The position numbers and the translations under genes were made by a program. A stretch of DNA of 64,000 bases, from positions 1,120,001 to 1,184,000 of the forward strand of contig CAWHBU010000003.1 of the NCBI GenBank assembly GCA_963827685.1, given 5' to 3'. Positions 1 to 64,000 of the stretch are shown here, in pieces; the stretch's first letter is position 1, and the number at the start of each line of letters is the position of its first letter. Below the pieces are notes generated by a model, which saw nothing but the letters and a program-made list of their open reading frames with translations, had not been told where the DNA came from and did not search any database. The DNA comes from an uncultured delta proteobacterium. Lineage in GTDB: Bacteria; Desulfobacterota; BSN033; UBA1163.

Positions 1-1
1 C

Positions 2-421
2 GCTCCATTAAACGATCTGGTCGGGAAAATGCTCGATGCCTGCCCTTCCATTCGCTGTATGCGGGACCCCACACGCGGCGGTCTGGCCACAACCCTCAAC
101 GAGATTGCATCGATGTCCAATGTGGGGATGGTGATTGAAGAAGAAAAGGTTCCTGTACGAGAATCGGTCAAGGGAATCTCTGAGCTCTTGGGTTTGGACC
201 CGCTCTATCTTGCTAATGAAGGGAAATTGATCGCCATCTGCCCACCCAACGAAGAAAAGCGGTTGTTGGAGATAATGAAAAGCCACCCCCTCGGCAGAAA
301 CGCGGAAATCATTGGAAGAGTGACTGAGGAAAATCGAAAGAGAGTGACTCTCCACACATTGATCGGTGGCCACCGAATTCTGGATATGTTATCCGGTGGT
401 CAGTACCCGAGGATCTGCTAA
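2..421 (+). CDS. hypE: Hydrogenase maturation protein HypE, C-terminal part (5' end outside window)
   Basis: Motifs MRDPTRGGLATTLNE, DPLYLANEGK and C-terminal PRIC. Confidence 0.93.
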   Translation, partial: APLNDLVGKMLDACPSIRCMRDPTRGGLATTLNEIASMSNVGMVIEEEKVPVRESVKGISELLGLDPLYLANEGKLIAICPPNEEKRLLEIMKSHPLGRNAEIIGRVTEENRKRVTLHTLIGGHRILDMLSGGQYPRIC

Positions 422-505
422 CACTCAATTCGTTGCAGCGTTGAGTTTCGACATCGATCGATAGAACCAGTTATGAGAGGTGATCCAAATCCCGATTTAG
501 GATAC

Positions 506-652
506 GGTCTTTGCGAGCGAAGCGAAGCAATCTCGCTTTTCGCGATGAGATTGCCACGCCTGCGTGCCGGAACGTTTGGCTGCACATATCTGCTTCATAA
601 AGACAAGCACTTCGGCGTGCAGGCACGCACCTTTCAGGTGCTCGCAATGACG
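506..652. repeat. REP-like palindromic intergenic repeat with a nested CCTGCGTGCC...GGCGTGCAGGCACG repeat
   Basis: GCGAAGCAATCTC/GAGATTGCC...CGCAATGAC arms; related arms at 15250-15348; the inner motif recurs at 27665-27710. Confidence 0.6.
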
Positions 653-775
653 GATTGAGAAAGGGCTTCCCTTTTCTAAATCGGAATTTGGGGGTGATGC
701 TTCACCTGACAGGCAATGTCAAATATAACATTAACTCCTTCCTGAAGTAAAGTATGCACGATTTGGGGTGCTGTC

Positions 776-1597
776 CTAATTTGCCCTCTCAATTAAATCC
801 CTGATAGACCAAAGTTCCTTTGTCACGCCTGCCGCCATTGCTGGGCTTATCCTCAATGTGCTATGAATCCTCACAAAATTGTAATGGGTGAAATGAAGGG
901 CCACAGCCGCTTTCAGGTTTTCAAGCTTCTTGCTAAAGGCATTGGTTAAACGGGTAAACCGTCGCATTTGCATCCTGACAGTTAGGTTCTGCCTTTCCAC
1001 AAACGAAGTACAAATCTTATTCAAATTCGGATTTCCCGTAATATACTCTTTTAGGACGGAAACGACCCTTGGAGGACTGTATCTACCCGGCCCAATGGGT
1101 TCAGCCTCATAGGACTTTACGATCTGCCCATAATCAATGTCTGCACCAAAGACCGCTTCAACAGCTTCCACATAAGCTTTTAGCTTATCAGAACTTAATT
1201 GAATCCGATTGCTAAGACGGGATGATAAATCAGAAATAAAAGCCTGAGCGGTAGGCAGATCACGTTTTCCAACCCTATAAGTAGGGATTAATTTTGTTTC
1301 TGAATCAAGGGCAATGAAGGTGTAAAAATCGCCCACCTTATCAGGATCGTCATTTAAACCGACGTGGCGCTGTTTCTTTCCCACAAATGACCAGACTTCA
1401 TCAACTTCAATGTCCTTACAGGTTAAATTACGCATGGAGGTATCCATGATCTTTTCACAGGTATTGCCAACAGTAACCATAAGGCGCATGATAGTATCTT
1501 GATGAACTCCTGTCATTCGCTCAATAGAACGAATCGAAGACCCTTCAACTAACCCTCCAATGACCATCTCTTGTTTTTCGGTTTTTAAAATATTCAT
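776..1597 (-). CDS. IS1-family DDE transposase
   Basis: N-terminal HTH (GSSIRSIERMTGV), EVDEVWSFVGKK, ERQNLTVRMQMRRFTRLTNAFSKK; stop codon lies inside the TIR. Confidence 0.88.
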   Translation of the reverse strand: MNILKTEKQEMVIGGLVEGSSIRSIERMTGVHQDTIMRLMVTVGNTCEKIMDTSMRNLTCKDIEVDEVWSFVGKKQRHVGLNDDPDKVGDFYTFIALDSETKLIPTYRVGKRDLPTAQAFISDLSSRLSNRIQLSSDKLKAYVEAVEAVFGADIDYGQIVKSYEAEPIGPGRYSPPRVVSVLKEYITGNPNLNKICTSFVERQNLTVRMQMRRFTRLTNAFSKKLENLKAAVALHFTHYNFVRIHSTLRISPAMAAGVTKELWSIRDLIERAN

Positions 1598-1631
1598 TGC
1601 AATCCTCCCAAGAATTTGATATAAACCAACA

Positions 1632-1702
1632 TGGAGCGCAGGGGACTTGAACCCCTAACATCCGGGTGTAAATCCCAGTGTTGGCTGCCCATTCCGCGCC
1701 CC
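1632..1702 (-). ncRNA. tRNA-like element with intact acceptor, T and anticodon arms and a degenerate D arm
   Basis: GGGGCGC/GCGCTCC-A acceptor, AGGGG-TTCAAGT-CCCCT T arm, CTGGG-ATTTACA-CCCGG anticodon arm; no encoded CCA. Confidence 0.65.
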
Positions 1703-1777
1703 ACGAAGTTTTTGGGGAACAGGTTGCATAAAAGCCTATTCCCCTTTTATTTTGTCTTGTTATTTCAATCATGTAAG

Positions 1778-1808
1778 ATATTATAATAAATTTATTATAA
1801 TATGTCAA
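1778..1808 (-). promoter_or_regulatory. Consensus sigma70 promoter overlapped by a 26-bp perfect palindrome (putative operator)
   Basis: Minus strand TTGACA-17 bp-TATAAT (1808-1780); ATATTATAATAAATTTATTATAATAT at 1778-1803. Confidence 0.7.
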
Positions 1809-1849
1809 GAAAAAAATGCTTGCAAATATAATTTTTTTATTATATCTTT

Positions 1850-2227
1850 ATGAAGGAATGGACATTCAAGGTATTTATTGACGAAAACGGAGATTGCGAT
1901 TTTCTTATATGGAGAAAAGAGCTCTCCCCGAAAGCGCGTAAAAGAATGGATCAAATAATCGATCACATGGAAATTACAAAAGACTGGACTCAGACGGCTT
2001 ATTTTAGGCCATTAACGGGTTACCCCGGAATATGTGAAATCCGATTTATTGTATCAAACATACAGTATAGACCCTTAGGATGTCGTGGACCAGACCCAGG
2101 AATGTTTACTTTACTGGTTGGGGCAAAAGAACAGGGTGATGAATTTATACCAAAAGGTGCTCTGGATTTAGCTACCAGAAGACGTGCAATGGTTCTTACG
2201 GATAGGAGATATATCGATGACTATTAG
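1850..2227 (+). CDS. RelE/HigB (Gp49-like) type II toxin
   Basis: 125 aa; RPLTGYPGICEIRF...QYRPL pattern; toxin-first order overlapping an HTH gene. Confidence 0.7.
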   Translation: MKEWTFKVFIDENGDCDFLIWRKELSPKARKRMDQIIDHMEITKDWTQTAYFRPLTGYPGICEIRFIVSNIQYRPLGCRGPDPGMFTLLVGAKEQGDEFIPKGALDLATRRRAMVLTDRRYIDDY

Positions 2228-2849
2228 CGATAAACGTAAAAAAAGACTTTTTGAAGAATTGAAGAATAAAGAAGAGAGAGATGCTTATCTGTCATCCAGT
2301 GTTGATGTGGGCGTGGCTTTTCAGATCCGAGCACTACGAGAACAAAGAAACTGGAATCAAACAAAATTAGCCGACGAAGCGAAGATGCAACAAGAGAGAA
2401 TATCAACGCTTGAAAACCCAAGCCACTCTCCTACCTTAGCAACACTTAAAAAATTAGCCAGCGCATTTGATGTTGGGTTGATTGTTAGATTTGCTCCTAT
2501 AAGCGAATTAGTTAAATATGAATTAAATCTACACTCAAAGTCACTGGAAGTTCCAAGTTTTGAAGAAGAGGAATATTTTAAAGAAAAGCCAATATATGAA
2601 TCATCCAAAATTTTCCTGACTGCTAATATACAGGGGACAAGCCACACTCCTACTGTAGAAGCAACACTCTTGAAAGATCATTATTCCAAAGATGCCAGCG
2701 ACCAACCGGGTTCCAAAGATGTTTATTCTCAGTACATGGGGCGACCAAAGGTTGCCCAGATCTCTGATTACTTCCGCAAAAAAAAGCCTGAATCTGAGAA
2801 TGAGGAAAAGAGTTCTATCCAAGATAAGATATCAAATGTTGGAGGATAG
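2217..2849 (+). CDS. XRE-family HTH antitoxin (HigA-like) with a long C-terminal extension
   Basis: IRALREQRNWNQTKLADEAKMQQERISTLENP HTH; start chosen at the ATG overlapping the toxin end. Confidence 0.78.
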   Translation: MTISDKRKKRLFEELKNKEERDAYLSSSVDVGVAFQIRALREQRNWNQTKLADEAKMQQERISTLENPSHSPTLATLKKLASAFDVGLIVRFAPISELVKYELNLHSKSLEVPSFEEEEYFKEKPIYESSKIFLTANIQGTSHTPTVEATLLKDHYSKDASDQPGSKDVYSQYMGRPKVAQISDYFRKKKPESENEEKSSIQDKISNVGG

Positions 2850-2851
2850 CC

Positions 2852-3508
2852 ATGAAGTTATTATCCGTTAATCTTGCAAGAACTATTTTATTGGGTCCTA
2901 TGTCAGATATAAACCCACGGGGGGCAAGTCTTAATTCTATTTTATTCCCATTTTTGGTGAATACATACAAGTTTAAGAAAGTACCTTCTTTAACAGAAAT
3001 TCCCGATTTGTCGAAGGGGGTAAAGTTTGAACTCGGAGATTTTGATATTGGGGGTGATTATCCAATTGTTGTGAATCTCACCTTTTATAACGATGGTGTA
3101 ATTGCAGATAGCGGTTCATCTACTAATCATACCGATGCCTTTTTGGAAGACATGTATGCTAAGTTTTCCGAACTTTTCAAAATGCCTCCGCCTGAATCCA
3201 TAATAAGAAAAAGAGTCTACTTGAGCCAACTCTATGTATCTACGGATAGATCTTTAGAAATAATTAATCCAAAAATAAAACTGATCTCACAATATTTGTC
3301 TGAAACTGTTGAGGAAGGAAACGAACTTTTCGAGCTTGGCGGAATATCTTTTTGGCCCGATCAAATAAGTAAGGTTCCTCCTGCTCCATTTAGGTTTGAA
3401 AGGAAAATTGGTGCGCCTTTTTCCGAAAATAGATACTATTCGGTGGCTCCGCTTTCAACAGATAAACATCTTGAATTGCTTGATAAATTGGAGAGCATCC
3501 TATCTTAA
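2852..3508 (+). CDS. Hypothetical protein, third gene of the TA operon
   Basis: 218-aa ORF with GGAGG RBS, 2 nt after the antitoxin stop. Confidence 0.75.
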   Translation: MKLLSVNLARTILLGPMSDINPRGASLNSILFPFLVNTYKFKKVPSLTEIPDLSKGVKFELGDFDIGGDYPIVVNLTFYNDGVIADSGSSTNHTDAFLEDMYAKFSELFKMPPPESIIRKRVYLSQLYVSTDRSLEIINPKIKLISQYLSETVEEGNELFELGGISFWPDQISKVPPAPFRFERKIGAPFSENRYYSVAPLSTDKHLELLDKLESILS

Positions 3509-3528
3509 AACAAAATAAAAGCAAAACC

Positions 3529-3822
3529 GCAGAAACCTCCATTAAAGCACTAACAAAGGCTATTCTCGATCTCCACGGCTGTAAGGCAACGTGGATTAAA
3601 TCTACCCCAGTTAAAGAAGTATTTGAGGGCGAAACCGTTTGGGAAGGGGTTGTTCAGGTATTCGAGATTGACCACCCCAAATCTAAGCTTTGTTATGCGT
3701 GGTCTTATGGGTTGGATAAATCAAAGAAGAGGCGATTCTTTACGGTGCTGCATCAAGGGGTTGTTGATTCACCAGAAAAAGCGGTAAGGGCAGCGATTAT
3801 GAAAGAAGTAAAGTCGTCTTGA
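3529..3822 (+). pseudogene. About 97-aa open frame with no canonical start codon (hypothetical protein)
   Basis: AETSIKALTKAILDLHGCKATWIKSTPVKEVFEGETVWEGVVQVF...AVRAAIMKEVKSS*; in-frame stop at 3484-3486 and no ATG/GTG/TTG near the 5' end. Confidence 0.55.
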
Positions 3823-4487
3823 CAGTCCGTATAAGGCTTGATAGAATAAGACACTCTAATTAGCTTAGAATGATTCTTAATAGGTGAAGAAATCCGATGG
3901 CGGTCGGATTTCTTCTATTTTCATGATTTGGGATACTTCTAAATCATATCATAGGAGTATGCCCAAATGCAAGCCCTTTTTTATAATGAACAAAAAATAA
4001 GAGCAGGTAATTGTATGACTTTTGCACGAGTCCCATGTGAAACAAAAGGTAAAATTGATAAAGCTGGTAAGATTCTTGTGGAAGGAAATGGAAATTATGA
4101 TGAAGAATCTTTCGCTAAGGCAATAGATTTGGTTAATAGTTGGAGAGCTTGTCATGCTTATCCAATAAATACCTTTCAAGCTACACTTAGGGTAAAGCTG
4201 AAAAGTGGATTATATGGACGTAACCCAATAGCTGCACAAAGATTAAAACGAATGCCAACCATCATTGATAAGCTTCGACAATACCCTGCTATGCAACTAA
4301 CAACCATGCAGGATATCGGTGGGCTTAGGGCTATTCTTGATACGGTCAAGAATGTTTATAAATTGGCACAAGATTATCGAGATAATAAGGGACTCTTGCA
4401 TGAATTAGTTCAGGAGAAGGATTATATTGAGAACGCACGAGATGAAGATGGATATAGAAGTTTACACATGATTTATAAATACAAGAA

Positions 4488-5815
4488 CAGTGCTGTCCGG
4501 TTAAGAATTGAATAAAGACAATTGGTTACAGAAATCGGGTTTTTTAATATCATCAAAAAAACCTGAAAGCACCTGATAAATGGGGTTTTTCTCGAATAAA
4601 GTGATGCTCAAGATTTGCAGGATTTCGTTGAGACTTCGGTCGAGTTTCAATTCTTTCTTGATAATAGCGGGGAGAACATAAATACTTATTGCAATCCAGA
4701 TTTGGGTTTTCACTGCATTCTCGGAGGTTCCATAAAAGGATTTGATTCGAAGGTGCTGTTTGATCCACTTGAAGAAGAGTTCCACCTGCCAGCGGCATTT
4801 GTACAGTTGGGTAATGGTCAGAGGGTTGAGCATAAAATTGTTTGTCAGGAATACGAATCGTTTGGACGTTACGATATCGAAATAGCTGATCCGGCGAAGG
4901 GGATCGGGATATTCCTGGGAGGTCTTTGGGCCATTGAGAAGAATCGTTTGATCGCTTCGGAGTCCCGTGGTTTTGTCGACGAGGCGGTAGCTTCGACGAG
5001 TGCAATCGAGATTTCTCTTGGCGCGAATGATAAAGAAGGCTGAATGGAGGGCGAACACATACAGGCGGGCAAAATCGATATAGCCGCGATCCATAATGTA
5101 AAAAGAGCCAGGCTCTAAGATCAATTGGTCGAGGAGATTGACGTCGTGAACATTGCCTTCGGTAACGCGGATAAAGCAGGGGATACTGCCATGGAGGTCC
5201 ATCAGCGTATGGAGTTTGATGGCGCCTTTGCGTTTGCGAAAATGGGCCCAAGGAAAAAGCGAGAGACAGAGATCGATCGTCGTCGAATCGAAGGCATAGG
5301 CGGCTTGATCCAAGAGCACGCCGAAATCTTCTTTGGCATACAGGTACCTTGCTCTTCGGATCAGCACTTGAGCAAAATCGGCGTAGATCCGCCAGTCTCT
5401 GTTTTCGTTGGCTTCGGCCAGGGTGCTTCGAGCGACTTTGCTCCGAATCCCTACATGGTAGAGTTTGGACTGCAAGGCGCGCAAGCACGTTTCGGTCTCG
5501 CGAAGACTTTCTCGGTAAGTAAGCTGGGCGAAGGCCATGCAGAGAAATTGATCGAAACAGGAAAATCTTCGGACTCGGTAATTGCCTTGGTATCTTCGCA
5601 CACACTTGTTGAATTCGTGTTTGGGCAGAAAGTTTATGAGTTGTGAAAAGATCATTCGTCCACAGTGCATTGACCATTCCTTTCCACTCTGAGATGGAAG
5701 TATTATGGCCAATAAAAGCAGACGATCTGAAATCGAAAACGGTCATTGTTATGTTTATCCTATTAACATTGTTTAACATTGTCAGTTTTTAAAAATCCTT
5801 AACCGGACAGTACTG
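4488..5815 (-). mobile_element. IS4-family insertion sequence, 1328 bp
   Basis: 18-bp TIRs with one mismatch (CAGTGCTGTCCGGTTAAG / CTTAACCGGACAGTACTG); 9-bp TSD ATACAAGAA at 4479-4487 and 5816-5824. Confidence 0.95.
4501..5670 (-). CDS. IS4-family transposase (DUF4372 N-terminus plus DDE)
   Basis: DSTTIDL, MDRGYID, YKCRWQVELFFKWIKQHL (YREK-like motif). Confidence 0.93.
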   Translation of the reverse strand: MHCGRMIFSQLINFLPKHEFNKCVRRYQGNYRVRRFSCFDQFLCMAFAQLTYRESLRETETCLRALQSKLYHVGIRSKVARSTLAEANENRDWRIYADFAQVLIRRARYLYAKEDFGVLLDQAAYAFDSTTIDLCLSLFPWAHFRKRKGAIKLHTLMDLHGSIPCFIRVTEGNVHDVNLLDQLILEPGSFYIMDRGYIDFARLYVFALHSAFFIIRAKRNLDCTRRSYRLVDKTTGLRSDQTILLNGPKTSQEYPDPLRRISYFDIVTSKRFVFLTNNFMLNPLTITQLYKCRWQVELFFKWIKQHLRIKSFYGTSENAVKTQIWIAISIYVLPAIIKKELKLDRSLNEILQILSITLFEKNPIYQVLSGFFDDIKKPDFCNQLSLFNS

Positions 5816-6545
5816 ATACAAGAATAAGAAAGTACCCCAATATAATGGTCTACGATTAGAGCTTCAGATTCGTACAAAAAAACAACATGCATGGGCTACC
5901 GCAGTGGAAACAATGGGGACCTTCTTAGGGCAAGCATTGAAGTCTCGGCAAGGGGATCGAGAATGGATCAATTTCTTTGCGGTTACTTCAGCGGCTTTTG
6001 CACATCTGGAAAGAAGTCCCTTAATAGCTCGTTATAGCCACTTATCTCGTAAAGAAACTTTTTCAGCAGTTGCAGAAGCAGAGGCAAACTTAGGTGCATT
6101 TGAGAAGATGGGTGCGTTTTCTGCTGCCGCTGATCAAATAGTAAAGCATAAACATGAAAAAAAGTGGTTTTATCATCTGATTGAGTTAAACTCCTTAGAG
6201 AAAACAGTTAACGTCACACCATACGACCGTGATAGTTTTGAACAAGCCTTGAAGGATTACGCAGAGCTTGAAGCAGAAGCGGCTAAAGGCAAGAAGATCG
6301 AGCCAGTTTTGGTTTCGGCTGGCCCGATAGATAAACTTCAGCAGGCATATCCTAACTTCTTTCTTGATATCACTGAATTTATAAGTATTGTTAATGGAAT
6401 TGTTGCAGAAGGCAGAAACAAATAAAAGACTACAATTTCTTCAATCTCCCCGTATCACCAAGCTGACTTATTGCTTCCGAAATCAAATTAGGACAGCACC
6501 CGATTTGGTAATCAAACGAGATCTGCCCAGCACAGGAGAATATAG

Positions 6546-8156
6546 ATGATCGACAGAAGAAAGCGGTATGTCAGACCGCAATTGGCATTGGAAAATATCG
6601 TCACCTTGAAGGGCAAGCGGCTGGCGTTCGACAGCGTCGCCGAGATGCTGACGGTTCGTGCCCGGGAAATCCAGGATGCTGTCCACGTCCTTTTCTGCGA
6701 CGAGGTCGTTACCTACGCCCAGACCAACGAACGTGCCAACAAGGTTGCCCATTACCTCAAGGAGAAAGGCGTCGTTAAGGGAGACATCGTATCGGTTATG
6801 GTTCTGAACTCTCCCGAAATCTACTATACCATGTTTGGAGCACAAAAGCTGGGAGCCATCGCCGGCGCCATCAACTACATGTTGAAGGGCCCCGAAATTG
6901 CCTATGTCCTGGAAGACTCCAAACCGAAGGTGGCATTCGTGGGCAGCGAATACATGGAGGAGTTTGCCAGAGGTTGGAAGCTATCGTCCCACAAGCCAAT
7001 CGTCGTGGAGGTTGTAACGGGAATAGATCACGGGGCTAACATCGCCACGGGGAAACTGAAGGAGATCATCGACAAATATCCGACCGCCGAATGTCTGGTG
7101 CCGCAGGCGCCGGAGGATCCTTTCCTTCTCCTGTATTCCTCGGGCACGACAGGGATGCCCAAAGGCATCCTCCTTTCCAACAAGAACCAATTAACCATAT
7201 GCAAGGACAGGGCTTCCATGGGCGTGAATAAACCCGGAGACGTAATGATGATCATCCTCCCCATGTTCCACACGAATCCCCTGTGCGTGCAGACGTACCC
7301 GCTCAGCTACCAGGGTCTTACGCTTTGCATCCGAAAAACCTTCTCTCCGGCCGACTTCTGGCCATCCATCATTCGGTACGGGGTCACCATCGTCCAGGGC
7401 GTTCCCGCCATGTATGCCTACATCTATAACGCCGTGGACCCCAAGGCCATCGAGTATGACAAGCTGAAGCTGAGGTTTGCCTTTTCCGGCGCCGCCCCCA
7501 TGCCACCGGAGTTGATCGACGCTTTCAAAGAAAAATTCAATGTCCAGGTGATTGACGGGTATGGCCTTACCGAGGCCTGCGGGGTCACGACATCGAGCTT
7601 GGGCATGCCGGAGAACCGGGCATCGATCGGCATTGCTTACCCAAGTTTGCAGGTCGAGATCATGGACGATGACAATCATATCATGCCTTATGGCGAGCGG
7701 GGAGAGATCTGCATCAAGGGTGATGCCGTGATGATTGGCTACCTGAACAAACCGGAGGCCACCGTTGAGGCCATTAAGGATGGCTGGCTCCACACCGGTG
7801 ATATCGGTTACATGAATGAAAACGGATGTGTCTTCATTTCCGGTCGCAAAAAAGAGATGATTAACCGTGGCGGAGAAAACATTTATCCCCGGGAAATCGA
7901 GATTCCCCTGGAAAATCATCCGAAGATTGCGGAAGTTGCTGTCATCGGGGCGCCGGACCCGGCGCTGGGTGAACGTGTGCGGGCATGTATCATCCTGAAA
8001 GACGCCTGCACCATGAGCGAAGATGAAGTCAAGGAATATCTGCAAGACAAGCTCGCCAAATACAAGCTCCCCGAGTTCGTGGAATTCATGAAGATTTTCC
8101 CTCGCAACCCGACCGGCAAAATTCTGAAGCACGAATTAAGGAAGATGTTCGGATAG
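6546..8156 (+). CDS. Acyl-CoA synthetase / long-chain fatty acid-CoA ligase
   Basis: YSSGTTGMPKG, GYGLTE, WLHTGDIG, NPTGKILK adenylation motifs. Confidence 0.92.
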   Translation: MIDRRKRYVRPQLALENIVTLKGKRLAFDSVAEMLTVRAREIQDAVHVLFCDEVVTYAQTNERANKVAHYLKEKGVVKGDIVSVMVLNSPEIYYTMFGAQKLGAIAGAINYMLKGPEIAYVLEDSKPKVAFVGSEYMEEFARGWKLSSHKPIVVEVVTGIDHGANIATGKLKEIIDKYPTAECLVPQAPEDPFLLLYSSGTTGMPKGILLSNKNQLTICKDRASMGVNKPGDVMMIILPMFHTNPLCVQTYPLSYQGLTLCIRKTFSPADFWPSIIRYGVTIVQGVPAMYAYIYNAVDPKAIEYDKLKLRFAFSGAAPMPPELIDAFKEKFNVQVIDGYGLTEACGVTTSSLGMPENRASIGIAYPSLQVEIMDDDNHIMPYGERGEICIKGDAVMIGYLNKPEATVEAIKDGWLHTGDIGYMNENGCVFISGRKKEMINRGGENIYPREIEIPLENHPKIAEVAVIGAPDPALGERVRACIILKDACTMSEDEVKEYLQDKLAKYKLPEFVEFMKIFPRNPTGKILKHELRKMFG

Positions 8157-8219
8157 ACATAACAAGATCGTATTATAGGGGGGACGTAAAGCAGGATATC
8201 AGCTAGGTTTGGTTGCCTA

Positions 8220-9110
8220 TTATAGTAATAGGTGAAACGGATCAGACCTTTCCCCCCTTCCCGAAAGATAATTTAAAGGCAGAGGCCTGCGGACGACCTT
8301 CCGCTTGTCCGGGATGGGGAGGGAAAAATCGAAAACAATTTTAAAGAAGGTTCGAATGATTTCAAAAGTGGCTCCCCAGAGGATTTCTTCTTCTCCATCC
8401 TCCTTGTGAATGAAACATGGAAACTCCCAGGGGTTGGGAATTCCCTGAGCGATAAGGTTCCCAGGCACCTCCATGGAACAAACCGCATAGCTCGTCGGGT
8501 GGAAAAATTTTTCTAAGGGAATGGAAATGACTTTTTCCACCTCCCAACTGAGCTTAGGTATCCAGCCATGTTTCACCCTACCGACCATAGGGAAAATAAC
8601 CCATGACCGGTGATGAAGACGATAGGTTGGCAAAGGACCCAGGAATTCTACATTGAACGGACTCAGGCGCAATTCCTCCCAGCTCTCCCGTAGCGCATTA
8701 CCTAATAAAAAAAGAATTTTCCCATAGATTGCTTTTCCCCGACGTTTGGCCTGCGCGAAACCTAGCCCGCGGAACCCGGGCAAGAGTCCGAACCGAAGGA
8801 GTTTTCCCGACAGAGAATCTAATAACGGATGAATTCCACCGCCTGGAGCACAGAGATCGCCGGGCTGCTGGACATTCTTGGATCGTTTATTGAGGAGAAG
8901 GACGTAATGGCCAGAAGTATTCCCTTCCGGGTCTCGGCCTTCACGGAAATAGAGCGGCAGGAGAATCCCTCCCCCCGCCCAGGTCCTCTGATTTTTCCTA
9001 TGCTTGTCGATGAATTCGAACTGGCCTAGGTAGTCCACAGGCTCCCGTGACAGGGCCTCGATCACATGAGACCGAAATCGCTCTCGATCATTGAGAAGAG
9101 AAAGGTCCAT
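8220..9110 (-). CDS. NUDIX hydrolase (CoA pyrophosphatase-like)
   Basis: QPGDLCAPGG...ALRESWEEL, ILWGAT. Confidence 0.8.
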   Translation of the reverse strand: MDLSLLNDRERFRSHVIEALSREPVDYLGQFEFIDKHRKNQRTWAGGGILLPLYFREGRDPEGNTSGHYVLLLNKRSKNVQQPGDLCAPGGGIHPLLDSLSGKLLRFGLLPGFRGLGFAQAKRRGKAIYGKILFLLGNALRESWEELRLSPFNVEFLGPLPTYRLHHRSWVIFPMVGRVKHGWIPKLSWEVEKVISIPLEKFFHPTSYAVCSMEVPGNLIAQGIPNPWEFPCFIHKEDGEEEILWGATFEIIRTFFKIVFDFSLPIPDKRKVVRRPLPLNYLSGRGERSDPFHLLL

Positions 9111-9167
9111 GAAAAAAAAGGATATTGGAAAGAGGGGGGGAAAGTCAACCGATGGATTAAAGTCTTC

Positions 9168-9393
9168 GTAATGCCTCACTCTCCCGTGCAAAATTGACGA
9201 CATCCGGCAAGGATGCCGTAGAAAATATTATGGCGGCAACCTCAGCTTGTAGGCCAGCTAAAAGAATTCCAGGACAGTATGGAGAACCGATTATGCTCCT
9301 GAATGTTACCCCATCAAACGTCCGCCTTATAAGATTTTCGGAGGCATTCTTGCCGGATTGTGGGATCTCACCCACGCTTCAGTGAGGCATTAC
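9168..9393. mobile_element. 226-bp MITE-like element
   Basis: 13-bp TIR GTAATGCCTCACT/AGTGAGGCATTAC; 8-bp direct repeat AAGTCTTC at 9160-9167 and 9394-9401. Confidence 0.85.
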
Positions 9394-9463
9394 AAGTCTT
9401 CTATTGCCATTGGAACAATTCACGAGTTATATTAATCGTGCGAAAAGGAAGGAGTAATCTTTC

Positions 9464-9820
9464 GTGACAGAAAATAACGTTAGAGTTTTTCTGTTCTTAA
9501 TTGTTATGATTGTCGCTTTCGCCGGGGTTTTGTATATTCGTGCTTTCTTAACCAGGAGAGCTATTTTCAAAGTAATAGAGATTTTTTATCAACACAATGC
9601 TCTGGGAATGAATGGCGCCAAGACACTGCATGAGCTTGGACTTGAGCGCCCAGATTTCTTCCAAAGGATAACGAGACCACGCGACTATAAGCAATATGCC
9701 CTTCAAATTCTCATAAAAAGAGAGATTATCCTTGTGAATGAGGATGGAAGGTTGTACATGGTTGAAGAAAGGCTCGATCAAGACTTGAGAAACAAAAGGA
9801 GCGATCTGTTTTCACATTGA
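9464..9820 (+). CDS. Hypothetical membrane-anchored protein
   Basis: AGGAG RBS, N-terminal hydrophobic helix. Confidence 0.7.
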   Translation: MTENNVRVFLFLIVMIVAFAGVLYIRAFLTRRAIFKVIEIFYQHNALGMNGAKTLHELGLERPDFFQRITRPRDYKQYALQILIKREIILVNEDGRLYMVEERLDQDLRNKRSDLFSH

Positions 9821-9897
9821 AATCAGATGTCAAAATCCCTGTCTACCCTGCACACCGCAGGCAGGTGCAGGGTCGGATTTGGTTACTGGAAATTGAT

Positions 9898-10272
9898 TTA
9901 TTCCTTGATTGCCTGAATTCTTCTGAGAGTGCACTCCCGTCCCTTTTCCACTTTAATTTGGAACGAACTACATTTCGGACAGGAGTAAGGGATGACATGC
10001 CGGAAAGGATCTTGCCGATCAAGGCGAATTCCCCCCTTGTATCCACAGGATTCGCATTGGACGCGAGCCTTGACCGTTTTTACCTTAACCTCCGCTCCCT
10101 CAGCCACTGATCCTTTGAATAATTCATGAATCCAAAAAGTGACCTGTTCGACATTGACGAGGGTCAATTCGCCAATCTCTAATTGAATAGAGAGAACCTT
10201 TTTCCCATTATTTTTTTTTGCCGTTTCGAGAACGTTTCGTACGATTTCGGAGGATATGGAGAATTCGTGCAT
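9898..10272 (-). CDS. hypA: Hydrogenase nickel metallochaperone HypA
   Basis: N-terminal MHE, two CxxC motifs. Confidence 0.92.
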   Translation of the reverse strand: MHEFSISSEIVRNVLETAKKNNGKKVLSIQLEIGELTLVNVEQVTFWIHELFKGSVAEGAEVKVKTVKARVQCESCGYKGGIRLDRQDPFRHVIPYSCPKCSSFQIKVEKGRECTLRRIQAIKE

Positions 10273-10274
10273 GG

Positions 10275-10949
10275 TTAAGTTTTCAATCCCAGAGCATCAA
10301 TGACTCTCGGTATCCCAATTCCTTTGACCGCATTGGTCTTTATAAAGGGAGCTTGGGGATTGATCTTTTTGGCGTCTCCTTCCATTTGGGAAGGATTCAC
10401 CTTCATCACTTCAGCCAAATCAATTTTATTGAGAACGATCACATCCGCTTCTCTGAAGATATAGGGATGTTTTAAGATGGTATAGGGTCCTTCGGTCACG
10501 GACGTAATAACCAGCCTCTTATGGGCACCTAACGGGAATTCCCCCGGACAGATGAGGTTCCCCACATTCTCGATGAAGAGGATTTTGACACCATCCAGTT
10601 TCATCCTTTTCACTGCCTGTTGAATCAGGTGGGCATCCAGATGACATTCCTTTCCAGTGTTGACCTGGATCACACGAGCTCCCTCCGCCTCGATTCTTTC
10701 TGCATCAATCGTCGTAGTGAGGTCTCCTGCGATGACAGCCGCTTTCTTACCCATCCCAAGTCCTTTTAAGATCGCCTTGATCAAAGAAGTCTTCCCTGAT
10801 CCGATCGAACCCATAATATCAATAGCCAATATATTCGAACCATCAAACTTCTTCCTGTTTTCTTTAGCCAAACTCTTGTTTTTGGCCAGAAGGTCTTTCT
10901 CCAATTCAATATCGAATATCTCAGGTCCCCTCGATTTTATGATCTTCAT
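10275..10949 (-). CDS. hypB: Hydrogenase nickel incorporation GTPase HypB
   Basis: GSGKT, TGKECHLDA, ENVGNLICP, NKID. Confidence 0.93.
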   Translation of the reverse strand: MKIIKSRGPEIFDIELEKDLLAKNKSLAKENRKKFDGSNILAIDIMGSIGSGKTSLIKAILKGLGMGKKAAVIAGDLTTTIDAERIEAEGARVIQVNTGKECHLDAHLIQQAVKRMKLDGVKILFIENVGNLICPGEFPLGAHKRLVITSVTEGPYTILKHPYIFREADVIVLNKIDLAEVMKVNPSQMEGDAKKINPQAPFIKTNAVKGIGIPRVIDALGLKT

Positions 10950-11201
10950 CTCCAAATCTCCTTTGATTTTACTTATCAATAAATATGAAAAATTATAACG
11001 GAATTCAATTTGAAAAGAAAGTTTAGGTTGTAATCGCAATACACGTTTTCATATCTGTGACCCGAATCGCGGCGGCAAGGTATCCTTAACAGAGGTAGAG
11101 GCTTTGAACCAACATAAAATTGTAATAATTAGTAGCAATTTAGATAAATTTGGAAACAAAAGGCAAAGAAATTATAAGTATAAATTAATTCTATTTTCCA
11201 C

Positions 11202-11235
11202 TTGACAAAAAAATCTTTTGTGGTATCTTTCACAA
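11202..11235 (+). promoter_or_regulatory. fdn promoter with an overlapping Rex-like operator
   Basis: TTGACA (11202)-16 bp-TATCTT; TTGTGGTATCTTTCACAA (11218-11235) resembles the Rex box TTGTGAA-N4-TTCACAA. Confidence 0.6.
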
Positions 11236-11367
11236 AACTTCAATCCTATCTAATCCTTATAGTCTTCAAGACATGGGGGTCCTCAAAAAAATAAGTTTAA
11301 ATAATTTCGAAAGCGTAGAATTAAACCTCCATTAAAAAAATTCTAAGAAAGGGGGGAAAGAATCCTC

Positions 11368-14300
11368 ATGAAAATTACCAGAAGGACTTTTCTAAAGATT
11401 TCGGGCGCCACAGCCGCAGGAACGGTGATGGGCGGGTTGGGATTTGATCTCTCTCCGGCTGAGGTCTATGCCCAAGAACTCCGAACTAAGGGAGCTAAGG
11501 AAACCACTACGGTCTGCTGCTACTGTTCGGTCGGCTGCGGAATTATCGTCAGCACTGATGCCAAAGGAAAAGTGATCAATTCTGAAGGAGATCCAGATCA
11601 TCCCATCAATGAAGGGGCTCTCTGCGCTAAAGGAGCCTCCCTCTATCAGATTGCCGTTAATGATAACAGGTTGAAAAGGGTCCGCTATCGAGCACCCTAT
11701 AGCAATACCTGGAAAGAGGTTAGTTGGGAATGGGCCTCGGATAAGATCGCGGCAAACGTCAAAAAGAGCCGGGATGCGAGCTTCATGGAGAAGAATGCTA
11801 AAGGCCAGGTGGTCAACCGAACCAATGGTATCGCTTCGGTTGGAAGTGCAGCGATGGATAATGAGGAATGTTGGCTCTATCAGAAATTCTTGAGATCCTT
11901 AGGTATCGTCTATCTCGAACATCAGGCCCGTATCTGACACAGCGCCACTGTAGCGGCTCTGGGAGAGTCGTTCGGACGCGGTGCCATGACCAATCACTAT
12001 ATCGATTTTCGAAATGCCGATGTGATTCTAAACATGGGTGGCAATGTTGCCGAAAACCACCCTGTCTCCTTTAAATGGGTCCAGGCCGCTAAGGACAGGG
12101 GCGCCATCTTCATCCATGTGGATCCAAGGTTTACCAGAACTTCAACCAAGGCTGATATCTTTGTGCGGCTCCGTTCTGGAACAGATATCGCCTTCCTTGG
12201 CGGGATGATTAAATACATCCTGGATAATAATCTCTATGATGAATTTTATGTTAAAAATTATACGAATGCTCCTTATATTGTGAGTCCCAGGTATGGTTTT
12301 GATGACGGTCTTTTTTCAGGCTATGATCCAAACAAAAGGGCCTACGATGCTTCGACCTGGGCTCTTGAAAAGGATGAACAGGGGATTCCAAAAGGAGATA
12401 TGACTCTGCAAAACCCCCGGTGTGTCTTCCAACTTATGAAGAAACATTATTCCCGTTATACGCTGGAGAAGGTTTCTCAGATCACCGGAACCCCCACAGA
12501 CGACTTGGAAAAGGTTTATAAAACTTATGGTTCAACCGGGGCCCCAGATAAAGCTGGGACAGAACTGTATGCCATGGGCTGGACCCAGCATACAGTAGGC
12601 GTCCAGAATATCCGTGCCATGTGTATGATCCAGTTACTTCTCGGGAACATGGGGATTGCCGGTGGCGGGGTGAATGCCCTTCGAGGAGAGTCGAATGTCC
12701 AGGGTTCAACCGACCAAGCTTTGTTGTTCCACATCATTCCTGGATATCTACCAGCGCCTCGGGCTCAATGGGAAACTCTTGCGGATTATAACAAGACTAC
12801 CCCGGCTTCCAAAGATCCACGGAGCCTGAACTGGTGGAAGAACCGCCCCAAGTATGTGGCCAGCCTATTAAAATCGATGTACGGGGACAACGCCACTAAG
12901 GAAAGGGATTTCGGATATGCATGGATGCCTAAATTGGACCCTACGCAGGATGCTTCTTGGCTAAATCTCTTTGACGAGATGTATAAGGGAAGCTTCACTG
13001 GATTTTTTGCCTGGGGCATGAATCCTGCCTGTTCGGGTGCGAATGCTGGTAAAGTTCGTCAAGCCATGACCAAGCTGGATTGGTTGGTCAATGTCAATGT
13101 CTTTGACAGCGAAACGGGTTCGTTCTGGATGGGACCAGGCATGGATCCCAAGAAGATCAAGACGGAGGTGTTCTTACTTCCCTGCGCTGCTTCTATGGAA
13201 AAGGAAGGCAGCATCAGCAACAGTGGCCGCTGGATGCAGTGGCGTTATAAAGCAGCAAATCCACCTGGAGAGGCCAAACCCGATGGAGATATCATGTACG
13301 AGTTGTTTAAAAAGGTTTCGGCGCTCTACGGAAAAGGAAAAGGGGTATTTCCAGAACCGATCTTGAATTTGAAGTGGGACTATGAGACCAACGGTCATTT
13401 CGATATTCACAAGGTGGCAAAAGAGATTAATGGTTATTTCCTCGAAGATATACCTGAACATCCGGTAGACAAGAAAGCATACAAAAAGGGAACTTTGGTC
13501 CCAAGCTTTGTTTACCTGCTCGACGATGGCCGGACCTCCAGCGGCAACTGGCTCTATTCGGCCAGCTATACCGAGGCTGGAAACATGGCTGCTCGGAGAA
13601 AGAAGACTGACCCAACTGGGTTAGGTTTATATCCAGAGTGGTCATGGTGTTGGCCAGTCAATCGACGAATTATTTACAACCGCGCTTCTGTTGACCTGAA
13701 TGGGAATCCACGCGATCCGAAACGGGCTTTGCTTAAATGGGATTCAACGGGGAAGAAATGGATGGGTGATATTCCAGACGGACCGCAACCCCCCATGGGC
13801 ACCAATGGGATCTATCCCTTTATCATGAAACCCGATGGGTTAGCCTCCCTCTTTGGACCCGGGTTAAAAGATGGACCATTCCCCGAACATTATGAGCCTC
13901 TGGAATGTCCGATCGAGAAAAACTTGATGTCTGGTCAGAGGATTAACCCTGTTATTAAGATCTTCGAGGGAGGCCCGGATACTTTTACGACCTGCGATCC
14001 GAGGTATCCATTTGTCTGCAGCACCTACCGGGTGACCGAACACTGGCAGACCGGAGTTCTGACCCGATGGTTACCCTGGCTTATTGAGGCCGAACCTCAA
14101 ATTTTTTGTGAGATGAGTTTGGAATTGGCCAAACTGAGAGGGATCACGAATGGTGATAAAGTGATCGTGGAGACTCCCCGGGGCAAAGTATGGGCTGTGG
14201 CCATCGTCACTTCTCGTCTTAAGCCCTTCAATATTGCCGGCAATACCGTTCATCAGATTGGGCTGCCGTGGCATTTCGGCTGGATCCATCCCAAGGATGG

Positions 14301-14421
14301 CGGGGATAGTGCAAACTTGTTGACCCCAACAATCGGAGATCCAAATACCATGATTCCGGAATCCAAGGCCTTTATGGCCAATGTCCGCAAACTAACCAAA
14401 ACACCGGCCCAAAAAGGCTGA
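11368..14421 (+). CDS. fdnG: Formate dehydrogenase alpha subunit, selenocysteine-containing (UGA at 11935-11937)
   Basis: Tat signal TRRTFLK, CxxCxxxC, EHQARI-U-HSATVAAL in frame with the downstream ORF; hairpin after the UGA. Confidence 0.95.
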
Positions 14422-14435
14422 GGGAGGTGAGATAA

Positions 14436-15170
14436 ATGACAGAAGGAAAATCTTTCTTCATCGATACAACCAAATGTACCGCTTGCAGAGGCTGCCAGAT
14501 GTCTTGTAAGCAATGGAATCAACGGGCAACAGAAAAAACGATTAACCGGGGAAGTCATCAGAATCCGCCGGATCTATCCTATAACACATGGAAATTGGTT
14601 CGATTCAGCGAGATCCCCGGGGATAAGGTGGCCTGGTATTTCTTCCCAGATCAATGTCGTCATTGTATGTCTCCTCCTTGTAAAGAGGTCGCAGATGGAA
14701 AAGCCAAAGGCGCCATTACACAGGATGAGAAGACAGGGGCAGTAGTCTTTAATCCAAAAGTAAAGATGAAACCAGCTGATTTTAAGGAAATTCGTGAGGC
14801 TTGCCCTTATGATATTCCAAGATTCCTCCCCGGTACAGGAGTGATGGCGAAATGCACGATGTGTTTCGACCGCACCAAAGAGGGGATGCTGCCCGCTTGT
14901 GTCAAGACCTGCCCGACCGGAGCAATGAACTTTGGAGATAGGAAGGACATTCTCGAGAAGGCAAATAAGAGATTGGAAGTGGTGAAAAAACTTTATAAAG
15001 ATGCCATGCTCGCCAATCCTGATGACGTTCGGATAATCTATCTTCTTGTAGATGACCCCAAGAAGTATCACAAATTTGCAGTCGCAGAAAATACGATCGG
15101 GATCACAAGAAAGATGGCGCTCAGACGCCTCTTTCAACCTCTGAGCGATCTTCGACACATAATCGGATAA
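14436..15170 (+). CDS. fdnH: Formate dehydrogenase Fe-S beta subunit
   Basis: CTACRGCQMSC, CRHCMSPPC, KCTMC...PACVKTCP. Confidence 0.85.
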   Translation: MTEGKSFFIDTTKCTACRGCQMSCKQWNQRATEKTINRGSHQNPPDLSYNTWKLVRFSEIPGDKVAWYFFPDQCRHCMSPPCKEVADGKAKGAITQDEKTGAVVFNPKVKMKPADFKEIREACPYDIPRFLPGTGVMAKCTMCFDRTKEGMLPACVKTCPTGAMNFGDRKDILEKANKRLEVVKKLYKDAMLANPDDVRIIYLLVDDPKKYHKFAVAENTIGITRKMALRRLFQPLSDLRHIIG

Positions 15171-15198
15171 AACGTTATCAAAGGGGGGTTATAGATCA

Positions 15199-15241
15199 GG
15201 GCTTGTTTGGGATGAGAGTCCCGAAACAAGCCCATTTTTTT
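15199..15241 (+). terminator. Rho-independent terminator
   Basis: GGGCTTGTTT-GGGA...TCCC-GAAACAAGCCC followed by a T run. Confidence 0.75.
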
Positions 15242-15376
15242 CACATAAACAGATTGCCTTGCTTCGCTCGCAATGACATTTTAACTATTGGGCTCACCTT
15301 CGGTCATTGCGAGGAGCCCTGTTGCCGCAGGGCGACGAAGCAATCTCAAAAATGTCTTTTAGCAAAGGAGATCTGA

Positions 15377-16228
15377 TTGGAAAACCTGAGAGAAAGGATC
15401 GAACGACTCAAAAAGAAAAGACCTGGCTATGGAGAAATCTTGGATTTCTACCAAAAGGTCAAAGAGGCACAAGATGAAGTGAAAGCCTCTTTAGAAATTG
15501 ATCCCATACATCTTAAGAAGGAATGGAAAGAACTCTTGGCTAAAGAGGGCTTCTCATTGATTCAAAGAGAAGATTTTCCGTTGGACATCGAGGTATCCGC
15601 GAAACTTTTCCAAAACCTCTGTCAGATCGGAAAAGAGGCAAATCCTCATATGGCTGAACAGGTGAAGAAGATCAAAGAAGCTATCGACGACAAAAGAATA
15701 GACTTAAAGAAATTATTGAAGAAGGGGGCAAAAGAGGAGTGGATTGAACAGATGGCTGATGAATTGGGATTGGATAAGAAGGTCTTTTTATTCTTAATTC
15801 AGAGTACCACCAAGCCTTCGATTGAAGCAGGAATGGAAAAACTTCGCAGTGAGATCGATCCTGAAACCTGGCTTAAAGGATATTGTCCTATTTGTGGCTC
15901 CCTTCCTTCCTTAAGTCTATTGAAAGAGGAAGTAGGCAAGCGGTATCTTCTCTGTTCCTATTGTGGTTATCAGTGGAGAATTGATCGAATATTTTGTCCT
16001 TTCTGCAATAACAAAGATCAGGAAACTCTCCACTATCTTTTTGCAGAGGGAGAAGAAGCATATCGCATCGACCTCTGTGAAGAATGTCATCAGTATATCA
16101 AAACGATTGATTACAGAAATCTTGAAGAATCAGATCCAGTTTTAGAGGATCTCGCCACACTTCATCTCGATATTTTGGCCACACAAAAGGGCTATAAGAG
16201 ACCCGTCCCGAACCCCTGGACCACCTAA
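15377..16228 (+). CDS. fdhE: Formate dehydrogenase accessory protein FdhE
   Basis: Four CxxC motifs (CPICG, CSYC, CPFC, CEEC), DLATLHLD. Confidence 0.9.
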   Translation: MENLRERIERLKKKRPGYGEILDFYQKVKEAQDEVKASLEIDPIHLKKEWKELLAKEGFSLIQREDFPLDIEVSAKLFQNLCQIGKEANPHMAEQVKKIKEAIDDKRIDLKKLLKKGAKEEWIEQMADELGLDKKVFLFLIQSTTKPSIEAGMEKLRSEIDPETWLKGYCPICGSLPSLSLLKEEVGKRYLLCSYCGYQWRIDRIFCPFCNNKDQETLHYLFAEGEEAYRIDLCEECHQYIKTIDYRNLEESDPVLEDLATLHLDILATQKGYKRPVPNPWTT

Positions 16229-16333
16229 CAGCAATCATCGCTGTGCGCAGAGCGCTGAGCGCTCAGCGTTCTATTGCCCCTTGTTTTCGAAGAATGAATG
16301 GGGTATAAATATTTTTATTTAGAGGTGAATAGT

Positions 16334-17467
16334 ATGAAGGGAAAATGGTTTCTGATAGGCGTTTTGGTTCTGGGATGTTTCTTGTTCTTCAATGCATTTC
16401 CGTCCCGTGCCCAAAAATCGCCCAAGACTCTAACGCTCCTCTACAGCAATAATATTAATGGCGAGATCGACCCTTGCCCGACCTGAGGAGAAAAGAGTCG
16501 AGCTGGCGGTCTGGCCAGAAGAGGAGCCTGGGTCAAGGATTTACGGGAGAGCGAAAAGGGGATACTCGTTTTGGATTCGGGCGATCTCCTTTTCAAAAGG
16601 TTTTCTAATCCCGTTCCTGAAAATGAGTTAAAGGGGATGAGCGAGAAAGCGAATCTCATCATCGAGAGTTTCAATCTAATGGGCTGCGATGCCATAGGAA
16701 TTGGGGATGATGATTTGACCCTGGGGAAGGAGTTTCTATTAGAAATTTCAAAGAAGGCCAACTTCCCATTTCTTTCTTCCAATCTCCTGGATGAGGCATC
16801 AGGAAAAACTCTTCTCCAATCTTCTGTAATAAGGGAAGTCAAAGGTCTCCGAATTGGAATTTTTAGCCTTCTCTCGCCCGATTTCTTTACAAGTCCTTCC
16901 GATCCCCGGAGAAGGGGATTGAACATTCGGCCACCGATCGAAACAGCACAGGCCATGGTTAAAGAACTTAAACCCAAAACCGATTTGATCATCCTCCTGA
17001 GCCATCTGGGTTATGGGAAAGATGTCGAGTTGGCTCGGACTTTACAAGGAATCAATATTGTCGTGGGTAGCCATACTGGGATCAATGTCACCTATCCTCC
17101 ACCCTCAAACACAATTATCGTTCAGACCGGTTCTCGAGGAATGTTTGGAGGAAGACTTGACCTCCTCTTTAGTAACCGTGAACCTATCTTTTACAATTCG
17201 GCAAAGAAGATATCTTTGGAGAACTCCCTCAACCATATCAACCAACGATTAACCTCTAAGGAAACTCCAGAGGCTGAGAAGGCTCGATTGCAAAGAGCCA
17301 AAGAGGAGACCGAACGAGCCCTTAACCAACTGCGGGGTAAAAACCAATTTACGAATCACATCATTTCACTACAAGACCAAATGAAAGAGGATCCTGATAT
17401 TAAAAAGTTGGTTGAAGCTTATAAGGCAAGAACGCAAACCACAGAAAATCCTGTCTCTCTGAAATGA
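16334..17467 (+). CDS. Secreted UshA/5'-nucleotidase-like selenoprotein (UGA at 16484-16486, CxxU)
   Basis: Signal peptide; NGEIDPCPT-U-GEKSRAGGLARR reads in frame into DSGD...LSHLG...GSHTG; CTGGC-GGTCTG-GCCAG hairpin downstream. Confidence 0.8.
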
Positions 17468-19239
17468 CGAAGATGGCAAGTATCGATCTAATCCTTTTGC
17501 ATCCCCCTACCCTTTACGACTTCAGAAAGCGGCCCGGGATCCATGGTCCGATCAGCGATGTCGTCCCCTCCACGCCCATCTTCGAAATGTATCCCATCGG
17601 GTTTACCAGCCTCTCAGAATATCTGGAGCGCCACGGTCTCAAGGTGAGGATCATCAATGTGGCGATGAAGATGCTTAAGGATGAACAATTTGACGTGGAG
17701 CGGCTCATCCGGAAAAATAAGCCCGTGGCCTTCGGGATCGATCTCCATTGGATGGCCCATGTCCAGGGGGCATTGGCTCTCGCAGAGATCATCAAACGGT
17801 TTCATCCCGACATCCCTGTCATCTTAGGCGGGCTTTCTGCCACTTACTATCACGAAGAGATTCTCCGTCAATATCCTTTTATCGATTTTGTGATGAGAGG
17901 AGATTCCACAGAGAAGCCGCTGCTTCAACTCCTCCAAGCGATCAAAAAAGAGGGGGATTTCAAGAATGTTCCTAACCTCACCTATAGAGATGGGAGGAAT
18001 GGAATTCAGGCCAATCCCCTCACCCATGTGCCGGAGAACCTTGACGAGATTACGATCGACTACCGTCACATCATGAAGAAGGTGGTGAGGTATGTTGACC
18101 CCACGGGCTACCAGCCTTTTATTGATTGGTATGCCTATCCGGTGACGGCCGTCTTCACGTGCCGGGGGTGCATTTACACTTGTAAAACTTGCGGAGGCTC
18201 CGCACAGACCTTCCGAACGATGGCCAGCCGGAGGAAGCCAGCCTATCGGAATCCCAAATTGTTGGCACAGGATATCTTCAATGTCTCAGATCACCTCCAT
18301 GCCCCGGTGATGATCATCGGCGATATCTTTCAACCCGGAGAAGAATATGGTTTCGCCTTTCTGCGGGAGATCAAGAAGAGGCCGATCACCAACCATATCG
18401 CCTTTGAGTTTTTTGTCCCTCCCTCCAGGGATCAACTGAAAAGGATTGCTGATTCTATTTCGAACTTCAATATCGAAATCTCTCCTGAGTCTCACGATGA
18501 AGAAGTCCGAAGGGCTTTTGGAAGGCCTTACAACAATGAGTCGCTGGAAAGGATGCTCGGGGATGCCATCGATCTCGGCTCAAAACGGATCGATCTCTTC
18601 TTCATGACCGGTCTTCCAAAACAAACTTATCAATCCGTTCTGGAAACGGTGGATTATTGTCGTTCTCTGTTGGAACGATTTCGTTCCCACAACAAACTCT
18701 TCCCCTTCATCTCTCCCCTGGCCCCCTTCCTCGACCCCGGGAGCACGGTCTTTGAAGCACCGGAAAAATATGGATATCGTCTGCTTTGTCGGACAGTGGA
18801 AGAACATCGCCAGGCTTCATTGGCCCCGAGTTGGAAATATATCCTCAACTACGAAACGGAATGGATGAATCGGGACGAGATCGTTTACAGCACCTATGAA
18901 GCCGGGAAGAGGCTCAATCGTCTGAAGGCCGAATTCGGTCTGATCGATCTGAAGACAGCAGAATCGGTGGAGATGCGACTCGAAGGGGCGGTCCGGATGA
19001 TGAAGGAGATCGATCGGATCATGACCATTCCAAACAGCATAGAAAGGGAGGCTGCCTTGAAGTCCCTTTCAGGTGGCCGCCTCGCCCTTCAACAGTATAG
19101 CATGTCTACGATCTGTGAGAAGAAAGAACTGGAATGGCCGACTCGATTCATTCGAATGAATTTCTTCAAGATTCTTAAAACACTCCTGGCGAGGAGGAAG
19201 CCCAATGTCTCCATCCCTTCGTCAACAGGTTCTCCGTAA
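17464..19239 (+). CDS. B12-binding radical SAM protein
   Basis: N-terminal cobalamin-binding region (GIDLHW...GGLSAT) and CIYTCKTC. Confidence 0.87.
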   Translation: MTKMASIDLILLHPPTLYDFRKRPGIHGPISDVVPSTPIFEMYPIGFTSLSEYLERHGLKVRIINVAMKMLKDEQFDVERLIRKNKPVAFGIDLHWMAHVQGALALAEIIKRFHPDIPVILGGLSATYYHEEILRQYPFIDFVMRGDSTEKPLLQLLQAIKKEGDFKNVPNLTYRDGRNGIQANPLTHVPENLDEITIDYRHIMKKVVRYVDPTGYQPFIDWYAYPVTAVFTCRGCIYTCKTCGGSAQTFRTMASRRKPAYRNPKLLAQDIFNVSDHLHAPVMIIGDIFQPGEEYGFAFLREIKKRPITNHIAFEFFVPPSRDQLKRIADSISNFNIEISPESHDEEVRRAFGRPYNNESLERMLGDAIDLGSKRIDLFFMTGLPKQTYQSVLETVDYCRSLLERFRSHNKLFPFISPLAPFLDPGSTVFEAPEKYGYRLLCRTVEEHRQASLAPSWKYILNYETEWMNRDEIVYSTYEAGKRLNRLKAEFGLIDLKTAESVEMRLEGAVRMMKEIDRIMTIPNSIEREAALKSLSGGRLALQQYSMSTICEKKELEWPTRFIRMNFFKILKTLLARRKPNVSIPSSTGSP

Positions 19240-20629
19240 GATTCCCAGCGTGGACGAAATCCTTTCAAGACCTGAGATCGTAGATCTCTTGAAGGTCCAT
19301 CCCCGTCATGTCGTGGTTGAAGCCATCCGAGAAGGATTGGGGCGACTGCGCGAAGAAATTCTCCACAAAGAAGAAATCCCTCAATTAGGAGATGCCCTCT
19401 TCTCTTTCGAAAACCTTTATCCCCTCTTCCAAAAAGAGATTGACCTTCAAGTTCGGCCTCGGCTCCGCCGAGTTATTAATGCAACCGGAGTGGTGATCCA
19501 CACGAATCTGGGAAGAGCTCCGCTGCATCCTTCTGCGATTGAACACCTCGCCGAAGTCTCCAAGACCTATTCCAACCTGGAATATGATCTGGATCGAGGC
19601 GAACGGGGAAGTCGACACGGCCACGTGGAAGAAATTCTCTGCCGCCTCTCGGGTGCAGAATCAGCCTTGGTGGTGAACAACAATGCCGGGGCTGTCTTGC
19701 TTGTCTTAAATACTCTTGGAGAGGGTAAGGAGGTGATCGTCTCGAGAGGAGAACTGGTCGAAATCGGAGGAGCTTTTCGAATCCCCGATGTGATGAAACG
19801 AAGCGGGGCTTTACTCAGGGAGGTCGGGACGACCAATCGTACCCACTTCAACGATTACCAAAAGGCCATCGGCCCTCACACGGCTCTGCTTCTGAAGGTG
19901 CATACCAGTAATTTCAGAGTGATGGGGTTCACCTCCGAAGTCTCTCTGCAAGATCTGGTGCAACTGGGGAGGGAACATCAACTCCCTGTCGTGGATGATT
20001 TGGGAAGCGGCTGTCTAATAGACCTCACCCAATACGGATTGGAGAAGGAGCCTACTGTCCAGGAGACGATTAAAACAGGTGTGGATGCAGTCACCATAAG
20101 CGGTGATAAGCTTCTTGGAGGCCCACAGGCAGGAATCATTTTAGGGAAGAAAAAATTTTTGGACCTCTTCAAGATCAATCCCTTGACCCGAGCCCTTCGC
20201 ATCGACAAGCTCACCCTGGCTGCTCTTGAATCTACCCTCCTCCTCTATTTGGATGAGAAGAGGGCCATGGAAGAGATCCCGACCCTTCGGATGTTAAGTC
20301 TGGATACAAGGAGGTTAAAAAGGAGAGGAAAACGTCTGGTGAAAAGACTGTCGGGGGTGACGAATAAAAAGATGACGTTCACTCTGAAAGAAGATGTTTC
20401 TCAGGTGGGTGGTGGGGCCCTCCCTCTTCAGGAACTTCCAACCATAGTCGTTGCCGCCAAACCTCTCGAGGTGTCGGTGAACAGTCTCGAAGAAAATTTA
20501 AGGAGGGGTGATCCTCCCATCATTTCTCGAATCAGTAAAGAAGAATTGATCCTGGATATGAGGACCGTCTTCGATGAAGAAATCCCTCTTCTCGCTGCTG
20601 GAATTGAAAAAGCACTGAAGTGCCTTTAG
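19205..20629 (+). CDS. selA: L-seryl-tRNA(Sec) selenium transferase
   Basis: VINATGVVIHTNLGRA, SGDKLLGGPQAG, RALRIDK. Confidence 0.96.
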   Translation: MSPSLRQQVLRKIPSVDEILSRPEIVDLLKVHPRHVVVEAIREGLGRLREEILHKEEIPQLGDALFSFENLYPLFQKEIDLQVRPRLRRVINATGVVIHTNLGRAPLHPSAIEHLAEVSKTYSNLEYDLDRGERGSRHGHVEEILCRLSGAESALVVNNNAGAVLLVLNTLGEGKEVIVSRGELVEIGGAFRIPDVMKRSGALLREVGTTNRTHFNDYQKAIGPHTALLLKVHTSNFRVMGFTSEVSLQDLVQLGREHQLPVVDDLGSGCLIDLTQYGLEKEPTVQETIKTGVDAVTISGDKLLGGPQAGIILGKKKFLDLFKINPLTRALRIDKLTLAALESTLLLYLDEKRAMEEIPTLRMLSLDTRRLKRRGKRLVKRLSGVTNKKMTFTLKEDVSQVGGGALPLQELPTIVVAAKPLEVSVNSLEENLRRGDPPIISRISKEELILDMRTVFDEEIPLLAAGIEKALKCL

Positions 20630-21699
20630 CCGAAATGGCCCAGAATTGCATAAGAAACGGCTCACCAAATCCCCCCAACCCCCCTTTACTAAAGGGAGGA
20701 GAGGGGGGATTACACTTCTCCCTGCAGGTAGCAGCAAAGGATCAGGGGAAACGTCTCGATCAGTTCCTTGCAGAAACTAACCTGAACCTCTCCCGTTCTC
20801 AGGCAAAGCTTCTAATTCAGAAGCATCATATCCTTCTTAACCAAAAACCAGCTAAAGCCAGTGCCCATGTAAAAGCAGGCGATAGGATCTCAGGATCTCT
20901 TCCCGAGCCCGAACCCCTTTCTCTCAAACCCGAGCCCCTTCCTCTCACCATCCTTTATGAGGACTCATCCATCATCGTCGTGGACAAGCCTCCGGGCATG
21001 GTCGTCCATCCTGCTTATGGAAATCCTTCCGGCACATTGGTCAATGCCCTTCTTTATCACTGTAAAGATCTCGCTGGAATTAATGGCGTCTTGAGGCCGG
21101 GCATTGTGCATCGATTGGATAAGGATACTTCCGGTGTAATGGTCGTCGCTAAAGATGACGAGGCATTTCATCATTTGACCAAGCAGTTTAAGAACCGGAC
21201 TGTGAAAAAGATCTATGCGGCCATTGTCTATGGAAGATTCGGCCAGGACGAAGGCTTAATCGATTCGGCCATCGGAAGACATCCGGGTCAGAGGAAACGG
21301 ATGTCCACTCGGACTAAAAAAGGGAGGGCTGCGATCACCCGCTGGAAGAAGGTTGAGGAATTTGATAGCTGCGCTCTCCTTGAGATCATTCCTCAGACTG
21401 GTCGAACCCATCAGATCCGGGTGCATCTCTCCTCCATTGGTCATCCCCTTTTGGGAGACCCTTTATACGGAAGAAAAGGAAGACCTGGGGCAATCCACGA
21501 TCCAGTATTGAAAGAGTCTGTGAAGAGAATGAATCGTCAAGCCCTTCATGCCCAACGATTGGAATTCACCCACCCTCGAACAGGAGAAAGGGTTCAGTTT
21601 GTTTCACCGATCCCTCAAGATATGATGGAGGTGCTGGAGTGGTTGAGGTCACAGACCAAAAACTCCACCCTCTCCCTTGATGGGAGAGGGTGTGGGTGA
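20620..21699 (+). CDS. rluD: RluA/RluD-family pseudouridine synthase (start uncertain)
   Basis: S4 domain RLDQFL, GIVHRLDKDTSG, TGRTHQIRVH. Confidence 0.88.
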   Translation: MPLAEMAQNCIRNGSPNPPNPPLLKGGEGGLHFSLQVAAKDQGKRLDQFLAETNLNLSRSQAKLLIQKHHILLNQKPAKASAHVKAGDRISGSLPEPEPLSLKPEPLPLTILYEDSSIIVVDKPPGMVVHPAYGNPSGTLVNALLYHCKDLAGINGVLRPGIVHRLDKDTSGVMVVAKDDEAFHHLTKQFKNRTVKKIYAAIVYGRFGQDEGLIDSAIGRHPGQRKRMSTRTKKGRAAITRWKKVEEFDSCALLEIIPQTGRTHQIRVHLSSIGHPLLGDPLYGRKGRPGAIHDPVLKESVKRMNRQALHAQRLEFTHPRTGERVQFVSPIPQDMMEVLEWLRSQTKNSTLSLDGRGCG

Positions 21700-21794
21700 G
21701 GGTGAATAAATTTGTAGCGCTCCCATTCATTGGGGGCGACAGAACATAGCGTCGGCAATAAATGCCGACGCTATGTTCTTCTATAAACTGTAAA

Positions 21795-22592
21795 ATGAAA
21801 ATTTCTGACTTATCTTCTCTTAAGACAAAAAACAACCTCCCTTATTTCGAAAGTCCAGAAATTGCGAAATTGGAATGGGTTCAACATGCCTTTCTAACTC
21901 GCCAGGGAGGAGTGAGTTTTCCCCCTTATAATTCGCTCAATGTGAGCGATAAGAACGGCGATCAGAAAGAATTTGTATCTAAGAATGAGAATATAATTGT
22001 GAGAGCCTTTGGATTTGAGACGAGCCGTTTGATTCTGCTCGATCAAATGCATCAGGATCAGATCCTTCTCCTGGGAAAACCGATCACCACCCTCCCCTCA
22101 ATTTTAGAATACGATGCTTTCATTACGAACTCCCCGAACGCATTTCTTGGCATCCTCACTGCGGATTGCCTCCCCATCTTCGTTGTTGATTCAAAGAAGA
22201 AAGTGGTTGCTGCTGTTCATGCTGGGAGGCAGGGCACCACCCTCCATATCACGGCAAAGGTTTTAAGAAAAATGGAAGAGGAGTTTGACTGCTCATCAAA
22301 AGACCTCGTCATCACTCTGGGTCCATCTATTGGACCCTGTTGTTATGAAATTGATGCGGAGGTCTTTCATCCGGAGTGGGAACCCTATTCAACCTTAAGA
22401 GGTGTGGGAAAGTGGATGGTGGATCTGGCTAAGATCAATATCGCTCAGATGGAGAGAGAAGGAATTAAGAAAGAACAAATTTCGTCGATCAATCTCTGCA
22501 CCCGTTGCCATAGCGACCTTTTCTTTTCCTACCGGAAAGAAGGCCGAACCGGAAGACAACTCTCGTTTATTGGAATCGTAGAACCGAAATGA
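21795..22592 (+). CDS. pgeF: PgeF/YfiH family protein
   Basis: TRQGGVS, LTADCLP, HAG, GPSIGPCCYE, FFSYR. Confidence 0.88.
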   Translation: MKISDLSSLKTKNNLPYFESPEIAKLEWVQHAFLTRQGGVSFPPYNSLNVSDKNGDQKEFVSKNENIIVRAFGFETSRLILLDQMHQDQILLLGKPITTLPSILEYDAFITNSPNAFLGILTADCLPIFVVDSKKKVVAAVHAGRQGTTLHITAKVLRKMEEEFDCSSKDLVITLGPSIGPCCYEIDAEVFHPEWEPYSTLRGVGKWMVDLAKINIAQMEREGIKKEQISSINLCTRCHSDLFFSYRKEGRTGRQLSFIGIVEPK

Positions 22593-22725
22593 CAAATTAC
22601 AAATTCCAAATCTCAAATAAATTCCAAGCACCAATTTCAAATGACCAAAACGATTTTGTTTGAGATTTCGAATTTGGCTTATTGGAATTTATTTGTTATT
22701 TGGTGCTTGTGATTTGGTGCTTATT
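22590..22725. repeat. Low-complexity CAAAT(T/C)(C/A)-type heptamer inverted repeat
   Basis: CAAATTACAAATTCCAAAT...ATTTGGTGCTTGTGATTTGGTGCTT; similar copies at about 25010-25190 and 28997-29130. Confidence 0.7.
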
Positions 22726-22745
22726 TCTAAAAAAGACGTGAAAAA

Positions 22746-22997
22746 ATGAAAGAAGTCTTTCTCAAAGTCTATCTCCAGCCCAAATCCTCAAAAAATGAGA
22801 TGGTGGGCCCCTATCGAGACGGGATCAAGGTGAAGGTGACTGCCCCGCCCATTGAGGGAAAGGCGAATGAGGCCCTCATTAAATTTTTAGCTAAGGAATT
22901 CAAGATTTCCGCATCCTCCATAGAAATTCTTAGAGGCCACAATTCTCGGGAAAAAATTATGAGGATTGGAGGTAATGTTAAGGTCAGGCATTCGTAA
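22746..22997 (+). CDS. DUF167 (YggU) family protein
   Basis: VTAPPIEGKANEALIKFLA. Confidence 0.88.
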   Translation: MKEVFLKVYLQPKSSKNEMVGPYRDGIKVKVTAPPIEGKANEALIKFLAKEFKISASSIEILRGHNSREKIMRIGGNVKVRHS

Positions 22998-23094
22998 AAA
23001 GTTATTTCTTTTAACAACACCTGACCTCATTTTTAACCGAAACCTATTCCGACATCCCCATATTCCGTATGGGTAGTCTAAAGCGACAACTTTT

Positions 23095-23646
23095 TTAATT
23101 CATCTGTTTCTCCATCGAATGGGATCGTATATAATAAGTCCCCGTCCTTGAATATCCATCATATCGCAATCCCATCGTTGCATCCTTACCAATCCATAAA
23201 TACTCCTCTTTGTTACTAAATGGCTTTGCTCCCACCCCAAATTTCTCAAAGACGGACTCTTTTAAAGCATCCCAATCGGAAGCCTGTTCTGTCATAACCA
23301 TTCCAACATAAAACTTGCCTCTCCAAAAACCATATTGGATGGGTATCGGCTTCCCATCTCTTAGTTTGTACCCATCGCCCGTTCTTAAATAAAAATCTAT
23401 GCCCCCATGGCTCGAGTCTTTTCTGTAAAGTCTCATCTCTTTGAGAGTTGACAACTCTGTCTCCCATTTGATCCCATCAAATCCCGCTGGCTCTAAACCA
23501 GGCTTGAAACTAACGAGCTTGCAGTTCTCGTTGGGTAAATAGGTCGGAATGTAGCTTGTATCGCTGGATAAATAGTAGCGACTTTCGGCACAACCCATGA
23601 CCATTACCAGAGAGAAAGAAATCAAAATGCCAATTAATGCTTTCAT
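23095..23646 (-). CDS. Hypothetical lipoprotein
   Basis: Lipobox-like VMGC after a hydrophobic stretch; GGAGG RBS. Confidence 0.7.
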   Translation of the reverse strand: MKALIGILISFSLVMVMGCAESRYYLSSDTSYIPTYLPNENCKLVSFKPGLEPAGFDGIKWETELSTLKEMRLYRKDSSHGGIDFYLRTGDGYKLRDGKPIPIQYGFWRGKFYVGMVMTEQASDWDALKESVFEKFGVGAKPFSNKEEYLWIGKDATMGLRYDGYSRTGTYYIRSHSMEKQMN

Positions 23647-23950
23647 GCTTTGCCTCCTTTTTGTTTTTCTATGGTGTGAATTGTGAAATCAACTTAAGAT
23701 ATGAGAACAGAATCTTCAATATTGTTTCCTCAAGAAATGTGCCAAAGTCCATGTAATTTTTAGGCGGAACCTCAATATGATTGATATTTAAGTGTGATAA
23801 TTAATGTAAGATGCAGCGTTCTCTCATCTTTCAGAAGAAGTCTTCATGTCCATTTTTGTCTGGTGGTATGACAAAATTGTAATCATTAATGATGAATGAA
23901 TAGATGCAACTATCTTGACTTTAAAAAGAAAATCCCTTAGGTTATAGTTT

Positions 23951-24044
23951 GGAAGTGGAAAGGTTCTGGTGGGCCTCCTGGACTTCAAATCCAGTGACGG
24001 GCAGAGATGTCCGTGGTGGGTTCGATTCCCATGCACTTCCGCCA
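23951..24044 (+). tRNA. selC: tRNA-Sec (TCA)
   Basis: GGAAGTG...CTGGACTTCAAATCCAG, long variable arm, GTTCGATTC, CACTTCCGCCA. Confidence 0.95.
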
Positions 24045-24200
24045 GTTCAGAAAGCAAAGCGCAAAAAGCACGGCCCGTGGTGTGACAACATGAAAGTTCG
24101 TGGAGTCTGCCTTCTGCCGCTTTAAATAAAAGCGTGAAGTAAATTTGTGTCTGGTATAATGATCCGAAATCAAGTATCATGATCTAAAAAGGAGAAAAAG

Positions 24201-24395
24201 ATGCTTGGAGGAATAGGAATGCCGGAGTTGATCGTCATCTTGGTCATCGTTCTAATCATTTTTGGTGCCGGAAAATTGCCTCAGATCGGCGAAGGGCTCG
24301 GCAAGGGGATTAGAAACTTCAAAAAGGCGACCAAGGATAAAGAGGAAATCGACGTCACTCCGAAAAAGCCCGAAGAGATTTCTGAAAAAAAGTGA
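24201..24395 (+). CDS. tatA: Twin-arginine translocase TatA/TatE
   Basis: [23 protein letters not shown]. Confidence 0.92.
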
Positions 24396-24523
24396 ACCCT
24401 GCACTATCTCTAAATCCGCAGGACTTTGAATATCTTCATCAAGCTGCACTTCATCCAAGTCCCAAGAAAGCTGTTATAGAAGGTGCGGGGTGAACAGTCG
24501 AGTGCTTTTTACCCCCGATCAGA

Positions 24524-25009
24524 ATGGGACACATTGCCTACATTGGGATTGGCTCTAACCTTGGCGACAAGCTATCCCAATGTGAAAAAGCTATTTCAGA
24601 GATTTTAAAAATTGACCGCCACAAACTCTTAGCAAGATCTTCCCTCTTTAAGACGCAGCCCATGGGCTACACCCCGCAGGATTGGTTTGTGAACGGAGTG
24701 TTAAAAATCGAGACCGATCTGGAGGCCCCTGAACTTTTCCGGACATTGAAGGCGATCGAATCCAAGTTGGGTCGTATGGAAACGTTTCGATGGGGACCCC
24801 GAACGATTGATCTGGATATCCTCTTCTTCGATGATATGGAAATTCACACAGAAGAACTCCACATCCCCCACCCCCAAATTCAAAATCGCCAATTTGTCCT
24901 CATCCCCTTGGCTGAAATCGATCGAAATCTCATCCATCCCGTTTTAAAAAAAACCATCCAAGAGCTTTTAAGCAATTTAAAGGAAGATCAGGGGGTAGAA
25001 AGGCTTTGA
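24524..25009 (+). CDS. folK: HPPK, 2-amino-4-hydroxy-6-hydroxymethyldihydropteridine diphosphokinase
   Basis: IGSNLG, RWGPRTIDLDIL, IPHP. Confidence 0.94.
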   Translation: MGHIAYIGIGSNLGDKLSQCEKAISEILKIDRHKLLARSSLFKTQPMGYTPQDWFVNGVLKIETDLEAPELFRTLKAIESKLGRMETFRWGPRTIDLDILFFDDMEIHTEELHIPHPQIQNRQFVLIPLAEIDRNLIHPVLKKTIQELLSNLKEDQGVERL

Positions 25010-25238
25010 ATCCAAAATCACAAATTCCAAATCCCAAATAAGCTCCAAATTCCAAATCACCAAGACGATTTTGCTTGAGATTCGGAATTCGGATTATTGG
25101 AAATTGTTTGTTATCCCTGAACCTGTCAGGAACAGGTTTGATGCTTGCCCTGCACCATATTAGGTACAGGGCTTGGGATTTGGTGCTTTTCTTTGACACA
25201 GGGAATATAACAAAATAATTATCGATACTGAGTTGATC

Positions 25239-25481
25239 ATGTCTCGTTTGATTTTATTTATCCTGCTTTTTCTCCTCCTTTACACGATTCTTCGCTACCT
25301 TATGAAAAAAATGCTTATACAGAGAAAAACATTATCTGAGCCGGAAGAACTTGTTCAAGATCCCCATTGCCAAACCTATATCCCAAAGCGAATTGCCGTT
25401 AGGAAAAAAGTGAAGGGAAGAGATTATTATTTTTGCAATAAGGAATGTCTAAGAAAATTTCTTGAAGAAAAGAAGTCTTAA
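25239..25481 (+). CDS. YHS/TRASH-domain small membrane protein
   Basis: LVQDPHCQTYIP...YYFCNKEC. Confidence 0.8.
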   Translation: MSRLILFILLFLLLYTILRYLMKKMLIQRKTLSEPEELVQDPHCQTYIPKRIAVRKKVKGRDYYFCNKECLRKFLEEKKS

Positions 25482-25733
25482 AAAAACCAAAGCTCGAGCA
25501 CGGAGATTCAGGCAAAAATACAGCCTCTTATCCCCCTAAATGCAGAATAGACTTTATTTATTTCTCAGATCCCTTAGGATAACTTTTACCTGTTAGCACC
25601 CAAGAGCACAAAAGTGTTGACAACCTCAAACATGTTCGATATTGTAAATGATCAGGGGGTTCGGTTTGATATAATTGGGAAGGGGGTGAATCCAGGGAGG
25701 TCGGTTTGATAAAATTTGAAAGGGGGTGGATCT

Positions 25734-26030
25734 ATGAATAAAAGGGTTGGGAAATTTCTCGTGGTTTTTGTTCTTTTCTCCTTTGCTCTCTCAGGATGCT
25801 ATTATTTCAGCGCCACGAAGGAAATGAAGGCTGCTGAGCAATCGCTTGCTGAATTGAAGGCAGCAGGAGGAGCGACACTGGTTCCTTATGAATATACCAG
25901 TGCCGAAAAGTTTTTAGAGGTCTCCAAAATAGAATTTAGTGAACCTGGTTATAAACCCGCAGCAGAATTTGCAAGGCGCTCAAAAGCCGCTTCGCAAGCA
26001 GGTTTAGCTGAAATCCAAAAGAAAAAATAG
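25734..26030 (+). CDS. Small helical lipoprotein (DUF4398-like)
   Basis: LSGC lipobox; PYEYTSAE; paired with an OmpA gene. Confidence 0.65.
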   Translation: MNKRVGKFLVVFVLFSFALSGCYYFSATKEMKAAEQSLAELKAAGGATLVPYEYTSAEKFLEVSKIEFSEPGYKPAAEFARRSKAASQAGLAEIQKKK

Positions 26031-26054
26031 CCCGTAAAAGAGGGGAGGTGAAGT

Positions 26055-26771
26055 ATGGATATGGAAAGGAAATGGATGACTTTGATACTTCTCATTCTAG
26101 GAGCAATGATTGCTTCAGGATGTGCAGTGAGCAATGAATCGATGATGGCCTATAACGAAGCGAAAGAACTTTTCCAAAAAGCTACTGTAGCCGGTGCAAA
26201 GAAGTGTGCACCGGTTCAATATGCTACTGCTGAGGCATATCTGGCTTTGGCTGACCACGAAATAGGAGAAAGAGATGATACGAGTGATTTAAAACTAGCC
26301 ATTGAAGTGGTCAAAGGCAAATCCTTAGAAGCCCTTAAACTTACGCCTTGTGAAAAAACGGCTCCACCGCCACCACCACCCAAACCTGCACCGCCAACGC
26401 CAGCACCACCGGCTCCACCGCCACCGAAGCCAGCTCCGGTATTTGAAAACGTCTATTTTAATGAGAGAAAGACGAATGTCGATCCTTTAGCTGCTAAAGC
26501 TTTGGATCGAGACGGGATGATTCTGAAGGAGAATCCGAATATCAAAGTTGAAATCGGAGGTCATACGGATTCCTTAGGTTCGGAGAAGGTGAACCAGAAG
26601 ATTTCGGAAAAGAGGGCGGAAAGCGCCAAGAAATATATTATGGATAAATTCAACATTTCAGGCGACCGAATGATCGTCAAGGGCTATGGAAGCAAAAAAC
26701 CCATTGCTGACGACAAGACGAAAGAGGGTCGCGCCAAAAACAGGAGAGTAGAATTTAAAGTCATTCCATAA
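26055..26771 (+). CDS. OmpA-family lipoprotein
   Basis: ASGC lipobox, Pro-rich linker, GHTDS, NRRVEF. Confidence 0.9.
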
Positions 26772-26860
26772 ATGCATCTGTTTATGGGTGGAAGATTGAC
26801 GTGAAGGTGGTAGGGAAAAATTTCCTACCACCTATTTTTTATCGAACCTGGAGGATCAGA

Positions 26861-27511
26861 ATGAAATTCTTTATCGACACAGCCAACCCCGGCGAGATCC
26901 GGAAGGCTCACGAGATGGGAGTGATCGATGGCGTCACCACCAATCCCACCCTGATCTCCAAGGAAAACAGAGATTTTATACCTCTGATCAAAGAGATTTG
27001 TGAGATCATCCAAGGACTTCCCATCAGCTTGGAGGTCATAAGTCTAAAGGCTGAAGGAATGGTCGAAGAAGCCCGAAACCTTGCCGAGATGGGAGAAAAC
27101 ATCGTGGTCAAAATCCCTATGACGACAGAAGGCCTAAAAGCGATCAAAGTATTGGTGGCGGAGGAGATTAAGACGAACACGACTCTCGTCTTTTCCCCAA
27201 CCCAGGCCCTACTCGCTGCCAAGGCTGGAACGACTTATGTCAGCCCCTTCATCGGAAGATTAGACGATATCTCACAGACGGGAATGGACCTCGTGGGACA
27301 AATTGTGACGATTTTTAAAAATTATGGATTTGGATCGAAAGTGATCGTCTCCAGCATCCGCCATCCTATTCATGTCATGGAAGCAGCCCTCATTGGAGCG
27401 GATGTGGCGACAATTCCCTATAAAGTGATTGAGCAGTTGGCTCAGCACCCTCTGACGGATATTGGCATCGAAAAGTTTTTGGCAGACTGGAGGAAGGTTC
27501 CTAAAAAATGA
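26861..27511 (+). CDS. tal: Transaldolase / fructose-6-phosphate aldolase
   Basis: [31 protein letters not shown]. Confidence 0.88.
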
Positions 27512-27714
27512 AGCCTCCCACCCCAAAAGGTAGGGCTTCCGGGTAAGGTAATGATATTAAGATTGTCCCGCCTATGGGCGGAACTCGCCCGCAAAAAAGG
27601 GGCCCTTGGAAATTGGGCCCTCTTGTATGACCACGGATCACGCCTGCCTGCCGGTAAGCAGGGGCACGCCTGCGTGCCGTAACGCAGGCACTTCGGCGTG
27701 CAGGCACGGTCACG

Positions 27715-28158
27715 TTATTTGGATTCCACCGCGATCTGTTTGGGTTGAATATCTTGTTTTCTGGGGAGGACAACCCGGAGCACTCCGTCTTTGTAAGAAG
27801 CCTTCACTCCCTCTTCATCGATCGTTTTCGGAATGCTGAATGTCCGGCGAAAGGTCCCATAAGGTCTTTCAATCTGGATGTAATTCTCTTCAGAGGACTC
27901 CTTAACAAACTTTCTTTCTCCTTGAATGATCAAGGTGCTCTCTTCTACTCTAATATCGATCTCATTTTGCGTCACTTCGGGAAGGTCCACTTTCAATACC
28001 ACTTCGTTCCCTCTCTCCAAAATATCCACAGGAGGAGACCAAACGCCATGGACAACATCCTCTTTCCAAATACGGGAAAGAGTTTCGTCGATGAGCCGGG
28101 TCATCCGGTCTTGCATTGCCATCAGGTCTCGGAAGGGTTCCCATTTTACCAGGGTCAT
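27715..28158 (-). CDS. Hsp20/alpha-crystallin protein
   Basis: WEPFRD, PPVDI, ERPYGTFRR, ASYKDGVL. Confidence 0.9.
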   Translation of the reverse strand: MTLVKWEPFRDLMAMQDRMTRLIDETLSRIWKEDVVHGVWSPPVDILERGNEVVLKVDLPEVTQNEIDIRVEESTLIIQGERKFVKESSEENYIQIERPYGTFRRTFSIPKTIDEEGVKASYKDGVLRVVLPRKQDIQPKQIAVESK

Positions 28159-28219
28159 ACCCGTCACCTCCTAAAAGACAGGCCCTTTGTTTTTAATATA
28201 CTCGAATTAGGCAGAGATT

Positions 28220-28933
28220 TCAAGTCCGACAGGTGTAGCAGACATCAAAAAAATCTCTCGAGAGTTTGGCCTGCTCTTTGAACTTCTCCAGCTGAAACCA
28301 GGGGGCGAAATAGTTCCCGCAGATTTTGCATTGTTTCATCTTCAATGTCCGCTTCCAACGGACGATCGTACGTTCATCCCCCTCCTCCTTCATCCGGATG
28401 ACATCCACAGGACAGACGATCACACAGGCACCGCAAGCGATACAGCTCATCGCTTCTCCTTGAAAGGGAGGAATCATCTCCCTTCGATCTCCTCGAAAAG
28501 CAAATTGGATGGCATTGGCTCCTACGACTTCGTCACAGACCCTTCCACAAAGGCCGCAGAGAATACAGTCTTTATCTTCTTTCTTGAATCGAACTTCATG
28601 GACTCCCATCGCTTTTGCCATATCCTGAATGAGTTGATCTCCCGGGCACATGGCCAGAATAAGCTCGATGATCATTCGACGGGCTCGCAGGACTTTTTCC
28701 GTTCTTGTCAACACCTCAATGCCTTCCATCACGGGGTAGGTGCAGGAAGTGGTCATCTTTGACCTTCCCCTCTTCACCACTTCCACAAGACAGAGACGGC
28801 AGGCGCCATAAGACTTGACTGACTCATGATAACAAAGGTGTGGAATGTCAATACCCGCATCCAAGGCCACTTCTAAAACATTCCCGCCTTCTCTTCCTTC
28901 AACAGATTGACCATCAATCATAAAGGGAACCAT
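28220..28933 (-). CDS. 2Fe-2S/4Fe-4S protein (NuoG/HydA N-terminal-like, no catalytic domain)
   Basis: IPHLC...GACRLCLVE, CILCGLCGRVC, CIACGACVIVCP, extra CxxC...CxxC. Confidence 0.85.
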   Translation of the reverse strand: MVPFMIDGQSVEGREGGNVLEVALDAGIDIPHLCYHESVKSYGACRLCLVEVVKRGRSKMTTSCTYPVMEGIEVLTRTEKVLRARRMIIELILAMCPGDQLIQDMAKAMGVHEVRFKKEDKDCILCGLCGRVCDEVVGANAIQFAFRGDRREMIPPFQGEAMSCIACGACVIVCPVDVIRMKEEGDERTIVRWKRTLKMKQCKICGNYFAPWFQLEKFKEQAKLSRDFFDVCYTCRT

Positions 28934-29192
28934 CGTAAATTCCTCCTAATCTAGCCTAATCTTATCTATCAAGGTTTCAAAACTTCGATCTAAGATCCCA
29001 AATTCCAAATTACAAATTCCAAACAAATTCTAAATTCCAATTTCAAATGACCCAAAATATCTACTTTGGGAATTTTGAATTTTGGTTATTGGGATTTGTT
29101 TGTTCATTGGTGCTTGGAATTTGGTGCTTATCTCCGTTCGTTGTAGATCACAGCGACTAACTCTTGAAAATAGCCATTAAATTCACAAGATC

Positions 29193-31121
29193 TTACTGAA
29201 CTTCGATCGCTTTGAATTTACAGGCCTCGAAACACATTCCGCAATGGATGCATTTCTTAGGATCAATTTTAAAAGGTTTCCCTTTCTCTTTTTTAGTCCT
29301 CTGCTTTCCAGTGATGGCTTCCGCCGGACAGACTTTTGCACATCTCCCACAGGAAGTACAAACGTTAGAAAGGATGCGATAATGGAGAAGGGCCTGGCAA
29401 ACTTTGGCCGGACATCGTTTGTTGACGATGTGTTCTTCATATTCCTTGCGAAAATAACGAAGGGTAGAAAGAACTGGATTGGGTGCCGTCCCTCCCAATT
29501 GGCATAGAGAAGCCTCCGCTGTTACCCAACCCAACTCTTCCAAGAGATCAAGATGTTCGAGTTTCCCTCGGCCTTCGCTGATCTCGTTCAATATTTCATA
29601 CATCCGTTTTGTCCCCTCCCGGCAGGAGGTACACTTACCGCAGGACTCGTCCTTGAGGAAGCTCATAAAATATTTCGCTATATCCACCATGCAGGTGGAT
29701 TCATCCATGACGATCATTCCTCCGGAGCCCATCATCGAGCCCGCTTCTGTCAATCGATCGAAATCGACAGGGAGATCGATCAACGACTCGGGAATGCATC
29801 CACCTGAAGGACCACCCGTCTGGACGGCTTTGAACTTTTTCCCATCGGGAATTCCACCCCCTACATCGTAGACGATCTCTCTAAGACTAATTCCCATGGG
29901 GACTTCGACGAGGCCAGTGTTATTCACCTTGCCCACTACGGAGAAGACTTTTGTCCCTTTGCTGCCCTCTGTCCCGATTTTTGAATACCAATCCGCTCCT
30001 CTTGCAATGATAACGGGGACGTTGTTCCAGGTTTCAACATTGTTGAGGTTGCTGGGTTTATCCCACAAACCACTCTCTGTCGTATGGATATGTTTGGCCC
30101 TGGGTTCGCCGACTTTTCCTTCGATGGAGGCCATCAGGGCAGTCGACTCGCCACAGACAAAAGCCCCACCTCCTCGGAAAAGGTCTACGTGGAAGGAAAA
30201 ACCAGAGCCCAAAATATTCTCTCCCAGAAGTCCGGCCTCCTCTGCCTGTTGGATGGCAATGCGCAGCTTCTGGATGGCCAGTGGATATTCATCTCGCACA
30301 TAGATAAACCCTTCATGGGCTCCAATGGCATAGGCCCCGATGATCATCCCCTCGATGACACTATGCGGGTCGCCTTCTAAGACACTTCGATCCATATAGG
30401 CCCCTGGGTCCCCTTCATCTGCATTGCAGAGAACGAATTTTCGATCGTCCTTGGATCTTCGGCAGGACTCCCACTTGGCGCCAGTATAAAATCCAGCTCC
30501 TCCCCTTCCCCGGAGCCCTGATTGCTTGACCACTTCAATAATCTCCTCCGGTTTCATCCCCGAAAGAGCCTTGTGGAGACCAAAGTACCCTCCCCTGGCA
30601 ATATAATTGTCAATAAGATCTGGATTGATGAAACCACAGTTCCTCAGGGCAATCTTTAATTGTTTGCTGTAAAAGGGAACCTGGTGGTAATGAGGCGTCC
30701 CATCTATTCCACCGGGGAGATGACGAACTGAATAATCCTTCATCGTCCCCTCCACGATCCAATCCTCACTTTCCATTTTGCAGAGGAGCAGATCTTCCAC
30801 CACCTTGTTATCCAACCATTTCTGAACTAATTCCATGGATCGCTCAGGAGTCACCCCTTGATAAAAGACCCTGGGTTTTCCAGGTTCAAGAATATCGACG
30901 ACAGGCTCTTTTTGGCAAAAACCGATGCAGCCTGTCTGTCCCAAAAGGATTGGAAGTTTCGCCTTCTCCACACCATTTTGGAGGACCTCATAGACCCTTC
31001 CCGCTCCCGTGGAAAGACCGCAGGTGGCCATCCCTACAGAGACCTTGGTCGTCTTCGGAAAGAGAGATTTCAATCCTTTCTCTTTTATCTTCTCCAGATC
31101 ATCTTTTGTTCGAATCTTCAT
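29193..31121 (-). CDS. NuoF/HydB-like NADH- and FMN-binding subunit with thioredoxin-like N-terminus and 2x4Fe-4S C-terminus
   Basis: GLRGRGGAG, NADEGDPGAYMDR, ESCGKCTSCREG, C-terminal ferredoxin motifs. Confidence 0.9.
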   Translation of the reverse strand: MKIRTKDDLEKIKEKGLKSLFPKTTKVSVGMATCGLSTGAGRVYEVLQNGVEKAKLPILLGQTGCIGFCQKEPVVDILEPGKPRVFYQGVTPERSMELVQKWLDNKVVEDLLLCKMESEDWIVEGTMKDYSVRHLPGGIDGTPHYHQVPFYSKQLKIALRNCGFINPDLIDNYIARGGYFGLHKALSGMKPEEIIEVVKQSGLRGRGGAGFYTGAKWESCRRSKDDRKFVLCNADEGDPGAYMDRSVLEGDPHSVIEGMIIGAYAIGAHEGFIYVRDEYPLAIQKLRIAIQQAEEAGLLGENILGSGFSFHVDLFRGGGAFVCGESTALMASIEGKVGEPRAKHIHTTESGLWDKPSNLNNVETWNNVPVIIARGADWYSKIGTEGSKGTKVFSVVGKVNNTGLVEVPMGISLREIVYDVGGGIPDGKKFKAVQTGGPSGGCIPESLIDLPVDFDRLTEAGSMMGSGGMIVMDESTCMVDIAKYFMSFLKDESCGKCTSCREGTKRMYEILNEISEGRGKLEHLDLLEELGWVTAEASLCQLGGTAPNPVLSTLRYFRKEYEEHIVNKRCPAKVCQALLHYRILSNVCTSCGRCAKVCPAEAITGKQRTKKEKGKPFKIDPKKCIHCGMCFEACKFKAIEVQ

Positions 31122-31197
31122 CTTACCCTCGGTCGCCCCCTCACCCCATCCCTCTCCCCCGAGGGGAGAGGGGACAGATTTATTTCTTCTAAAGACT

Positions 31198-31650
31198 CTA
31201 TTTAAACTCCTTTAATAAGGCAGGAATCTTATCTTGGGTCAACCGACCATAGACATCTCCATCGATGACGGCTACCGGACCAAGGCTGCAACAGCCCACA
31301 CACCGAACCGATTCCAGTGTAAACCGTTTATCTTGGGTCGTCTCTCCTACAGGGATACCCAAATCCCTCTTCAATTTGTCAACAATCTTATTCCCACCAC
31401 GAACATGGCAGGCCGTTCCTAAACAGACATCGATCTTGTGCTTTCCTCTTGGCTTAATACTCAAGGCATTGTAAAACGTAGCTAGTCGAAAGATGTGGGT
31501 CACAGGAATCTGCATCTTCTGGGAGACCTGTTCGAGAATTTCCTTAGGAAGGTACTTCTTTTTACTCTGGATGTCCTGAAGAATGGCCAAGATGGCCGAT
31601 TCCTTTCCTTTATATTGCTTGATGATGGTATCGACCTCTGAGTTCTCCAT
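31198..31650 (-). CDS. NuoE/HydC-like 2Fe-2S subunit
   Basis: VCLGTACHVRG, CVGCC. Confidence 0.9.
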   Translation of the reverse strand: MENSEVDTIIKQYKGKESAILAILQDIQSKKKYLPKEILEQVSQKMQIPVTHIFRLATFYNALSIKPRGKHKIDVCLGTACHVRGGNKIVDKLKRDLGIPVGETTQDKRFTLESVRCVGCCSLGPVAVIDGDVYGRLTQDKIPALLKEFK

Positions 31651-31651
31651 C

Positions 31652-32584
31652 TCACACTCCCCTTCCTGCCTTCGCTCTTAATTGCTCATATTCGCTATGA
31701 ACTCGTTTCTCAATCTCCCCGATCATTTCATCGGTCAGGTGGCGAAATCGTCCTTGAAGCTTGGTATATTCCTTAATGGGCTTCAATTTCGGGAAATCAA
31801 TACTCAGGCGATATTGACCCTTTTCCACCTCATAAAGAGGGAAGATCCCTGTCTCCACAGCTAACCGACCCAGTTTGATTGAAAGTTCGGGTGCAGACCT
31901 CCATCCGGTTGGACAGACAGAAAGGATGTGAACATAGGCAGGTCCTTCGATATCAGCCGCTTTCTTCACTTTCTGCACGAGGTCGATCGGATAACTGGGG
32001 CAGGCTGTGGCCACATAAGGAATATTATGAGCCGCAGCAATGGCAGGCATATTTTTCTTCCAGGTGATCTGCCCCATTTGAACTCTTCCAACGGGAGAGG
32101 TGGTTGTGGAGGCACCAAAAGGCGTCAAAGAGGACCGCTGGATACCGGTGTTCATATAGGCCTCGTTATCAGTACAGATGTAGACAAAGTTGTGGCCTCG
32201 CTCGAAGGCACCTGAGAGTGCCTGGAGCCCAATGTCCGCTGTTCCTCCATCCCCACCCATGGCAAGGGTGACTATTTTTTTATGAGGAATTCTCCCTTTT
32301 CTCATCAAGACCTTTAATGCGGATTCGATGCCCGAAGCCACCGCGGCCGTATTCTCAAAGGCCACATGGATCCAGGGGACTCTCCATGCGGTGTAAGGCA
32401 GCGGCGAAGAGACGATCTCCATACATCCTGTTGCGTTGGCAATGATCACATTCCTTCCCAATGCCTTGGCTGCCAACCTCACGGCCAATGCCTCCGCACA
32501 TCCCTGGCAAGACCGATGGCCAGGTGAAAAATATTCTTTTTGAGTCAATGTCCGAACAGCAAAAACATTCAAATTTTCAGTCAT
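31652..32584 (-). CDS. porB: 2-oxoacid (pyruvate):ferredoxin oxidoreductase beta subunit
   Basis: GHRSCQGC, GGDG, DNEAYMNTGIQRS. Confidence 0.88.
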   Translation of the reverse strand: MTENLNVFAVRTLTQKEYFSPGHRSCQGCAEALAVRLAAKALGRNVIIANATGCMEIVSSPLPYTAWRVPWIHVAFENTAAVASGIESALKVLMRKGRIPHKKIVTLAMGGDGGTADIGLQALSGAFERGHNFVYICTDNEAYMNTGIQRSSLTPFGASTTTSPVGRVQMGQITWKKNMPAIAAAHNIPYVATACPSYPIDLVQKVKKAADIEGPAYVHILSVCPTGWRSAPELSIKLGRLAVETGIFPLYEVEKGQYRLSIDFPKLKPIKEYTKLQGRFRHLTDEMIGEIEKRVHSEYEQLRAKAGRGV

Positions 32585-33753
32585 CCTCTCACCCCATAAA
32601 TTTCGAATCCTTCTTTATTTCCTTCCTCAATCTCGATTTCTGCCTTATCCACCATCTTGATGAAGTCCGAAGGAGTCACATCCCTTCCAGAAATCCCTGC
32701 AACAAAATTATAGACCGAGGGTCTCTGGGCTTCTCCGTAGAGGGCGGCCTTCACTTCCGATGCCACAGGCCCACAAGCCCCCACAGAGATGGCTCGGTCG
32801 ATCACCACCAACTGTTTCGCATGGAGGGTTGCCTTTTTAAAGGCCTCGAAAGGAAAGGGCCGCCAAAGTCGAATCTTCACGAGTCCGACAGACCTTCCTT
32901 CCTCCTTCATCTTGTCTACCGCCACAGAGGCCGTCTCACCGCAACTTCCCATGGTGACAAGCAAGGTATCAGCATCCTCTGCTTGATAGGTCTCGATTGG
33001 ATGATAATATCTACCCGTCATATCTCCGAAGGCCTTCCAGGTATCTATGATCTTAGGCATGGAAGATCGGAGGGCCTCCTCCTGAGCTTTCTTGGCTTCC
33101 GCAAAAATGCTGGGAAGCGCAAAAGCACCCATGGTCACCGGGTGATCAGGGTGCAGTTGGTATACAGGCTGATAAGGAGGGAGGAACTGATCGATCTTTC
33201 CCTGCTCGATCAGCTCAATGGGTTCGATCACGTGGCTCAGGATGAATCCGTCCATATTGATGATGACAGGAAAGAGAACCTTATTGTCTTCTGCTAACCG
33301 ATAGGCCGCAAACACATGGTCATAGACCTCCTGCCCATTCTCCACAAAGAACTGAATCCACCCGCAGTCCCGGATGGACATCGCATCACTATGATCGTTC
33401 CAAATACTCAAGGGTGCCGAAATCGTCCGATTCGAAATGATCATGACCACCGGTAATCTCATGCCCGATGTAATATAGGTAATCTCACTCATCAGGGCCA
33501 ACCCCTGGGAACTCGTACAGGTAAATGTCCTCGCTCCGGTCGCCGCCGCCCCCACACAGACGCTCAAGGCAGAGTGCTCAGATTCCACACAAAAAAAGTC
33601 TGCGTCAAGGTCTCCATTCGCCACCAATTCAGAGAGATGTTCCACAATATGCGTTTGGGGCGTAATGGGATAGGCCGAGATGACGTCGACATTGGCCTGC
33701 TTGACCGCCTCGGCAGCGGCAATGGAAACCTCCATTCCAATCCTTTTCCCCAT
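32581..33753 (-). CDS. porA: 2-oxoacid (pyruvate):ferredoxin oxidoreductase alpha subunit
   Basis: AYPITPQT, ESEHSA, TSSQGL. Confidence 0.88.
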   Translation of the reverse strand: MGKRIGMEVSIAAAEAVKQANVDVISAYPITPQTHIVEHLSELVANGDLDADFFCVESEHSALSVCVGAAATGARTFTCTSSQGLALMSEITYITSGMRLPVVMIISNRTISAPLSIWNDHSDAMSIRDCGWIQFFVENGQEVYDHVFAAYRLAEDNKVLFPVIINMDGFILSHVIEPIELIEQGKIDQFLPPYQPVYQLHPDHPVTMGAFALPSIFAEAKKAQEEALRSSMPKIIDTWKAFGDMTGRYYHPIETYQAEDADTLLVTMGSCGETASVAVDKMKEEGRSVGLVKIRLWRPFPFEAFKKATLHAKQLVVIDRAISVGACGPVASEVKAALYGEAQRPSVYNFVAGISGRDVTPSDFIKMVDKAEIEIEEGNKEGFEIYGVRG

Positions 33754-34053
33754 TTATTTCTCCTCCTCTTCCAGCACCATGGTGATGGCTCCGGTGGGAC
33801 ACTCCTTTGCACAGATGCCGCAGCCCTTACAATAGAAAAGGTCCGCAATGAAATAACTCTCTTCGTTCAGGTTATAAGCCATGTCCGGACAGAAGATATA
33901 GCACAATCCACAATGGATACACAGCTCCTTTTGCAGAACTGGTTTGAGAGTCTTCCAATCTCCCGTCCGATATTGGCTGGCATTCCCCGGTTCCAAGACA
34001 ACATTGCCAACTGGCAGTTCCTTCCATGTCCATTCTGATTCAGGTTTTGTCAT
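33754..34053 (-). CDS. porD: 2-oxoacid:ferredoxin oxidoreductase delta subunit
   Basis: TGDW, CIHCGLCYIFCP, CKGCGICAKECP. Confidence 0.88.
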   Translation of the reverse strand: MTKPESEWTWKELPVGNVVLEPGNASQYRTGDWKTLKPVLQKELCIHCGLCYIFCPDMAYNLNEESYFIADLFYCKGCGICAKECPTGAITMVLEEEEK

Positions 34054-34184
34054 AACCTTCTCTCCTAATTGAATAACGATAATCTCTCCAACTCCCCTTT
34101 ATTAGCAATCTCCCTATCCCCCTTTTGTCATAATCCCCCCCTCTCCCCCTTTTAATGAAGGGGGACTGGGGGGATTTTCAAAAA

Positions 34185-34733
34185 CTATTGGATGAGGATA
34201 GTTTCCTGATAAGCCCTTTCGAAAGCAGAAAGGTTCTTTTCTGCAATTCGGCCAAACCGCTCCTTTAAAGGAAGGATGAAAGACTCTTTCTTGACCAATC
34301 CCGAAACCTTGATCAAGGATCCAAGCATCGTTGTGTTGGTAATCGCAAGCCCGAGAACTTCTCTGGCAATCTTGACCGCATCTACCACACCGAGCCGATT
34401 CCTGATCTTCAAGACTTCCTTCACCTTTTCAGGAGAATCATTACTTGTAGTAACCAGAATGCCATCCGGTTTCAATCCGGCGGCAACATCAACCACCTTT
34501 AGAAGAGAGGCGTCGAGCACGACCACTAAATCGGGTTCGTAGATATTGGCCCTAATCTTAATGGGTTGATCGCTAATGCGGCAGAAAGCTAAGACCGGAG
34601 CCCCTCTCCGCTCCGGGCCAAAGCTTGGAAAGGCTTGGGCGTACTTACCCTCCTCAATAGCTGCCAGGGCTAAGAGTTCCGCTGAAGTGACGGCTCCCTG
34701 TCCACCTCTTCCATGGAATCGAATCTCAATCAT
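34185..34733 (-). CDS. porC: 2-oxoacid:ferredoxin oxidoreductase gamma subunit
   Basis: [16 protein letters not shown]. Confidence 0.88.
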
Positions 34734-34910
34734 CTCATTCTCCCAAATTTATTCTAATCATTAAGACATAAGATATTTCAAATAGTTTTTTCAAGTGAAC
34801 AATTTTAAAAATCAAATAGTTAATACAATGGAACTGGCCTATAGTTTATGTTTAATTTGAAATTCTCTTTGACGTTCATGCATGGCTATTTCAATATCAA
34901 TGAAAAATTC

Positions 34911-35510
34911 CTATATCTCTCTTCGTCCCTCAAGAGCCTTTGACAAAGTCATCCCATCCGAGTATTCAATCTCACTCCCCATGGGAATTCCATAAGCGAT
35001 CCTCGTTACTTTTATACCCAGTGATTTGATGAGATCGGTAAGAAAAAGGGCTGTCGCTCCCCCCTCCACTGTGGGATTGGTGGCCAGAATCACTTCCGAA
35101 ATCTTTTCCTTTTGAAGTCTTTCTAACAGTTCTTTAATCTTGAGATCCTCCGGCCCCACACCTTCTAAAGGTGAAATGCAACCGTGTAACACATGGTATC
35201 GCCCGTTAAAAACGCCGGTGTTCTCGATAGCGATCAGGTCATTCGGCCCCTCGACCACACAAAGGATCTCTCGGGCCCGGCGTTCATCTTGACAAATCCG
35301 GCAGGGATTCTCATCTGTCAGATTGAAACAGGTTGAACAAAGTCGGATCTTTTCTTTCACATCCAAAATCGCTCTGGCCAGCTCCTGGGCTTCTGTTGGA
35401 CTGCTCCGCAAAATATGAAAAGCCAATCTCGACGCAGTCTTTTTCCCAATTCCCGGGAGTCTCGTCAGGGCTTCGATGAGATGATCAATGGGCTTGGCGT
35501 GCACAGACAT
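34911..35510 (-). CDS. recR: Recombination protein RecR
   Basis: LPGIGKKTA, C4 zinc finger, ATNPTVEG. Confidence 0.95.
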   Translation of the reverse strand: MSVHAKPIDHLIEALTRLPGIGKKTASRLAFHILRSSPTEAQELARAILDVKEKIRLCSTCFNLTDENPCRICQDERRAREILCVVEGPNDLIAIENTGVFNGRYHVLHGCISPLEGVGPEDLKIKELLERLQKEKISEVILATNPTVEGGATALFLTDLIKSLGIKVTRIAYGIPMGSEIEYSDGMTLSKALEGRREI

Positions 35511-35667
35511 CGGTAAGACCTCAATGCAAAATGGAAATTGCAAAGTTAGCAATGCAAAATAGTTGAAAAGATCCCAGTTGTCTGTTCCATTCTATCGTAT
35601 GCAATTGGGTTCTGCATTCTGCATTTTGCATTTTGCACTGGTAATTTTGCAATTTACAATGATCTCT

Positions 35668-35982
35668 TTAGAACAACCCCGGGATGTTGAGTCCACCCGT
35701 AACTTTCTTCATCTCTTCTGCCATCATCTCCTGGGATTTCCGGATGGCCTCATTCACAGCCGCTACAATCAAATCTTGTAACATCTCGATGTCTTCTCGG
35801 TTCACCACTTCTGGGTCGATCCGAATGCTAAGGACCTCCTGCTTTCCGTTCATCACAACGTTCACCATGCCTCCCCCGGAACTAGCTTCCACCGTTTTCC
35901 CAGCCATCTCCTCCTGGAGTTGAGAAATTTTGGCATGGATCTCCTGAGCCTGTTTTAATATGTTTCCCAGACCTTTTGTCAT
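35668..35982 (-). CDS. ybaB: YbaB/EbfC nucleoid-associated protein
   Basis: ASSGGGMV, MLQDLIVAAVN; lies between dnaX and recR. Confidence 0.92.
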   Translation of the reverse strand: MTKGLGNILKQAQEIHAKISQLQEEMAGKTVEASSGGGMVNVVMNGKQEVLSIRIDPEVVNREDIEMLQDLIVAAVNEAIRKSQEMMAEEMKKVTGGLNIPGLF

Positions 35983-35991
35983 ATACTTCTC

Positions 35992-37719
35992 CTATTTCCC
36001 CTCCACAATCTTTCCGTTAAAGAGACGGAGAGCTTCTTGGATGATGGGGTCCTCTTCTCCCCGTTTCTCTAATCTTTTGTCCAACCCATTGCGGGTAGTC
36101 TCCGCCTTGTTGAACACCACCCGCCCCTTTGCCCCTATCACTTGGTTCAACGGAGAAACGACCACTTTTGTCTTTTTTTGAAGATATTCATGACAGATTG
36201 ATTCCAATTGGCCTCGATTCTCCTTTTCCAACATTCTTTCATAGTGAAAAGAATCTTTTTCGAAGCCAATCTCAATCTTCTCTTCACTCAGATCAACAAG
36301 ATTCCCCAAGGCTAAGAACGAACCCAGTATAGGGTTCCTCGCTCTTGTAAAATCGACCAACCCTTTCCATGTCTCTTCCCAGATTTTTGGGGGGACGTCA
36401 CGAAATTCCTCTTCCTTTTTTAAATCCTCTTTCTTTTCAAAAACCTTTTCCTCGCTGACCTGCTCTTGCTTCTTGGGCGGTGTCTCTTCTTTTGGTCTAT
36501 CTCTTTCCGGATTCTCTGGATGGATAACGCTTGCTGAAGCAAAGGAGGGTTTTTTCTCACCCCCTCCTTTGGACAGTTCCTTATTTTCTAACGCCTCCAG
36601 TTTCTTGATCATCTCATCGATGGGAAGGATGGGCCGTAAAGTAGCCATTCGAATCAACGTCATCTCCAGCATGGTCCGAGGAAAAGTGGACTGTGCTATT
36701 TCCTGTTCTCCTTTCAAAAGGAGACTAAAGAGATGGTTTAATTGATCAAATTGGAATTTCCCCGCCTGTTCCTTAAATAACTCCAGCTCCTCTTCCGGCA
36801 ATTCCATTAACCCTTCTGGATGTTGACTGACCTTGATGAGGATTAAGTTGCGAAGATATTGAAGAAGCTCTCTACAGAAATGTTGGAGATCGTATCCAAA
36901 GTGGTAGACATGCTCGATGACCTCCATGCACCGCTTAACATCCCTATTGGCAAGGGCTTCTATGGTATCGCTGAGAATTTTGTGATCGATGAGTCCGAGG
37001 ACCTCGGCAATATCTTCATCACGGATATTTTTCCCTGCATAAGCGATCACCTGGTCGAGGAGACTTTGAGCATCCCGCAGGCTCCCTTCTGATTCTTTGG
37101 CGATGGAAAGAAGTCCTCTCTGACTGATTTGGATCTTTTCCTCTTTCACGATCCGGTTCAGGCTCCCGATCACTTCTCTAAACGGAATTCTCTTAAAATC
37201 GTATCGCTGGCATCGTGAAAGGATGGTGGCAGGGATTTTATGGGGTTCGGTGGTGGCGAAGATAAAGAGGATGTGTGGGGGAGGTTCTTCCAAGGTCTTC
37301 AACAAGGCATTGAAGGCCTCTCTGGTCAGCATGTGGACTTCATCGATGATGTAAATCTTATACCGACTCTTGGCCGGGGTATAACGGACATTCTCCCTCA
37401 ACTCTCGAATTTCATCAATTCCGCGGTTAGAGGCTCCATCGATCTCAATCACATCCATCGAAGTCCCGTGGGTGATCTCCTGACAGTTTGTGCATCGGTC
37501 GCAGGGATTAATTTGGGGACCCTTTTCGCAGTTTAGGGCTTTTGCTAAAATGCGAGCCGTTGAGGTCTTGCCAACCCCTCTTGCCCCGGTAAACAAGAAG
37601 GCGTGAGCCACCCGTTTTTGCGAAATGGCGTTTTGTAAGGTTTGGGTGATGTGTTGTTGCCCAACAACCTCTTCAAAGAGTTGCGGTCTCCACTTTCTCG
37701 CCAACACTAAATAAGACAT
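35992..37719 (-). CDS. dnaX: DNA polymerase III gamma/tau
   Basis: YLVLARKWRP, GARGVGKT, IIDEVHML, ILSRC. Confidence 0.96.
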   Translation of the reverse strand: MSYLVLARKWRPQLFEEVVGQQHITQTLQNAISQKRVAHAFLFTGARGVGKTSTARILAKALNCEKGPQINPCDRCTNCQEITHGTSMDVIEIDGASNRGIDEIRELRENVRYTPAKSRYKIYIIDEVHMLTREAFNALLKTLEEPPPHILFIFATTEPHKIPATILSRCQRYDFKRIPFREVIGSLNRIVKEEKIQISQRGLLSIAKESEGSLRDAQSLLDQVIAYAGKNIRDEDIAEVLGLIDHKILSDTIEALANRDVKRCMEVIEHVYHFGYDLQHFCRELLQYLRNLILIKVSQHPEGLMELPEEELELFKEQAGKFQFDQLNHLFSLLLKGEQEIAQSTFPRTMLEMTLIRMATLRPILPIDEMIKKLEALENKELSKGGGEKKPSFASASVIHPENPERDRPKEETPPKKQEQVSEEKVFEKKEDLKKEEEFRDVPPKIWEETWKGLVDFTRARNPILGSFLALGNLVDLSEEKIEIGFEKDSFHYERMLEKENRGQLESICHEYLQKKTKVVVSPLNQVIGAKGRVVFNKAETTRNGLDKRLEKRGEEDPIIQEALRLFNGKIVEGK

Positions 37720-37860
37720 CTCTCTCCAATTCGGAGTGTAGAATGCGCCTGCCTACCGCAGGCAGGGATTGCGGAATTTTGATTCTATCTTCTACTCCCC
37801 GCTTTCTGCTTTCTGACCCCTACTCTCCACTTTCTACGTTCTACTTTCTAAAAAATAACT

Positions 37861-37970
37861 TGTTGATAGCCAGGCACCCCTGCGGCACACAAAGGGGATT
37901 ACTACCGCTGCTTCCTTCCGGACCTGACGGGGTTTGTAATCTTTTGTTGCGCAGGACCCGACTATCAACA
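37861..37970 (-). ncRNA. ffs: Signal recognition particle (4.5S) RNA
   Basis: TCAGGTCCGGAAGGAAGCAGC core in a long hairpin upstream of dnaX. Confidence 0.92.
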
Positions 37971-38129
37971 AGATCTTATTTTAATAGTCAAGAGTTTTAA
38001 GTTTCAAGGTCGGAGAAGTTTTTACGTCTTACACGAATCTCCGAGCTCTGAACTCCGAACTCATAACTCGTCTTTTCGGGTGCATGGCGGAGAGAGTGGC
38101 CGACTACGCTTCTGGAGAAGCTTCATCGG

Positions 38130-38369
38130 CTAAAGGATTCGCTTTTGTAATAATGCTCTCCCTGATCCAGTCTTAAAATATTGTTCAAGTGCAATCGCTC
38201 TTGTCTTGTCTTTAACGGCGATATACGCTTCCAAGCCAAAAGGTATTCTACCCTTCGTCGAATCAACTTTCCCAGAATTATGCTCAGTAAATCGACGGCG
38301 GATATTGTCTGTTGATCCTATATAGAGATTCTTATCCTTTAAGCTCCTTAATATATACACGTACCACAT
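38130..38369 (-). CDS. Small GIY-YIG nuclease
   Basis: YVYILRS...LYIGST...RRF..HN...ALEQYFK. Confidence 0.88.
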   Translation of the reverse strand: MWYVYILRSLKDKNLYIGSTDNIRRRFTEHNSGKVDSTKGRIPFGLEAYIAVKDKTRAIALEQYFKTGSGRALLQKRIL

Positions 38370-38437
38370 ACTTTATCTGCTTTGCCATTCAAAGTCTTCT
38401 CATAAGATGGCTTGCCATCTATAACCTTATCGTCAGC

Positions 38438-38990
38438 TGGCTTGCCAGCCGAAGCCTTGGCGGCCAACTGCGCTTTTATCAAAGCTTCGTCGGCTAAATA
38501 GGATGGCTTGCCAACCGAAGCCTTGGCGGCCAACTGCGCTTTTATCAAAGCTTCGTCGGCTAAATAGGATGGCTTGCCAACCGAAGCCTTGGCGGCCAAC
38601 TGCGCTTTTATCAAAGCTTCGTCGGCTAAATAGGATGGCTTGCCAACCGAAGCCTTGGCGGCCAACTGCGCTTTTATCAAAGCTTCGTCGGCTAAATAGG
38701 ATGGCTTGCCAACCGAAGCCTTGGCGGCCAACTGCGCTTTTATCAAAGCTTCGTCGGCTAAATAGGATGGCTTGCCAACCGAAGCCTTGGCGGCCAACTG
38801 CGCTTTTATCAAAGCTTCGTCGGCTAAATAGGATGGCTTGCCAACCGAAGCCTTGGCGGCCAACTGCGCTTTTATCAAAGCTTCGTCGGCTAAATAGGAT
38901 GGCTTGCCAACCGAAGCCTTGGCGGCCAACTGCGCTTTTATCAAAGCTTCGTCGGCTAAATAGGATGGCTTGCCAACCGAAGCCTTGGCG
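38438..38990. repeat. Tandem array of a 66-bp unit, about 8.4 copies
   Basis: GGATGGCTTGCCAACCGAAGCCTTGGCGGCCAACTGCGCTTTTATCAAAGCTTCGTCGGCTAAATA repeated essentially identically, no spacers. Confidence 0.95.
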
Positions 38991-38995
38991 TAGGT

Positions 38996-39088
38996 TGGCG
39001 GAGAGAGTGGGAGTCGAACCCACGATCCCGTTATTAGCGGGATACACGATTTCCAATCGTGCCCCTTCGGCCTCTCGGGCATCTCTCC
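38996..39088 (-). tRNA. tRNA-Ser (GGA)
   Basis: Anticodon arm CACGATTGGAAATCGTG, long variable arm, CCA end. Confidence 0.93.
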
Positions 39089-39216
39089 GTGATCTAAATA
39101 AGAGTTAAGAGTTCTTGGTTAGGAGTTCGGAGTAATTTTTAATTAAACCTTCAAAAAATATTTGGGTTTCCGGACTCTGAACTCCGAACTCATTACTAAA
39201 TTACTAACGTAGTGCA

Positions 39217-39312
39217 TGGCGGAGAGGGTGGGATGTGCTCAGTCGCTTCCCCCTGTACACCATGCGGTACAGGGCTTCGCTCCCTCCGCCTCCCCTTCGG
39301 GTCGCCGAACCC
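39217..39312 (-). pseudogene. Duplicated tRNA-Ser(CGA) 3' fragment with a 71-bp insert in the T-loop
   Basis: TGGCGGAGAGGGTGGGAT identical to 39392-39409, then the insert, then CGAACCC. Confidence 0.7.
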
Positions 39313-39391
39313 AATCCCGCTCTCGCGGAAGGGTTCTCATCCCATTGAGTATTTCTATAGCTGGCCTGCCAGCCGAAGCTTTAGCGTAGGC

Positions 39392-39480
39392 TGGCGGAGA
39401 GGGTGGGATTCGAACCCACGTCTCCTTTCGGGAGAACCGCTTTTCGAGAGCGGCGCCTTAAACCACTCGGCAACCTCTCC
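39392..39480 (-). tRNA. tRNA-Ser (CGA)
   Basis: Anticodon arm CCGCTCTCGAAAAGCGG, CCA end. Confidence 0.93.
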
Positions 39481-39573
39481 TCTTAAATAATAGTAACGAG
39501 TTATTAGTTCGGAGTTATGAGTAATTCTTCATCTCCGAACTCCGAACCCCCGACTCCAAACTTTTGTAATCCT

Positions 39574-40032
39574 TTATCTTCGTTCTCTAAAAAAAGCCTT
39601 TAAGATTTCACCGCACTCTTTTTCAAGAATACCTCGATCAACTCTTAGTTTGTGAGTTAAACCGTTATCGTTCAACAATTTAAACTTTGATTCAACTGCC
39701 CCAAATTTTGGCTCAGGTACTCCAAAGACCAACCTCGATATCCTGCCGTGAACCATTGCAGAAACACACATGGGGCAGGGTTCAGCCGTCACATACATCA
39801 CTGTTTCATTCAGTCGGTAATTTCTTAAAATCTCCCCTCCTTTTCGAAGGACCAGGATTTCTGCATGGGCAGTGGGATCACTAAGCTCAATACAACGATT
39901 ATGATCTTTTGCAAGCACCTGACCTCCTTTTAATAAAATGGCGCCCACTGGTATTTCCCCTCCCTGGCCAGCCTTCTCCGCTTCCTCCAGTGCCATTTTC
40001 ATATACCTTTCATCAGATTCCCTATCCTTCAT
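39574..40032 (-). CDS. tadA: tRNA adenosine(34) deaminase
   Basis: EIPVGA, DPTAHAE, EPCPMC. Confidence 0.92.
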   Translation of the reverse strand: MKDRESDERYMKMALEEAEKAGQGGEIPVGAILLKGGQVLAKDHNRCIELSDPTAHAEILVLRKGGEILRNYRLNETVMYVTAEPCPMCVSAMVHGRISRLVFGVPEPKFGAVESKFKLLNDNGLTHKLRVDRGILEKECGEILKAFFRERR

Positions 40033-40143
40033 TCTTGATCTCAGACAAGTCATCAATGACTGGCTGCCCTGAACTACGTTGAGTTCAGGGCCCCGCCCTG
40101 AATCTTTCGTGGTTCAGGGCTGCCATGTCCCCTAAGTGGTACA

Positions 40144-40220
40144 TGGCGCGCCCAGGGTGATTCGAACACCCGACCTGCGGATTCGTAGTCCGACGCTCTA
40201 TCCATCTGAGCTATGGGCGC
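40144..40220 (-). tRNA. tRNA-Arg (ACG)
   Basis: GCGCCCATAGCTCAG...CGGACTACGAATCCG...CCA. Confidence 0.94.
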
Positions 40221-40414
40221 ATTCTTCAATTGCGTATCGGCGAATGTGGATTGCGGAATGCAAAAAATACCCCCTCACCCTGACCCTCTCCCGCCGGGGG
40301 AGAGGGAAGATAAATAAGAAGGGTTCTCATGTCTCATTCAAAATATTGCTATATTTAACACTGGCTCCCTGAACTACGTTGAGTTCACGGCTGCCATGCA
40401 CCCTACGTGGTGCA

Positions 40415-40507
40415 TGGCGGAGAGAGAGGGATTCGAACCCTCGATCCCGTTTTAAGCGGGATACTCGCTTAGCAGGCGAGCCCCTTCGGCCTCTCGGGCA
40501 TCTCTCC
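40415..40507 (-). tRNA. tRNA-Ser (GCT)
   Basis: Anticodon arm CTCGCCTGCTAAGCGAG, CCA end. Confidence 0.93.
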
Positions 40508-40529
40508 GTTTCAAATAGTTATTATAGGA

Positions 40530-40617
40530 TGGCGGAGGGAGTAGGATTCGAACCCACGTCCCCTTTCGGAGAAGCGGTTTTCAAGACCGCCGCCTTAAAC
40601 CACTCGGCCATCCCTCC
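40530..40617 (-). tRNA. tRNA-Ser (TGA)
   Basis: Anticodon arm GCGGTCTTGAAAACCGC, CCA end. Confidence 0.93.
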
Positions 40618-40679
40618 GCAACTGCCATCAATATTCTCACAAAACTTTATTCTTACCGACTTCTTTTCGTCTACGACGA

Positions 40680-40885
40680 AGGGAGTAGGATGTGCTCGCT
40701 CGCTTCGCCCTGTACACCATCCGGTGCAGGGCTTCGCTCTCTCCGCCTCCCCCTCACGGAGTCGCCGAACCCACGTCCCCTTGTGCTCAGTCGCTACGTT
40801 CCTTCCGCCTCCCCCCTAAACTTTAGGGGGTCGCCGGGAGAATCCCGTTTTGACAGGACGCCTTAAACCACTCGGCCATCCCTCC
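40680..40885 (-). pseudogene. Degenerate copy of tRNA-Ser(TGA) with two small insertions
   Basis: GGAGTAGGAT|CGAACCCACGTCCCCTT|CGGGAGAA...CGCCTTAAACCACTCGGCCATCCCTCC matches 40530-40617; anticodon arm and 3' end decayed. Confidence 0.8.
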
Positions 40886-40931
40886 GTTCCGACTCAACGC
40901 AAAGCGCATAGGGCATAGCGCATTTATAAGA

Positions 40932-42260
<1,329 letters not shown>

Positions 42261-42492
42261 TCATGAAGAAACAAAAAAAATCAATTCTACTGCTCAAACA
42301 ATCATTTCCAACCCATCATTCCAACATTCCAACCTTCCAATATTCCAGGGTTTTAAGAATATCATCAATTTCCTGTGAAATCAACTCTTCGGCTCCCTCC
42401 GGCCTGAAGGCCAAAGTTTGCTCAGAGTTGATACTGAGCGGAGGTCTCAACCCCACCCTCAAAGGAGGATTTTCGCATGGTCGAAGTGTCAA

Positions 42493-43077
42493 TTATTGTC
42501 TTTTGATCAAATCGGGTTTGGGGGTGACGGGCTGCCCTAAGGAAAGATGGCCGACAATGGTTTCTATCGGTTTCCCATCAATGAGGATTTGAACTCGTTT
42601 GATTTCGGGAAAATTCAGGGAAAGGGAATTGACAATGGAATAAACAGTCATCATCTCAGCTGAACTTCCTCCGGGATGATCCTTGGAAAGGGCTGGGTTG
42701 AAATTGACTTTGGCCACTCCTGCGTCACTGATCTGGAGGGTCAATAATTCTGTTCGTGGAGGAAGAGTAGGAATGAGTTTCCCTTTTGGACCTTTGATCA
42801 GCTCGATGATCGTCTCCTTCGCCTCTTCTTTCACTGCATTTTTTTTCAAAATCTTTCTCTTTTCCCCGATCAGATATTCGCCCTCCCTATCTGAAAAATA
42901 AAGGAGGACTTCCTTTCTCTCCACTAAGATGGCCCGTCTCTCAGACAACGGTTTAATGGATCGGAATATCTGCTGATGAGAGAGCAGGATCAAACAGATC
43001 CCGATCAGGATCAGGAAAAAAAGGATCCTACCTCCCCTGCCCTTTTTAGCGGTTCTTTTCTTACGTTTCGGTTTCAT
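42493..43077 (-). CDS. GerMN-domain membrane protein
   Basis: LYF, LIKGP, GGSSAEMMTVYSIVNSL, VQILIDG. Confidence 0.85.
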   Translation of the reverse strand: MKPKRKKRTAKKGRGGRILFFLILIGICLILLSHQQIFRSIKPLSERRAILVERKEVLLYFSDREGEYLIGEKRKILKKNAVKEEAKETIIELIKGPKGKLIPTLPPRTELLTLQISDAGVAKVNFNPALSKDHPGGSSAEMMTVYSIVNSLSLNFPEIKRVQILIDGKPIETIVGHLSLGQPVTPKPDLIKRQ

Positions 43078-43088
43078 GAAAAATCCAA

Positions 43089-43349
43089 TTACTTTCCTTC
43101 TGCCATTTTTCCGACAATCGGTAAGGAATACCGTTCTCCCTGAAGAGCCTTAACCATCAGGATGAGCCACAAAATAAGGCTTAAAATCCAAATCGGATAG
43201 ACCAGAAGACCGATAACAGGGATAGATCCCAAGATGAACGAGATAATGAAGAGGCTGAGAAAGGTGATCGTCGATTGCATGGCATGAAGTCTTATAAAAC
43301 GGCGACCCTTTTCCACAATGAGGGAAATTATACCTGTGATGAGTCTTAA
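43089..43349 (-). pseudogene. 5'-truncated DUF4870-like membrane protein
   Basis: ITGIISLIVEKGRRFIRLHAMQS...YSLPIVG; in-frame stop at 43350-43352 with no start codon upstream of the ITGII segment. Confidence 0.55.
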
Positions 43350-43500
43350 TTAGATCCTAATAATAATGCAGTTAGCTTATAGGAAACGGCTTCCCGAAAC
43401 CTGACTTGATGTCTGAATATGCCCCAAATAATGAGAATCTTTTGGAGCACTATTACATGTCTTTTTCTCCTTTACCCCCGAGTACAAAATCATGTAAAGT

Positions 43501-43959
43501 TCAGAACCATTTTTTCCTTTGGACGACATAGAGCTGTTCAAATTCTTCATCAGATTTGGTGAGGTAAATGATGCCCTCAATTAATGCTATAACTCCAAGT
43601 ATGATGTTGGGAATAAATAAGAGTACCCAAGTGACTGCAAAGCCAATGGTGTTAATCAAAAGATATACAAGTCCTGGACCTGTAAATCCTAAGTAAAATT
43701 TATGAATTCCTAAACTGCCAAGGAAAATTGCCAGTAGGCCTGCAGCCAGTTTATTCTTTGAACTTGTGGAAGTACTACCGATTGCCACATAAACAGCCTT
43801 CGCGAGATTACCTTCGACATCGAAATCAACAGTGATACCCCGCATTGGCATGCCCGCACTTTTCCATTCTGATCCAGCGAATTGGTACCTTTTCCCATCC
43901 GCACCTGAAATCGTGCCGCTGTTCAATTGGATTGAATAATCTAAGATCTGACCTTTCAT
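43501..43959 (-). CDS. TM2-domain protein with a cold-shock-like N-terminus
   Basis: KNKLAAGLLAIFLGSLGIHKFYLG, IEGIIYL. Confidence 0.85.
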   Translation of the reverse strand: MKGQILDYSIQLNSGTISGADGKRYQFAGSEWKSAGMPMRGITVDFDVEGNLAKAVYVAIGSTSTSSKNKLAAGLLAIFLGSLGIHKFYLGFTGPGLVYLLINTIGFAVTWVLLFIPNIILGVIALIEGIIYLTKSDEEFEQLYVVQRKKWF

Positions 43960-44356
43960 AGACCCTCCCTTCTTCTTAGGGTTAAGAAAACCAAATGTGG
44001 ATTGTTAAGAACATTTACATATATAATCACTTGCTCATTTTAATTGGGGTATATATACGAAACCAGAGATTGCGTGTCAAGCAGAAAAGACCCACAGTAG
44101 TAATCCCTCAGTAATAGGCGGAGATCGTATGCTTAGGATCGGGGCGGTCTCTCCGGAGAAAACTTGAAGCGGCACATTTGAGCAACGAGCCAAGGTGCAG
44201 ATACCCTAAAACCGGCCCCTTCAACACCACCCGCCGATTCCCCTCTCTCTAATGATCCGCTTTCCAAGGTTTCGGAGGGGAGACCACCCCGATCCAACCG
44301 CACCGGAGATTGAGAAGTTGCCCACGGTACCACACATTTCGCAGCCTGCAATCGAT

Positions 44357-47176
44357 TCAAGCCAGCGCGAACTGACCTATCTTCTTTTTCAAGAATTGGC
44401 CGGTATAAGACGCTGGATTTTGTGTCAATGCCTCCGGTGTTCCGCATCCAATCACTTCCCCCCCGTTCTCTCCACCCTCCGGGCCAAGGTCAATAATGTA
44501 ATCCGCTGATTTGATGACTTCCATATTATGTTCGATGACGATGACGGTGTTTCCTCTATCGGTGAGCCGGTTGAGGACATCGAGCAGTCTCTGAATATCC
44601 GCAAAATGGAGACCTGTTGTCGGTTCATCTAAAATGTAGACGCTCCTTCCTGTCTCCCTCTTACTCAACTCCCTCGCCAGTTTAATCCGCTGGGCCTCTC
44701 CTCCGGAAAGCGTTGTGGCAGGCTGACCCAACTTGAGGTAACCCAGGCCGACTTCGCAGAGGGTCTGGAGTTTCTGACGAATCACCGGGATAGCCTGAAA
44801 AAAGTCATTCGCCTCTTCGGCGGTCATCTCCAGAACATCGGAGATCGTTCTCCCTTTATATCGGACGTCGAGCGTCTCTCGATTATAGCGTTTCCCACGG
44901 CACTCCTCACAGGTTACATAAACATCAGGAAGAAATTGCATCTCGACTTTCAGGACTCCATCCCCATGGCACGTTTCGCACCGCCCCCCCGATACATTAA
45001 AACTGAAGCGCCCCGGCATAAATCCTCTCATCCTCGATTCTGGAAGCTGGGCAAAGAGGTCTCGTATGGGCTGGAACAGACCTGTATAGGTCGCCGGGTT
45101 GGAACGCGGTGTCCTTCCGATCGGCATCTGATCCACATGGATCACTTTATCCACATATCCCAACCCTTCAATGCCTTTAACAGAAACACAACGCTGTGGA
45201 AGACGATACAACTGCTGGGCCAATAAGCAATAAAGCGTATCAATGATCAAGGTTGATTTCCCTGACCCCGAAACGCCTGTGATACAGGTGAACACCCCCA
45301 GGGGGAACTTCACGTCAATGTTCTTCAGGTTATTTGCCGTGGCGCCCCGGAGGACAAGATATTTTCCTCCGACTGGTCTTCTCTGCTTGGGCAGAGGAAT
45401 GAGTTTTTTCCCGGAGAGATATTGTCCGGTCAATGAATGGCCTGCTTTCGCCAACGCCTCGGGAGGTCCGGTGAAAACCACTTCTCCTCCTCTCTCCCCA
45501 GGCCCGGGTCCCATATCAATGATATAATCGGCAGAACGAATCGTCTCCTCATCGTGCTCCACGACAATGACGGTATTTCCCAGATCCCTTAACCTTTTCA
45601 ATGTCCCCAACAGGCGTAAGTGGTCCCTTTGATGAAGCCCGATACTGGGCTCATCCAGAATGTAGAGCACACCCACTAAACTCGAGCCGATCTGGGTCGC
45701 CAGACGGATGCGCTGGGATTCTCCGCCGGAAAGGGTGGCAGCGGTTCGATCCAGGGTAAGGTAATCCAGACCGACCTCCACCATAAACTTCAACCGCTCT
45801 TCAATCTCTTTCAAAATCCCCTGAGCAATTTTCTGAGATCTTGGGGAAAGCTCCAAACGCTTCAGGAAATCCAATGCCTCCTCAACATAAAGATGAGTGA
45901 CTTCGGCGATCGATCTTCCACCCACCTTGATTGAAAGCACTTCCTTTTTCAGCCGTGTCCCCCCGCAATCGGAACAAGGAGCCACATTCATAAATCCGCC
46001 CAACTCGTCATCTGCGTCTCCGTTCTCTTTCCGTCTCCTCTCCATTTCCGGAATGACCCCTTCAAATTCCTGCCGGAAGAGATGTGATTTCCCTTTCCCC
46101 TTCACCTTAAAGGAGACTTTTTCTCCCTCCGATCCATAGAGAAGAAGGCGCTGAACCGATTTGGACAACCGATTAAATGGAGTATCAAGACCGAAATGAT
46201 AATGTTTCGCCAACCCTCTTAGAATGGGTCTTAAAAAAGCCTCTTCTTTCTCCTTCCATGGAAGGAGAGCGGCTTCGTTCAGTGAGAGGGAGGGATTCGG
46301 AACGATGAGATCAGGATCAAAATAGCGCTTTGTTCCCAATCCGCTGCAGGCAGGGCAGGCACCCTGAGGACTGTTGAAAGAGAACATCCGGGGTGTGATT
46401 TCCGGGAAACTGAATCCGCATTGGATACAGGAGAACTTCTGGCTGAAAATCATGGGAGCCGATCCTTCTCTCTCCACCTTCACAATTCCTTCGGAAAGGT
46501 GTGAAGCGATCTCTAAGGAATCGTTGATTCTCTTTTCCGCTCCTTCTTTAACTACCAACCGATCCACGACAACATCGATCTCATGGTGCTTATTCTTATC
46601 CAGCCGGATCTCTTCGCTGAGATCCCTCATCTGCTTATCAACTCTTACCCTCACAAACCCGTCCCTCCGGAGTTCCTCCAACTCCTTTCGATATTCTCCT
46701 TTTTTCCCTCTTACGATAGGAGAAAGGACAATGAGGGGTGTTCCTTTTGGGAGCTGGAGAAGTGTCTCAGTCATCTGTTGGAGGGTCTGTGAGGAGATAG
46801 CAGAGCCGCAATGCGGGCAGAAAGGTTCTCCGACCCTGGCAAAGAGGAGCCGGAGGTAATCATAGATCTCTGTCACAGTGCCCACAGTAGAACGCGGGTT
46901 TCGTGACATACTCCTCTGATCAATGGCAATAGCCGGAGAGAGACCTTCGATGGATTCTACATTGGCCCTCTCCATCTGCTCTAAAAACTGCCGCGCATAG
47001 GCTGAAAGGGACTCCACGTACCGCCTCTGCCCCTCCGCATAGAGCGTGTCAAAGGCGAGCGTGGACTTACCCGAGCCGCTTAGGCCGGTAATCACCACCA
47101 GACAATTCCGGGGGATCTCCACATCGATATTCTTTAGATTATGAACCTTGGCTCCCCGAATAATGATCTTTTCCAT
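44357..47176 (-). CDS. uvrA: Excinuclease ABC subunit A
   Basis: Two ABC cassettes ([21 protein letters not shown]), zinc fingers. Confidence 0.97.
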
Positions 47177-47267
47177 TTTTCTCTTTCTTTAAAAGAATTA
47201 ACAGAAAATCCGTAAGGTGTAAACCCCTTAGAACTAATTGGAGTCTGTTTATAAATACGCCTTTTCC

Positions 47268-47337
47268 GTCATGCCGGACTTGATCCGGCATCCAGAAGGT
47301 CTTGAAAGTACTGGATTCCGGCTTTCGCCGGAATGAC
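47268..47337. repeat. REP-like repeat
   Basis: GTCATGCCGGACTTGATCCGGCATCCAG...CTGGATTCCGGCTTTCGCCGGAATGAC. Confidence 0.7.
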
Positions 47338-47687
47338 GACTTCTTATGAAAACCATAATTTGTGGGCAGACTCTAATGACACGAATGATAGCGAATCTGC
47401 CGAATAACCCCTTGCCAACAGACCTTAACGTTGCAATCACCCTCAGAACAGACTCGGCGGGGACACTGATAAAGCCTTGTAGCGGAACCTTGCGAAGTGA
47501 GGCACCATGGTTTATCGACCTTGCTGGACTTCAGGCTTGGTGAGGTCCTCAATAACCCATCCAATTCTGACAAAACCCGCATTACAAGGCTTTGGAAGTG
47601 TTCCCGGCGGGTCTGATTAATGCAACTGTCAGGTAGAGTCATTCGCTCTATTCGCTGTCATTCGGGAGATTGGTTCACAAAAAACGC

Positions 47688-47715
47688 TTGACAAATCAAA
47701 AAAGGACGGTATAAT
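47688..47715 (+). promoter_or_regulatory. sigma70 promoter of the polyamine operon
   Basis: TTGACA-16 bp-TATAAT. Confidence 0.7.
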
Positions 47716-47828
47716 TTCTTCAAGTTTATTTTATTAAACTTATTTCTTCTTATAATGTCTTACAGATTACTAAACAAATTTCTTTTTATACTGTCCTCAC
47801 AGGGATTCGGAGCAGGCGGTGATAAATC

Positions 47829-49022
47829 ATGGCTAAAGTACTGATTATCGGAGCGGGGGGTGTGGGTACGGTTGTTGCTCATAAAGTGGCAAAAGCTCCA
47901 CAGGTGTTTACTGACATCAGGCTAACAAGCCGTACAAAATCAAAATGTGATGTCATTGCTAAGGCAGTAGGCGCCAATAGAATTAAGACGGCTCAGGTTG
48001 ATGCAAATAATATACGTCAATTAGTTGAATTGTTCAAAGGCTTTAAGCCCGAAATGGTCATCAATGTGGCACTGCCTTATCAAGATTTAACGATCATGGA
48101 CGCCTGTCTTGAAACAGGGGTCAATTATTTGGATACCGCAAACTATGAACCGCCCGAGGTCGCCAAATTCGAATATAAATGGCAATGGGCGTACCATGAC
48201 CGATTTCGGAATGCAGGACTAACAGCCATCTTAGGATGTGGTTTTGACCCGGGCGCGACAGGGGTTTTCACCGCTTATGCTTCCAAACACCACTTTGACG
48301 AAATTTATGATCTTGATATTGTTGACTGTAATGCAGGCGACCATGGAAAACCCTTTGCAACCAATTTTAATCCGGAAATCAATATTCGTGAAGTAACCCA
48401 AAGAGGTAAATACTGGGAGAATGGAAAATGGATTGAAACCGAGCCCCACGAAATTCACAAACCGTTAAATTATCCAAATATCGGTCCCAGGGAATCTTAT
48501 CTGATTTACCACGAAGAATTGGAATCATTGGTTAAACATTTTCCGACTCTAAGACGGGCTCGATTTTGGATGACGTTCGGACAAGAGTATTTAACCCATT
48601 TACGTGTGATTCAAAATATTGGAATGGCAAGCATTAAACCGATCCTATATGAGGGCAAAACAATTGTGCCAATTCAATTCCTCAAAGCGGTATTGCCTAA
48701 TCCCGGCGAACTCGGTGAACATTATTCAGGCGAAACCTCCATCGGTTGCCGGATGAGAGGGATGAAGAATCATAAGGAGAAGACGTACTATATCTATAAT
48801 AATTGTAAACACCAGGATGCCTATAAGGAAACCGGAGCACAGGGTGTGAGTTATACCACCGGAGTGCCCGCCATGATTGGCGCCATGATGTTTCTAACTG
48901 GCAAGTGGAAGAAGGCCGGCGTATTTAACGTTGAAGAATTTGACCCCGACCCATTCATGGAGCAATTGAACGTCCACGGACTTCCCTGGCACGAACGGCA
49001 CGACGTGGACCTGGAATTGTGA
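47829..49022 (+). CDS. Carboxy(nor)spermidine synthase (saccharopine dehydrogenase family)
   Basis: GAGGVG, ALPYQD, YLDTANYE, GCGFDPG, FATNFNPEINIRE; next to nspC. Confidence 0.9.
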   Translation: MAKVLIIGAGGVGTVVAHKVAKAPQVFTDIRLTSRTKSKCDVIAKAVGANRIKTAQVDANNIRQLVELFKGFKPEMVINVALPYQDLTIMDACLETGVNYLDTANYEPPEVAKFEYKWQWAYHDRFRNAGLTAILGCGFDPGATGVFTAYASKHHFDEIYDLDIVDCNAGDHGKPFATNFNPEINIREVTQRGKYWENGKWIETEPHEIHKPLNYPNIGPRESYLIYHEELESLVKHFPTLRRARFWMTFGQEYLTHLRVIQNIGMASIKPILYEGKTIVPIQFLKAVLPNPGELGEHYSGETSIGCRMRGMKNHKEKTYYIYNNCKHQDAYKETGAQGVSYTTGVPAMIGAMMFLTGKWKKAGVFNVEEFDPDPFMEQLNVHGLPWHERHDVDLEL

Positions 49023-49182
49023 GAGTATACAATTCAGACATCAGACAATAGACCTTAGACGTCAGATCGAGCTATCTATTGCAAGGCGTGAACTCTAACG
49101 GCTTACAACTTTTCCTATCCCGAAAAAAGTCTGGTGTCTAAAGTCTGAAGTCCAGCGTCTGAGTCGCAGGATAAGTTTCACC

Positions 49183-50313
49183 ATGTCCATTGACTTCAAC
49201 AAAATCCCCTCCCCTTGTTATGTGATTGATGAGCTTTTATTGCGGAATAACCTCCAATTAATAAAGCAGGTTAAAGAAGCTGCCAAAGTTGATATCCTCG
49301 TTTCGTTTAAAGCCTTCTCGAATTGGGGGGTATTTCCGATCTTTAAAGAATACGGTTTTGGCGCTTCAGCAAGCTCCCTCAATGAAGCGCGACTGGCATA
49401 TGAGGAGCTCGGAGTAAGGGCGCATACCTATTCGCCTGCCTACGAAGAAAAGACGACCGAGGACATTTTAAAATATAGCAGTCATATCTCCTTTAATTCC
49501 ATAAACCAATTGCAAAAGTATTCTAAGGTTGCCAGTCAAAAGGGTGTTTCAATTGGCTTGCGTGTGAACCCCGAGTTTTCGGATTCCCCCCATGACATTT
49601 ATAATCCCTGTAAACCCGGCTCCCGGTTTGGCATCACTGCCGACCAGCTTGGCAGCGCCTTACCCCGGGAGGTTGAAGGGCTACATTTTCATACATTGTT
49701 TGAGGCCGATTCCTTTGCTCTCGAAAGAGTGTTGGCTGCTTTCATAAAGAAATTTGGCCGGTATTTACCTAAATTGAAATGGGTGAACATGGGCGGTGGT
49801 CATCTTATAACAAAGAAGGAATACGATATAACTCATTTGGTTAAACTCTTAATCGATTTTAAAAACAAGTATGGTGTCAAAATCATATTAGAACCTGGCA
49901 GCGCTTTTACTTATCAAACGGGTTACCTCGTTTCTACGATATTAGATATTGTTGAAAATAACGGTATAAAAACCGCTATTCTCGATGTTTCATTTACCTG
50001 CCATATGCCCGATTGTCTTGAAATGCCCTATAAACCTGTTATTCTGGGCACCACCGATGAAAGGGCAGGAAAACCGACATACCGAATGGGAGGGGTAAGT
50101 TGTTTGGCGGGTGACTATATGGGAAATTGGTCGTTCGAAAAAGAATTAAAACCCGGCGACAAAATCATCTTTGAGGATATGATTCATTACACCACCGTAA
50201 AAACCACCATGTTCAACGGCGTCAATCATCCTTCCATTGGCATATGGAATGACAAGTCAGAATTTAGGCTAATTAAAGAATTCAATTATCAGGACTATAA
50301 AAATAGATTATGA
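49183..50313 (+). CDS. nspC: Carboxynorspermidine decarboxylase
   Basis: SPCYVIDE, GLHFH, HMPDCLEMPY, CLAGD, YTTVKTTMFNG. Confidence 0.93.
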   Translation: MSIDFNKIPSPCYVIDELLLRNNLQLIKQVKEAAKVDILVSFKAFSNWGVFPIFKEYGFGASASSLNEARLAYEELGVRAHTYSPAYEEKTTEDILKYSSHISFNSINQLQKYSKVASQKGVSIGLRVNPEFSDSPHDIYNPCKPGSRFGITADQLGSALPREVEGLHFHTLFEADSFALERVLAAFIKKFGRYLPKLKWVNMGGGHLITKKEYDITHLVKLLIDFKNKYGVKIILEPGSAFTYQTGYLVSTILDIVENNGIKTAILDVSFTCHMPDCLEMPYKPVILGTTDERAGKPTYRMGGVSCLAGDYMGNWSFEKELKPGDKIIFEDMIHYTTVKTTMFNGVNHPSIGIWNDKSEFRLIKEFNYQDYKNRL

Positions 50314-50453
50314 TTATTTGGCGGTGAGATACAGTATCTTAACAGAAAAATTTCTTTAATGTTAAAGGCTTGGTTCTAAAAATTAGAATAAATCAATGCC
50401 TGGTAAATTTCCAAAGAAAGACGGAAAATGATTTAAGCGGGAGGATTGCGATA

Positions 50454-51560
50454 ATGCCAAAAAGCAAGAAAAGAAAAGTATTCATTAGCTATAGCTCGGA
50501 AGATTCAACGTTAGCGGGAACCATAGGAAATTTATTCAAGAAAGAAGTTAATGTTGAAAAGTTTTTGTACGAAGAATCTATAGATCCTTTGTCTGAATGG
50601 AAACCACAGATAAGGAACAATATAAACAATTGTGAATTACTTATAGTATTAATGACACCTTCTTCAAGAAATTCTGTCTGGGTGCATTTCGAGACGGGGG
50701 CAGCGTGGATAAAATCAATTAAGATTTTGACTCTCTGTGCGAAGGGATTAAGGCCAAGCATGTGGCCCACGTTGAATCAACTTAATGCTATTCAAATAGA
50801 TTCAGTGAAGGGTGTTAGGAAATTATTAAATGTATTAATAAATGAAAAATTTATTAGAAAGAAAGTCAATAATTCGATTATTAAAAGAATCGCGTCAGAA
50901 GGTAGAATGAAAGGCAACTGGGAATTTGTAAGAATTGCAGAAGTAGCAGATAAGCTTGGGGGCTCTCCGTTTGTACTTTCCGAAATGATTAATTATGCTG
51001 AAAAATCTATTTTTGTTGTAGGACAAAATTTATCTTTTATGGCAAAAGAAGCACAAATTCATGAATCGATAAGAAAATGGCTGGAAGCTAAAGCAGGCCG
51101 TAAAATAGAGTTGCTAATTTGTGATCCATGCAGTCATTCAGCGATTCTGCAATACTCAATCATCTTCGATAAAACAAAATTTATTGAAGATCTCTACGAT
51201 GCGATTAAGGTATTTAAAAAATTGCAGAAGAAATTGGGTAGAAGGAAATTCAAGGTGAAACTTGCAAAATCAGTTCCTCTTTCTTTAACAATAACAGATG
51301 GTAGCCTTCCAAGTGGGAGAATGTCTATAACCCCTATTGTCTTTACACCTGTTTCAGAGGAAAGGCCGGTATTTATGATAAAGAGAAAAACAAATGAGAC
51401 TGTCTTCAGTCACTATTATAATAATTATTATGAAAGGTTCAGATATTCAAAAAGAAATGTTGATAATGTAACCAATAAAGAAATTAAAGAATGCAATAAG
51501 CTTATGTCACATCCAGAGTTATCAAGTATCATTAGAAAAGAGAAATCCAAAACAAAATAA
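50454..51560 (+). CDS. TIR-domain protein with an uncharacterised C-terminal domain
   Basis: VFISYSSED...SVWVHFETGAAW (TIR catalytic Glu); AT-rich. Confidence 0.8.
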   Translation: MPKSKKRKVFISYSSEDSTLAGTIGNLFKKEVNVEKFLYEESIDPLSEWKPQIRNNINNCELLIVLMTPSSRNSVWVHFETGAAWIKSIKILTLCAKGLRPSMWPTLNQLNAIQIDSVKGVRKLLNVLINEKFIRKKVNNSIIKRIASEGRMKGNWEFVRIAEVADKLGGSPFVLSEMINYAEKSIFVVGQNLSFMAKEAQIHESIRKWLEAKAGRKIELLICDPCSHSAILQYSIIFDKTKFIEDLYDAIKVFKKLQKKLGRRKFKVKLAKSVPLSLTITDGSLPSGRMSITPIVFTPVSEERPVFMIKRKTNETVFSHYYNNYYERFRYSKRNVDNVTNKEIKECNKLMSHPELSSIIRKEKSKTK

Positions 51561-51595
51561 ATACTTACATGCCATTCGTTTATATGGAGGTGGGT

Positions 51596-51725
51596 TTACA
51601 CAACCGTGAAAACAACGATGTTCAACGGCGCCAATCATCCCTTCATTGGTATATGGAATGAAAAATCAGGATTGAGATTAATTAGAGAATTCAATTACCA
51701 GGATTATAAGAATAGATTATCTTGA
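51596..51725 (+). pseudogene. Diverged duplicate of the nspC 3' end
   Basis: YTTVKTTMFNGANHPFIGIWNEKSGLRLIREFNYQDYKNRLS* versus nspC 50188-50313. Confidence 0.88.
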
Positions 51726-51920
51726 TACTCTGTTTCTAAGTGAAGTGAAAAAGGGAATATCGGACAGGCAGGGGTGTGGATCGAGTATATCGGGGGAAAA
51801 TAATTTCCGGGTTTTGAAGGGTCCGCCTTGGTTGTGACTCTTTGGTTTTTTTATAAAGCAGGGCACAACGCTTTTTCTGGTCTTGGAGTCGCAGAAAAAC
51901 CATTTACGTTAAATAGCGAT

Positions 51921-54900
51921 ATGAAGCCGATTGACAAACATTATTTACGGCTGCAGTTCCGGAACAAGGTCTATCAAAAGAATGCAACCGAATTTCAGAC
52001 CTTTTTTGAAGATATCATGCAAGAAGCCTTCCCTGATTTTCAGAAGATTCGGCCTTACGGAAACCAGGGTGATCGTGCGAATGACGGATACAAACCAGAC
52101 AAGGGAATATACTACCAGGCTTACTCGCCCCAAAAACCGCGAGAAAAGGAAGCAGATGCTGCCAAAAAGCTCAAAAATAATTTCGAGACATTAAAGGCAA
52201 ATTGGAATCAAATCTCCAACATAAAAACATATAATTTCGTTTTTAACGATAAAAACTTTGGAGTAAGCATCGAGATCGAAAGAGCCTTGGCAGAATTGAG
52301 AGATGCTAATCCTCACATTACCTTCAACAAACTCATTGCCAAGGATTTAGAGGACATTTTTTTCACACTGAAACCTGACCAAATGCTTGCACTCGGATTT
52401 GATATTGATTCAAGAAACGCTCTTAGCAACGCACGGGAATCCTTGGCTAAACTAGAAATCGATTTGGACAGAGATAATGGGAGATTTGTTTTGAGAGCTT
52501 TGGAAAATCATAAAGATATTATCTCCAGCCTGAAAGATGAAAGCCTTCTCGTAGACTACGAAATCCTGGAGTGCGGGGCACTACAAAAACTCGAAAGGGT
52601 TAAGGAAGCAAAACAGAAATACGAGAATCTTTGCAAGAGATACCCAAATGACCCCCGCGCCTTCTTATATTTAGCCGAAATTCACTTAAATAATGACGAT
52701 TTCGACAAAAACGAAAAGGCTTTAAGAGAAGCCGAAAGAATCGACAGCAGCCACTGGCTCTTACGACTCGAAAAGCTCATCAGAGAGCGCCGACTCGGAA
52801 TCCAAATTGACCTTACACAGATTGATGAAAACAATTTTCCCACTGAATCCAGAATAAGATCACGGTTCTACCGCTTATATGCAGCCTTCCTCCTACTGGC
52901 AGGCGATCAAGCAAGAGCACAAAGCTTCATTGAAAGAGCTATAAATCTAAACCCTCAAGGAATTAATAACTACATTACTAAACTTTCGATTTCAGAAGGG
53001 CATATCTTCTCCCAAATCGACAATAAAGAAAGGCTGCAAAGCGAGGCGGAGGACCTCTTATCGGAAATTGATACTCTGCAAGAAAAGGTTAATGAATGGG
53101 GTGGCTTAAGCCCAAGAAATCAAGCCGTTCTCACCCTTCAAAAACTTGATGCGCTCCGAGTGCTGGAAAATGTTCCTGAAGTTGAAAGGCTTGCAAAAGA
53201 GAGTTTCGAGCTGATAACGCAATGTTACTTTGACTACTTGATCGATAGTCTCCTCACCGAATTCTTGACGTTCATTGTATTACCCCCAAACGAGCTTGAC
53301 AAATTATTACAGTACCTACAAGGGGCGGAAAAATGCATATCAGACGGCTTGGCAAGAATGATTACTATTCAATTCACTCTCAAAACAACCCTTTTTACCG
53401 AAGGGAAAAAATTTTTTGAAGCAACAAAGAAAAAGGACATTTGGGAGTTTATCGATAATTTAGAGAAGAAAGAATACGATGCAGCCCTGATCTTCCTGAA
53501 GGAAGACCTGTGATTCGCTGTCGCAATGGCAAACACGGCCAAACAGTTTCCTGATTTGCGAAAAAAGATAATTGAGAACCTGCCAGACGACGGAAACATT
53601 CAGAAAGAAAAACTTCTGCTTCTTCTTAATTACGACGAAAAGAACATAAATGAAGCCTTTGATCTGCTTAAGGGAATGGATTTATCGAATTTAAGCTACC
53701 TTGAATGTAGGCCAATCCTAGAAATTGCCCAACAAAAAAAGGCCTGGGACTTCGCAATCAAAGTTGTCGAAAAACTTCTAAAGCACGAAAGAGACAAGCG
53801 GGTCGCTACCCAGCTGAGGCTTCAACTATTCTCAGCAAATTTCAACCTGGGAAGACTTCCAGAAGCCATTCAGATTGGAGGAGAAATATTATCCCATACT
53901 GAAGAGATAGCTTTCTTGGACGATCACAATAAGGAGGTCCTTCTTGGAAACACATTACTAGCGAGATTGAGGCGTGGTGAATACCCACAGGCCAAAGATC
54001 TCTTGGAAAAATACCCAACGCTTTCTAAGACTTTCGAATTTAAGGTCGTAGTTGAGGCACAGGTTTATTTAAAAAATAATGATGCTAATAAAGCTCTCGC
54101 ATCAGTCGTAGCAGGTGTAAAGACACGCAAAACACTCACTCCGGAACAATATGGTAGCCTTTATATGTTTTTCATTCATATAGAAAACCTCATTGATTTC
54201 CACCTCACCCCGCAGGAAAAAGTCCAAGCGGATTCTTTTGTAAAATTGAAAGATCAAGAGAGATGGTATTTTGTCGGAGATCACGAGGAATTGGATGCCA
54301 CAAAAGTCTCACCAACTGATGGAAAGTATTCTAAATTAATGGGCAAAAGCATTGGAGAAAAAGTTACTTTTGAGGATAAGTATCGTTCAACCACGACTGA
54401 ACATATAATAGAAAATATCCTGCCGATCGAAAAGTACATCCTTTGGCAGTGCATGCATCATGCCCAACAACTATCACTCGAACGTAGATGGAATGTGATG
54501 GAAATGATCGAGGTCCCCACAACGGGAGAAGGGATAGACACAAAATACATTGTTGCCCGACTAGAGGATGAAAGAAAGAAGAAAGGCGGCCTTTTTGATC
54601 TCTATTGTCGAGAGAATGTTCCTTTAGCATTTCTCGCGGTTAATGAAGGAGGTCTGAGAGGAGCAATCGCGCGCATAACCCAGGAAAACAGCGGTTTTAT
54701 AAAATTCAGTTCAGGAGATCCAACAGAGCTAAATCACCAGAAAGAGGTAGCAAAGAGAATCATTTCGGGTCAGCCTTTCTATATTGACGGCACATCCGCC
54801 TTAGTGCTTTCAGAACCGGGCATACTGGAAAAGATTTACGAGCACTTACCAAATCTCAAGGTTCCCCAGTCCGTAATCGCTTTCTTGCTAGAAACTGAAG

Positions 54901-55739
54901 GAAAATTCCGATACATGCCTGGACTTGCTGGATATATGGGATACGCCCAGGGAAGATTAACGTTTTCATCTGTTGATGAGGAAACGAGAGCAAGTATTCA
55001 AAGAAACTTTAAACATTCAATAAAACTTCTTGAATCCAAGCCCCAAAATATCACCGCCATTTCTACTGCAAATAAAGTAAATTCTTTCTGTGAACAAGAG
55101 GTCCAAGCAGAATTGTGTGATTCATGCGTATTAGCCCAAAAAGAAAGGGTCCCTGTTCTTACCGAAGATTTTCTCTATCTCCAAGCAAACGAACTTGATA
55201 CTAAAAAGAAGGCCCCCGAATACTGTTCTGCTTTTGCTCTGGCAAGGGTGCTGTACGAACAAAAGAAACTCACTTTCGAAGATTATTTGAAGTTTTTTGC
55301 TTACCTCTCTTCCTATCGTTTCAGATTCCTCCCCATCGCCACTGAGGATATCGGAAAGGCCGTGTTTGGTGATGGCACAATAATAATAGTACAACCTGAA
55401 AGAATTAGATGGTTCAATTTCCCTCTGACGCTGTCAGAACAATATGGTGTTCCTTTCGACCGCGCGTTTAGCGTGGTGGCAGGATTCCTGACGAACGTTG
55501 TGATTGATGATACCATATTCCCAGAAACCGCGGAACGAATCTTTGTTGAAATCCTCTCCACTTTCCCAACAGAAAAAGATAAGAGAATCTTGGGAAAAAT
55601 GTTCTTAACAATCAGCATTAAAGAAATAAATAGGATTCGGCAAACAATATTTATTGGAACCACGGCACAAAAGAAAATCGCTCTGCTTTCGCAGATTGCG
55701 GAAATTTATAGTCCAAAAACCAATCTATGGAAACCTTAA
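51921..55739 (+). pseudogene. REase-like + TPR + GreA/B-C-like + PIN protein with one in-frame TGA (53511-53513)
   Basis: EFQTFF...GDRANDG...YYQAYSP nuclease-like N-terminus, TPR helices, KLMGKSIGE, FYIDGTSAL and VLTED; both ORFs share one frame. Confidence 0.7.
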
Positions 55740-55752
55740 GAAAAGTAGGCCT

Positions 55753-55848
55753 GGGGGCAGACTTAAATATTGACATCTAAGGACAAAAAGAAAGATTGTC
55801 TTGTCTTTGAAGAGAGTAAGGAAAAATCTCAATTATTGAGTCTAACCC
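55753..55848. repeat. About 97-bp repeat module core, copy 1 (right extension to about 55904)
   Basis: GGGGGCAGACTTAAATATTGA...TCAATTATTGAGTCTAACCC. Confidence 0.9.
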
Positions 55849-55940
55849 GAAAGATCCACGAAAACACCATTCTCACTGGGAAAAAAGGGCTTTTCCTATA
55901 GGCTGCTTCGTTGCATGGGAAGGAACAGAATTGAATTACC

Positions 55941-56525
55941 ATGAAACAATTCGGACTTACTGAAGATCAGTTCCAAGAGTTAATGCGGCTTTCTCGTCTC
56001 TACCGCCGAGAGGCTGACCGATCTATGGACGCAAAGGCTTATCTTGCGGGTTGTGTGATGATTGGGGCTGCCCTTGAAGCTTGCCTTCTTGCGACGTGTG
56101 ACTGCTATTCTGACGAGATTCCAGAAGAACTGATTCCTAAACAGAAGAATGGCAAGCCGAAATACCTCTTGGACTGGACTCTTTTTCAGCTTCTTCGCGT
56201 AGCGCGCGAGTGTGGCTGGCTTCCAGCACACCTGAACCTACACGAGAATTGGGACGAAAAGCGGGCTGATATCGGGGATTACGCTGTTGTGCTCAAGGAG
56301 ATGCGAAATTTGGTGCACGCAAGCTGTCACATCGCAGATTTCCCGAAATCCCGAGTCACTAAACGGCGAATGGAGATGTGTTTCGAGATTTTGGAGGTAG
56401 CCAGCACGCACTTGCAGGCCAAACTCTATCAGTCACTGAAGGTGGCAATGGAAGAAGAGGAAAAAAAACACCGAGCGAGTCGCCCCACCGCATGGCCGAT
56501 AAATCCGGCTCACAGTGAGCCGTAG
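55941..56525 (+). CDS. Hypothetical protein, HEPN-like
   Basis: AYLAGCVMIGAALE...MRNLVH. Confidence 0.6.
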   Translation: MKQFGLTEDQFQELMRLSRLYRREADRSMDAKAYLAGCVMIGAALEACLLATCDCYSDEIPEELIPKQKNGKPKYLLDWTLFQLLRVARECGWLPAHLNLHENWDEKRADIGDYAVVLKEMRNLVHASCHIADFPKSRVTKRRMEMCFEILEVASTHLQAKLYQSLKVAMEEEEKKHRASRPTAWPINPAHSEP

Positions 56526-56572
56526 CGTTCGCCTTACATCAAAATATTTCGACGATCTATCCAGAGTGAGAA

Positions 56573-57436
56573 ATGAATACCAATACAAGCTTGATGGAAA
56601 AATTTATTGCAGATAGGAAGAAGCTGAAATCATATTCTAGCCTGAAATATGAATCGCGTGCTCCAAGACCATACCTTTTCATTGACCAGCCTGAAGTTCT
56701 TGCAGGCTTTGCCGGGTATTTAAAATTCCAATGCTTAAAGAAGGATCCCACGACCAAAGTCTTTTGCAGGGGACAGGTTAACGACTACCCAAGCATTCCA
56801 AGTCTTTTCAGAGGTAAAAACTTGTCCGATGACCACCTTAAACGAAGGCTGGCGGCATATGAAGCACTGGTCTGCAAAGCCAAGTACCTTTACAACGCCA
56901 GTCGCTTTCAGCAAGAGAACATTCATGCAATATTGCAGCATTATGGCCTAAAAACCCCCTGGCTCGATTTAGTCGACAATGTCTTCGTTGCTCTTTGGTT
57001 TGCAACTCACAAATATTTCGGTGAGAATAATGGAAATAAGGCGCACTACAAAATATCAAGAAAACAGTTTGGCCATATTTACTTTTACGCAACCACCCCA
57101 AAAACAAAGTATTTCGATTTAAGAGAAAAGCATTCATCGTTGAGCCTACGCTTGCATGTGCAGCATGGAATTTCAATTACGAGAAAAGAAATAAAATGGA
57201 CTCTCGCGAACAGATGTCTTGACGACCATCTTGTTGCAACAGTTAAATTCCCAAATGGAAAAGAATGGCGGCCTAGTGGCCAGATATTTTCCACAAGGTT
57301 TCTTTTTCCATCTACCGACCTCGATAATACATACAAATATCTAAAGATGAAGAAATTCAGCGAATTACTGAACGAGATCAGCCACAGATACCAACTAGGG
57401 GAAGATGAACTTGGCAGAGTCGCCGATTTCGGATAG
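56573..57436 (+). CDS. FRG-domain protein
   Basis: FCRGQ, PSLFR, LQHYGLKTPWLD, VALWFA, QHG. Confidence 0.85.
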   Translation: MNTNTSLMEKFIADRKKLKSYSSLKYESRAPRPYLFIDQPEVLAGFAGYLKFQCLKKDPTTKVFCRGQVNDYPSIPSLFRGKNLSDDHLKRRLAAYEALVCKAKYLYNASRFQQENIHAILQHYGLKTPWLDLVDNVFVALWFATHKYFGENNGNKAHYKISRKQFGHIYFYATTPKTKYFDLREKHSSLSLRLHVQHGISITRKEIKWTLANRCLDDHLVATVKFPNGKEWRPSGQIFSTRFLFPSTDLDNTYKYLKMKKFSELLNEISHRYQLGEDELGRVADFG

Positions 57437-57473
57437 TCTTTTTCAAAAAGAAAAGATAAATGCACCAAAAAAA

Positions 57474-57536
57474 GCCGAACCAATGTATGCAGCGGATCGC
57501 CGATAAATCCGGTCCCTGGTGAACTTTGTGCTAGGA
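57474..57536 (+). other. Degenerate attC site
   Basis: GCCGAAC...ATGCAGCGGATCGCC...GGTGAAC...GCTAGG; related site at 56470-56533. Confidence 0.6.
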
Positions 57537-57549
57537 GCAAAACGAAACA

Positions 57550-58152
57550 ATGAATTCCAACCAGTTCGCTAAGCTCAAGGGGTGGGTAGATTACGACCGC
57601 CCATTCCTCTCGCAATTGACCTACAAGCAGAAAATAATTTGGTTACGGCGGCGATTGAACCTAACGCTGATCAAACCACTGAAATATGTTTATCGAGGAG
57701 TGTCGCGTAGCTCGCAACAATCGGCACTCTTAATTCTTGCCACGATAATTTGTTGTGCAATCGAGGCTATGGGCAAATTTTATATCGGGGGAAGAGGCAA
57801 CAACCATTCCAGGTTCAATGGGTTTCTAAGAGGATTCATGCACAGTGATTTTATGAGTCACAGCATCCAGGGAATGAGGTATGGCGATATCCTCTGGTAT
57901 TACTTTCGCAATGGCTTGGCTCATGGGTTTGCCATTTGCCATGGTGGATTTGAATACCAGGACAGTTATTTTTCAGTCAAGATTAATGGTCCCAAAGAAA
58001 CTCTCTTAATCGACCCTAAGAACTTTCTCGACAACTTTTTAAACGGAGTTAAGAAATACCTCGACGCTCTCCACAAATCGTCACCAACAAGAGACAAAGT
58101 CGCTCGAGATTTCGAAAAGGTTTTCAAGAGTGTGTTCATCGATGGGAAATAG
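57550..58152 (+). CDS. Hypothetical protein, HEPN-like
   Basis: CCAIEAM...FRNGLAHG (RxxxxH). Confidence 0.62.
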   Translation: MNSNQFAKLKGWVDYDRPFLSQLTYKQKIIWLRRRLNLTLIKPLKYVYRGVSRSSQQSALLILATIICCAIEAMGKFYIGGRGNNHSRFNGFLRGFMHSDFMSHSIQGMRYGDILWYYFRNGLAHGFAICHGGFEYQDSYFSVKINGPKETLLIDPKNFLDNFLNGVKKYLDALHKSSPTRDKVARDFEKVFKSVFIDGK

Positions 58153-58312
58153 GGCCCCCAACAAATCATTCGACCGGATGTTCAAAACGTCAGTCACTTC
58201 AAACGGAGACACGTCCGTAAGGCCACCGCCAGAGGACCTGCCAGGGGAGGACCTGCCAGGGGGACGTAGTTGAAAAATAACACTTTACAGATACGGAAAT
58301 GTATAGAACCCT

Positions 58313-58409
58313 GGGGTCAGACTTGAATATTGACATCTAAGGACAAAAAGAAAGAATGTCTTGTCTCTGAAGAGAGTAAGGAAAAATCTCAATGATTGAT
58401 TCTGACCCC
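58313..58409. repeat. Repeat module core, copy 2 (full module about 58258-58454)
   Basis: GGGGTCAGACTTGAATATTGA...TCAATGATTGATTCTGACCCC. Confidence 0.9.
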
Positions 58410-58479
58410 GAATACACCGTTCTCACTCGTCAAAACGACTTTTTCTACAGGCTCGTTATACCCAAGGAGGCGTAGCCGA

Positions 58480-59916
58480 ATGACCGCTCCCAAGCTTTTC
58501 ATTTCCTACAGCTGGTCAAGCGCCGAACACGAACAACGGATCCTGGATCTCGCAACAGAGTTGCGCGAGTCCGGCGTGGACGTCATCTTGGACAAATGGG
58601 ATCTCAAGGAAGGGCATGACGCCGTTGTTTTCATGGAGCAGATGGTTACCAATCCTGAGATCAAGAAGGTCGCAATCATCTGCGATGAGACATATGCAGC
58701 GAAGGCCGATGGCCGTGCTGAAGGCGTAGGAGCAGAGACACAGATCATCTCAAAGGAAGTCTACGAGAACCAGGCCCAGGAGAAATTTGTCGCTGTCGTG
58801 ACCGAAAAGGACGAAAACGGGAAGCCGTTTCTCCCAACGTACTACAAATCGCGTATTTACATTGATCTTAGCGAAGCCGACCGGTACGCAGAAAATTTCG
58901 AGCGACTGTTAAGATGGATATTTGACAAGCCCCTCTACGTCAAACCCGAGCTTGGAAACAGGCCATCTTTCTTATCTGAAGGCGCACATGTTTCTCTGGG
59001 CACGGCTGTCCTCTTCAAGAGGTGCATAGATGCCATAAAAAACCATAAGGCATACGCTGAGGGCGCGTTCGACGAATACTGCAGTTCATTTACATCAAAT
59101 CTGGAACGCTTCAGGTTATTAAAACCGGAAGGAGAGTTTGATGATGCGGTAGTCAAGAACATAGAAGAATTTCTGCCATATCGCAATGAACTTATTCAAC
59201 TATTGACTACGGTTGCTCGGTACTCTCCAACCCCGGAATTCACACAACGAATTCATCGTCTGTTCGAGAGCTTGATCCCGTATATGAACAGGGCTCCGAA
59301 CATTACACATTGGAACGAGTGGGATTTCGATAACTTCAAGTTCACAGTACACGAGTTGTTCCTGTATGCGTTGGCTGTGCTCTTGAAGGATGATCGGCTA
59401 TATCAAGCGAATCTTCTTCTTCAACAGCAATATTATTTGCCAGGGAATTCAGACTATGGTCGAGATGCAATGGTCAGTTTTGTGGTTTTCCGGCAGCACA
59501 TGCTATCGCTAGAACATCGCAACACCCGATTGGATCTCCGCCGGGCATCCATTCGAGCCGATTTATTGAAGGAACGATGTAACGGAACAGGAATCGACTT
59601 CCGTTATCTAATGCAAGCGGATTTCGTCGCCTTCATGCGCGCGGAGGTTGAAGCGAAGAACGACTGGAGCCGTTGGTGGCCTGAAACGTTGCTCTATCTC
59701 GGGCACTTCAATAGCCCATTCGAAATTTTTGCCAGATCTGTTTCGAAGACCTACTTCGATAGGGCCAAGGTATTACTTGCCATTGATACTCCGAAGGATC
59801 TAGAGCCTTTACTCAAGAGCTATCAAGACTGCTCACGAACATTACCCAGATGGCCGTTCCAAGGCTTCAACCCTGCAGTCCTGCTTGGATACGAACACCT
59901 AGCCACTCGGCCGTAA
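58480..59916 (+). CDS. SEFIR/TIR-domain protein
   Basis: PKLFISYSWS...LRESGVDVILDKWDL...GVGAETQII; AGGAGG RBS. Confidence 0.85.
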   Translation: MTAPKLFISYSWSSAEHEQRILDLATELRESGVDVILDKWDLKEGHDAVVFMEQMVTNPEIKKVAIICDETYAAKADGRAEGVGAETQIISKEVYENQAQEKFVAVVTEKDENGKPFLPTYYKSRIYIDLSEADRYAENFERLLRWIFDKPLYVKPELGNRPSFLSEGAHVSLGTAVLFKRCIDAIKNHKAYAEGAFDEYCSSFTSNLERFRLLKPEGEFDDAVVKNIEEFLPYRNELIQLLTTVARYSPTPEFTQRIHRLFESLIPYMNRAPNITHWNEWDFDNFKFTVHELFLYALAVLLKDDRLYQANLLLQQQYYLPGNSDYGRDAMVSFVVFRQHMLSLEHRNTRLDLRRASIRADLLKERCNGTGIDFRYLMQADFVAFMRAEVEAKNDWSRWWPETLLYLGHFNSPFEIFARSVSKTYFDRAKVLLAIDTPKDLEPLLKSYQDCSRTLPRWPFQGFNPAVLLGYEHLATRP

Positions 59917-60055
59917 CCAGGACGGGAAATGGGGGACGTAGGGAAAAATGCAACTCTTCAGTGTTGATACAAGATTAACCATTTTACGCAGCTAATTTAA
60001 TGCTAGAAGGAGAAGCTTTGAAGGTTAGACAGAATGTTGGAGGTCGATTTTTTGA

Positions 60056-60511
60056 ATGAAAGCAACGATTCGATCAAAATCTGATCAGGCGTTTAGACAG
60101 TCTGTCCGACCACTTGGTTTGTTTTTCTTGCTAGCCAGCATTATGATGATCCAGGTCTTCTTTGTTTTTCCAGATGAAGACTGGAGTCAATTTCCATTCC
60201 CTTTTCTCCACTCGGTAGTTGGGAAAAAGTTGTTAATTGCCTTTTCTGATGTCTTGCTTTTTTATATCGGTTTTGGTCTTCTGAGAAAATGGAAAATTGC
60301 ATGGTATACGCTATTCGTATATATCATTAGTGGAACAATATGGATAGCTTTAGGGGCTATCTTTGATTATTTCCCAGGTAATGTTCCAAAATACCTTATG
60401 GGTATGGCAGCCATCTTGATCAATGGGGGAATAGCTATAGGCATCTACTTTGCTACGCGTCCTGCTTTCGTTAATTTACAGAGGGACCAGATGGACGTAG
60501 TTGAAAAATAA
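60056..60511 (+). CDS. Hypothetical membrane protein
   Basis: Four hydrophobic segments; stop codon lies in the repeat's left extension. Confidence 0.7.
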   Translation: MKATIRSKSDQAFRQSVRPLGLFFLLASIMMIQVFFVFPDEDWSQFPFPFLHSVVGKKLLIAFSDVLLFYIGFGLLRKWKIAWYTLFVYIISGTIWIALGAIFDYFPGNVPKYLMGMAAILINGGIAIGIYFATRPAFVNLQRDQMDVVEK

Positions 60512-60544
60512 CACTTTACAGATATAGAAATGTGAAGAAGCCCT

Positions 60545-60640
60545 GGGGCCAGACTTAAATATTGAAATCTAAGGACAAAAAGAAAGATTGTCTGTCTTTG
60601 ACGAGAGTAAGGAAAAATCTCAATAATTGTTTCTGACCCC
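60545..60640. repeat. Repeat module core, copy 3 (left extension from about 60493)
   Basis: GGGGCCAGACTTAAATATTGA...TCAATAATTGTTTCTGACCCC. Confidence 0.9.
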
Positions 60641-60737
60641 GAAGATTTTTATTCCTGACGCGGATTAGCCGCGTCAGCTTTTGGGTATTGCTGATTGCCC
60701 CCGCAGGTTATGCAAATCGTTAGGGCATATACAGACA

Positions 60738-61343
60738 ATGATGTCGAACCTCCACCATAGCGATGATTCAGTGGATTTCTGGGTGTGGATTAATCCGCAG
60801 AATTGGCTCGTAAAGCACCAGATTACTTTCACCGGAGGTTTCACGTCAGGCGGTTTGCTCAAGAAGGGAGCGTCAAATCTGATGTTCATTCCTAATCCTG
60901 AGTTCAAGTCAGATATCACCCCTTTTCAATTCGGCATCATGCGGGAGTACATGGCGGAATATAACCTCGAACTTGGGAGAGAACGTTATTTTGCTGACTA
61001 CCCCAGCCGTTTGAACGCAATCTACCTCTTTACCTCTGAGGCCGAAGCGCATAAATACAAAGAGAGACATATGCAACACGTAGGCGACAGAATCCTCAAG
61101 AAAGTTCACTCGGTGACCCCTTGCGTGTATTCCGTCCATGATTCCAGTTGGGTGGACTTTCTTCGTCTGGCGCACTCTGTGGATTCGGTGTCCCTTGATA
61201 ATGTTAGTAAGGCATACTGGGGTGGCGTGCGCGTCGAGGACAACAAGTTGTTGTCAATGGGAGCGCCTTGGTCACAAGAGGCAATCTTCGAAGCTTTGTT
61301 CCTTGGCCGTATTGAGTTCTATGACAGAAACCTTGATCGCTAA
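60738..61343 (+). CDS. Hypothetical protein, DUF2441-like
   Basis: ELGRERYFADYPSRLNAIYLF...AYW...E. Confidence 0.55.
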   Translation: MMSNLHHSDDSVDFWVWINPQNWLVKHQITFTGGFTSGGLLKKGASNLMFIPNPEFKSDITPFQFGIMREYMAEYNLELGRERYFADYPSRLNAIYLFTSEAEAHKYKERHMQHVGDRILKKVHSVTPCVYSVHDSSWVDFLRLAHSVDSVSLDNVSKAYWGGVRVEDNKLLSMGAPWSQEAIFEALFLGRIEFYDRNLDR

Positions 61344-61404
61344 CAACTCGTGCACCGGACGTAGAGCATAACTGCGTGCCACGCCAGTGAGCACCGCGTT
61401 GGGC
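61338..61404 (+). other. attC site
   Basis: CGCTAACAACTCGTGCACCGGACG...CGCCAGTGAGCACCGCGTTGGGC; gene stop inside R'', R' matches GTTRRRY. Confidence 0.75.
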
Positions 61405-61487
61405 TGATATTGAATCAGCAAAGTCTTAAGATGGACTCAAGTCTTTTATGCACGATATTGGCAGCTGAAAAGGAGGTGGATGTTCTG

Positions 61488-61802
61488 ATGATTAACAGCA
61501 TCATAGCTATCATTTCGTTGTTAACATCCATAATAGCGATAGTTATTTCTATAATGGCATTCTCGTGGAATAGAAAAATTTCAATGCTTCAGGCAGACGA
61601 TAACATAATTAATTATGTGTCTGCTATTTTCAATTTTCTTGAAAAATCAAAATCGCTAGGACCAGATGAACGTGAACTATTTAAAGCTCTTCTCCGTGAT
61701 AGCACCTTTCTGGGGCCAACTACTAAGGAGTTGATAACAGAGAAATACTTCTCCCGTTGGCAAGTTGATGAAGAGCTGGAGAAATATTTTAAATCTATTT
61801 AG
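61488..61802 (+). CDS. Hypothetical membrane-anchored protein
   Basis: AAGGAGGTG RBS, N-terminal TM helix. Confidence 0.65.
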   Translation: MINSIIAIISLLTSIIAIVISIMAFSWNRKISMLQADDNIINYVSAIFNFLEKSKSLGPDERELFKALLRDSTFLGPTTKELITEKYFSRWQVDEELEKYFKSI

Positions 61803-61849
61803 TGAAAATTTCGAAGCCCAACCAGTAGGTTTAGTAGGACTGCAGGCAT

Positions 61850-61945
61850 GGGGTCAGATTTAAATATTGCCCTTAAAGGACAAAAAGAAAGAATACCTTG
61901 TCTTTGAAGAGGGTAAGGAAAAATCTAAATAATTATGTCTGACCC
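61850..61945. repeat. Repeat module core, copy 4 (right extension to 62000)
   Basis: GGGGTCAGATTTAAATATTG...AATAATTATGTCTGACCC. Confidence 0.88.
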
Positions 61946-62016
61946 GAAAGACTCCGAAAACACCCTTCTCACTGGTCAAAAGGACTTTTTCTACAGGCTC
62001 GTTGGTCGGAGAAGAT

Positions 62017-62355
62017 ATGAAATGTCCGCAGTGCGATAATGACTTCTTGTTGACGTGGAAGCGATATATCAAAGCCCCATTGGGCAGGGTGTCCTGTCCT
62101 TCTTGCCATGCAAAGCTCGTATGCACGCATCGTTGGTTCTATTGGCCACTCATGATTCTAGGTTGTTGTATTCTGGGTATTCCTCTGGCCATATTGGGTG
62201 CGAACTATGGTGTTGCCGGCGCCCTGACGGGTTGGTTTATCGGTGCGTTCGGCGTCGGAATCCCATTTGATAGGTTTCTTGAGATCAGGCTCTCAGTGCT
62301 GAGGATGAGACAGAATGAGACGTCCAACAAGCCGACTGGAGGCGATGTCCAATAG
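62017..62355 (+). CDS. Zinc-ribbon membrane protein
   Basis: CPQC...CPSC plus two TM helices. Confidence 0.7.
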   Translation: MKCPQCDNDFLLTWKRYIKAPLGRVSCPSCHAKLVCTHRWFYWPLMILGCCILGIPLAILGANYGVAGALTGWFIGAFGVGIPFDRFLEIRLSVLRMRQNETSNKPTGGDVQ

Positions 62356-62381
62356 GGCGCGCCTCATTCGCGATGTTATGA
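62322..62381 (+). other. attC site
   Basis: GTCCAAC (RYYYAAC)...GAGGCG/CGCCTC...GTTATGA. Confidence 0.7.
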
Positions 62382-62394
62382 GCAGACGAGGCAA

Positions 62395-62907
62395 ATGGAA
62401 TACCTGACAGACATCATGAAACCAGAAGACTGGCAGCAAGTCCGGTCGATCTACCTCGAAGGCATCGCCACGGGCAATTCTACCTTTGAGGCAGATGTTC
62501 CTGATTGGGAGAAGTGGGAGTCTGCTCACCTACCGGAACACCGGTTAGTGGTCAGAGAAGGCGATAGTATTCTGGCATGGGCCGCACTGAGCCCCGTTTC
62601 CAGCCGCTGCGTTTACTTGGGTGTAGCGGAACTCAGTCTGTACGTGGCGGCCGGGCATAGAGGTAGAGGCATAGGGTCAGCCCTGCTTAAGGCAATCATA
62701 AACTCAACCGAAAAGGCCGGGCTGTGGACACTGCAAGGAGGCATCTTCCCTGAGAATACACCGAGCCTCCGCCTCGTGAAAAAGCATGGATTCAAGGAGA
62801 TCGGAAGACGTGAGAGGATAGGCAAGATGACCTACGGTGATCTTGCCGGAACTTGGCGAGACGTTATTTTGGTAGAACGCCGAAGCATTGTGACAGGCAT
62901 AGATTGA
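62395..62907 (+). CDS. GNAT N-acetyltransferase (phosphinothricin/YncA-like)
   Basis: STFE, ELSLYV, RGRGIGSALL, IFPENTPS, WRDV. Confidence 0.87.
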   Translation: MEYLTDIMKPEDWQQVRSIYLEGIATGNSTFEADVPDWEKWESAHLPEHRLVVREGDSILAWAALSPVSSRCVYLGVAELSLYVAAGHRGRGIGSALLKAIINSTEKAGLWTLQGGIFPENTPSLRLVKKHGFKEIGRRERIGKMTYGDLAGTWRDVILVERRSIVTGID

Positions 62908-62962
62908 AAAGACCTCATAACAAGGCGCTGAACCGGATCGCCCATAAGACGAGGAACGGCTC

Positions 62963-63038
62963 GGGGGGAAGTAATTGAAGAATAGCACTTTACAGATATG
63001 GAAATGTGTAGAGGCTTGGGATCAGACTTAAATATTGA
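62963..63038. repeat. Truncated repeat module (left extension plus first 21 bp of the core)
   Basis: GGGGGAAGTAATTGAAGAATAGCACTTTACAGATATGGAAATG...GGGATCAGACTTAAATATTGA, then GTTAGTG. Confidence 0.8.
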
Positions 63039-63133
63039 GTTAGTGATATGATACCACAGTGACTATCGCCCAATAAGCGGGCTTCCCGGTGAGTTTCAGG
63101 TGAGTGATAAATAATTGGGATTTTGGAGATCCC

Positions 63134-63199
63134 ATGTTTTGTCCGAAATGTAGAACTGAATATCGTGAAGGATTTTATGAAAATGGCAATCATATATAA
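63134..63199 (+). pseudogene. Truncated zinc-ribbon gene start
   Basis: GGAG RBS plus MFCPKCRTEYREGFYENGNHI*. Confidence 0.4.
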
Positions 63200-63228
63200 C
63201 TGTCAGGGCCCATATGTTGGAGGAAAAC

Positions 63229-63825
63229 ATGGAGCAGGGAAACGCCAAAGCCATCGTTATCTGTCCTTTCTGTAAGTCGGAAAACCCTGAAATAAGTATT
63301 TGCCTTACATGTGGGGCACAACTAAAGAGAGAAAAGTTGAATGCCAAAGACCTGATCCCAAGACCGGTATGGTTAACCGTCCTCGCCGGTCTTTACGCAC
63401 TCCTTTTTATCAAAAATATGTTTCTTATTTTATTTCAAAAAAATGCAGCAGCCATCGTTATATTAATCATAATTGCCATTATCGAGATTTCAATGGCTTA
63501 CGGTTTGTGGCAGCTTAAGAAATGGGCATGGACAGTAGTAGTCATAAGTTGCTTTGCAGGTCTCATATTCGTGTGGCTCATCCCGATATTACTGTGGTTA
63601 AATCCTTCCGAAGGCTTAAGATTATTCTACAAGGCTTTCTTTCATGTGACCGTTCGCCATCAGAATTCAATTGACTTCTTCAGGGCAGCAGCAATAAAAG
63701 GATCTTTGATAGGTGCCATCCTTACATCGATAATAAATGTTTTAATCTTGGTATATTTCTATAGTCCGCGCATACGTGAAATTTTCTCAGATAATCCTGT
63801 ATTTTGGAAAGCGGCAAGCTTGTAA
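63229..63825 (+). CDS. Zinc-ribbon membrane protein
   Basis: CPFC...CLTCG plus four TM helices; GGAGG RBS. Confidence 0.72.
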   Translation: MEQGNAKAIVICPFCKSENPEISICLTCGAQLKREKLNAKDLIPRPVWLTVLAGLYALLFIKNMFLILFQKNAAAIVILIIIAIIEISMAYGLWQLKKWAWTVVVISCFAGLIFVWLIPILLWLNPSEGLRLFYKAFFHVTVRHQNSIDFFRAAAIKGSLIGAILTSIINVLILVYFYSPRIREIFSDNPVFWKAASL

Positions 63826-63869
63826 TGCTATAATCATGAACATTAAACAATAGTGGTAAGAGGAACCCC

Positions 63870-63966
63870 GGGGTCAGACTTAAATATTGACATCTAAGGA
63901 CAAAAAGAAAGATTGTCTTGTGTCTGAAGAGAGTAAGGAAAAATCTCAATAATTGAGTTTGACCCC
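63870..63966. repeat. Repeat module core, copy 5
   Basis: GGGGTCAGACTTAAATATTGA...TCAATAATTGAGTTTGACCCC. Confidence 0.9.
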
Positions 63967-64000
63967 CGAAGATGGCGCCTTAACATAAGTGAGAAGAAAT

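Follow-up and report, generated by a model that had tools for sequence, protein, structure and literature searches.

Carrier element and its cargo

The window (the whole stretch of 64,000 nucleotides that was analysed) contains a 5.7-kb transposon (767-6500) with the gene for an IS1-like transposase at one end, and a tRNA-like RNA of 71 nt is located on the strand of this gene, in its leader. The features of the element are as follows (L numbers in the text denote loci of the transposase set described below).

759..766: target-site duplication, left, the 8-bp direct repeat CGATTTGG
767..782, plus strand: terminal inverted repeat, transposase end, GGTGCTGTCCTAATTT
776..1597, minus strand: IS1-like DDE transposase, 273 aa, ATG at 1597
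1598..1631, minus strand: spacer of 34 nt, with Shine-Dalgarno sequence GGGAGGA at about 1604-1610
1632..1702, minus strand: tRNA-like RNA, 71 nt
1714..1744, minus strand: leader hairpin of 10 bp, between the promoter and the tRNA-like RNA
1808..1780, minus strand: sigma-70 promoter TTGACA-17-TATAAT, 12/12 consensus positions, about 70 nt upstream of the RNA
1850..2227, plus strand: weak candidate for a Gp49/HigB-like toxin (PF05973, 20.7 bits, below the cutoff of 23.9), divergent from the promoter
2217..2849, plus strand: candidate HTH_3 (Xre-type) antitoxin
3508..3822, plus strand: protein X, a conserved companion of about 100 aa with the pattern LHGC...VW.G.V.VF...YAW...AV.AAI
3967-4515: RelA_SpoT-domain ORF, abutting the nested second transposase
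4501..5712, minus strand: second, unrelated transposase (DUF4372 + DDE_Tnp_1), nested in the cargo
6485..6500, minus strand: terminal inverted repeat, far end, the same 16 nt (16/16)
6501..6508: target-site duplication, right, CGATTTGG

The search for inverted repeats has an expectation of 1.18 chance matches at up to 3 mismatches. The perfect inverted repeats, together with the flanking copies of CGATTTGG, indicate that the 5.7-kb transposon was inserted as a unit with the RNA in its interior; target duplications of the IS1 family are 8-9 bp long. The homology between related loci ends at ...AAATTAGGACA(G/C)(C/T)ACC, immediately past the transposase stop codon, and in the window the TAG stop itself falls within the terminal inverted repeat. 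Since the RNA is located 930 nt inward of the inverted repeats and is enclosed by them and by the 8-bp direct repeat, it is not a remnant of an att site at an island border, and the first-pass annotation was right to place it inside the element.

The transposase matched PF03400 with 33.5 bits (cutoff 24.1) and scored 64.4 bits against the NCBIfam model NF033558 (transpos_IS1), under its cutoff of 100. With its single transposase ORF and 4 kb of cargo, the carrier element is unlike IS1 itself. The host genome has one full-length copy of the transposase (this one), so that a multi-copy IS in this genome was rejected. Besides the genes listed above, the cargo contains a 218-aa ORF and one more ORF, neither with an assigned function. 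For protein X, the search found no family in Pfam or NCBIfam, its sequence matches in the PDB were marginal (E 0.42) and Foldseek returned nothing below E 0.5; in other clades its gene is located directly downstream of the transposase gene.

The placement of the RNA in the transposase leader, as originally annotated, was confirmed: it ends 34 nt before the ATG, on the same strand and downstream of the 12/12 promoter. The promoter sits in a perfect palindrome (1778-1803), which recurs in identical form in L011, L013 and L015. The leader hairpin looks like a terminator of an antisense transcript, since it has a T-run on the plus-strand side only; its orientation is inverted in L015, L011 and L013.

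The tRNA-like RNA of the window

The RNA (1702..1632, minus strand; the coordinates agree with the first-pass annotation) was parsed as GGGGCGC / 17 nt / CUGGG-AUUUACA-CCCGG / AUGUU / AGGGG-UUCAAGU-CCCCU / GCGCUCC / A, with the following parts, all on the minus strand.

1702-1696 (5' strand) and 1639-1633 (3' strand): acceptor stem of 7 bp, with G3:U70
1695-1679: D-region of 17 nt, without a pairable 4-bp stem, including UGG
1678-1674 and 1666-1662: anticodon-like stem of 5 bp, one of them a U:G pair
1673-1667: loop AUUUACA of 7 nt, with U33, UUA and C37-A38 at the usual positions
1661-1657: variable region of 5 nt
1656-1652 and 1644-1640: perfect T stem of 5 bp
1651-1645: T loop UUCAAGU
1632: discriminator A (A73)

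The earlier description of a tRNA-like RNA of alanine identity, with G3:U70, A73, a perfect T arm and no D stem, was thus borne out, and G2:C71 completes the acceptor set of alanine identity. The loop presents a stop-complementary anticodon in a 7-nt loop with U33 (A-U-UUA-C-A). The arm is not that of a decoding-competent tRNA, as it has C37 instead of a purine, although the stem in the window is itself paired. CCA is not encoded, whereas it is encoded in 46 of the 49 host tRNAs.

Standard searches passed over this RNA. ARAGORN called six genes in the window and Rfam at gathering thresholds gave seven matches, none of them at 1702..1632. When the tRNA model RF00005 was applied to a 551-nt region, it aligned with the RNA over the full length (1-71) at 25.0 bits (E=0.0068), below the gathering score of 29 bits, and the 3-4-bp D stem of a canonical tRNA is absent. 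Folded as a single sequence, the RNA has z=-3.24, with 1 of 200 shuffles equally good, and its minimum-energy fold is a rod, not a cloverleaf. Taken alone, the window RNA is a sub-threshold tRNA look-alike; what argues that it is beyond chance is the occurrence of homologous structures with compensatory changes upstream of homologous transposases.

Related RNAs and their classes

The locus set was collected via the transposase, independently of the RNA, and includes 24 genome loci and the best 80 of 580 confirmed metagenome loci (105 loci with the window). The transposase identities among related loci were 47-92%. Covariance models were built from the first nine RNAs (R1) and from 29 RNAs (R2) and were run over all 105 loci. 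R2 gave 46-73 bits for family members (72.7 bits for the window RNA, E 5.4e-16), 34.7 and 23 bits for two class iii copies, and at most 40 bits for genuine tRNAs in the same DNA. The matches of a strict geometric scanner (29, as against 6-11 in shuffles and control motifs) were left out of the counts. A UACA-loop tRNA-like gene was found in 38 of the 105 loci of this IS1-like transposase set, in three classes.

Class i (19 loci including the window): 7/5 acceptor/T, D stem absent; on the transposase strand, 21-70 nt before the ATG
Class ii (13 loci): 7/5, with a 4-bp D stem; mostly 270-300 nt upstream
Class iii (6 loci): 9/3 or 8/4 acceptor/T, long variable arm, G73; on either strand or downstream

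Class ii RNAs are separated from the transposase by a small ORF in divergent orientation and by repeats that resemble operators. RNAs of classes ii and iii are found at a distance of 140-420 nt from the transposase, on the opposite strand (L046 and L081) or downstream of it (L075). The loci of class iii type (L021, L027, L046, L056, L075 and L089) have a long acceptor stem, a short T stem and G73, and the 9/3 or 8/4 geometry was seen in the clade-mates L027, L046, L056 and L075. The threshold of RF00005 was passed by four class ii RNAs (L081, 39.2 bits; L023, 39.1; L061, 32.6; L110, 32.0), and ARAGORN labelled eight relatives as tRNA-Stop(tta) and one as tRNA-Pyl(cta). Other odd tRNAs (UAU, UAG, or UUA with A37) are present at four further loci; L095 has a class-II-type tRNA(UUA) with a normal A37.

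Related RNAs accompany this transposase lineage in bacteria of several phyla. For this reason, the window RNA is a conserved component of the element and not a tRNA in decay. The first-pass annotation had reserved the latter verdict for the case that no tRNA-like fold was found upstream of homologous transposases and no discrete transcript was seen, a case set aside by the folds at these 38 loci.

Conservation and covariation

We used a position-based parse together with a model alignment; a MAFFT alignment (A6) had misregistered the 5' ends. The parse by position only covers 29 class i and class ii sequences and is anchored on the ends and the UACA motif. G1:C72, G2:C71, G3:U70 and A73 were each found in 29/29 sequences. 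Acceptor pairs 4-7 are paired in 28-29 of the 29, with 4-7 pair types each, and the T stem is likewise paired in 28-29 and covaries. In the anticodon-like stem, the two central G:C pairs are present in 26/29 each, the remaining three pairs are formed in about half of the sequences, and every class ii member has one or two mismatches.

The alignment fitted to the model (A7) comprises 29 sequences, with class iii represented. Of its cells, 89.9% pair as against 70.8% in shuffles, both-side changes occur in 14 of the 17 pairs, and the observed measures were reached by 0 of 500 shuffles. This test overstates the significance, given the relatedness of the sequences and the use of the model in aligning them. 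When the partner was moved by 1-3 columns, pairing was 45-58%. By helix, the pairing in A7 was 99.5% for the acceptor, 69.1% for the anticodon-like helix and 95.9% for the T stem. The position-based parse, which is free of model fitting, agrees with this picture. The examination of homologous leaders for covariation, which the first-pass annotation had recommended, thus turned out in favour of the structure, with strong covariation in the acceptor and T stems and a poorly kept anticodon-like stem.

The loop follows the rule N32-Y33-N34-U35-A36-C37-A38. Position 34 is mostly U, with C in six, A in two (L024 and L056) and G in one (L089), and position 33 is C in some copies. This register is kept throughout the family, with position 34 variable and U35-A36-C37-A38 constant, which speaks against the other possibility raised in the first-pass annotation, a shifted relic of a Val UAC anticodon. 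The family consensus of the T loop is UUCRANU (54-60), and degenerate T loops were seen in L035 and L024. The G:U pair and the asymmetric loop show selection on the RNA strand that is in the sense of the transposase. An ORF runs across this region in the window and in L014; a coding origin of the conservation was nevertheless rejected, since the stem substitutions are compensatory and the G:U pairs are strand-specific.

These patterns indicate that the acceptor/T minihelix and the alanine identity set are under strict selection, and that the anticodon arm is not kept as it is in decoding tRNAs. The conserved NUACA loop with C37 points to a specific reader, not to efficient codon reading.

Linkage with one transposase lineage

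A FastTree phylogeny was reconstructed from 96 uninterrupted transposases, with rows of 240-300 aa kept; it left out L015, L019, L036, L076 and the partial loci L028-L031 and L034. All of the UACA-RNA rows (35/35) fell into one clade of 42 members (local support 96), and none was found among the 54 rows elsewhere on the tree. The RNA label needed far fewer changes on the tree than in shuffles, and L015, L036 and L076, which are outside the tree, do have class i RNAs. The seven clade members without an RNA in the fetched flanks were L020, L073, L080, L085, L092, L107 and L112, the last of which has an upstream flank of only 4 nt.

The reverse search of genomes with R2 gave one copy in each of 5 of the 55 genomes of the host's order and a match in 3 of 151 genomes sampled from the phylum (the window's own genome is counted in both). 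The transposase was located directly downstream in 5 of 5 evaluable cases; a sixth match was at a contig end. The RNA is distributed patchily and along with the element, which is what mobile DNA would show. It travels with one transposase lineage, but is free in where it lies and which way it points with respect to the gene; the varied placement and strand between the classes argue for a self-contained RNA unit. Protein X is present in 48 of the 105 loci, RNA-less clades among them; because it is not confined to the RNA-bearing clade, it is not supported as the specific partner of the RNA. Taken with the structural classes, the window RNA appears to be a stripped-down member of an irregular tRNA family, which diversified together with one clade of IS1-like transposases.

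Comparison with known systems

Allo-tRNAs, a group of irregular tRNAs known from bacteria in soil and sediment metagenomes, include some that combine G3:U70 with a UUA anticodon (main text of Mukai et al., Nucleic Acids Res 2017, PMC5389517). According to that paper, E. coli processed G3:U70 allo-tRNAs in which CUA had replaced the native GCG or UUA anticodon, and these RNAs inserted alanine. The abundant UAU allo-tRNAs showed no activity in translation, and the authors suggested that they work for transposons or toxin-antitoxin systems instead of in protein synthesis (PMC5389517). [quoted passage not shown] The six clade-mates of class iii type (L021, L027, L046, L056, L075 and L089) fit the allo-tRNA description as given in that main text. 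The window RNA differs in its 7/5 geometry, in place of an 8/4 or 9/3 acceptor branch of 12 bp, in A73, in its variable region of 5 nt instead of a long variable arm, and in the absence of a long D stem with a tetraloop. The best description of it is a reduced relative of allo-tRNA-like genes, found in the same transposase clade as the forms that fit the allo-tRNA description.

The main text of Mukai et al. 2017 (PMC5389517) mentions no UACA loop rule, no linkage to an IS1-like clade and no leader placement, and its supplements may list such sequences. A literature search for irregular tRNAs and transposons gave only that paper and a 2020 review (PMC7609411), in the main parts of which the link is made in passing; relatives may again be listed in the supplements.

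The tRNA-like domain of tmRNA shares with the window RNA the G3:U70 alanine acceptor, the T arm and the absence of the D stem. The window RNA differs in being continuous over its 71 nt, without an mRNA-like module or a tag reading frame. A tmRNA search of the genome with ARAGORN gave only the canonical ssrA (C6:205779-206133) and nothing at the window RNA, and the Rfam tmRNA match in one relative was trivial (10.4 bits). With mascRNA and menRNA, which are released by RNase P and RNase Z, the common trait is a tRNA-like fold within a longer transcript, where cleavage would define the ends of both products, and the RNA of L036 scored 34.4 bits against the mascRNA model RF01684, below the gathering threshold of 42.5. 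That family differs in being eukaryotic, and we know of no rule of alanine identity or loop conservation in it.

Canonical tRNA-Ala and engineered alanine-inserting suppressors share G1:C72, G2:C71, G3:U70, A73, the T loop UUCAAGU (54-60), the D-loop GG and a 7-nt loop with U33. The window RNA departs from canonical tRNA-Ala in having no D stem and no encoded CCA, in C37 and UUA and in its score below the Rfam threshold, and its sequence is unrelated to the three tRNA-Ala genes of the host. Conserved structured RNAs beside a recombinase gene inside an element are also found in IS110/IS1111 (bridge or seeker RNA) and IS10 (RNA-OUT). The difference from the IS110/IS1111 RNAs is that the present transposase is an IS1-like DDE enzyme as opposed to DEDD chemistry, and that the window RNA is a tRNA mimic that shows no sign of a guide function.

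Interpretation

The reading that we prefer, with a probability of about one half, is that the window RNA is a functional, transposon-encoded tRNA-like RNA, released as an alanine-chargeable mimic, with the NUACA loop as a site for a partner. The consensus promoter would transcribe the RNA as the 5' leader of the transposase mRNA; co-transcription is suggested by the 34-nt gap between the RNA and the gene, which is too short for a promoter. The acceptor/T minihelix and the D-loop and T-loop elements would let RNase P cut the RNA on its 5' side, and a 3' endonuclease would free it from the transposase message. CCA would then be added and AlaRS could charge the RNA, because G3:U70 and A73 suffice for this enzyme even on minihelices. 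Such processing would have two outcomes, a defined 5' end for the transposase mRNA and a free mimic that accepts alanine and acts in trans. The NUACA loop would be a recognition site for some partner rather than an efficient anticodon, since the 69.1%-paired anticodon-like helix, C37 and the occasional C33 argue against efficient decoding.

The components of this reading differ in strength. A conserved functional RNA is very strongly suggested by the comparative data. Processing of the window RNA by RNase P is fairly probable, and its alanylation is an even bet. As for the loop, a primarily non-decoding role of the RNA seems the likelier one. Besides the covariation and the linkage to the transposase, the preferred reading draws on the class ii RNAs that pass the RF00005 threshold and on the mascRNA-like match of L036, and the nearest experimental backing comes from the alanine-inserting G3:U70 allo-tRNAs of Mukai et al. 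2017 (PMC5389517). Points that weigh against it are the rod-shaped minimum-energy fold, the missing CCA in a host that encodes it in 46 of 49 tRNAs, the seven clade members without an RNA in the fetched flanks, the degenerate T loops of L035 and L024, and the occurrence of protein X outside the RNA-bearing clade.

A more specific form of the preferred reading is tentative and rather doubtful: the alanine-chargeable mimic of one clade of IS1-like transposons, whittled down from an irregular tRNA, may couple transposase production to the state of tRNA processing or charging in the host, or may weakly recode UAN codons. The whittling series in this form would run from allo-tRNA-like RNAs of 9/3 or 7/5 geometry with a D arm to an acceptor/T minihelix with a UACA loop in the leader.

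We consider it unlikely that the RNA is a working suppressor tRNA which, charged with alanine, decodes UAA (and UAG by wobble) and gives the element read-through of a stop, with the CUA relatives reading UAG. The 7-nt loop of the window RNA with U33 and UUA at 34-36 is what such a tRNA would have, and the ARAGORN labels tRNA-Stop(tta) in eight relatives and tRNA-Pyl(cta) in one agree with it. The identity elements fit as well, being of AlaRS type in classes i and ii, and the long variable arm and G73 of class iii are typical of SerRS substrates; both AlaRS and SerRS disregard the anticodon. Further points in its favour are the normal A37 of the class-II-type tRNA(UUA) of L095 and the (9/3) UUA allo-tRNAs and translation-competent G3:U70 variants in the main text of Mukai et al. 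2017 (PMC5389517). However, the conserved C37 stands where decoding tRNAs carry a purine, some copies have C33, the anticodon stem is 69% paired with one or two mismatches in each class ii member, the window RNA is without a D stem, and A (L024 and L056) or G (L089) at position 34 would read Tyr codons. Moreover, no target stop was found: the transposases end in TAG (38), TGA (38) or TAA (23) over 100 loci, stop usage by which read-through of the transposase stop codon as a general rule was ruled out, and TGA is the stop at many of the loci with UUA. In class i it is the inverted repeat that dictates the TAG, as it does in RNA-less clades too, and in-frame stops were not seen in full-length transposases.

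It is also improbable that the RNA is a purely cis-acting signal for processing or insulation, comparable to mascRNA, at which RNase P would split the transposase message from upstream transcripts and set its stability, the released RNA having no role. The arrangement of class i, always on the transposase strand and 21-70 nt before the ATG, too tight for a separate promoter, is in keeping with such a signal, as are the promoter upstream of the RNA, the mascRNA-like match in L036 and the cargo genes that read towards the RNA in L012. Cleavage, however, needs neither the invariant G3:U70 and A73 (29/29) nor a conserved UACA loop, and the class ii and class iii RNAs sit 140-420 nt from the transposase, behind a divergent gene, on the opposite strand or downstream.

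A role as decoy, antidote or sensor for the toxin-antitoxin cargo, for example in competition with a RelE/HigB-type toxin at stop codons in the A site, is very improbable. In the window and in L015, the Gp49-like gene and its HTH partner are divergent beside the shared palindromic promoter, and a distant homologue of the Gp49-like gene is found in the same place in L011 and L013; allo-tRNAs near toxin-antitoxin systems are also noted in the main text of Mukai et al. (PMC5389517). Against this, the toxin assignment is weak (20.7 bits, below the cutoff), the proteins at the Gp49 position of L011 and L013 gave no match in Pfam, the class i locus L012 and the class ii loci have different neighbours, and the constant partner over the 105 loci is the transposase. 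A toxin-linked role fits only the sub-clade of the window. The link of the RNA to the toxin, which had been suggested in the first-pass annotation, is local, and the family-wide constant partner is the transposase, not the toxin-antitoxin pair.

That the RNA is a functionless, decaying captured tRNA gene is scarcely credible: its scores below the tRNA detection thresholds, the absent D stem and the degenerate T loops of a few relatives are what decay would leave, but the covariation and the invariant identity elements in 29 or more sequences from several phyla and the clade-wide retention argue against it, the transposase identities of 47-92% argue against recent copying of one sequence, and BLAST against the 49 tRNAs and the tmRNA of the host gave only an 18-nt T-arm match, on which a host tRNA or tmRNA copy was rejected.

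Significance

Irregular allo-tRNAs were reported in 2017 with a passing remark, in the main text, on transposons and toxin-antitoxin systems (PMC5389517), and their role is still speculative. The present analysis defines the carrier, a transposon that is bounded by inverted repeats and a target duplication and encodes an IS1-like transposase as well as a conserved companion protein. It further adds a linkage of RNA and transposase that spans the clade and holds in both directions; a sequence rule that joins the invariant alanine acceptor set to the NUACA loop; and an apparent reduction series that ends in a D-stem-less form fused to the transposase leader. The compact element makes the role of irregular tRNAs a testable question. 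Should the RNA prove to be charged and to act in trans, mobile elements would be vehicles that carry tRNA mimics or weak recoding agents from phylum to phylum, and if the tentative reading of a mimic that couples transposase production to the host's tRNA state or recodes weakly is true, the RNA would represent a new class of transposon-encoded regulatory or recoding RNA.

Promoter-proximal hairpin and palindrome

Two symmetric features lie upstream of the tRNA-like RNA in the window:

1714-1744, leader hairpin of 31 bp, between the promoter and the tRNA-like RNA
1778-1803, perfect palindrome of 26 bp (ATATTATAATAAATTTATTATAATAT), overlapping the promoter of the tRNA-like RNA/transposase transcript

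We compared these features with those of three related transposase loci, L011, L013 and L015. The copies of the palindrome in these loci are identical to that of the window despite their diverged flanking sequences, and the palindrome is likely an operator shared with the divergent operon of the Gp49-like toxin candidate and the HTH antitoxin candidate. The leader hairpin has the opposite orientation in L015 (2353-2383), L011 and L013; its stem and loop are reverse-complemented relative to the window, and the flanks are the same. On the + strand of the window the hairpin is followed by TTTTATTTT, which makes it look like a one-way terminator against antisense transcripts.

Structured leader in related loci

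A further structure was found directly 5' of the tRNA-like RNA in a group of related loci:

L012 2270-2398, conserved leader with secondary structure, about 140 nt

The corresponding regions of L014, L016, L036, L037, L039, L040 and L053 also contain this leader. It comprises two long hairpins, in which compensatory changes are evident. When the leader and the tRNA-like RNA were considered together, changes on both sides were found in 23 of the 40 predicted pairs. A loop of the leader, AATCGCC, is complementary to TGGCGATT immediately 5' of the tRNA-like RNA, and the region starts with a Shine-Dalgarno sequence and ATGAGAAGAG. The search against Rfam gave no matching family for the leader.

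Class ii spacers and other tRNA genes

In class ii loci, where the tRNA-like gene has a D stem and mostly lies 270-300 nt upstream of the transposase, the interval between the two genes holds a small ORF in divergent orientation, which is 62 aa long in L090. In these loci the TTGAC promoter before the transposase is flanked by two copies of an operator-like repeat. The loci with both the ORF and the repeats are L023, L024, L061, L068, L078, L090, L101, L103 and L110.

Several related elements have further unusual tRNA genes. L038 has two tRNA-like genes with G3:U70 in tandem (1293-1364 and 1387-1454), and L016 has a tRNA in its cargo (1641-1713, 43.4 bits). Allo-like genes with UAU were found in L026 (220-304) and L098 (1273-1360). 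The gene of L102 (1256-1349) is a UAG form whose acceptor stem is long, and L095 (737-821) has a tRNA(UUA) of class-II type in which A37 is normal.

The window also contains ordinary host RNA genes, and CCA is encoded in 46 of the 49 tRNAs of the host genome:

23951-24044, tRNA-Sec
37865-37963, signal recognition particle RNA
38996-40617, cluster of four tRNA-Ser and one tRNA-Arg

Insertion site and cargo

A sequence of about 43 nt adjoining the insertion site (650-692) has four near-identical copies elsewhere in the genome (37-43 nt, 98-100%) and three additional matches that are weaker. The sequence is one of the two arms of a 23-nt inverted repeat (485-691) enclosing a GC-rich segment, an arrangement that suggests a small repeated REP/MITE-like element.

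The cargo of the element in the window includes the following genes:

3508-3822, + strand, conserved protein X of about 100 aa
3967-4515, RelA_SpoT-domain ORF, small alarmone synthetase-like
4501-5712, strand opposite to the RelA_SpoT-domain ORF, second transposase gene (DUF4372 and DDE_Tnp_1)

Protein X was found in 48 of the 105 loci (the window, 24 genome loci and the best 80 of 580 metagenome loci). Its gene lies 3' of the transposase in L020-L024, L056, L061, L068, L073, L075, L078, L080, L081, L085, L087, L088, L090, L092, L100, L101, L103, L107 and L112, and in many loci the two genes overlap at the transposase stop codon. In the window, ATG, GTG and TTG are all absent from the frame around the conserved N-terminus. 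Searches of Pfam and NCBIfam assigned protein X to no family, and its AlphaFold model (pLDDT 91), which consists of a helix, four strands and a helix, had no Foldseek match in PDB with E <0.5.

The end of the RelA_SpoT-domain ORF coincides with the start of the second transposase gene on the other strand, and the ORF may have been cut short by this nested insertion. The product of the ORF is possibly a toxin of the type modifying tRNA ends.

What the first reader, a model, noticed from the sequence alone, without database searches (positions are those of the whole stretch)
55753..63966. A conserved 97-200-bp module repeatedly occupies attC sites and abuts the GTT crossover point
Seen: five full cores (55753, 58313, 60545, 61850, 63870) and two partial copies (59931, 62963), all in the same orientation, found only in the cassette array and only between genes. 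The core has terminal inverted arms GGGGTCAGACTTAAATATTGA...TCAATAATTGAGTCTGACCCC. Optional extensions are GGACGTAGTTGAAAAATAACACTTTACAGAT on the left and CACC.TTCTCACT...TTTTTCTACAGGCTC on the right. At 58455 and 62001 the right extension ends exactly at the next cassette's GTT. At 58156, 59911, 61816 and 62915 an attC left end (..AAC) precedes the module, and at 63039 a truncated core is fused directly to GTTAG. Inference: either an attC-targeting non-autonomous element that locks or rewires cassettes, or an alternative recombination or promoter unit (the core contains TTGACA) that builds gene arrays. This is my best candidate for an undescribed system in the window.
Basis: partly seen in the sequence, partly recalled or inferred. 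Interest (0 to 1): 0.85.

Follow-up and report, generated by a model that had tools for sequence, protein, structure and literature searches.

The report
Nested transposon relics at attC sites
The repeated module is the decayed remains of two small mobile elements nested in each other, and the outer one belongs to an insertion-sequence lineage that inserts exactly at the GTT crossover point of integron attC sites.

Summary
It is a composite of two elements, not a new recombination system.

(1) The right extension ends in the 18-bp terminal inverted repeat of a 1.8-kb IS1182-type insertion sequence. This genome holds 5 full copies, 4 internally deleted copies and five ~160-bp miniature (MITE) copies. 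The IS sits at the GTT of attC sites, flanked by GTT on both sides and always in one orientation. Relatives in other phyla show GTT at 18 of 18 left ends and 19 of 19 right ends found. That is why the module abuts GTT.

(2) The core is an internal-deletion miniature of a ~1.0-kb element. That element encodes a 314-aa Y1 (IS200/RAYT-like) transposase between the same inverted arms. The core's TTGACA lies within the first 29 nt shared with that element, where it reads as a −35 box 17 nt upstream of TAATTT.

By itself the core is not bound to attC sites. Most window copies look like immobile relics. An attC-homing IS1182 lineage did not appear in my literature searches, so I rate this a new variant of a known kind.

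The parts
55753..55848 (+). Core copy 1: miniature of the Y1-transposase element
   Evidence: Its ends match positions 1-29 and 980-1006 of the 1007-bp element. The same left flank is present in a congener (G011), so this site looks inherited.
55849..55912 (+). Right extension 1, with a degenerate IS1182-type right inverted repeat (CTTTTCCTATAGGCTGCTTC) and GTT at 55910-55912
58156..58271 (+). Degenerate attC remnant of the upstream cassette: R'' CCCCAAC at 58156-58162, ending ...GGGGGACGTA GTT at 58269-58271. It contains a 15-nt tandem duplication.
   Evidence: weak attC-model hit at 58162-58205, 11.3 bits, E about 1; poor fold
58272..58312 (+). Left extension 2: left part of the MITE shell. 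Its inverted repeat lacks about 8 nt compared with the IS left inverted repeat.
   Evidence: read by eye. The same left boundary occurs in G004, G010 and G011.
58313..58409 (+). Core copy 2
58410..58457 (+). Right extension 2, with an intact 18-bp right inverted repeat at 58437-58454 (GACTTTTTCTACAGGCTC) and GTT at 58455-58457
59931..59965 (+). Partial copy: a remnant resembling the left extension only, inside or next to the attC remnant that starts with R'' GCCGTAAC at 59910
   Evidence: weak
60490..60544 (+). Left extension 3 (GTT at 60500-60502). The last 13 codons and the stop of ORF 60056-60511 lie in it and in the decayed sequence just upstream.
60545..60640 (+). Core copy 3. It has no right extension and is followed by a terminator-like hairpin at 60655-60677.
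61338..61404 (+). Canonical attC, unoccupied
   Evidence: attC model R1: 33 bits, E 4e-05 over window plus L031. This site was one of the 14 training sequences.
61816..61849 (+). 5' end of the attC of cassette 61399-... (R'' GCCCAAC, complementary to GTTGGGC at 61398), truncated and joined to core 4
61850..61945 (+). Core copy 4
61946..62003 (+). Right extension 4, with an intact right inverted repeat at 61983-62000 and GTT at 62001-62003
   Evidence: In G010 the same downstream cassette is preceded by a different remnant, of the IS right-end type, plus inverted repeat and GTT.
62322..62381 (+). Canonical attC, unoccupied
   Evidence: attC model R1: 39.1 bits, E 1.4e-06 over window plus L031. 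Training member.
62914..62976 (+). attC of the GNAT cassette (R'' CTCATAAC; the R' triplet reads ATT at 62974-62976). Its 3' half differs from the intact attC of the 97%-identical cassette in G006.
62977..63041 (+). Left extension 5, then the left arm of the core only (63018-63038), cut off at GTT 63039-63041
63041..63098 (+). ORF-less unit consisting of an attC-like sequence. Absent at the same place in G010.
63870..63966 (+). Core copy 5, with no recognisable extensions

Best explanation
The module is a composite relic of two non-autonomous transposable elements.

Outer shell. The left and right extensions are the remains of a MITE derived from, or mobilised by, a 1.8-kb IS1182-type DDE insertion sequence with 18-bp terminal inverted repeats (GAGSCTGTAGAAAAAGTC). 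This IS lineage recognises attC sites. It inserts at the 3' foot of the attC hairpin, exactly at the GTT of the R' box, and is then flanked by GTT on both sides. Its transposase always points the same way as the cassette genes. This explains why the right extension stops at the next cassette's GTT, why all copies share one orientation, and why attC 5' halves precede them.

Inner element. The 96-97-nt core is an internal-deletion miniature of a ~1.0-kb element carrying a Y1 (HUH, IS200/RAYT-like) transposase gene between 21-29-nt inverted arms. The core keeps the first ~29 nt, which include the parent element's -35-like TTGACA, and the last ~28 nt, which include the stop codon and the right arm.

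Shown: the sequence identities, the copy numbers, the flanks, and the attC nature of the targets.

Inferred:
- The transposase reads the attC hairpin in the way IS1272 reads hairpins.
- The window copies are mostly immobile, because their left inverted repeats are defective and no cognate Y1 gene is found in this genome.
- After insertion they travel as the 5' leader of the downstream cassette.
- Where only an attC 5' half remains, the attC is disabled.
For: IS and its copies in this genome:
- The last 18 nt of the right extension equal the inverted repeat of an IS at C3:132997-134799. Its 517-aa transposase matches Pfam DUF772, DDE_Tnp_1_6 and DDE_Tnp_1. It scores 256.7 bits against NCBIfam transpos_IS1182.
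- There are 5 full copies at 98.5-100% identity and 4 internally deleted copies.
- Of these 9 copies, 6 have GTT on both sides, 1 has ATT on both, 1 has GTT and GTG, and 1 is unclear. The reconstructed empty sites read as attC.
- Five ~160-bp MITEs with intact inverted repeats also sit at attC-like sites. Four have GTT on both sides. One of them shares about 90% of its right 50 nt with the module.

The IS lineage elsewhere:
- 22 related loci were found, from MAGs labelled delta proteobacterium, Thermodesulfobacteriota, Nitrospirae, Thermodesulfovibrionia and Desulfobacteraceae. GTT precedes all 18 left ends found and follows all 19 right ends found. The attC is always on the same side.
- Of 27 target flanks examined, 25 could be scored. 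19 of these 25 fold as attC (AAC...GTT closure with at least 16 end pairs), against 43 of 399 random GTT positions.
- The aligned targets show covariation in the attC stems: score 0.332 against 0.127 in shuffles, with 0 of 500 shuffles reaching the observed value.
- In this genome, attC-model hits end exactly where IS copies start, at C8:42744, C4:102252, C3:246455 and C3:1075970.

Cassette comparisons:
- In G010 the same downstream cassette (93% identity) carries a different remnant of this IS family at the same GTT.
- Whole cassettes differ between G000 and G010, with the breaks at G|TN.

Core:
- A 22-mer from the left arm occurs in at least 120 metagenome contigs.
- Among 79 distinct copies, 14 are ~1007-bp elements with a 314-aa ORF and the right arm, 10 more have the ORF, and 18 are 94-98-nt miniatures.
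- The ORF matches Pfam Y1_Tnp (50 bits) and NCBIfam REP_Tyr_transpos (72.5 bits).
- Core ends match element positions 1-29 and 978/980-1007 at 89-100% identity.

Literature, passages read:
- The IS1182-family members IS1272 and TnSha1 target hairpins, insert at the stem foot and often delete part of the hairpin (PMC5678879 and PMC4923244).
Against: - None of the window copies has an intact left inverted repeat. The shared left boundary (GGACGTA GTT GAAAAAT...) recurs in four species. Independent decay does not explain that, so how this subfamily spread is open.
- The attC remnants before 58269 and 60500 fold poorly, and the attC model gives at best 11 bits there.
- IS1272 makes no target duplication, whereas this IS is flanked by GTT on both sides. 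The analogy with IS1272 is therefore only partial.
- The transposase scores just under the NCBIfam cut-off, 256.7 against 270.
- The middle ~40 nt of the core was not matched to the parent element by BLAST. Its resemblance to the 3' end of the ORF is seen by eye only.
- Most metagenome copies of the Y1 element are not inside an IS1182 shell. The right inverted repeat plus GTT followed 5 of 79, and an intact left inverted repeat preceded 0 of 79.
- Why the two elements are nested here is unexplained. A paralogous Y1 element is nested the same way at C4:98402-99186.
Confidence: 0.8

Rival explanations
1. The shell and the Y1 element form one integrated, still-mobile transposon family. In this reading an attC-homing vehicle carries a Y1 transposase gene, or its miniature, as cargo. 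They would not be two elements that happened to nest.
For: - Two different Y1 subfamilies are found in the same arrangement. One has arms GGGGTCAGAC.... The other has arms GGGGTCAGGTC... and lies at C4 as attC, GTT, left inverted repeat, arm, gene, arm. A right arm followed by right extension, right inverted repeat and GTT lies at C6:355520.
- The ~160-bp MITEs carry a small hairpin, GGGGTCA..TGACCCC, at the position of the core.
- Miniatures followed by the right inverted repeat and GTT recur in unrelated metagenomes: L075, L090 and L093, plus L109 and L135.
Against: - All 14 full Y1 elements in metagenomes lack the right inverted repeat under a motif allowing 3 mismatches. None of the 79 copies has an intact left inverted repeat nearby.
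- No copy with both inverted repeats and a full Y1 gene was seen.
Confidence: 0.12
2. The module has been domesticated as a portable 5' leader or promoter that drives the otherwise promoterless cassette downstream.
For: - All five cores point the same way as the cassette genes, and for the four whose downstream sequence lies in the window a cassette ORF follows within about 40-95 nt of the core.
- TTGACA with a 16-nt spacer and AAGAAT scores 10 of 12 at 58330.
- A second site inside the right half of the core, TTGAMG with an 18-nt spacer and AATAAT, scores 9-10 of 12 at 60598 and 61904.
- The remnant ending in the right inverted repeat stays attached to the same cassette in two species.
Against: - Promoter-like sites in the region number 11, against 13.1 +/- 3.8 in shuffles.
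- Orientation and position are already explained by oriented insertion at GTT.
- No transcript data were obtained.
- The -10 hexamer of the parent promoter (TAATTT) is deleted in the miniatures.
Confidence: 0.1
3. The module is an unusually long attC variant, or an alternative recombination site used by an integron integrase.
For: - It lies between an R'' box and a GTT in two cassettes (61816...62003 and 62914...63041).
- The core is a long imperfect palindrome.
Against: - The attC model built here hits none of the modules.
- The arms carry no AAC/GTT boxes.
- The same core flanks a transposase gene elsewhere.
- A 97%-identical cassette in G006 has an ordinary 61-nt attC without the module.
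- The only integron-integrase match in this genome is a C-terminal fragment about 340 kb away.
Confidence: 0.03
4. The core is a structured non-coding RNA gene or a cis-regulatory RNA.
For: The outer stem and two inner hairpins are conserved across 16 copies from 7 genomes.
Against: - Only 1 of 27 predicted pairs shows a compensatory change.
- There is no Rfam match at the gathering threshold, or at E<=1 on the cores.
- The conservation is explained by descent from the ends of a transposable element.
Confidence: 0.03

Closest known systems
IS1182 family insertion sequences, in particular IS1272 and TnSha1 of staphylococci
   Same: - DDE transposase with the same Pfam architecture, and transpos_IS1182 as the best NCBIfam match.
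- Terminal inverted repeats.
- Targets are DNA hairpins or palindromes, entered at the foot of the stem and often with loss of part of the hairpin (passages of PMC5678879 and PMC4923244). This fits the truncated attC halves in the window.
   Different: - IS1272 shows no primary-sequence specificity, inserts in both orientations and makes no target duplication.
- The lineage here is found at one class of hairpin (attC), at one triplet (GTT), in one orientation, with GTT on both sides.
IS1111-attC group (ISPa21, ISPst6; IS110 family) and group IIC-attC introns
   Same: They are mobile elements that specifically invade the attC sites of cassette arrays (passages of PMC3001079 and PMC3971601).
   Different: - Those elements use a DEDD transposase or a retro-homing intron. 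They insert near the 5' end of the attC, antisense to the cassettes.
- Here the enzyme is an IS1182-type DDE transposase. Insertion is at the 3' R' GTT, in the same direction as the cassettes, and MITE derivatives exist.
REPIN/RAYT systems and IS200/IS605-derived miniatures
   Same: - The parent of the core encodes a Y1 (HUH) transposase that matches Pfam Y1_Tnp and, just below its cut-off, NCBIfam REP-associated tyrosine transposase.
- The miniature is a ~100-nt hairpin-forming doublet of inverted arms, like a REPIN.
   Different: - The arms are inverted repeats of each other, not individually palindromic REPs or subterminal hairpins.
- The miniature keeps pieces of the promoter and of the ORF end, so it is a plain internal deletion.
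- The genus carries up to 8 paralogous genes per genome rather than one.
MITEs associated with integrons (integron mobilisation units, MITE-flanked class 1 integrons)
   Same: They are short non-autonomous elements with inverted repeats found at integrons. I saw only the search listing and did not read these papers. The names are recalled.
   Different: As recalled, those elements flank whole integrons and mobilise them. They are not described as inserting into individual attC sites at the crossover point.

Membership tests
IS1182 family (the autonomous partner of the module's extensions) | DDE transposase of IS1182 type | tested here: inconclusive
   Pfam DUF772 (53.8 bits), DDE_Tnp_1_6 (79.8) and DDE_Tnp_1 (41.6) all pass their cut-offs. 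NCBIfam transpos_IS1182 scores 256.7 bits against a cut-off of 270; the next family, IS5_4, scores only 35.8.
IS1182 family (the autonomous partner of the module's extensions) | Terminal inverted repeats bounding a single transposase gene | tested here: met
   18-bp inverted repeats at both ends of 1.8-kb copies; 5 full copies at 98.5-100% identity
IS1182 family (the autonomous partner of the module's extensions) | Insertion into palindromic or hairpin targets (reported for some members) | tested here: met
   19 of 25 scored target flanks fold as attC, against 43 of 399 controls. Covariation supports the attC stems. Literature passages.
MITE of that IS (the window module's extensions) | Both terminal inverted repeats of the parent IS | tested here: not met
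   The right inverted repeat is intact in 2 of 5 copies (58437-58454 and 61983-62000), degenerate in 1 (55891-55909), and absent in 60545 and 63870. No window copy has an intact left inverted repeat. The five ~160-bp MITEs elsewhere in the genome do have both.
MITE of that IS (the window module's extensions) | Same target and same flanking triplet as the parent IS | tested here: met
   GTT follows the right end at 55910, 58455 and 62001. GTT or ATT precedes the left extension at 58269, 60500 and 62974.
Miniature of a Y1-transposase element (the core) | Ends identical to those of an element that encodes the transposase | tested here: met
   The ends match positions 1-29 and 978/980-1007 of the 1007-bp element at 89-100% identity. 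14 full elements were seen.
Miniature of a Y1-transposase element (the core) | A cognate autonomous copy in the same genome | tested here: not met
   The best match in G000 is 41% identical. The only close copy in the genus is in G003: 89% identity, residues 1-270, with one internal TAA. G000 is 94.5% complete.
REPIN/RAYT | RAYT-type Y1 transposase | tested here: inconclusive
   NF047646 REP_Tyr_transpos scores 72.5 bits against a cut-off of 80; Pfam Y1_Tnp passes. There is no PDB sequence match at E<=0.01. An HUH-like HVH and a Y-L-H-x-N-P tyrosine are visible in the sequence; the motif names are recalled.
REPIN/RAYT | Flanking REP units that are each a short palindrome | tested here: not met
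   The arms pair with each other, not with themselves.
attC site | R''(..AAC) and R'(GTT..) boxes closing an L''/L' stem | tested here: not met
   Model R1 finds 61338-61400 and 62322-62377 but none of the modules. The core arms have no such boxes.
IS1111-attC group | IS110-family DEDD transposase; insertion near the attC 5' end, antisense | tested here: not met
   The transposase is of DDE IS1182 type. Insertion is at the 3' GTT in the sense orientation. The defining features come from a passage of PMC3001079.
Rfam RNA family | Match to a curated covariance model | tested here: not met

The most novel reading that the evidence does not exclude
An abundant environmental lineage of IS1182-type DDE transposons, with its MITEs, homes to the integron attC recombination site. 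It inserts at the G|TT crossover triplet in a fixed orientation and across several phyla. This would be a third, mechanistically distinct class of attC-invading element, after IS1111-attC and group IIC-attC introns. Its relics become 5' leaders of cassettes, can disable attC sites, and repeatedly host Y1 (RAYT-like) elements. Such a transposase would read both a DNA hairpin and a triplet.
Probability: 0.4. Interest if true: 0.65.

Novelty: new variant of a known kind. Interest (0 to 1): 0.5.

Why it matters
Cassette arrays are usually thought to be reshaped by the integron integrase alone.

This case shows a DDE transposon lineage that uses the same crossover triplet. It is flanked by that triplet on both sides and leaves relics that travel with cassettes or truncate attC sites. 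Such relics could freeze parts of an array and seed homologous recombination between arrays. They could also mislead attC and cassette callers in metagenomes.

The lineage is common. 7998 of the 8000 candidate proteins scored matched the transposase at E<=1e-40, and the 120 best are 82-94% identical. A transposase that combines hairpin recognition with a fixed triplet and a fixed orientation is also of mechanistic interest.

The core itself is ordinary: a miniature of a Y1-transposase element.

Tried and rejected
- Structured RNA. RNAalifold on 16 cores gave 1 compensatory pair of 27. Rfam gave nothing on the cores. Rejected.
- Tn3-type miniature, suggested by the GGGG ends. No 5-bp duplication is present and the flanks are conserved, read by eye. 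Dropped once the Y1 parent was found.
- A first strict attC pattern scan found nothing useful. A fold-based scan was noisy inside genes. Both were replaced by the covariance model R1.
- One case (p59, GTT given as 59962) was off by one base. I do not use it.
- Promoter scan: not above chance.
- Integron integrase. There is no full gene in G000. The best match is a 101-aa C-terminal fragment at C3:782919-783275, so the array is a cluster of attC sites without a nearby integrase.
- PDB sequence search with the Y1 protein: no match at E<=0.01.
- Orthologue search for cassette 61480-61849: none in the 40 relatives searched.
- Literature. Searches 'attC + insertion sequence + IS1182' (9 papers), 'attC + MITE + gene cassette + integron' (20), 'IS1111-attC' (10), 'RAYT + integron' (55, 12 listed) and 'IS1182 family + target site' (13) turned up no description of an IS1182-type element targeting attC. 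For most of these papers I saw only listings and abstract starts. I read passages of PMC9137128, PMC3971601, PMC3001079, PMC11089894, PMC5678879 and PMC4923244.
- PMC11089894 reports that 49% of cassette-associated transposases in plant microbiomes are of the IS5 family, without describing attC targeting.
- Tetu and Holmes 2008 (PMC2447020) is not held. ISfinder could not be consulted. Supplementary files were not opened and may list such elements.
- I did not try RNA or read mapping (look-up of sequencing runs, read laying), structure prediction or complex prediction.

Full report
**1. Observation**

The window is G000:C3:1120001-1184000.
- Direct reading confirms every coordinate given. That includes the GTT after the right extension at 58455 and 62001, and the truncated core joined to GTTAG at 63039.
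- A profile of the five cores searched over the whole 5.2-Mb assembly finds 8 copies. Five are in the array. The others are at C8:29067-29174, C8:35165-35280 and C3:137265-137372.
- The core is also present in 9 of 14 congeners searched, again clustered at 1-2-kb spacing. G010, for example, has 8 hits in C2:1396931-1410504.

**2. The setting is a true cassette array without a nearby integrase**
- The genes from 55941 onward are short, co-oriented and mostly without a Pfam family. Those with a family are FRG, TIR/SEFIR and GNAT.
- Two canonical attC sites lie at 61338-61404 and 62322-62381.
- The R'' boxes at 61816 and 62914 are exact complements of the R' boxes that open the same cassettes.
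- Comparison with G010 shows whole-cassette differences whose breakpoints fall at G|TN. G010 joins the zinc-ribbon cassette directly to the cassette that starts at window 63100. G000 has two more units in between.
- A 97%-identical GNAT cassette in G006 has other neighbours and an intact 61-nt attC.
- No integron integrase is in the window. The only strong match in the genome is a 101-aa C-terminal fragment at C3:782919-783275.

**3. The right extension is the end of an insertion sequence**

A profile of the right extension matched many places in the genome through its last ~28 nt. Reading these places showed one motif, GACTTTTTCTACAGGCTC followed by GTT, at the ends of longer repeats.
- Pairs of the motif in inverted orientation bound a 1803-bp element at C3:132997-134799. 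It has one 517-aa ORF.
- The ORF matches Pfam DUF772, DDE_Tnp_1_6 and DDE_Tnp_1. Its best NCBIfam match is transpos_IS1182, at 256.7 bits against a cut-off of 270.
- BLAST finds 5 full copies at 98.5-100% identity, which points to recent activity. It also finds internally deleted copies of 303, 304, 405 and 586 bp.
- A further family of five 158-160-bp MITEs has both inverted repeats intact.
- The right ~50 nt of one of these MITEs are about 90% identical to the module's right extension.

**4. This IS lineage homes to the attC GTT**
- In G000, 6 of the 9 full or deleted copies have GTT on both sides. One has ATT on both, one has GTT and GTG, and one is unclear. Joining the flanks rebuilds typical attC sites, for example GCCTAAC...GTTAAGGATGAC GTT ATCC.
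- A scan of one genome per species found 22 related loci at 66-93% protein identity. They come from MAGs labelled delta proteobacterium, Thermodesulfobacteriota, Nitrospirae, Thermodesulfovibrionia, Desulfobacteraceae and an unclassified bacterium.
- GTT precedes all 18 left ends found and follows all 19 right ends found. The attC lies upstream of the transposase gene on the same strand in every readable case.
- Of 27 flanks examined, 25 could be scored. 19 of these fold with AAC...GTT closure and at least 16 end-to-end pairs, against 43 of 399 random GTT positions.
- I aligned 12 of these targets with the 2 window attCs. The attC stems show covariation: score 0.332 against 0.127 +/- 0.024 in shuffles, with 0 of 500 shuffles as high. 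72% of cells are paired, against 25-50% when the partner column is slid.
- The covariance model built from this alignment finds 31 sites in G000 at E<=1. They cluster where the IS, MITE and core copies are. Four of them end exactly one base before an IS start, at C8:42744, C4:102252, C3:246455 and C3:1075970.
- In G010 the cassette that follows window 62001 is preceded by a different remnant of the same IS family, again ending ...CTACAGGCTC GTT. The same GTT has therefore been occupied by two variants, or the remnant travels with the cassette.

**5. The core is a miniature of a Y1-transposase element**
- Among 79 distinct copies in the 80 loci returned, 14 are ~1007-bp elements. In these the arm is followed after ~50 nt by a 314-aa ORF, and the ORF's stop codon lies inside the right arm. 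Ten more have the ORF but no right arm within reach. Eighteen are 94-98-nt miniatures, 29 have other content and 8 are cut by contig ends.
- The ORF matches Pfam Y1_Tnp (50 bits) and NCBIfam REP-associated tyrosine transposase (72.5 bits against a cut-off of 80).
- The window cores match element positions 1-29 and 980-1007 at 89-97% identity. The copies outside the array match at 97-100%.
- In the full element TTGACA is followed after 17 nt by TAATTT, then the ATG.
- G000 has no close copy of the gene; the best match is 41% identical. In the genus only G003 has one, at 89% identity with an internal stop. Every genome carries several distant paralogues.

**6. How the two parts relate**
- In the ~160-bp MITEs a small hairpin, GGGGTCA..TGACCCC, occupies the place of the core, and the sequence to its right is shared with the module.
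- A paralogous Y1 element, with arms GGGGTCAGGTC..., sits in the same shell at C4. The order there is attC, GTT, 16 nt of the left inverted repeat, 11 nt, arm, gene, arm (attC hit at C4:99118-99186).
- The core alone is not attC-bound. 6 of 70 metagenome copies have an attC-like fold ending within 60 nt upstream, against 6 of 150 control positions. The right inverted repeat plus GTT follows only 5 of 79.
- I therefore read the window module as one lineage of shell-plus-miniature. It was present before the species of this genus split: the same left boundary is found in G004, G010 and G011, and the site of copy 55753 is orthologous in G011.

**7. What remains unclear**
- No window copy has an intact left inverted repeat.
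- The left extension begins ...GGACGTA GTT GAAAAATAAC. By comparison with other attC sites of this genome (for example ...GAGCCGTAGC GTT at 56515), I read GGACGTA GTT as the 3' end of an attC. On that reading the element starts after GTT with an inverted repeat that lacks about 8 nt. This was judged by eye.
- At 61816 only 27 nt separate R'' from the core. At 62914 the attC's 3' half differs from that of the near-identical G006 cassette from the loop onward.
- Partial loss of the target hairpin is what IS1272 and TnSha1 produce, but I cannot show that it happened here.

**8. Comparison with what is known**
- The attC-invading elements I found described are the IS1111-attC group (IS110 family) and group IIC-attC introns. 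Both insert near the 5' end of the attC, antisense to the cassettes (passages).
- IS1182-family members are reported to target hairpins.
- My five searches found no report of an IS1182-type lineage specific for attC. One paper notes that IS5-family transposases are the commonest in plant-microbiome cassettes, without describing targeting.
- All 120 best protein matches carry no name beyond 'transposase'.
- ISfinder, Tetu and Holmes 2008, and paper supplements could not be consulted, so prior description cannot be excluded.

**9. Verdict**

The module is ordinary in kind, being nested transposon relics. What it reveals is an attC-GTT-homing IS1182 lineage with MITEs, and that appears to be a new variant of a known kind.

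Noticed in passing
window 50187-50311 and 51596-51720: The last ~125 nt of the PLP-decarboxylase gene (49183-50313) are repeated at 86% identity after a TIR-domain gene (50370-51560). In G010 the decarboxylase is present with no gene between the two repeat positions. The TIR gene therefore looks inserted, with duplication of the gene's end.
   Followed up: partly
window 50370-55739: A TIR-domain protein, a TPR protein and a PIN-TPR-GreABC-type protein lie directly upstream of the cassette array. This may be a defence island. A TIR/SEFIR protein is itself a cassette at 58480-59916.
   Followed up: no
G000:C3:782919-783275 (L037:7911-8216, minus strand): A 101-aa C-terminal fragment of an integron integrase scores 191 bits on TIGR02249 positions 197-315. 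No N-terminal half is evident. It is the only strong integrase match in the assembly.
   Followed up: partly
window 63041-63098: An ORF-less unit consists of an attC-like sequence only, closing with GTG instead of GTT. It is absent from the corresponding place in G010.
   Followed up: partly
window 58231-58260: A perfect 15-nt tandem duplication (GAGGACCTGCCAGGG twice) lies inside the attC remnant that precedes module 58313.
   Followed up: no
L186 (G006:C144), just after the attC of the GNAT cassette: Four bases after the GTT there is a sequence resembling the IS right inverted repeat (GACTTTTCTATAAGGTGC). Such solo remnants may be common at cassette 5' ends.
   Followed up: no
genus-wide: Genomes of this genus carry up to 8 distant paralogues (32-46% identity) of the Y1/RAYT-like transposase, which is an expanded family.
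   Followed up: no
L059 (a Thermodesulfobacteriota MAG): A 406-bp deleted IS copy is followed by GTT and then directly by a second MITE-like element. This looks like tandem insertions at the duplicated GTT.
   Followed up: no
window 23951-24040, 37865-37963, 38999-40617: A tRNA-Sec gene, the SRP RNA and a cluster of five tRNA genes; ordinary.
   Followed up: no
window 60655-60677: A strong terminator-like hairpin (9 pairs, 7 G-C, then CTTTT) follows core 60545 in place of the right extension.
   Followed up: no
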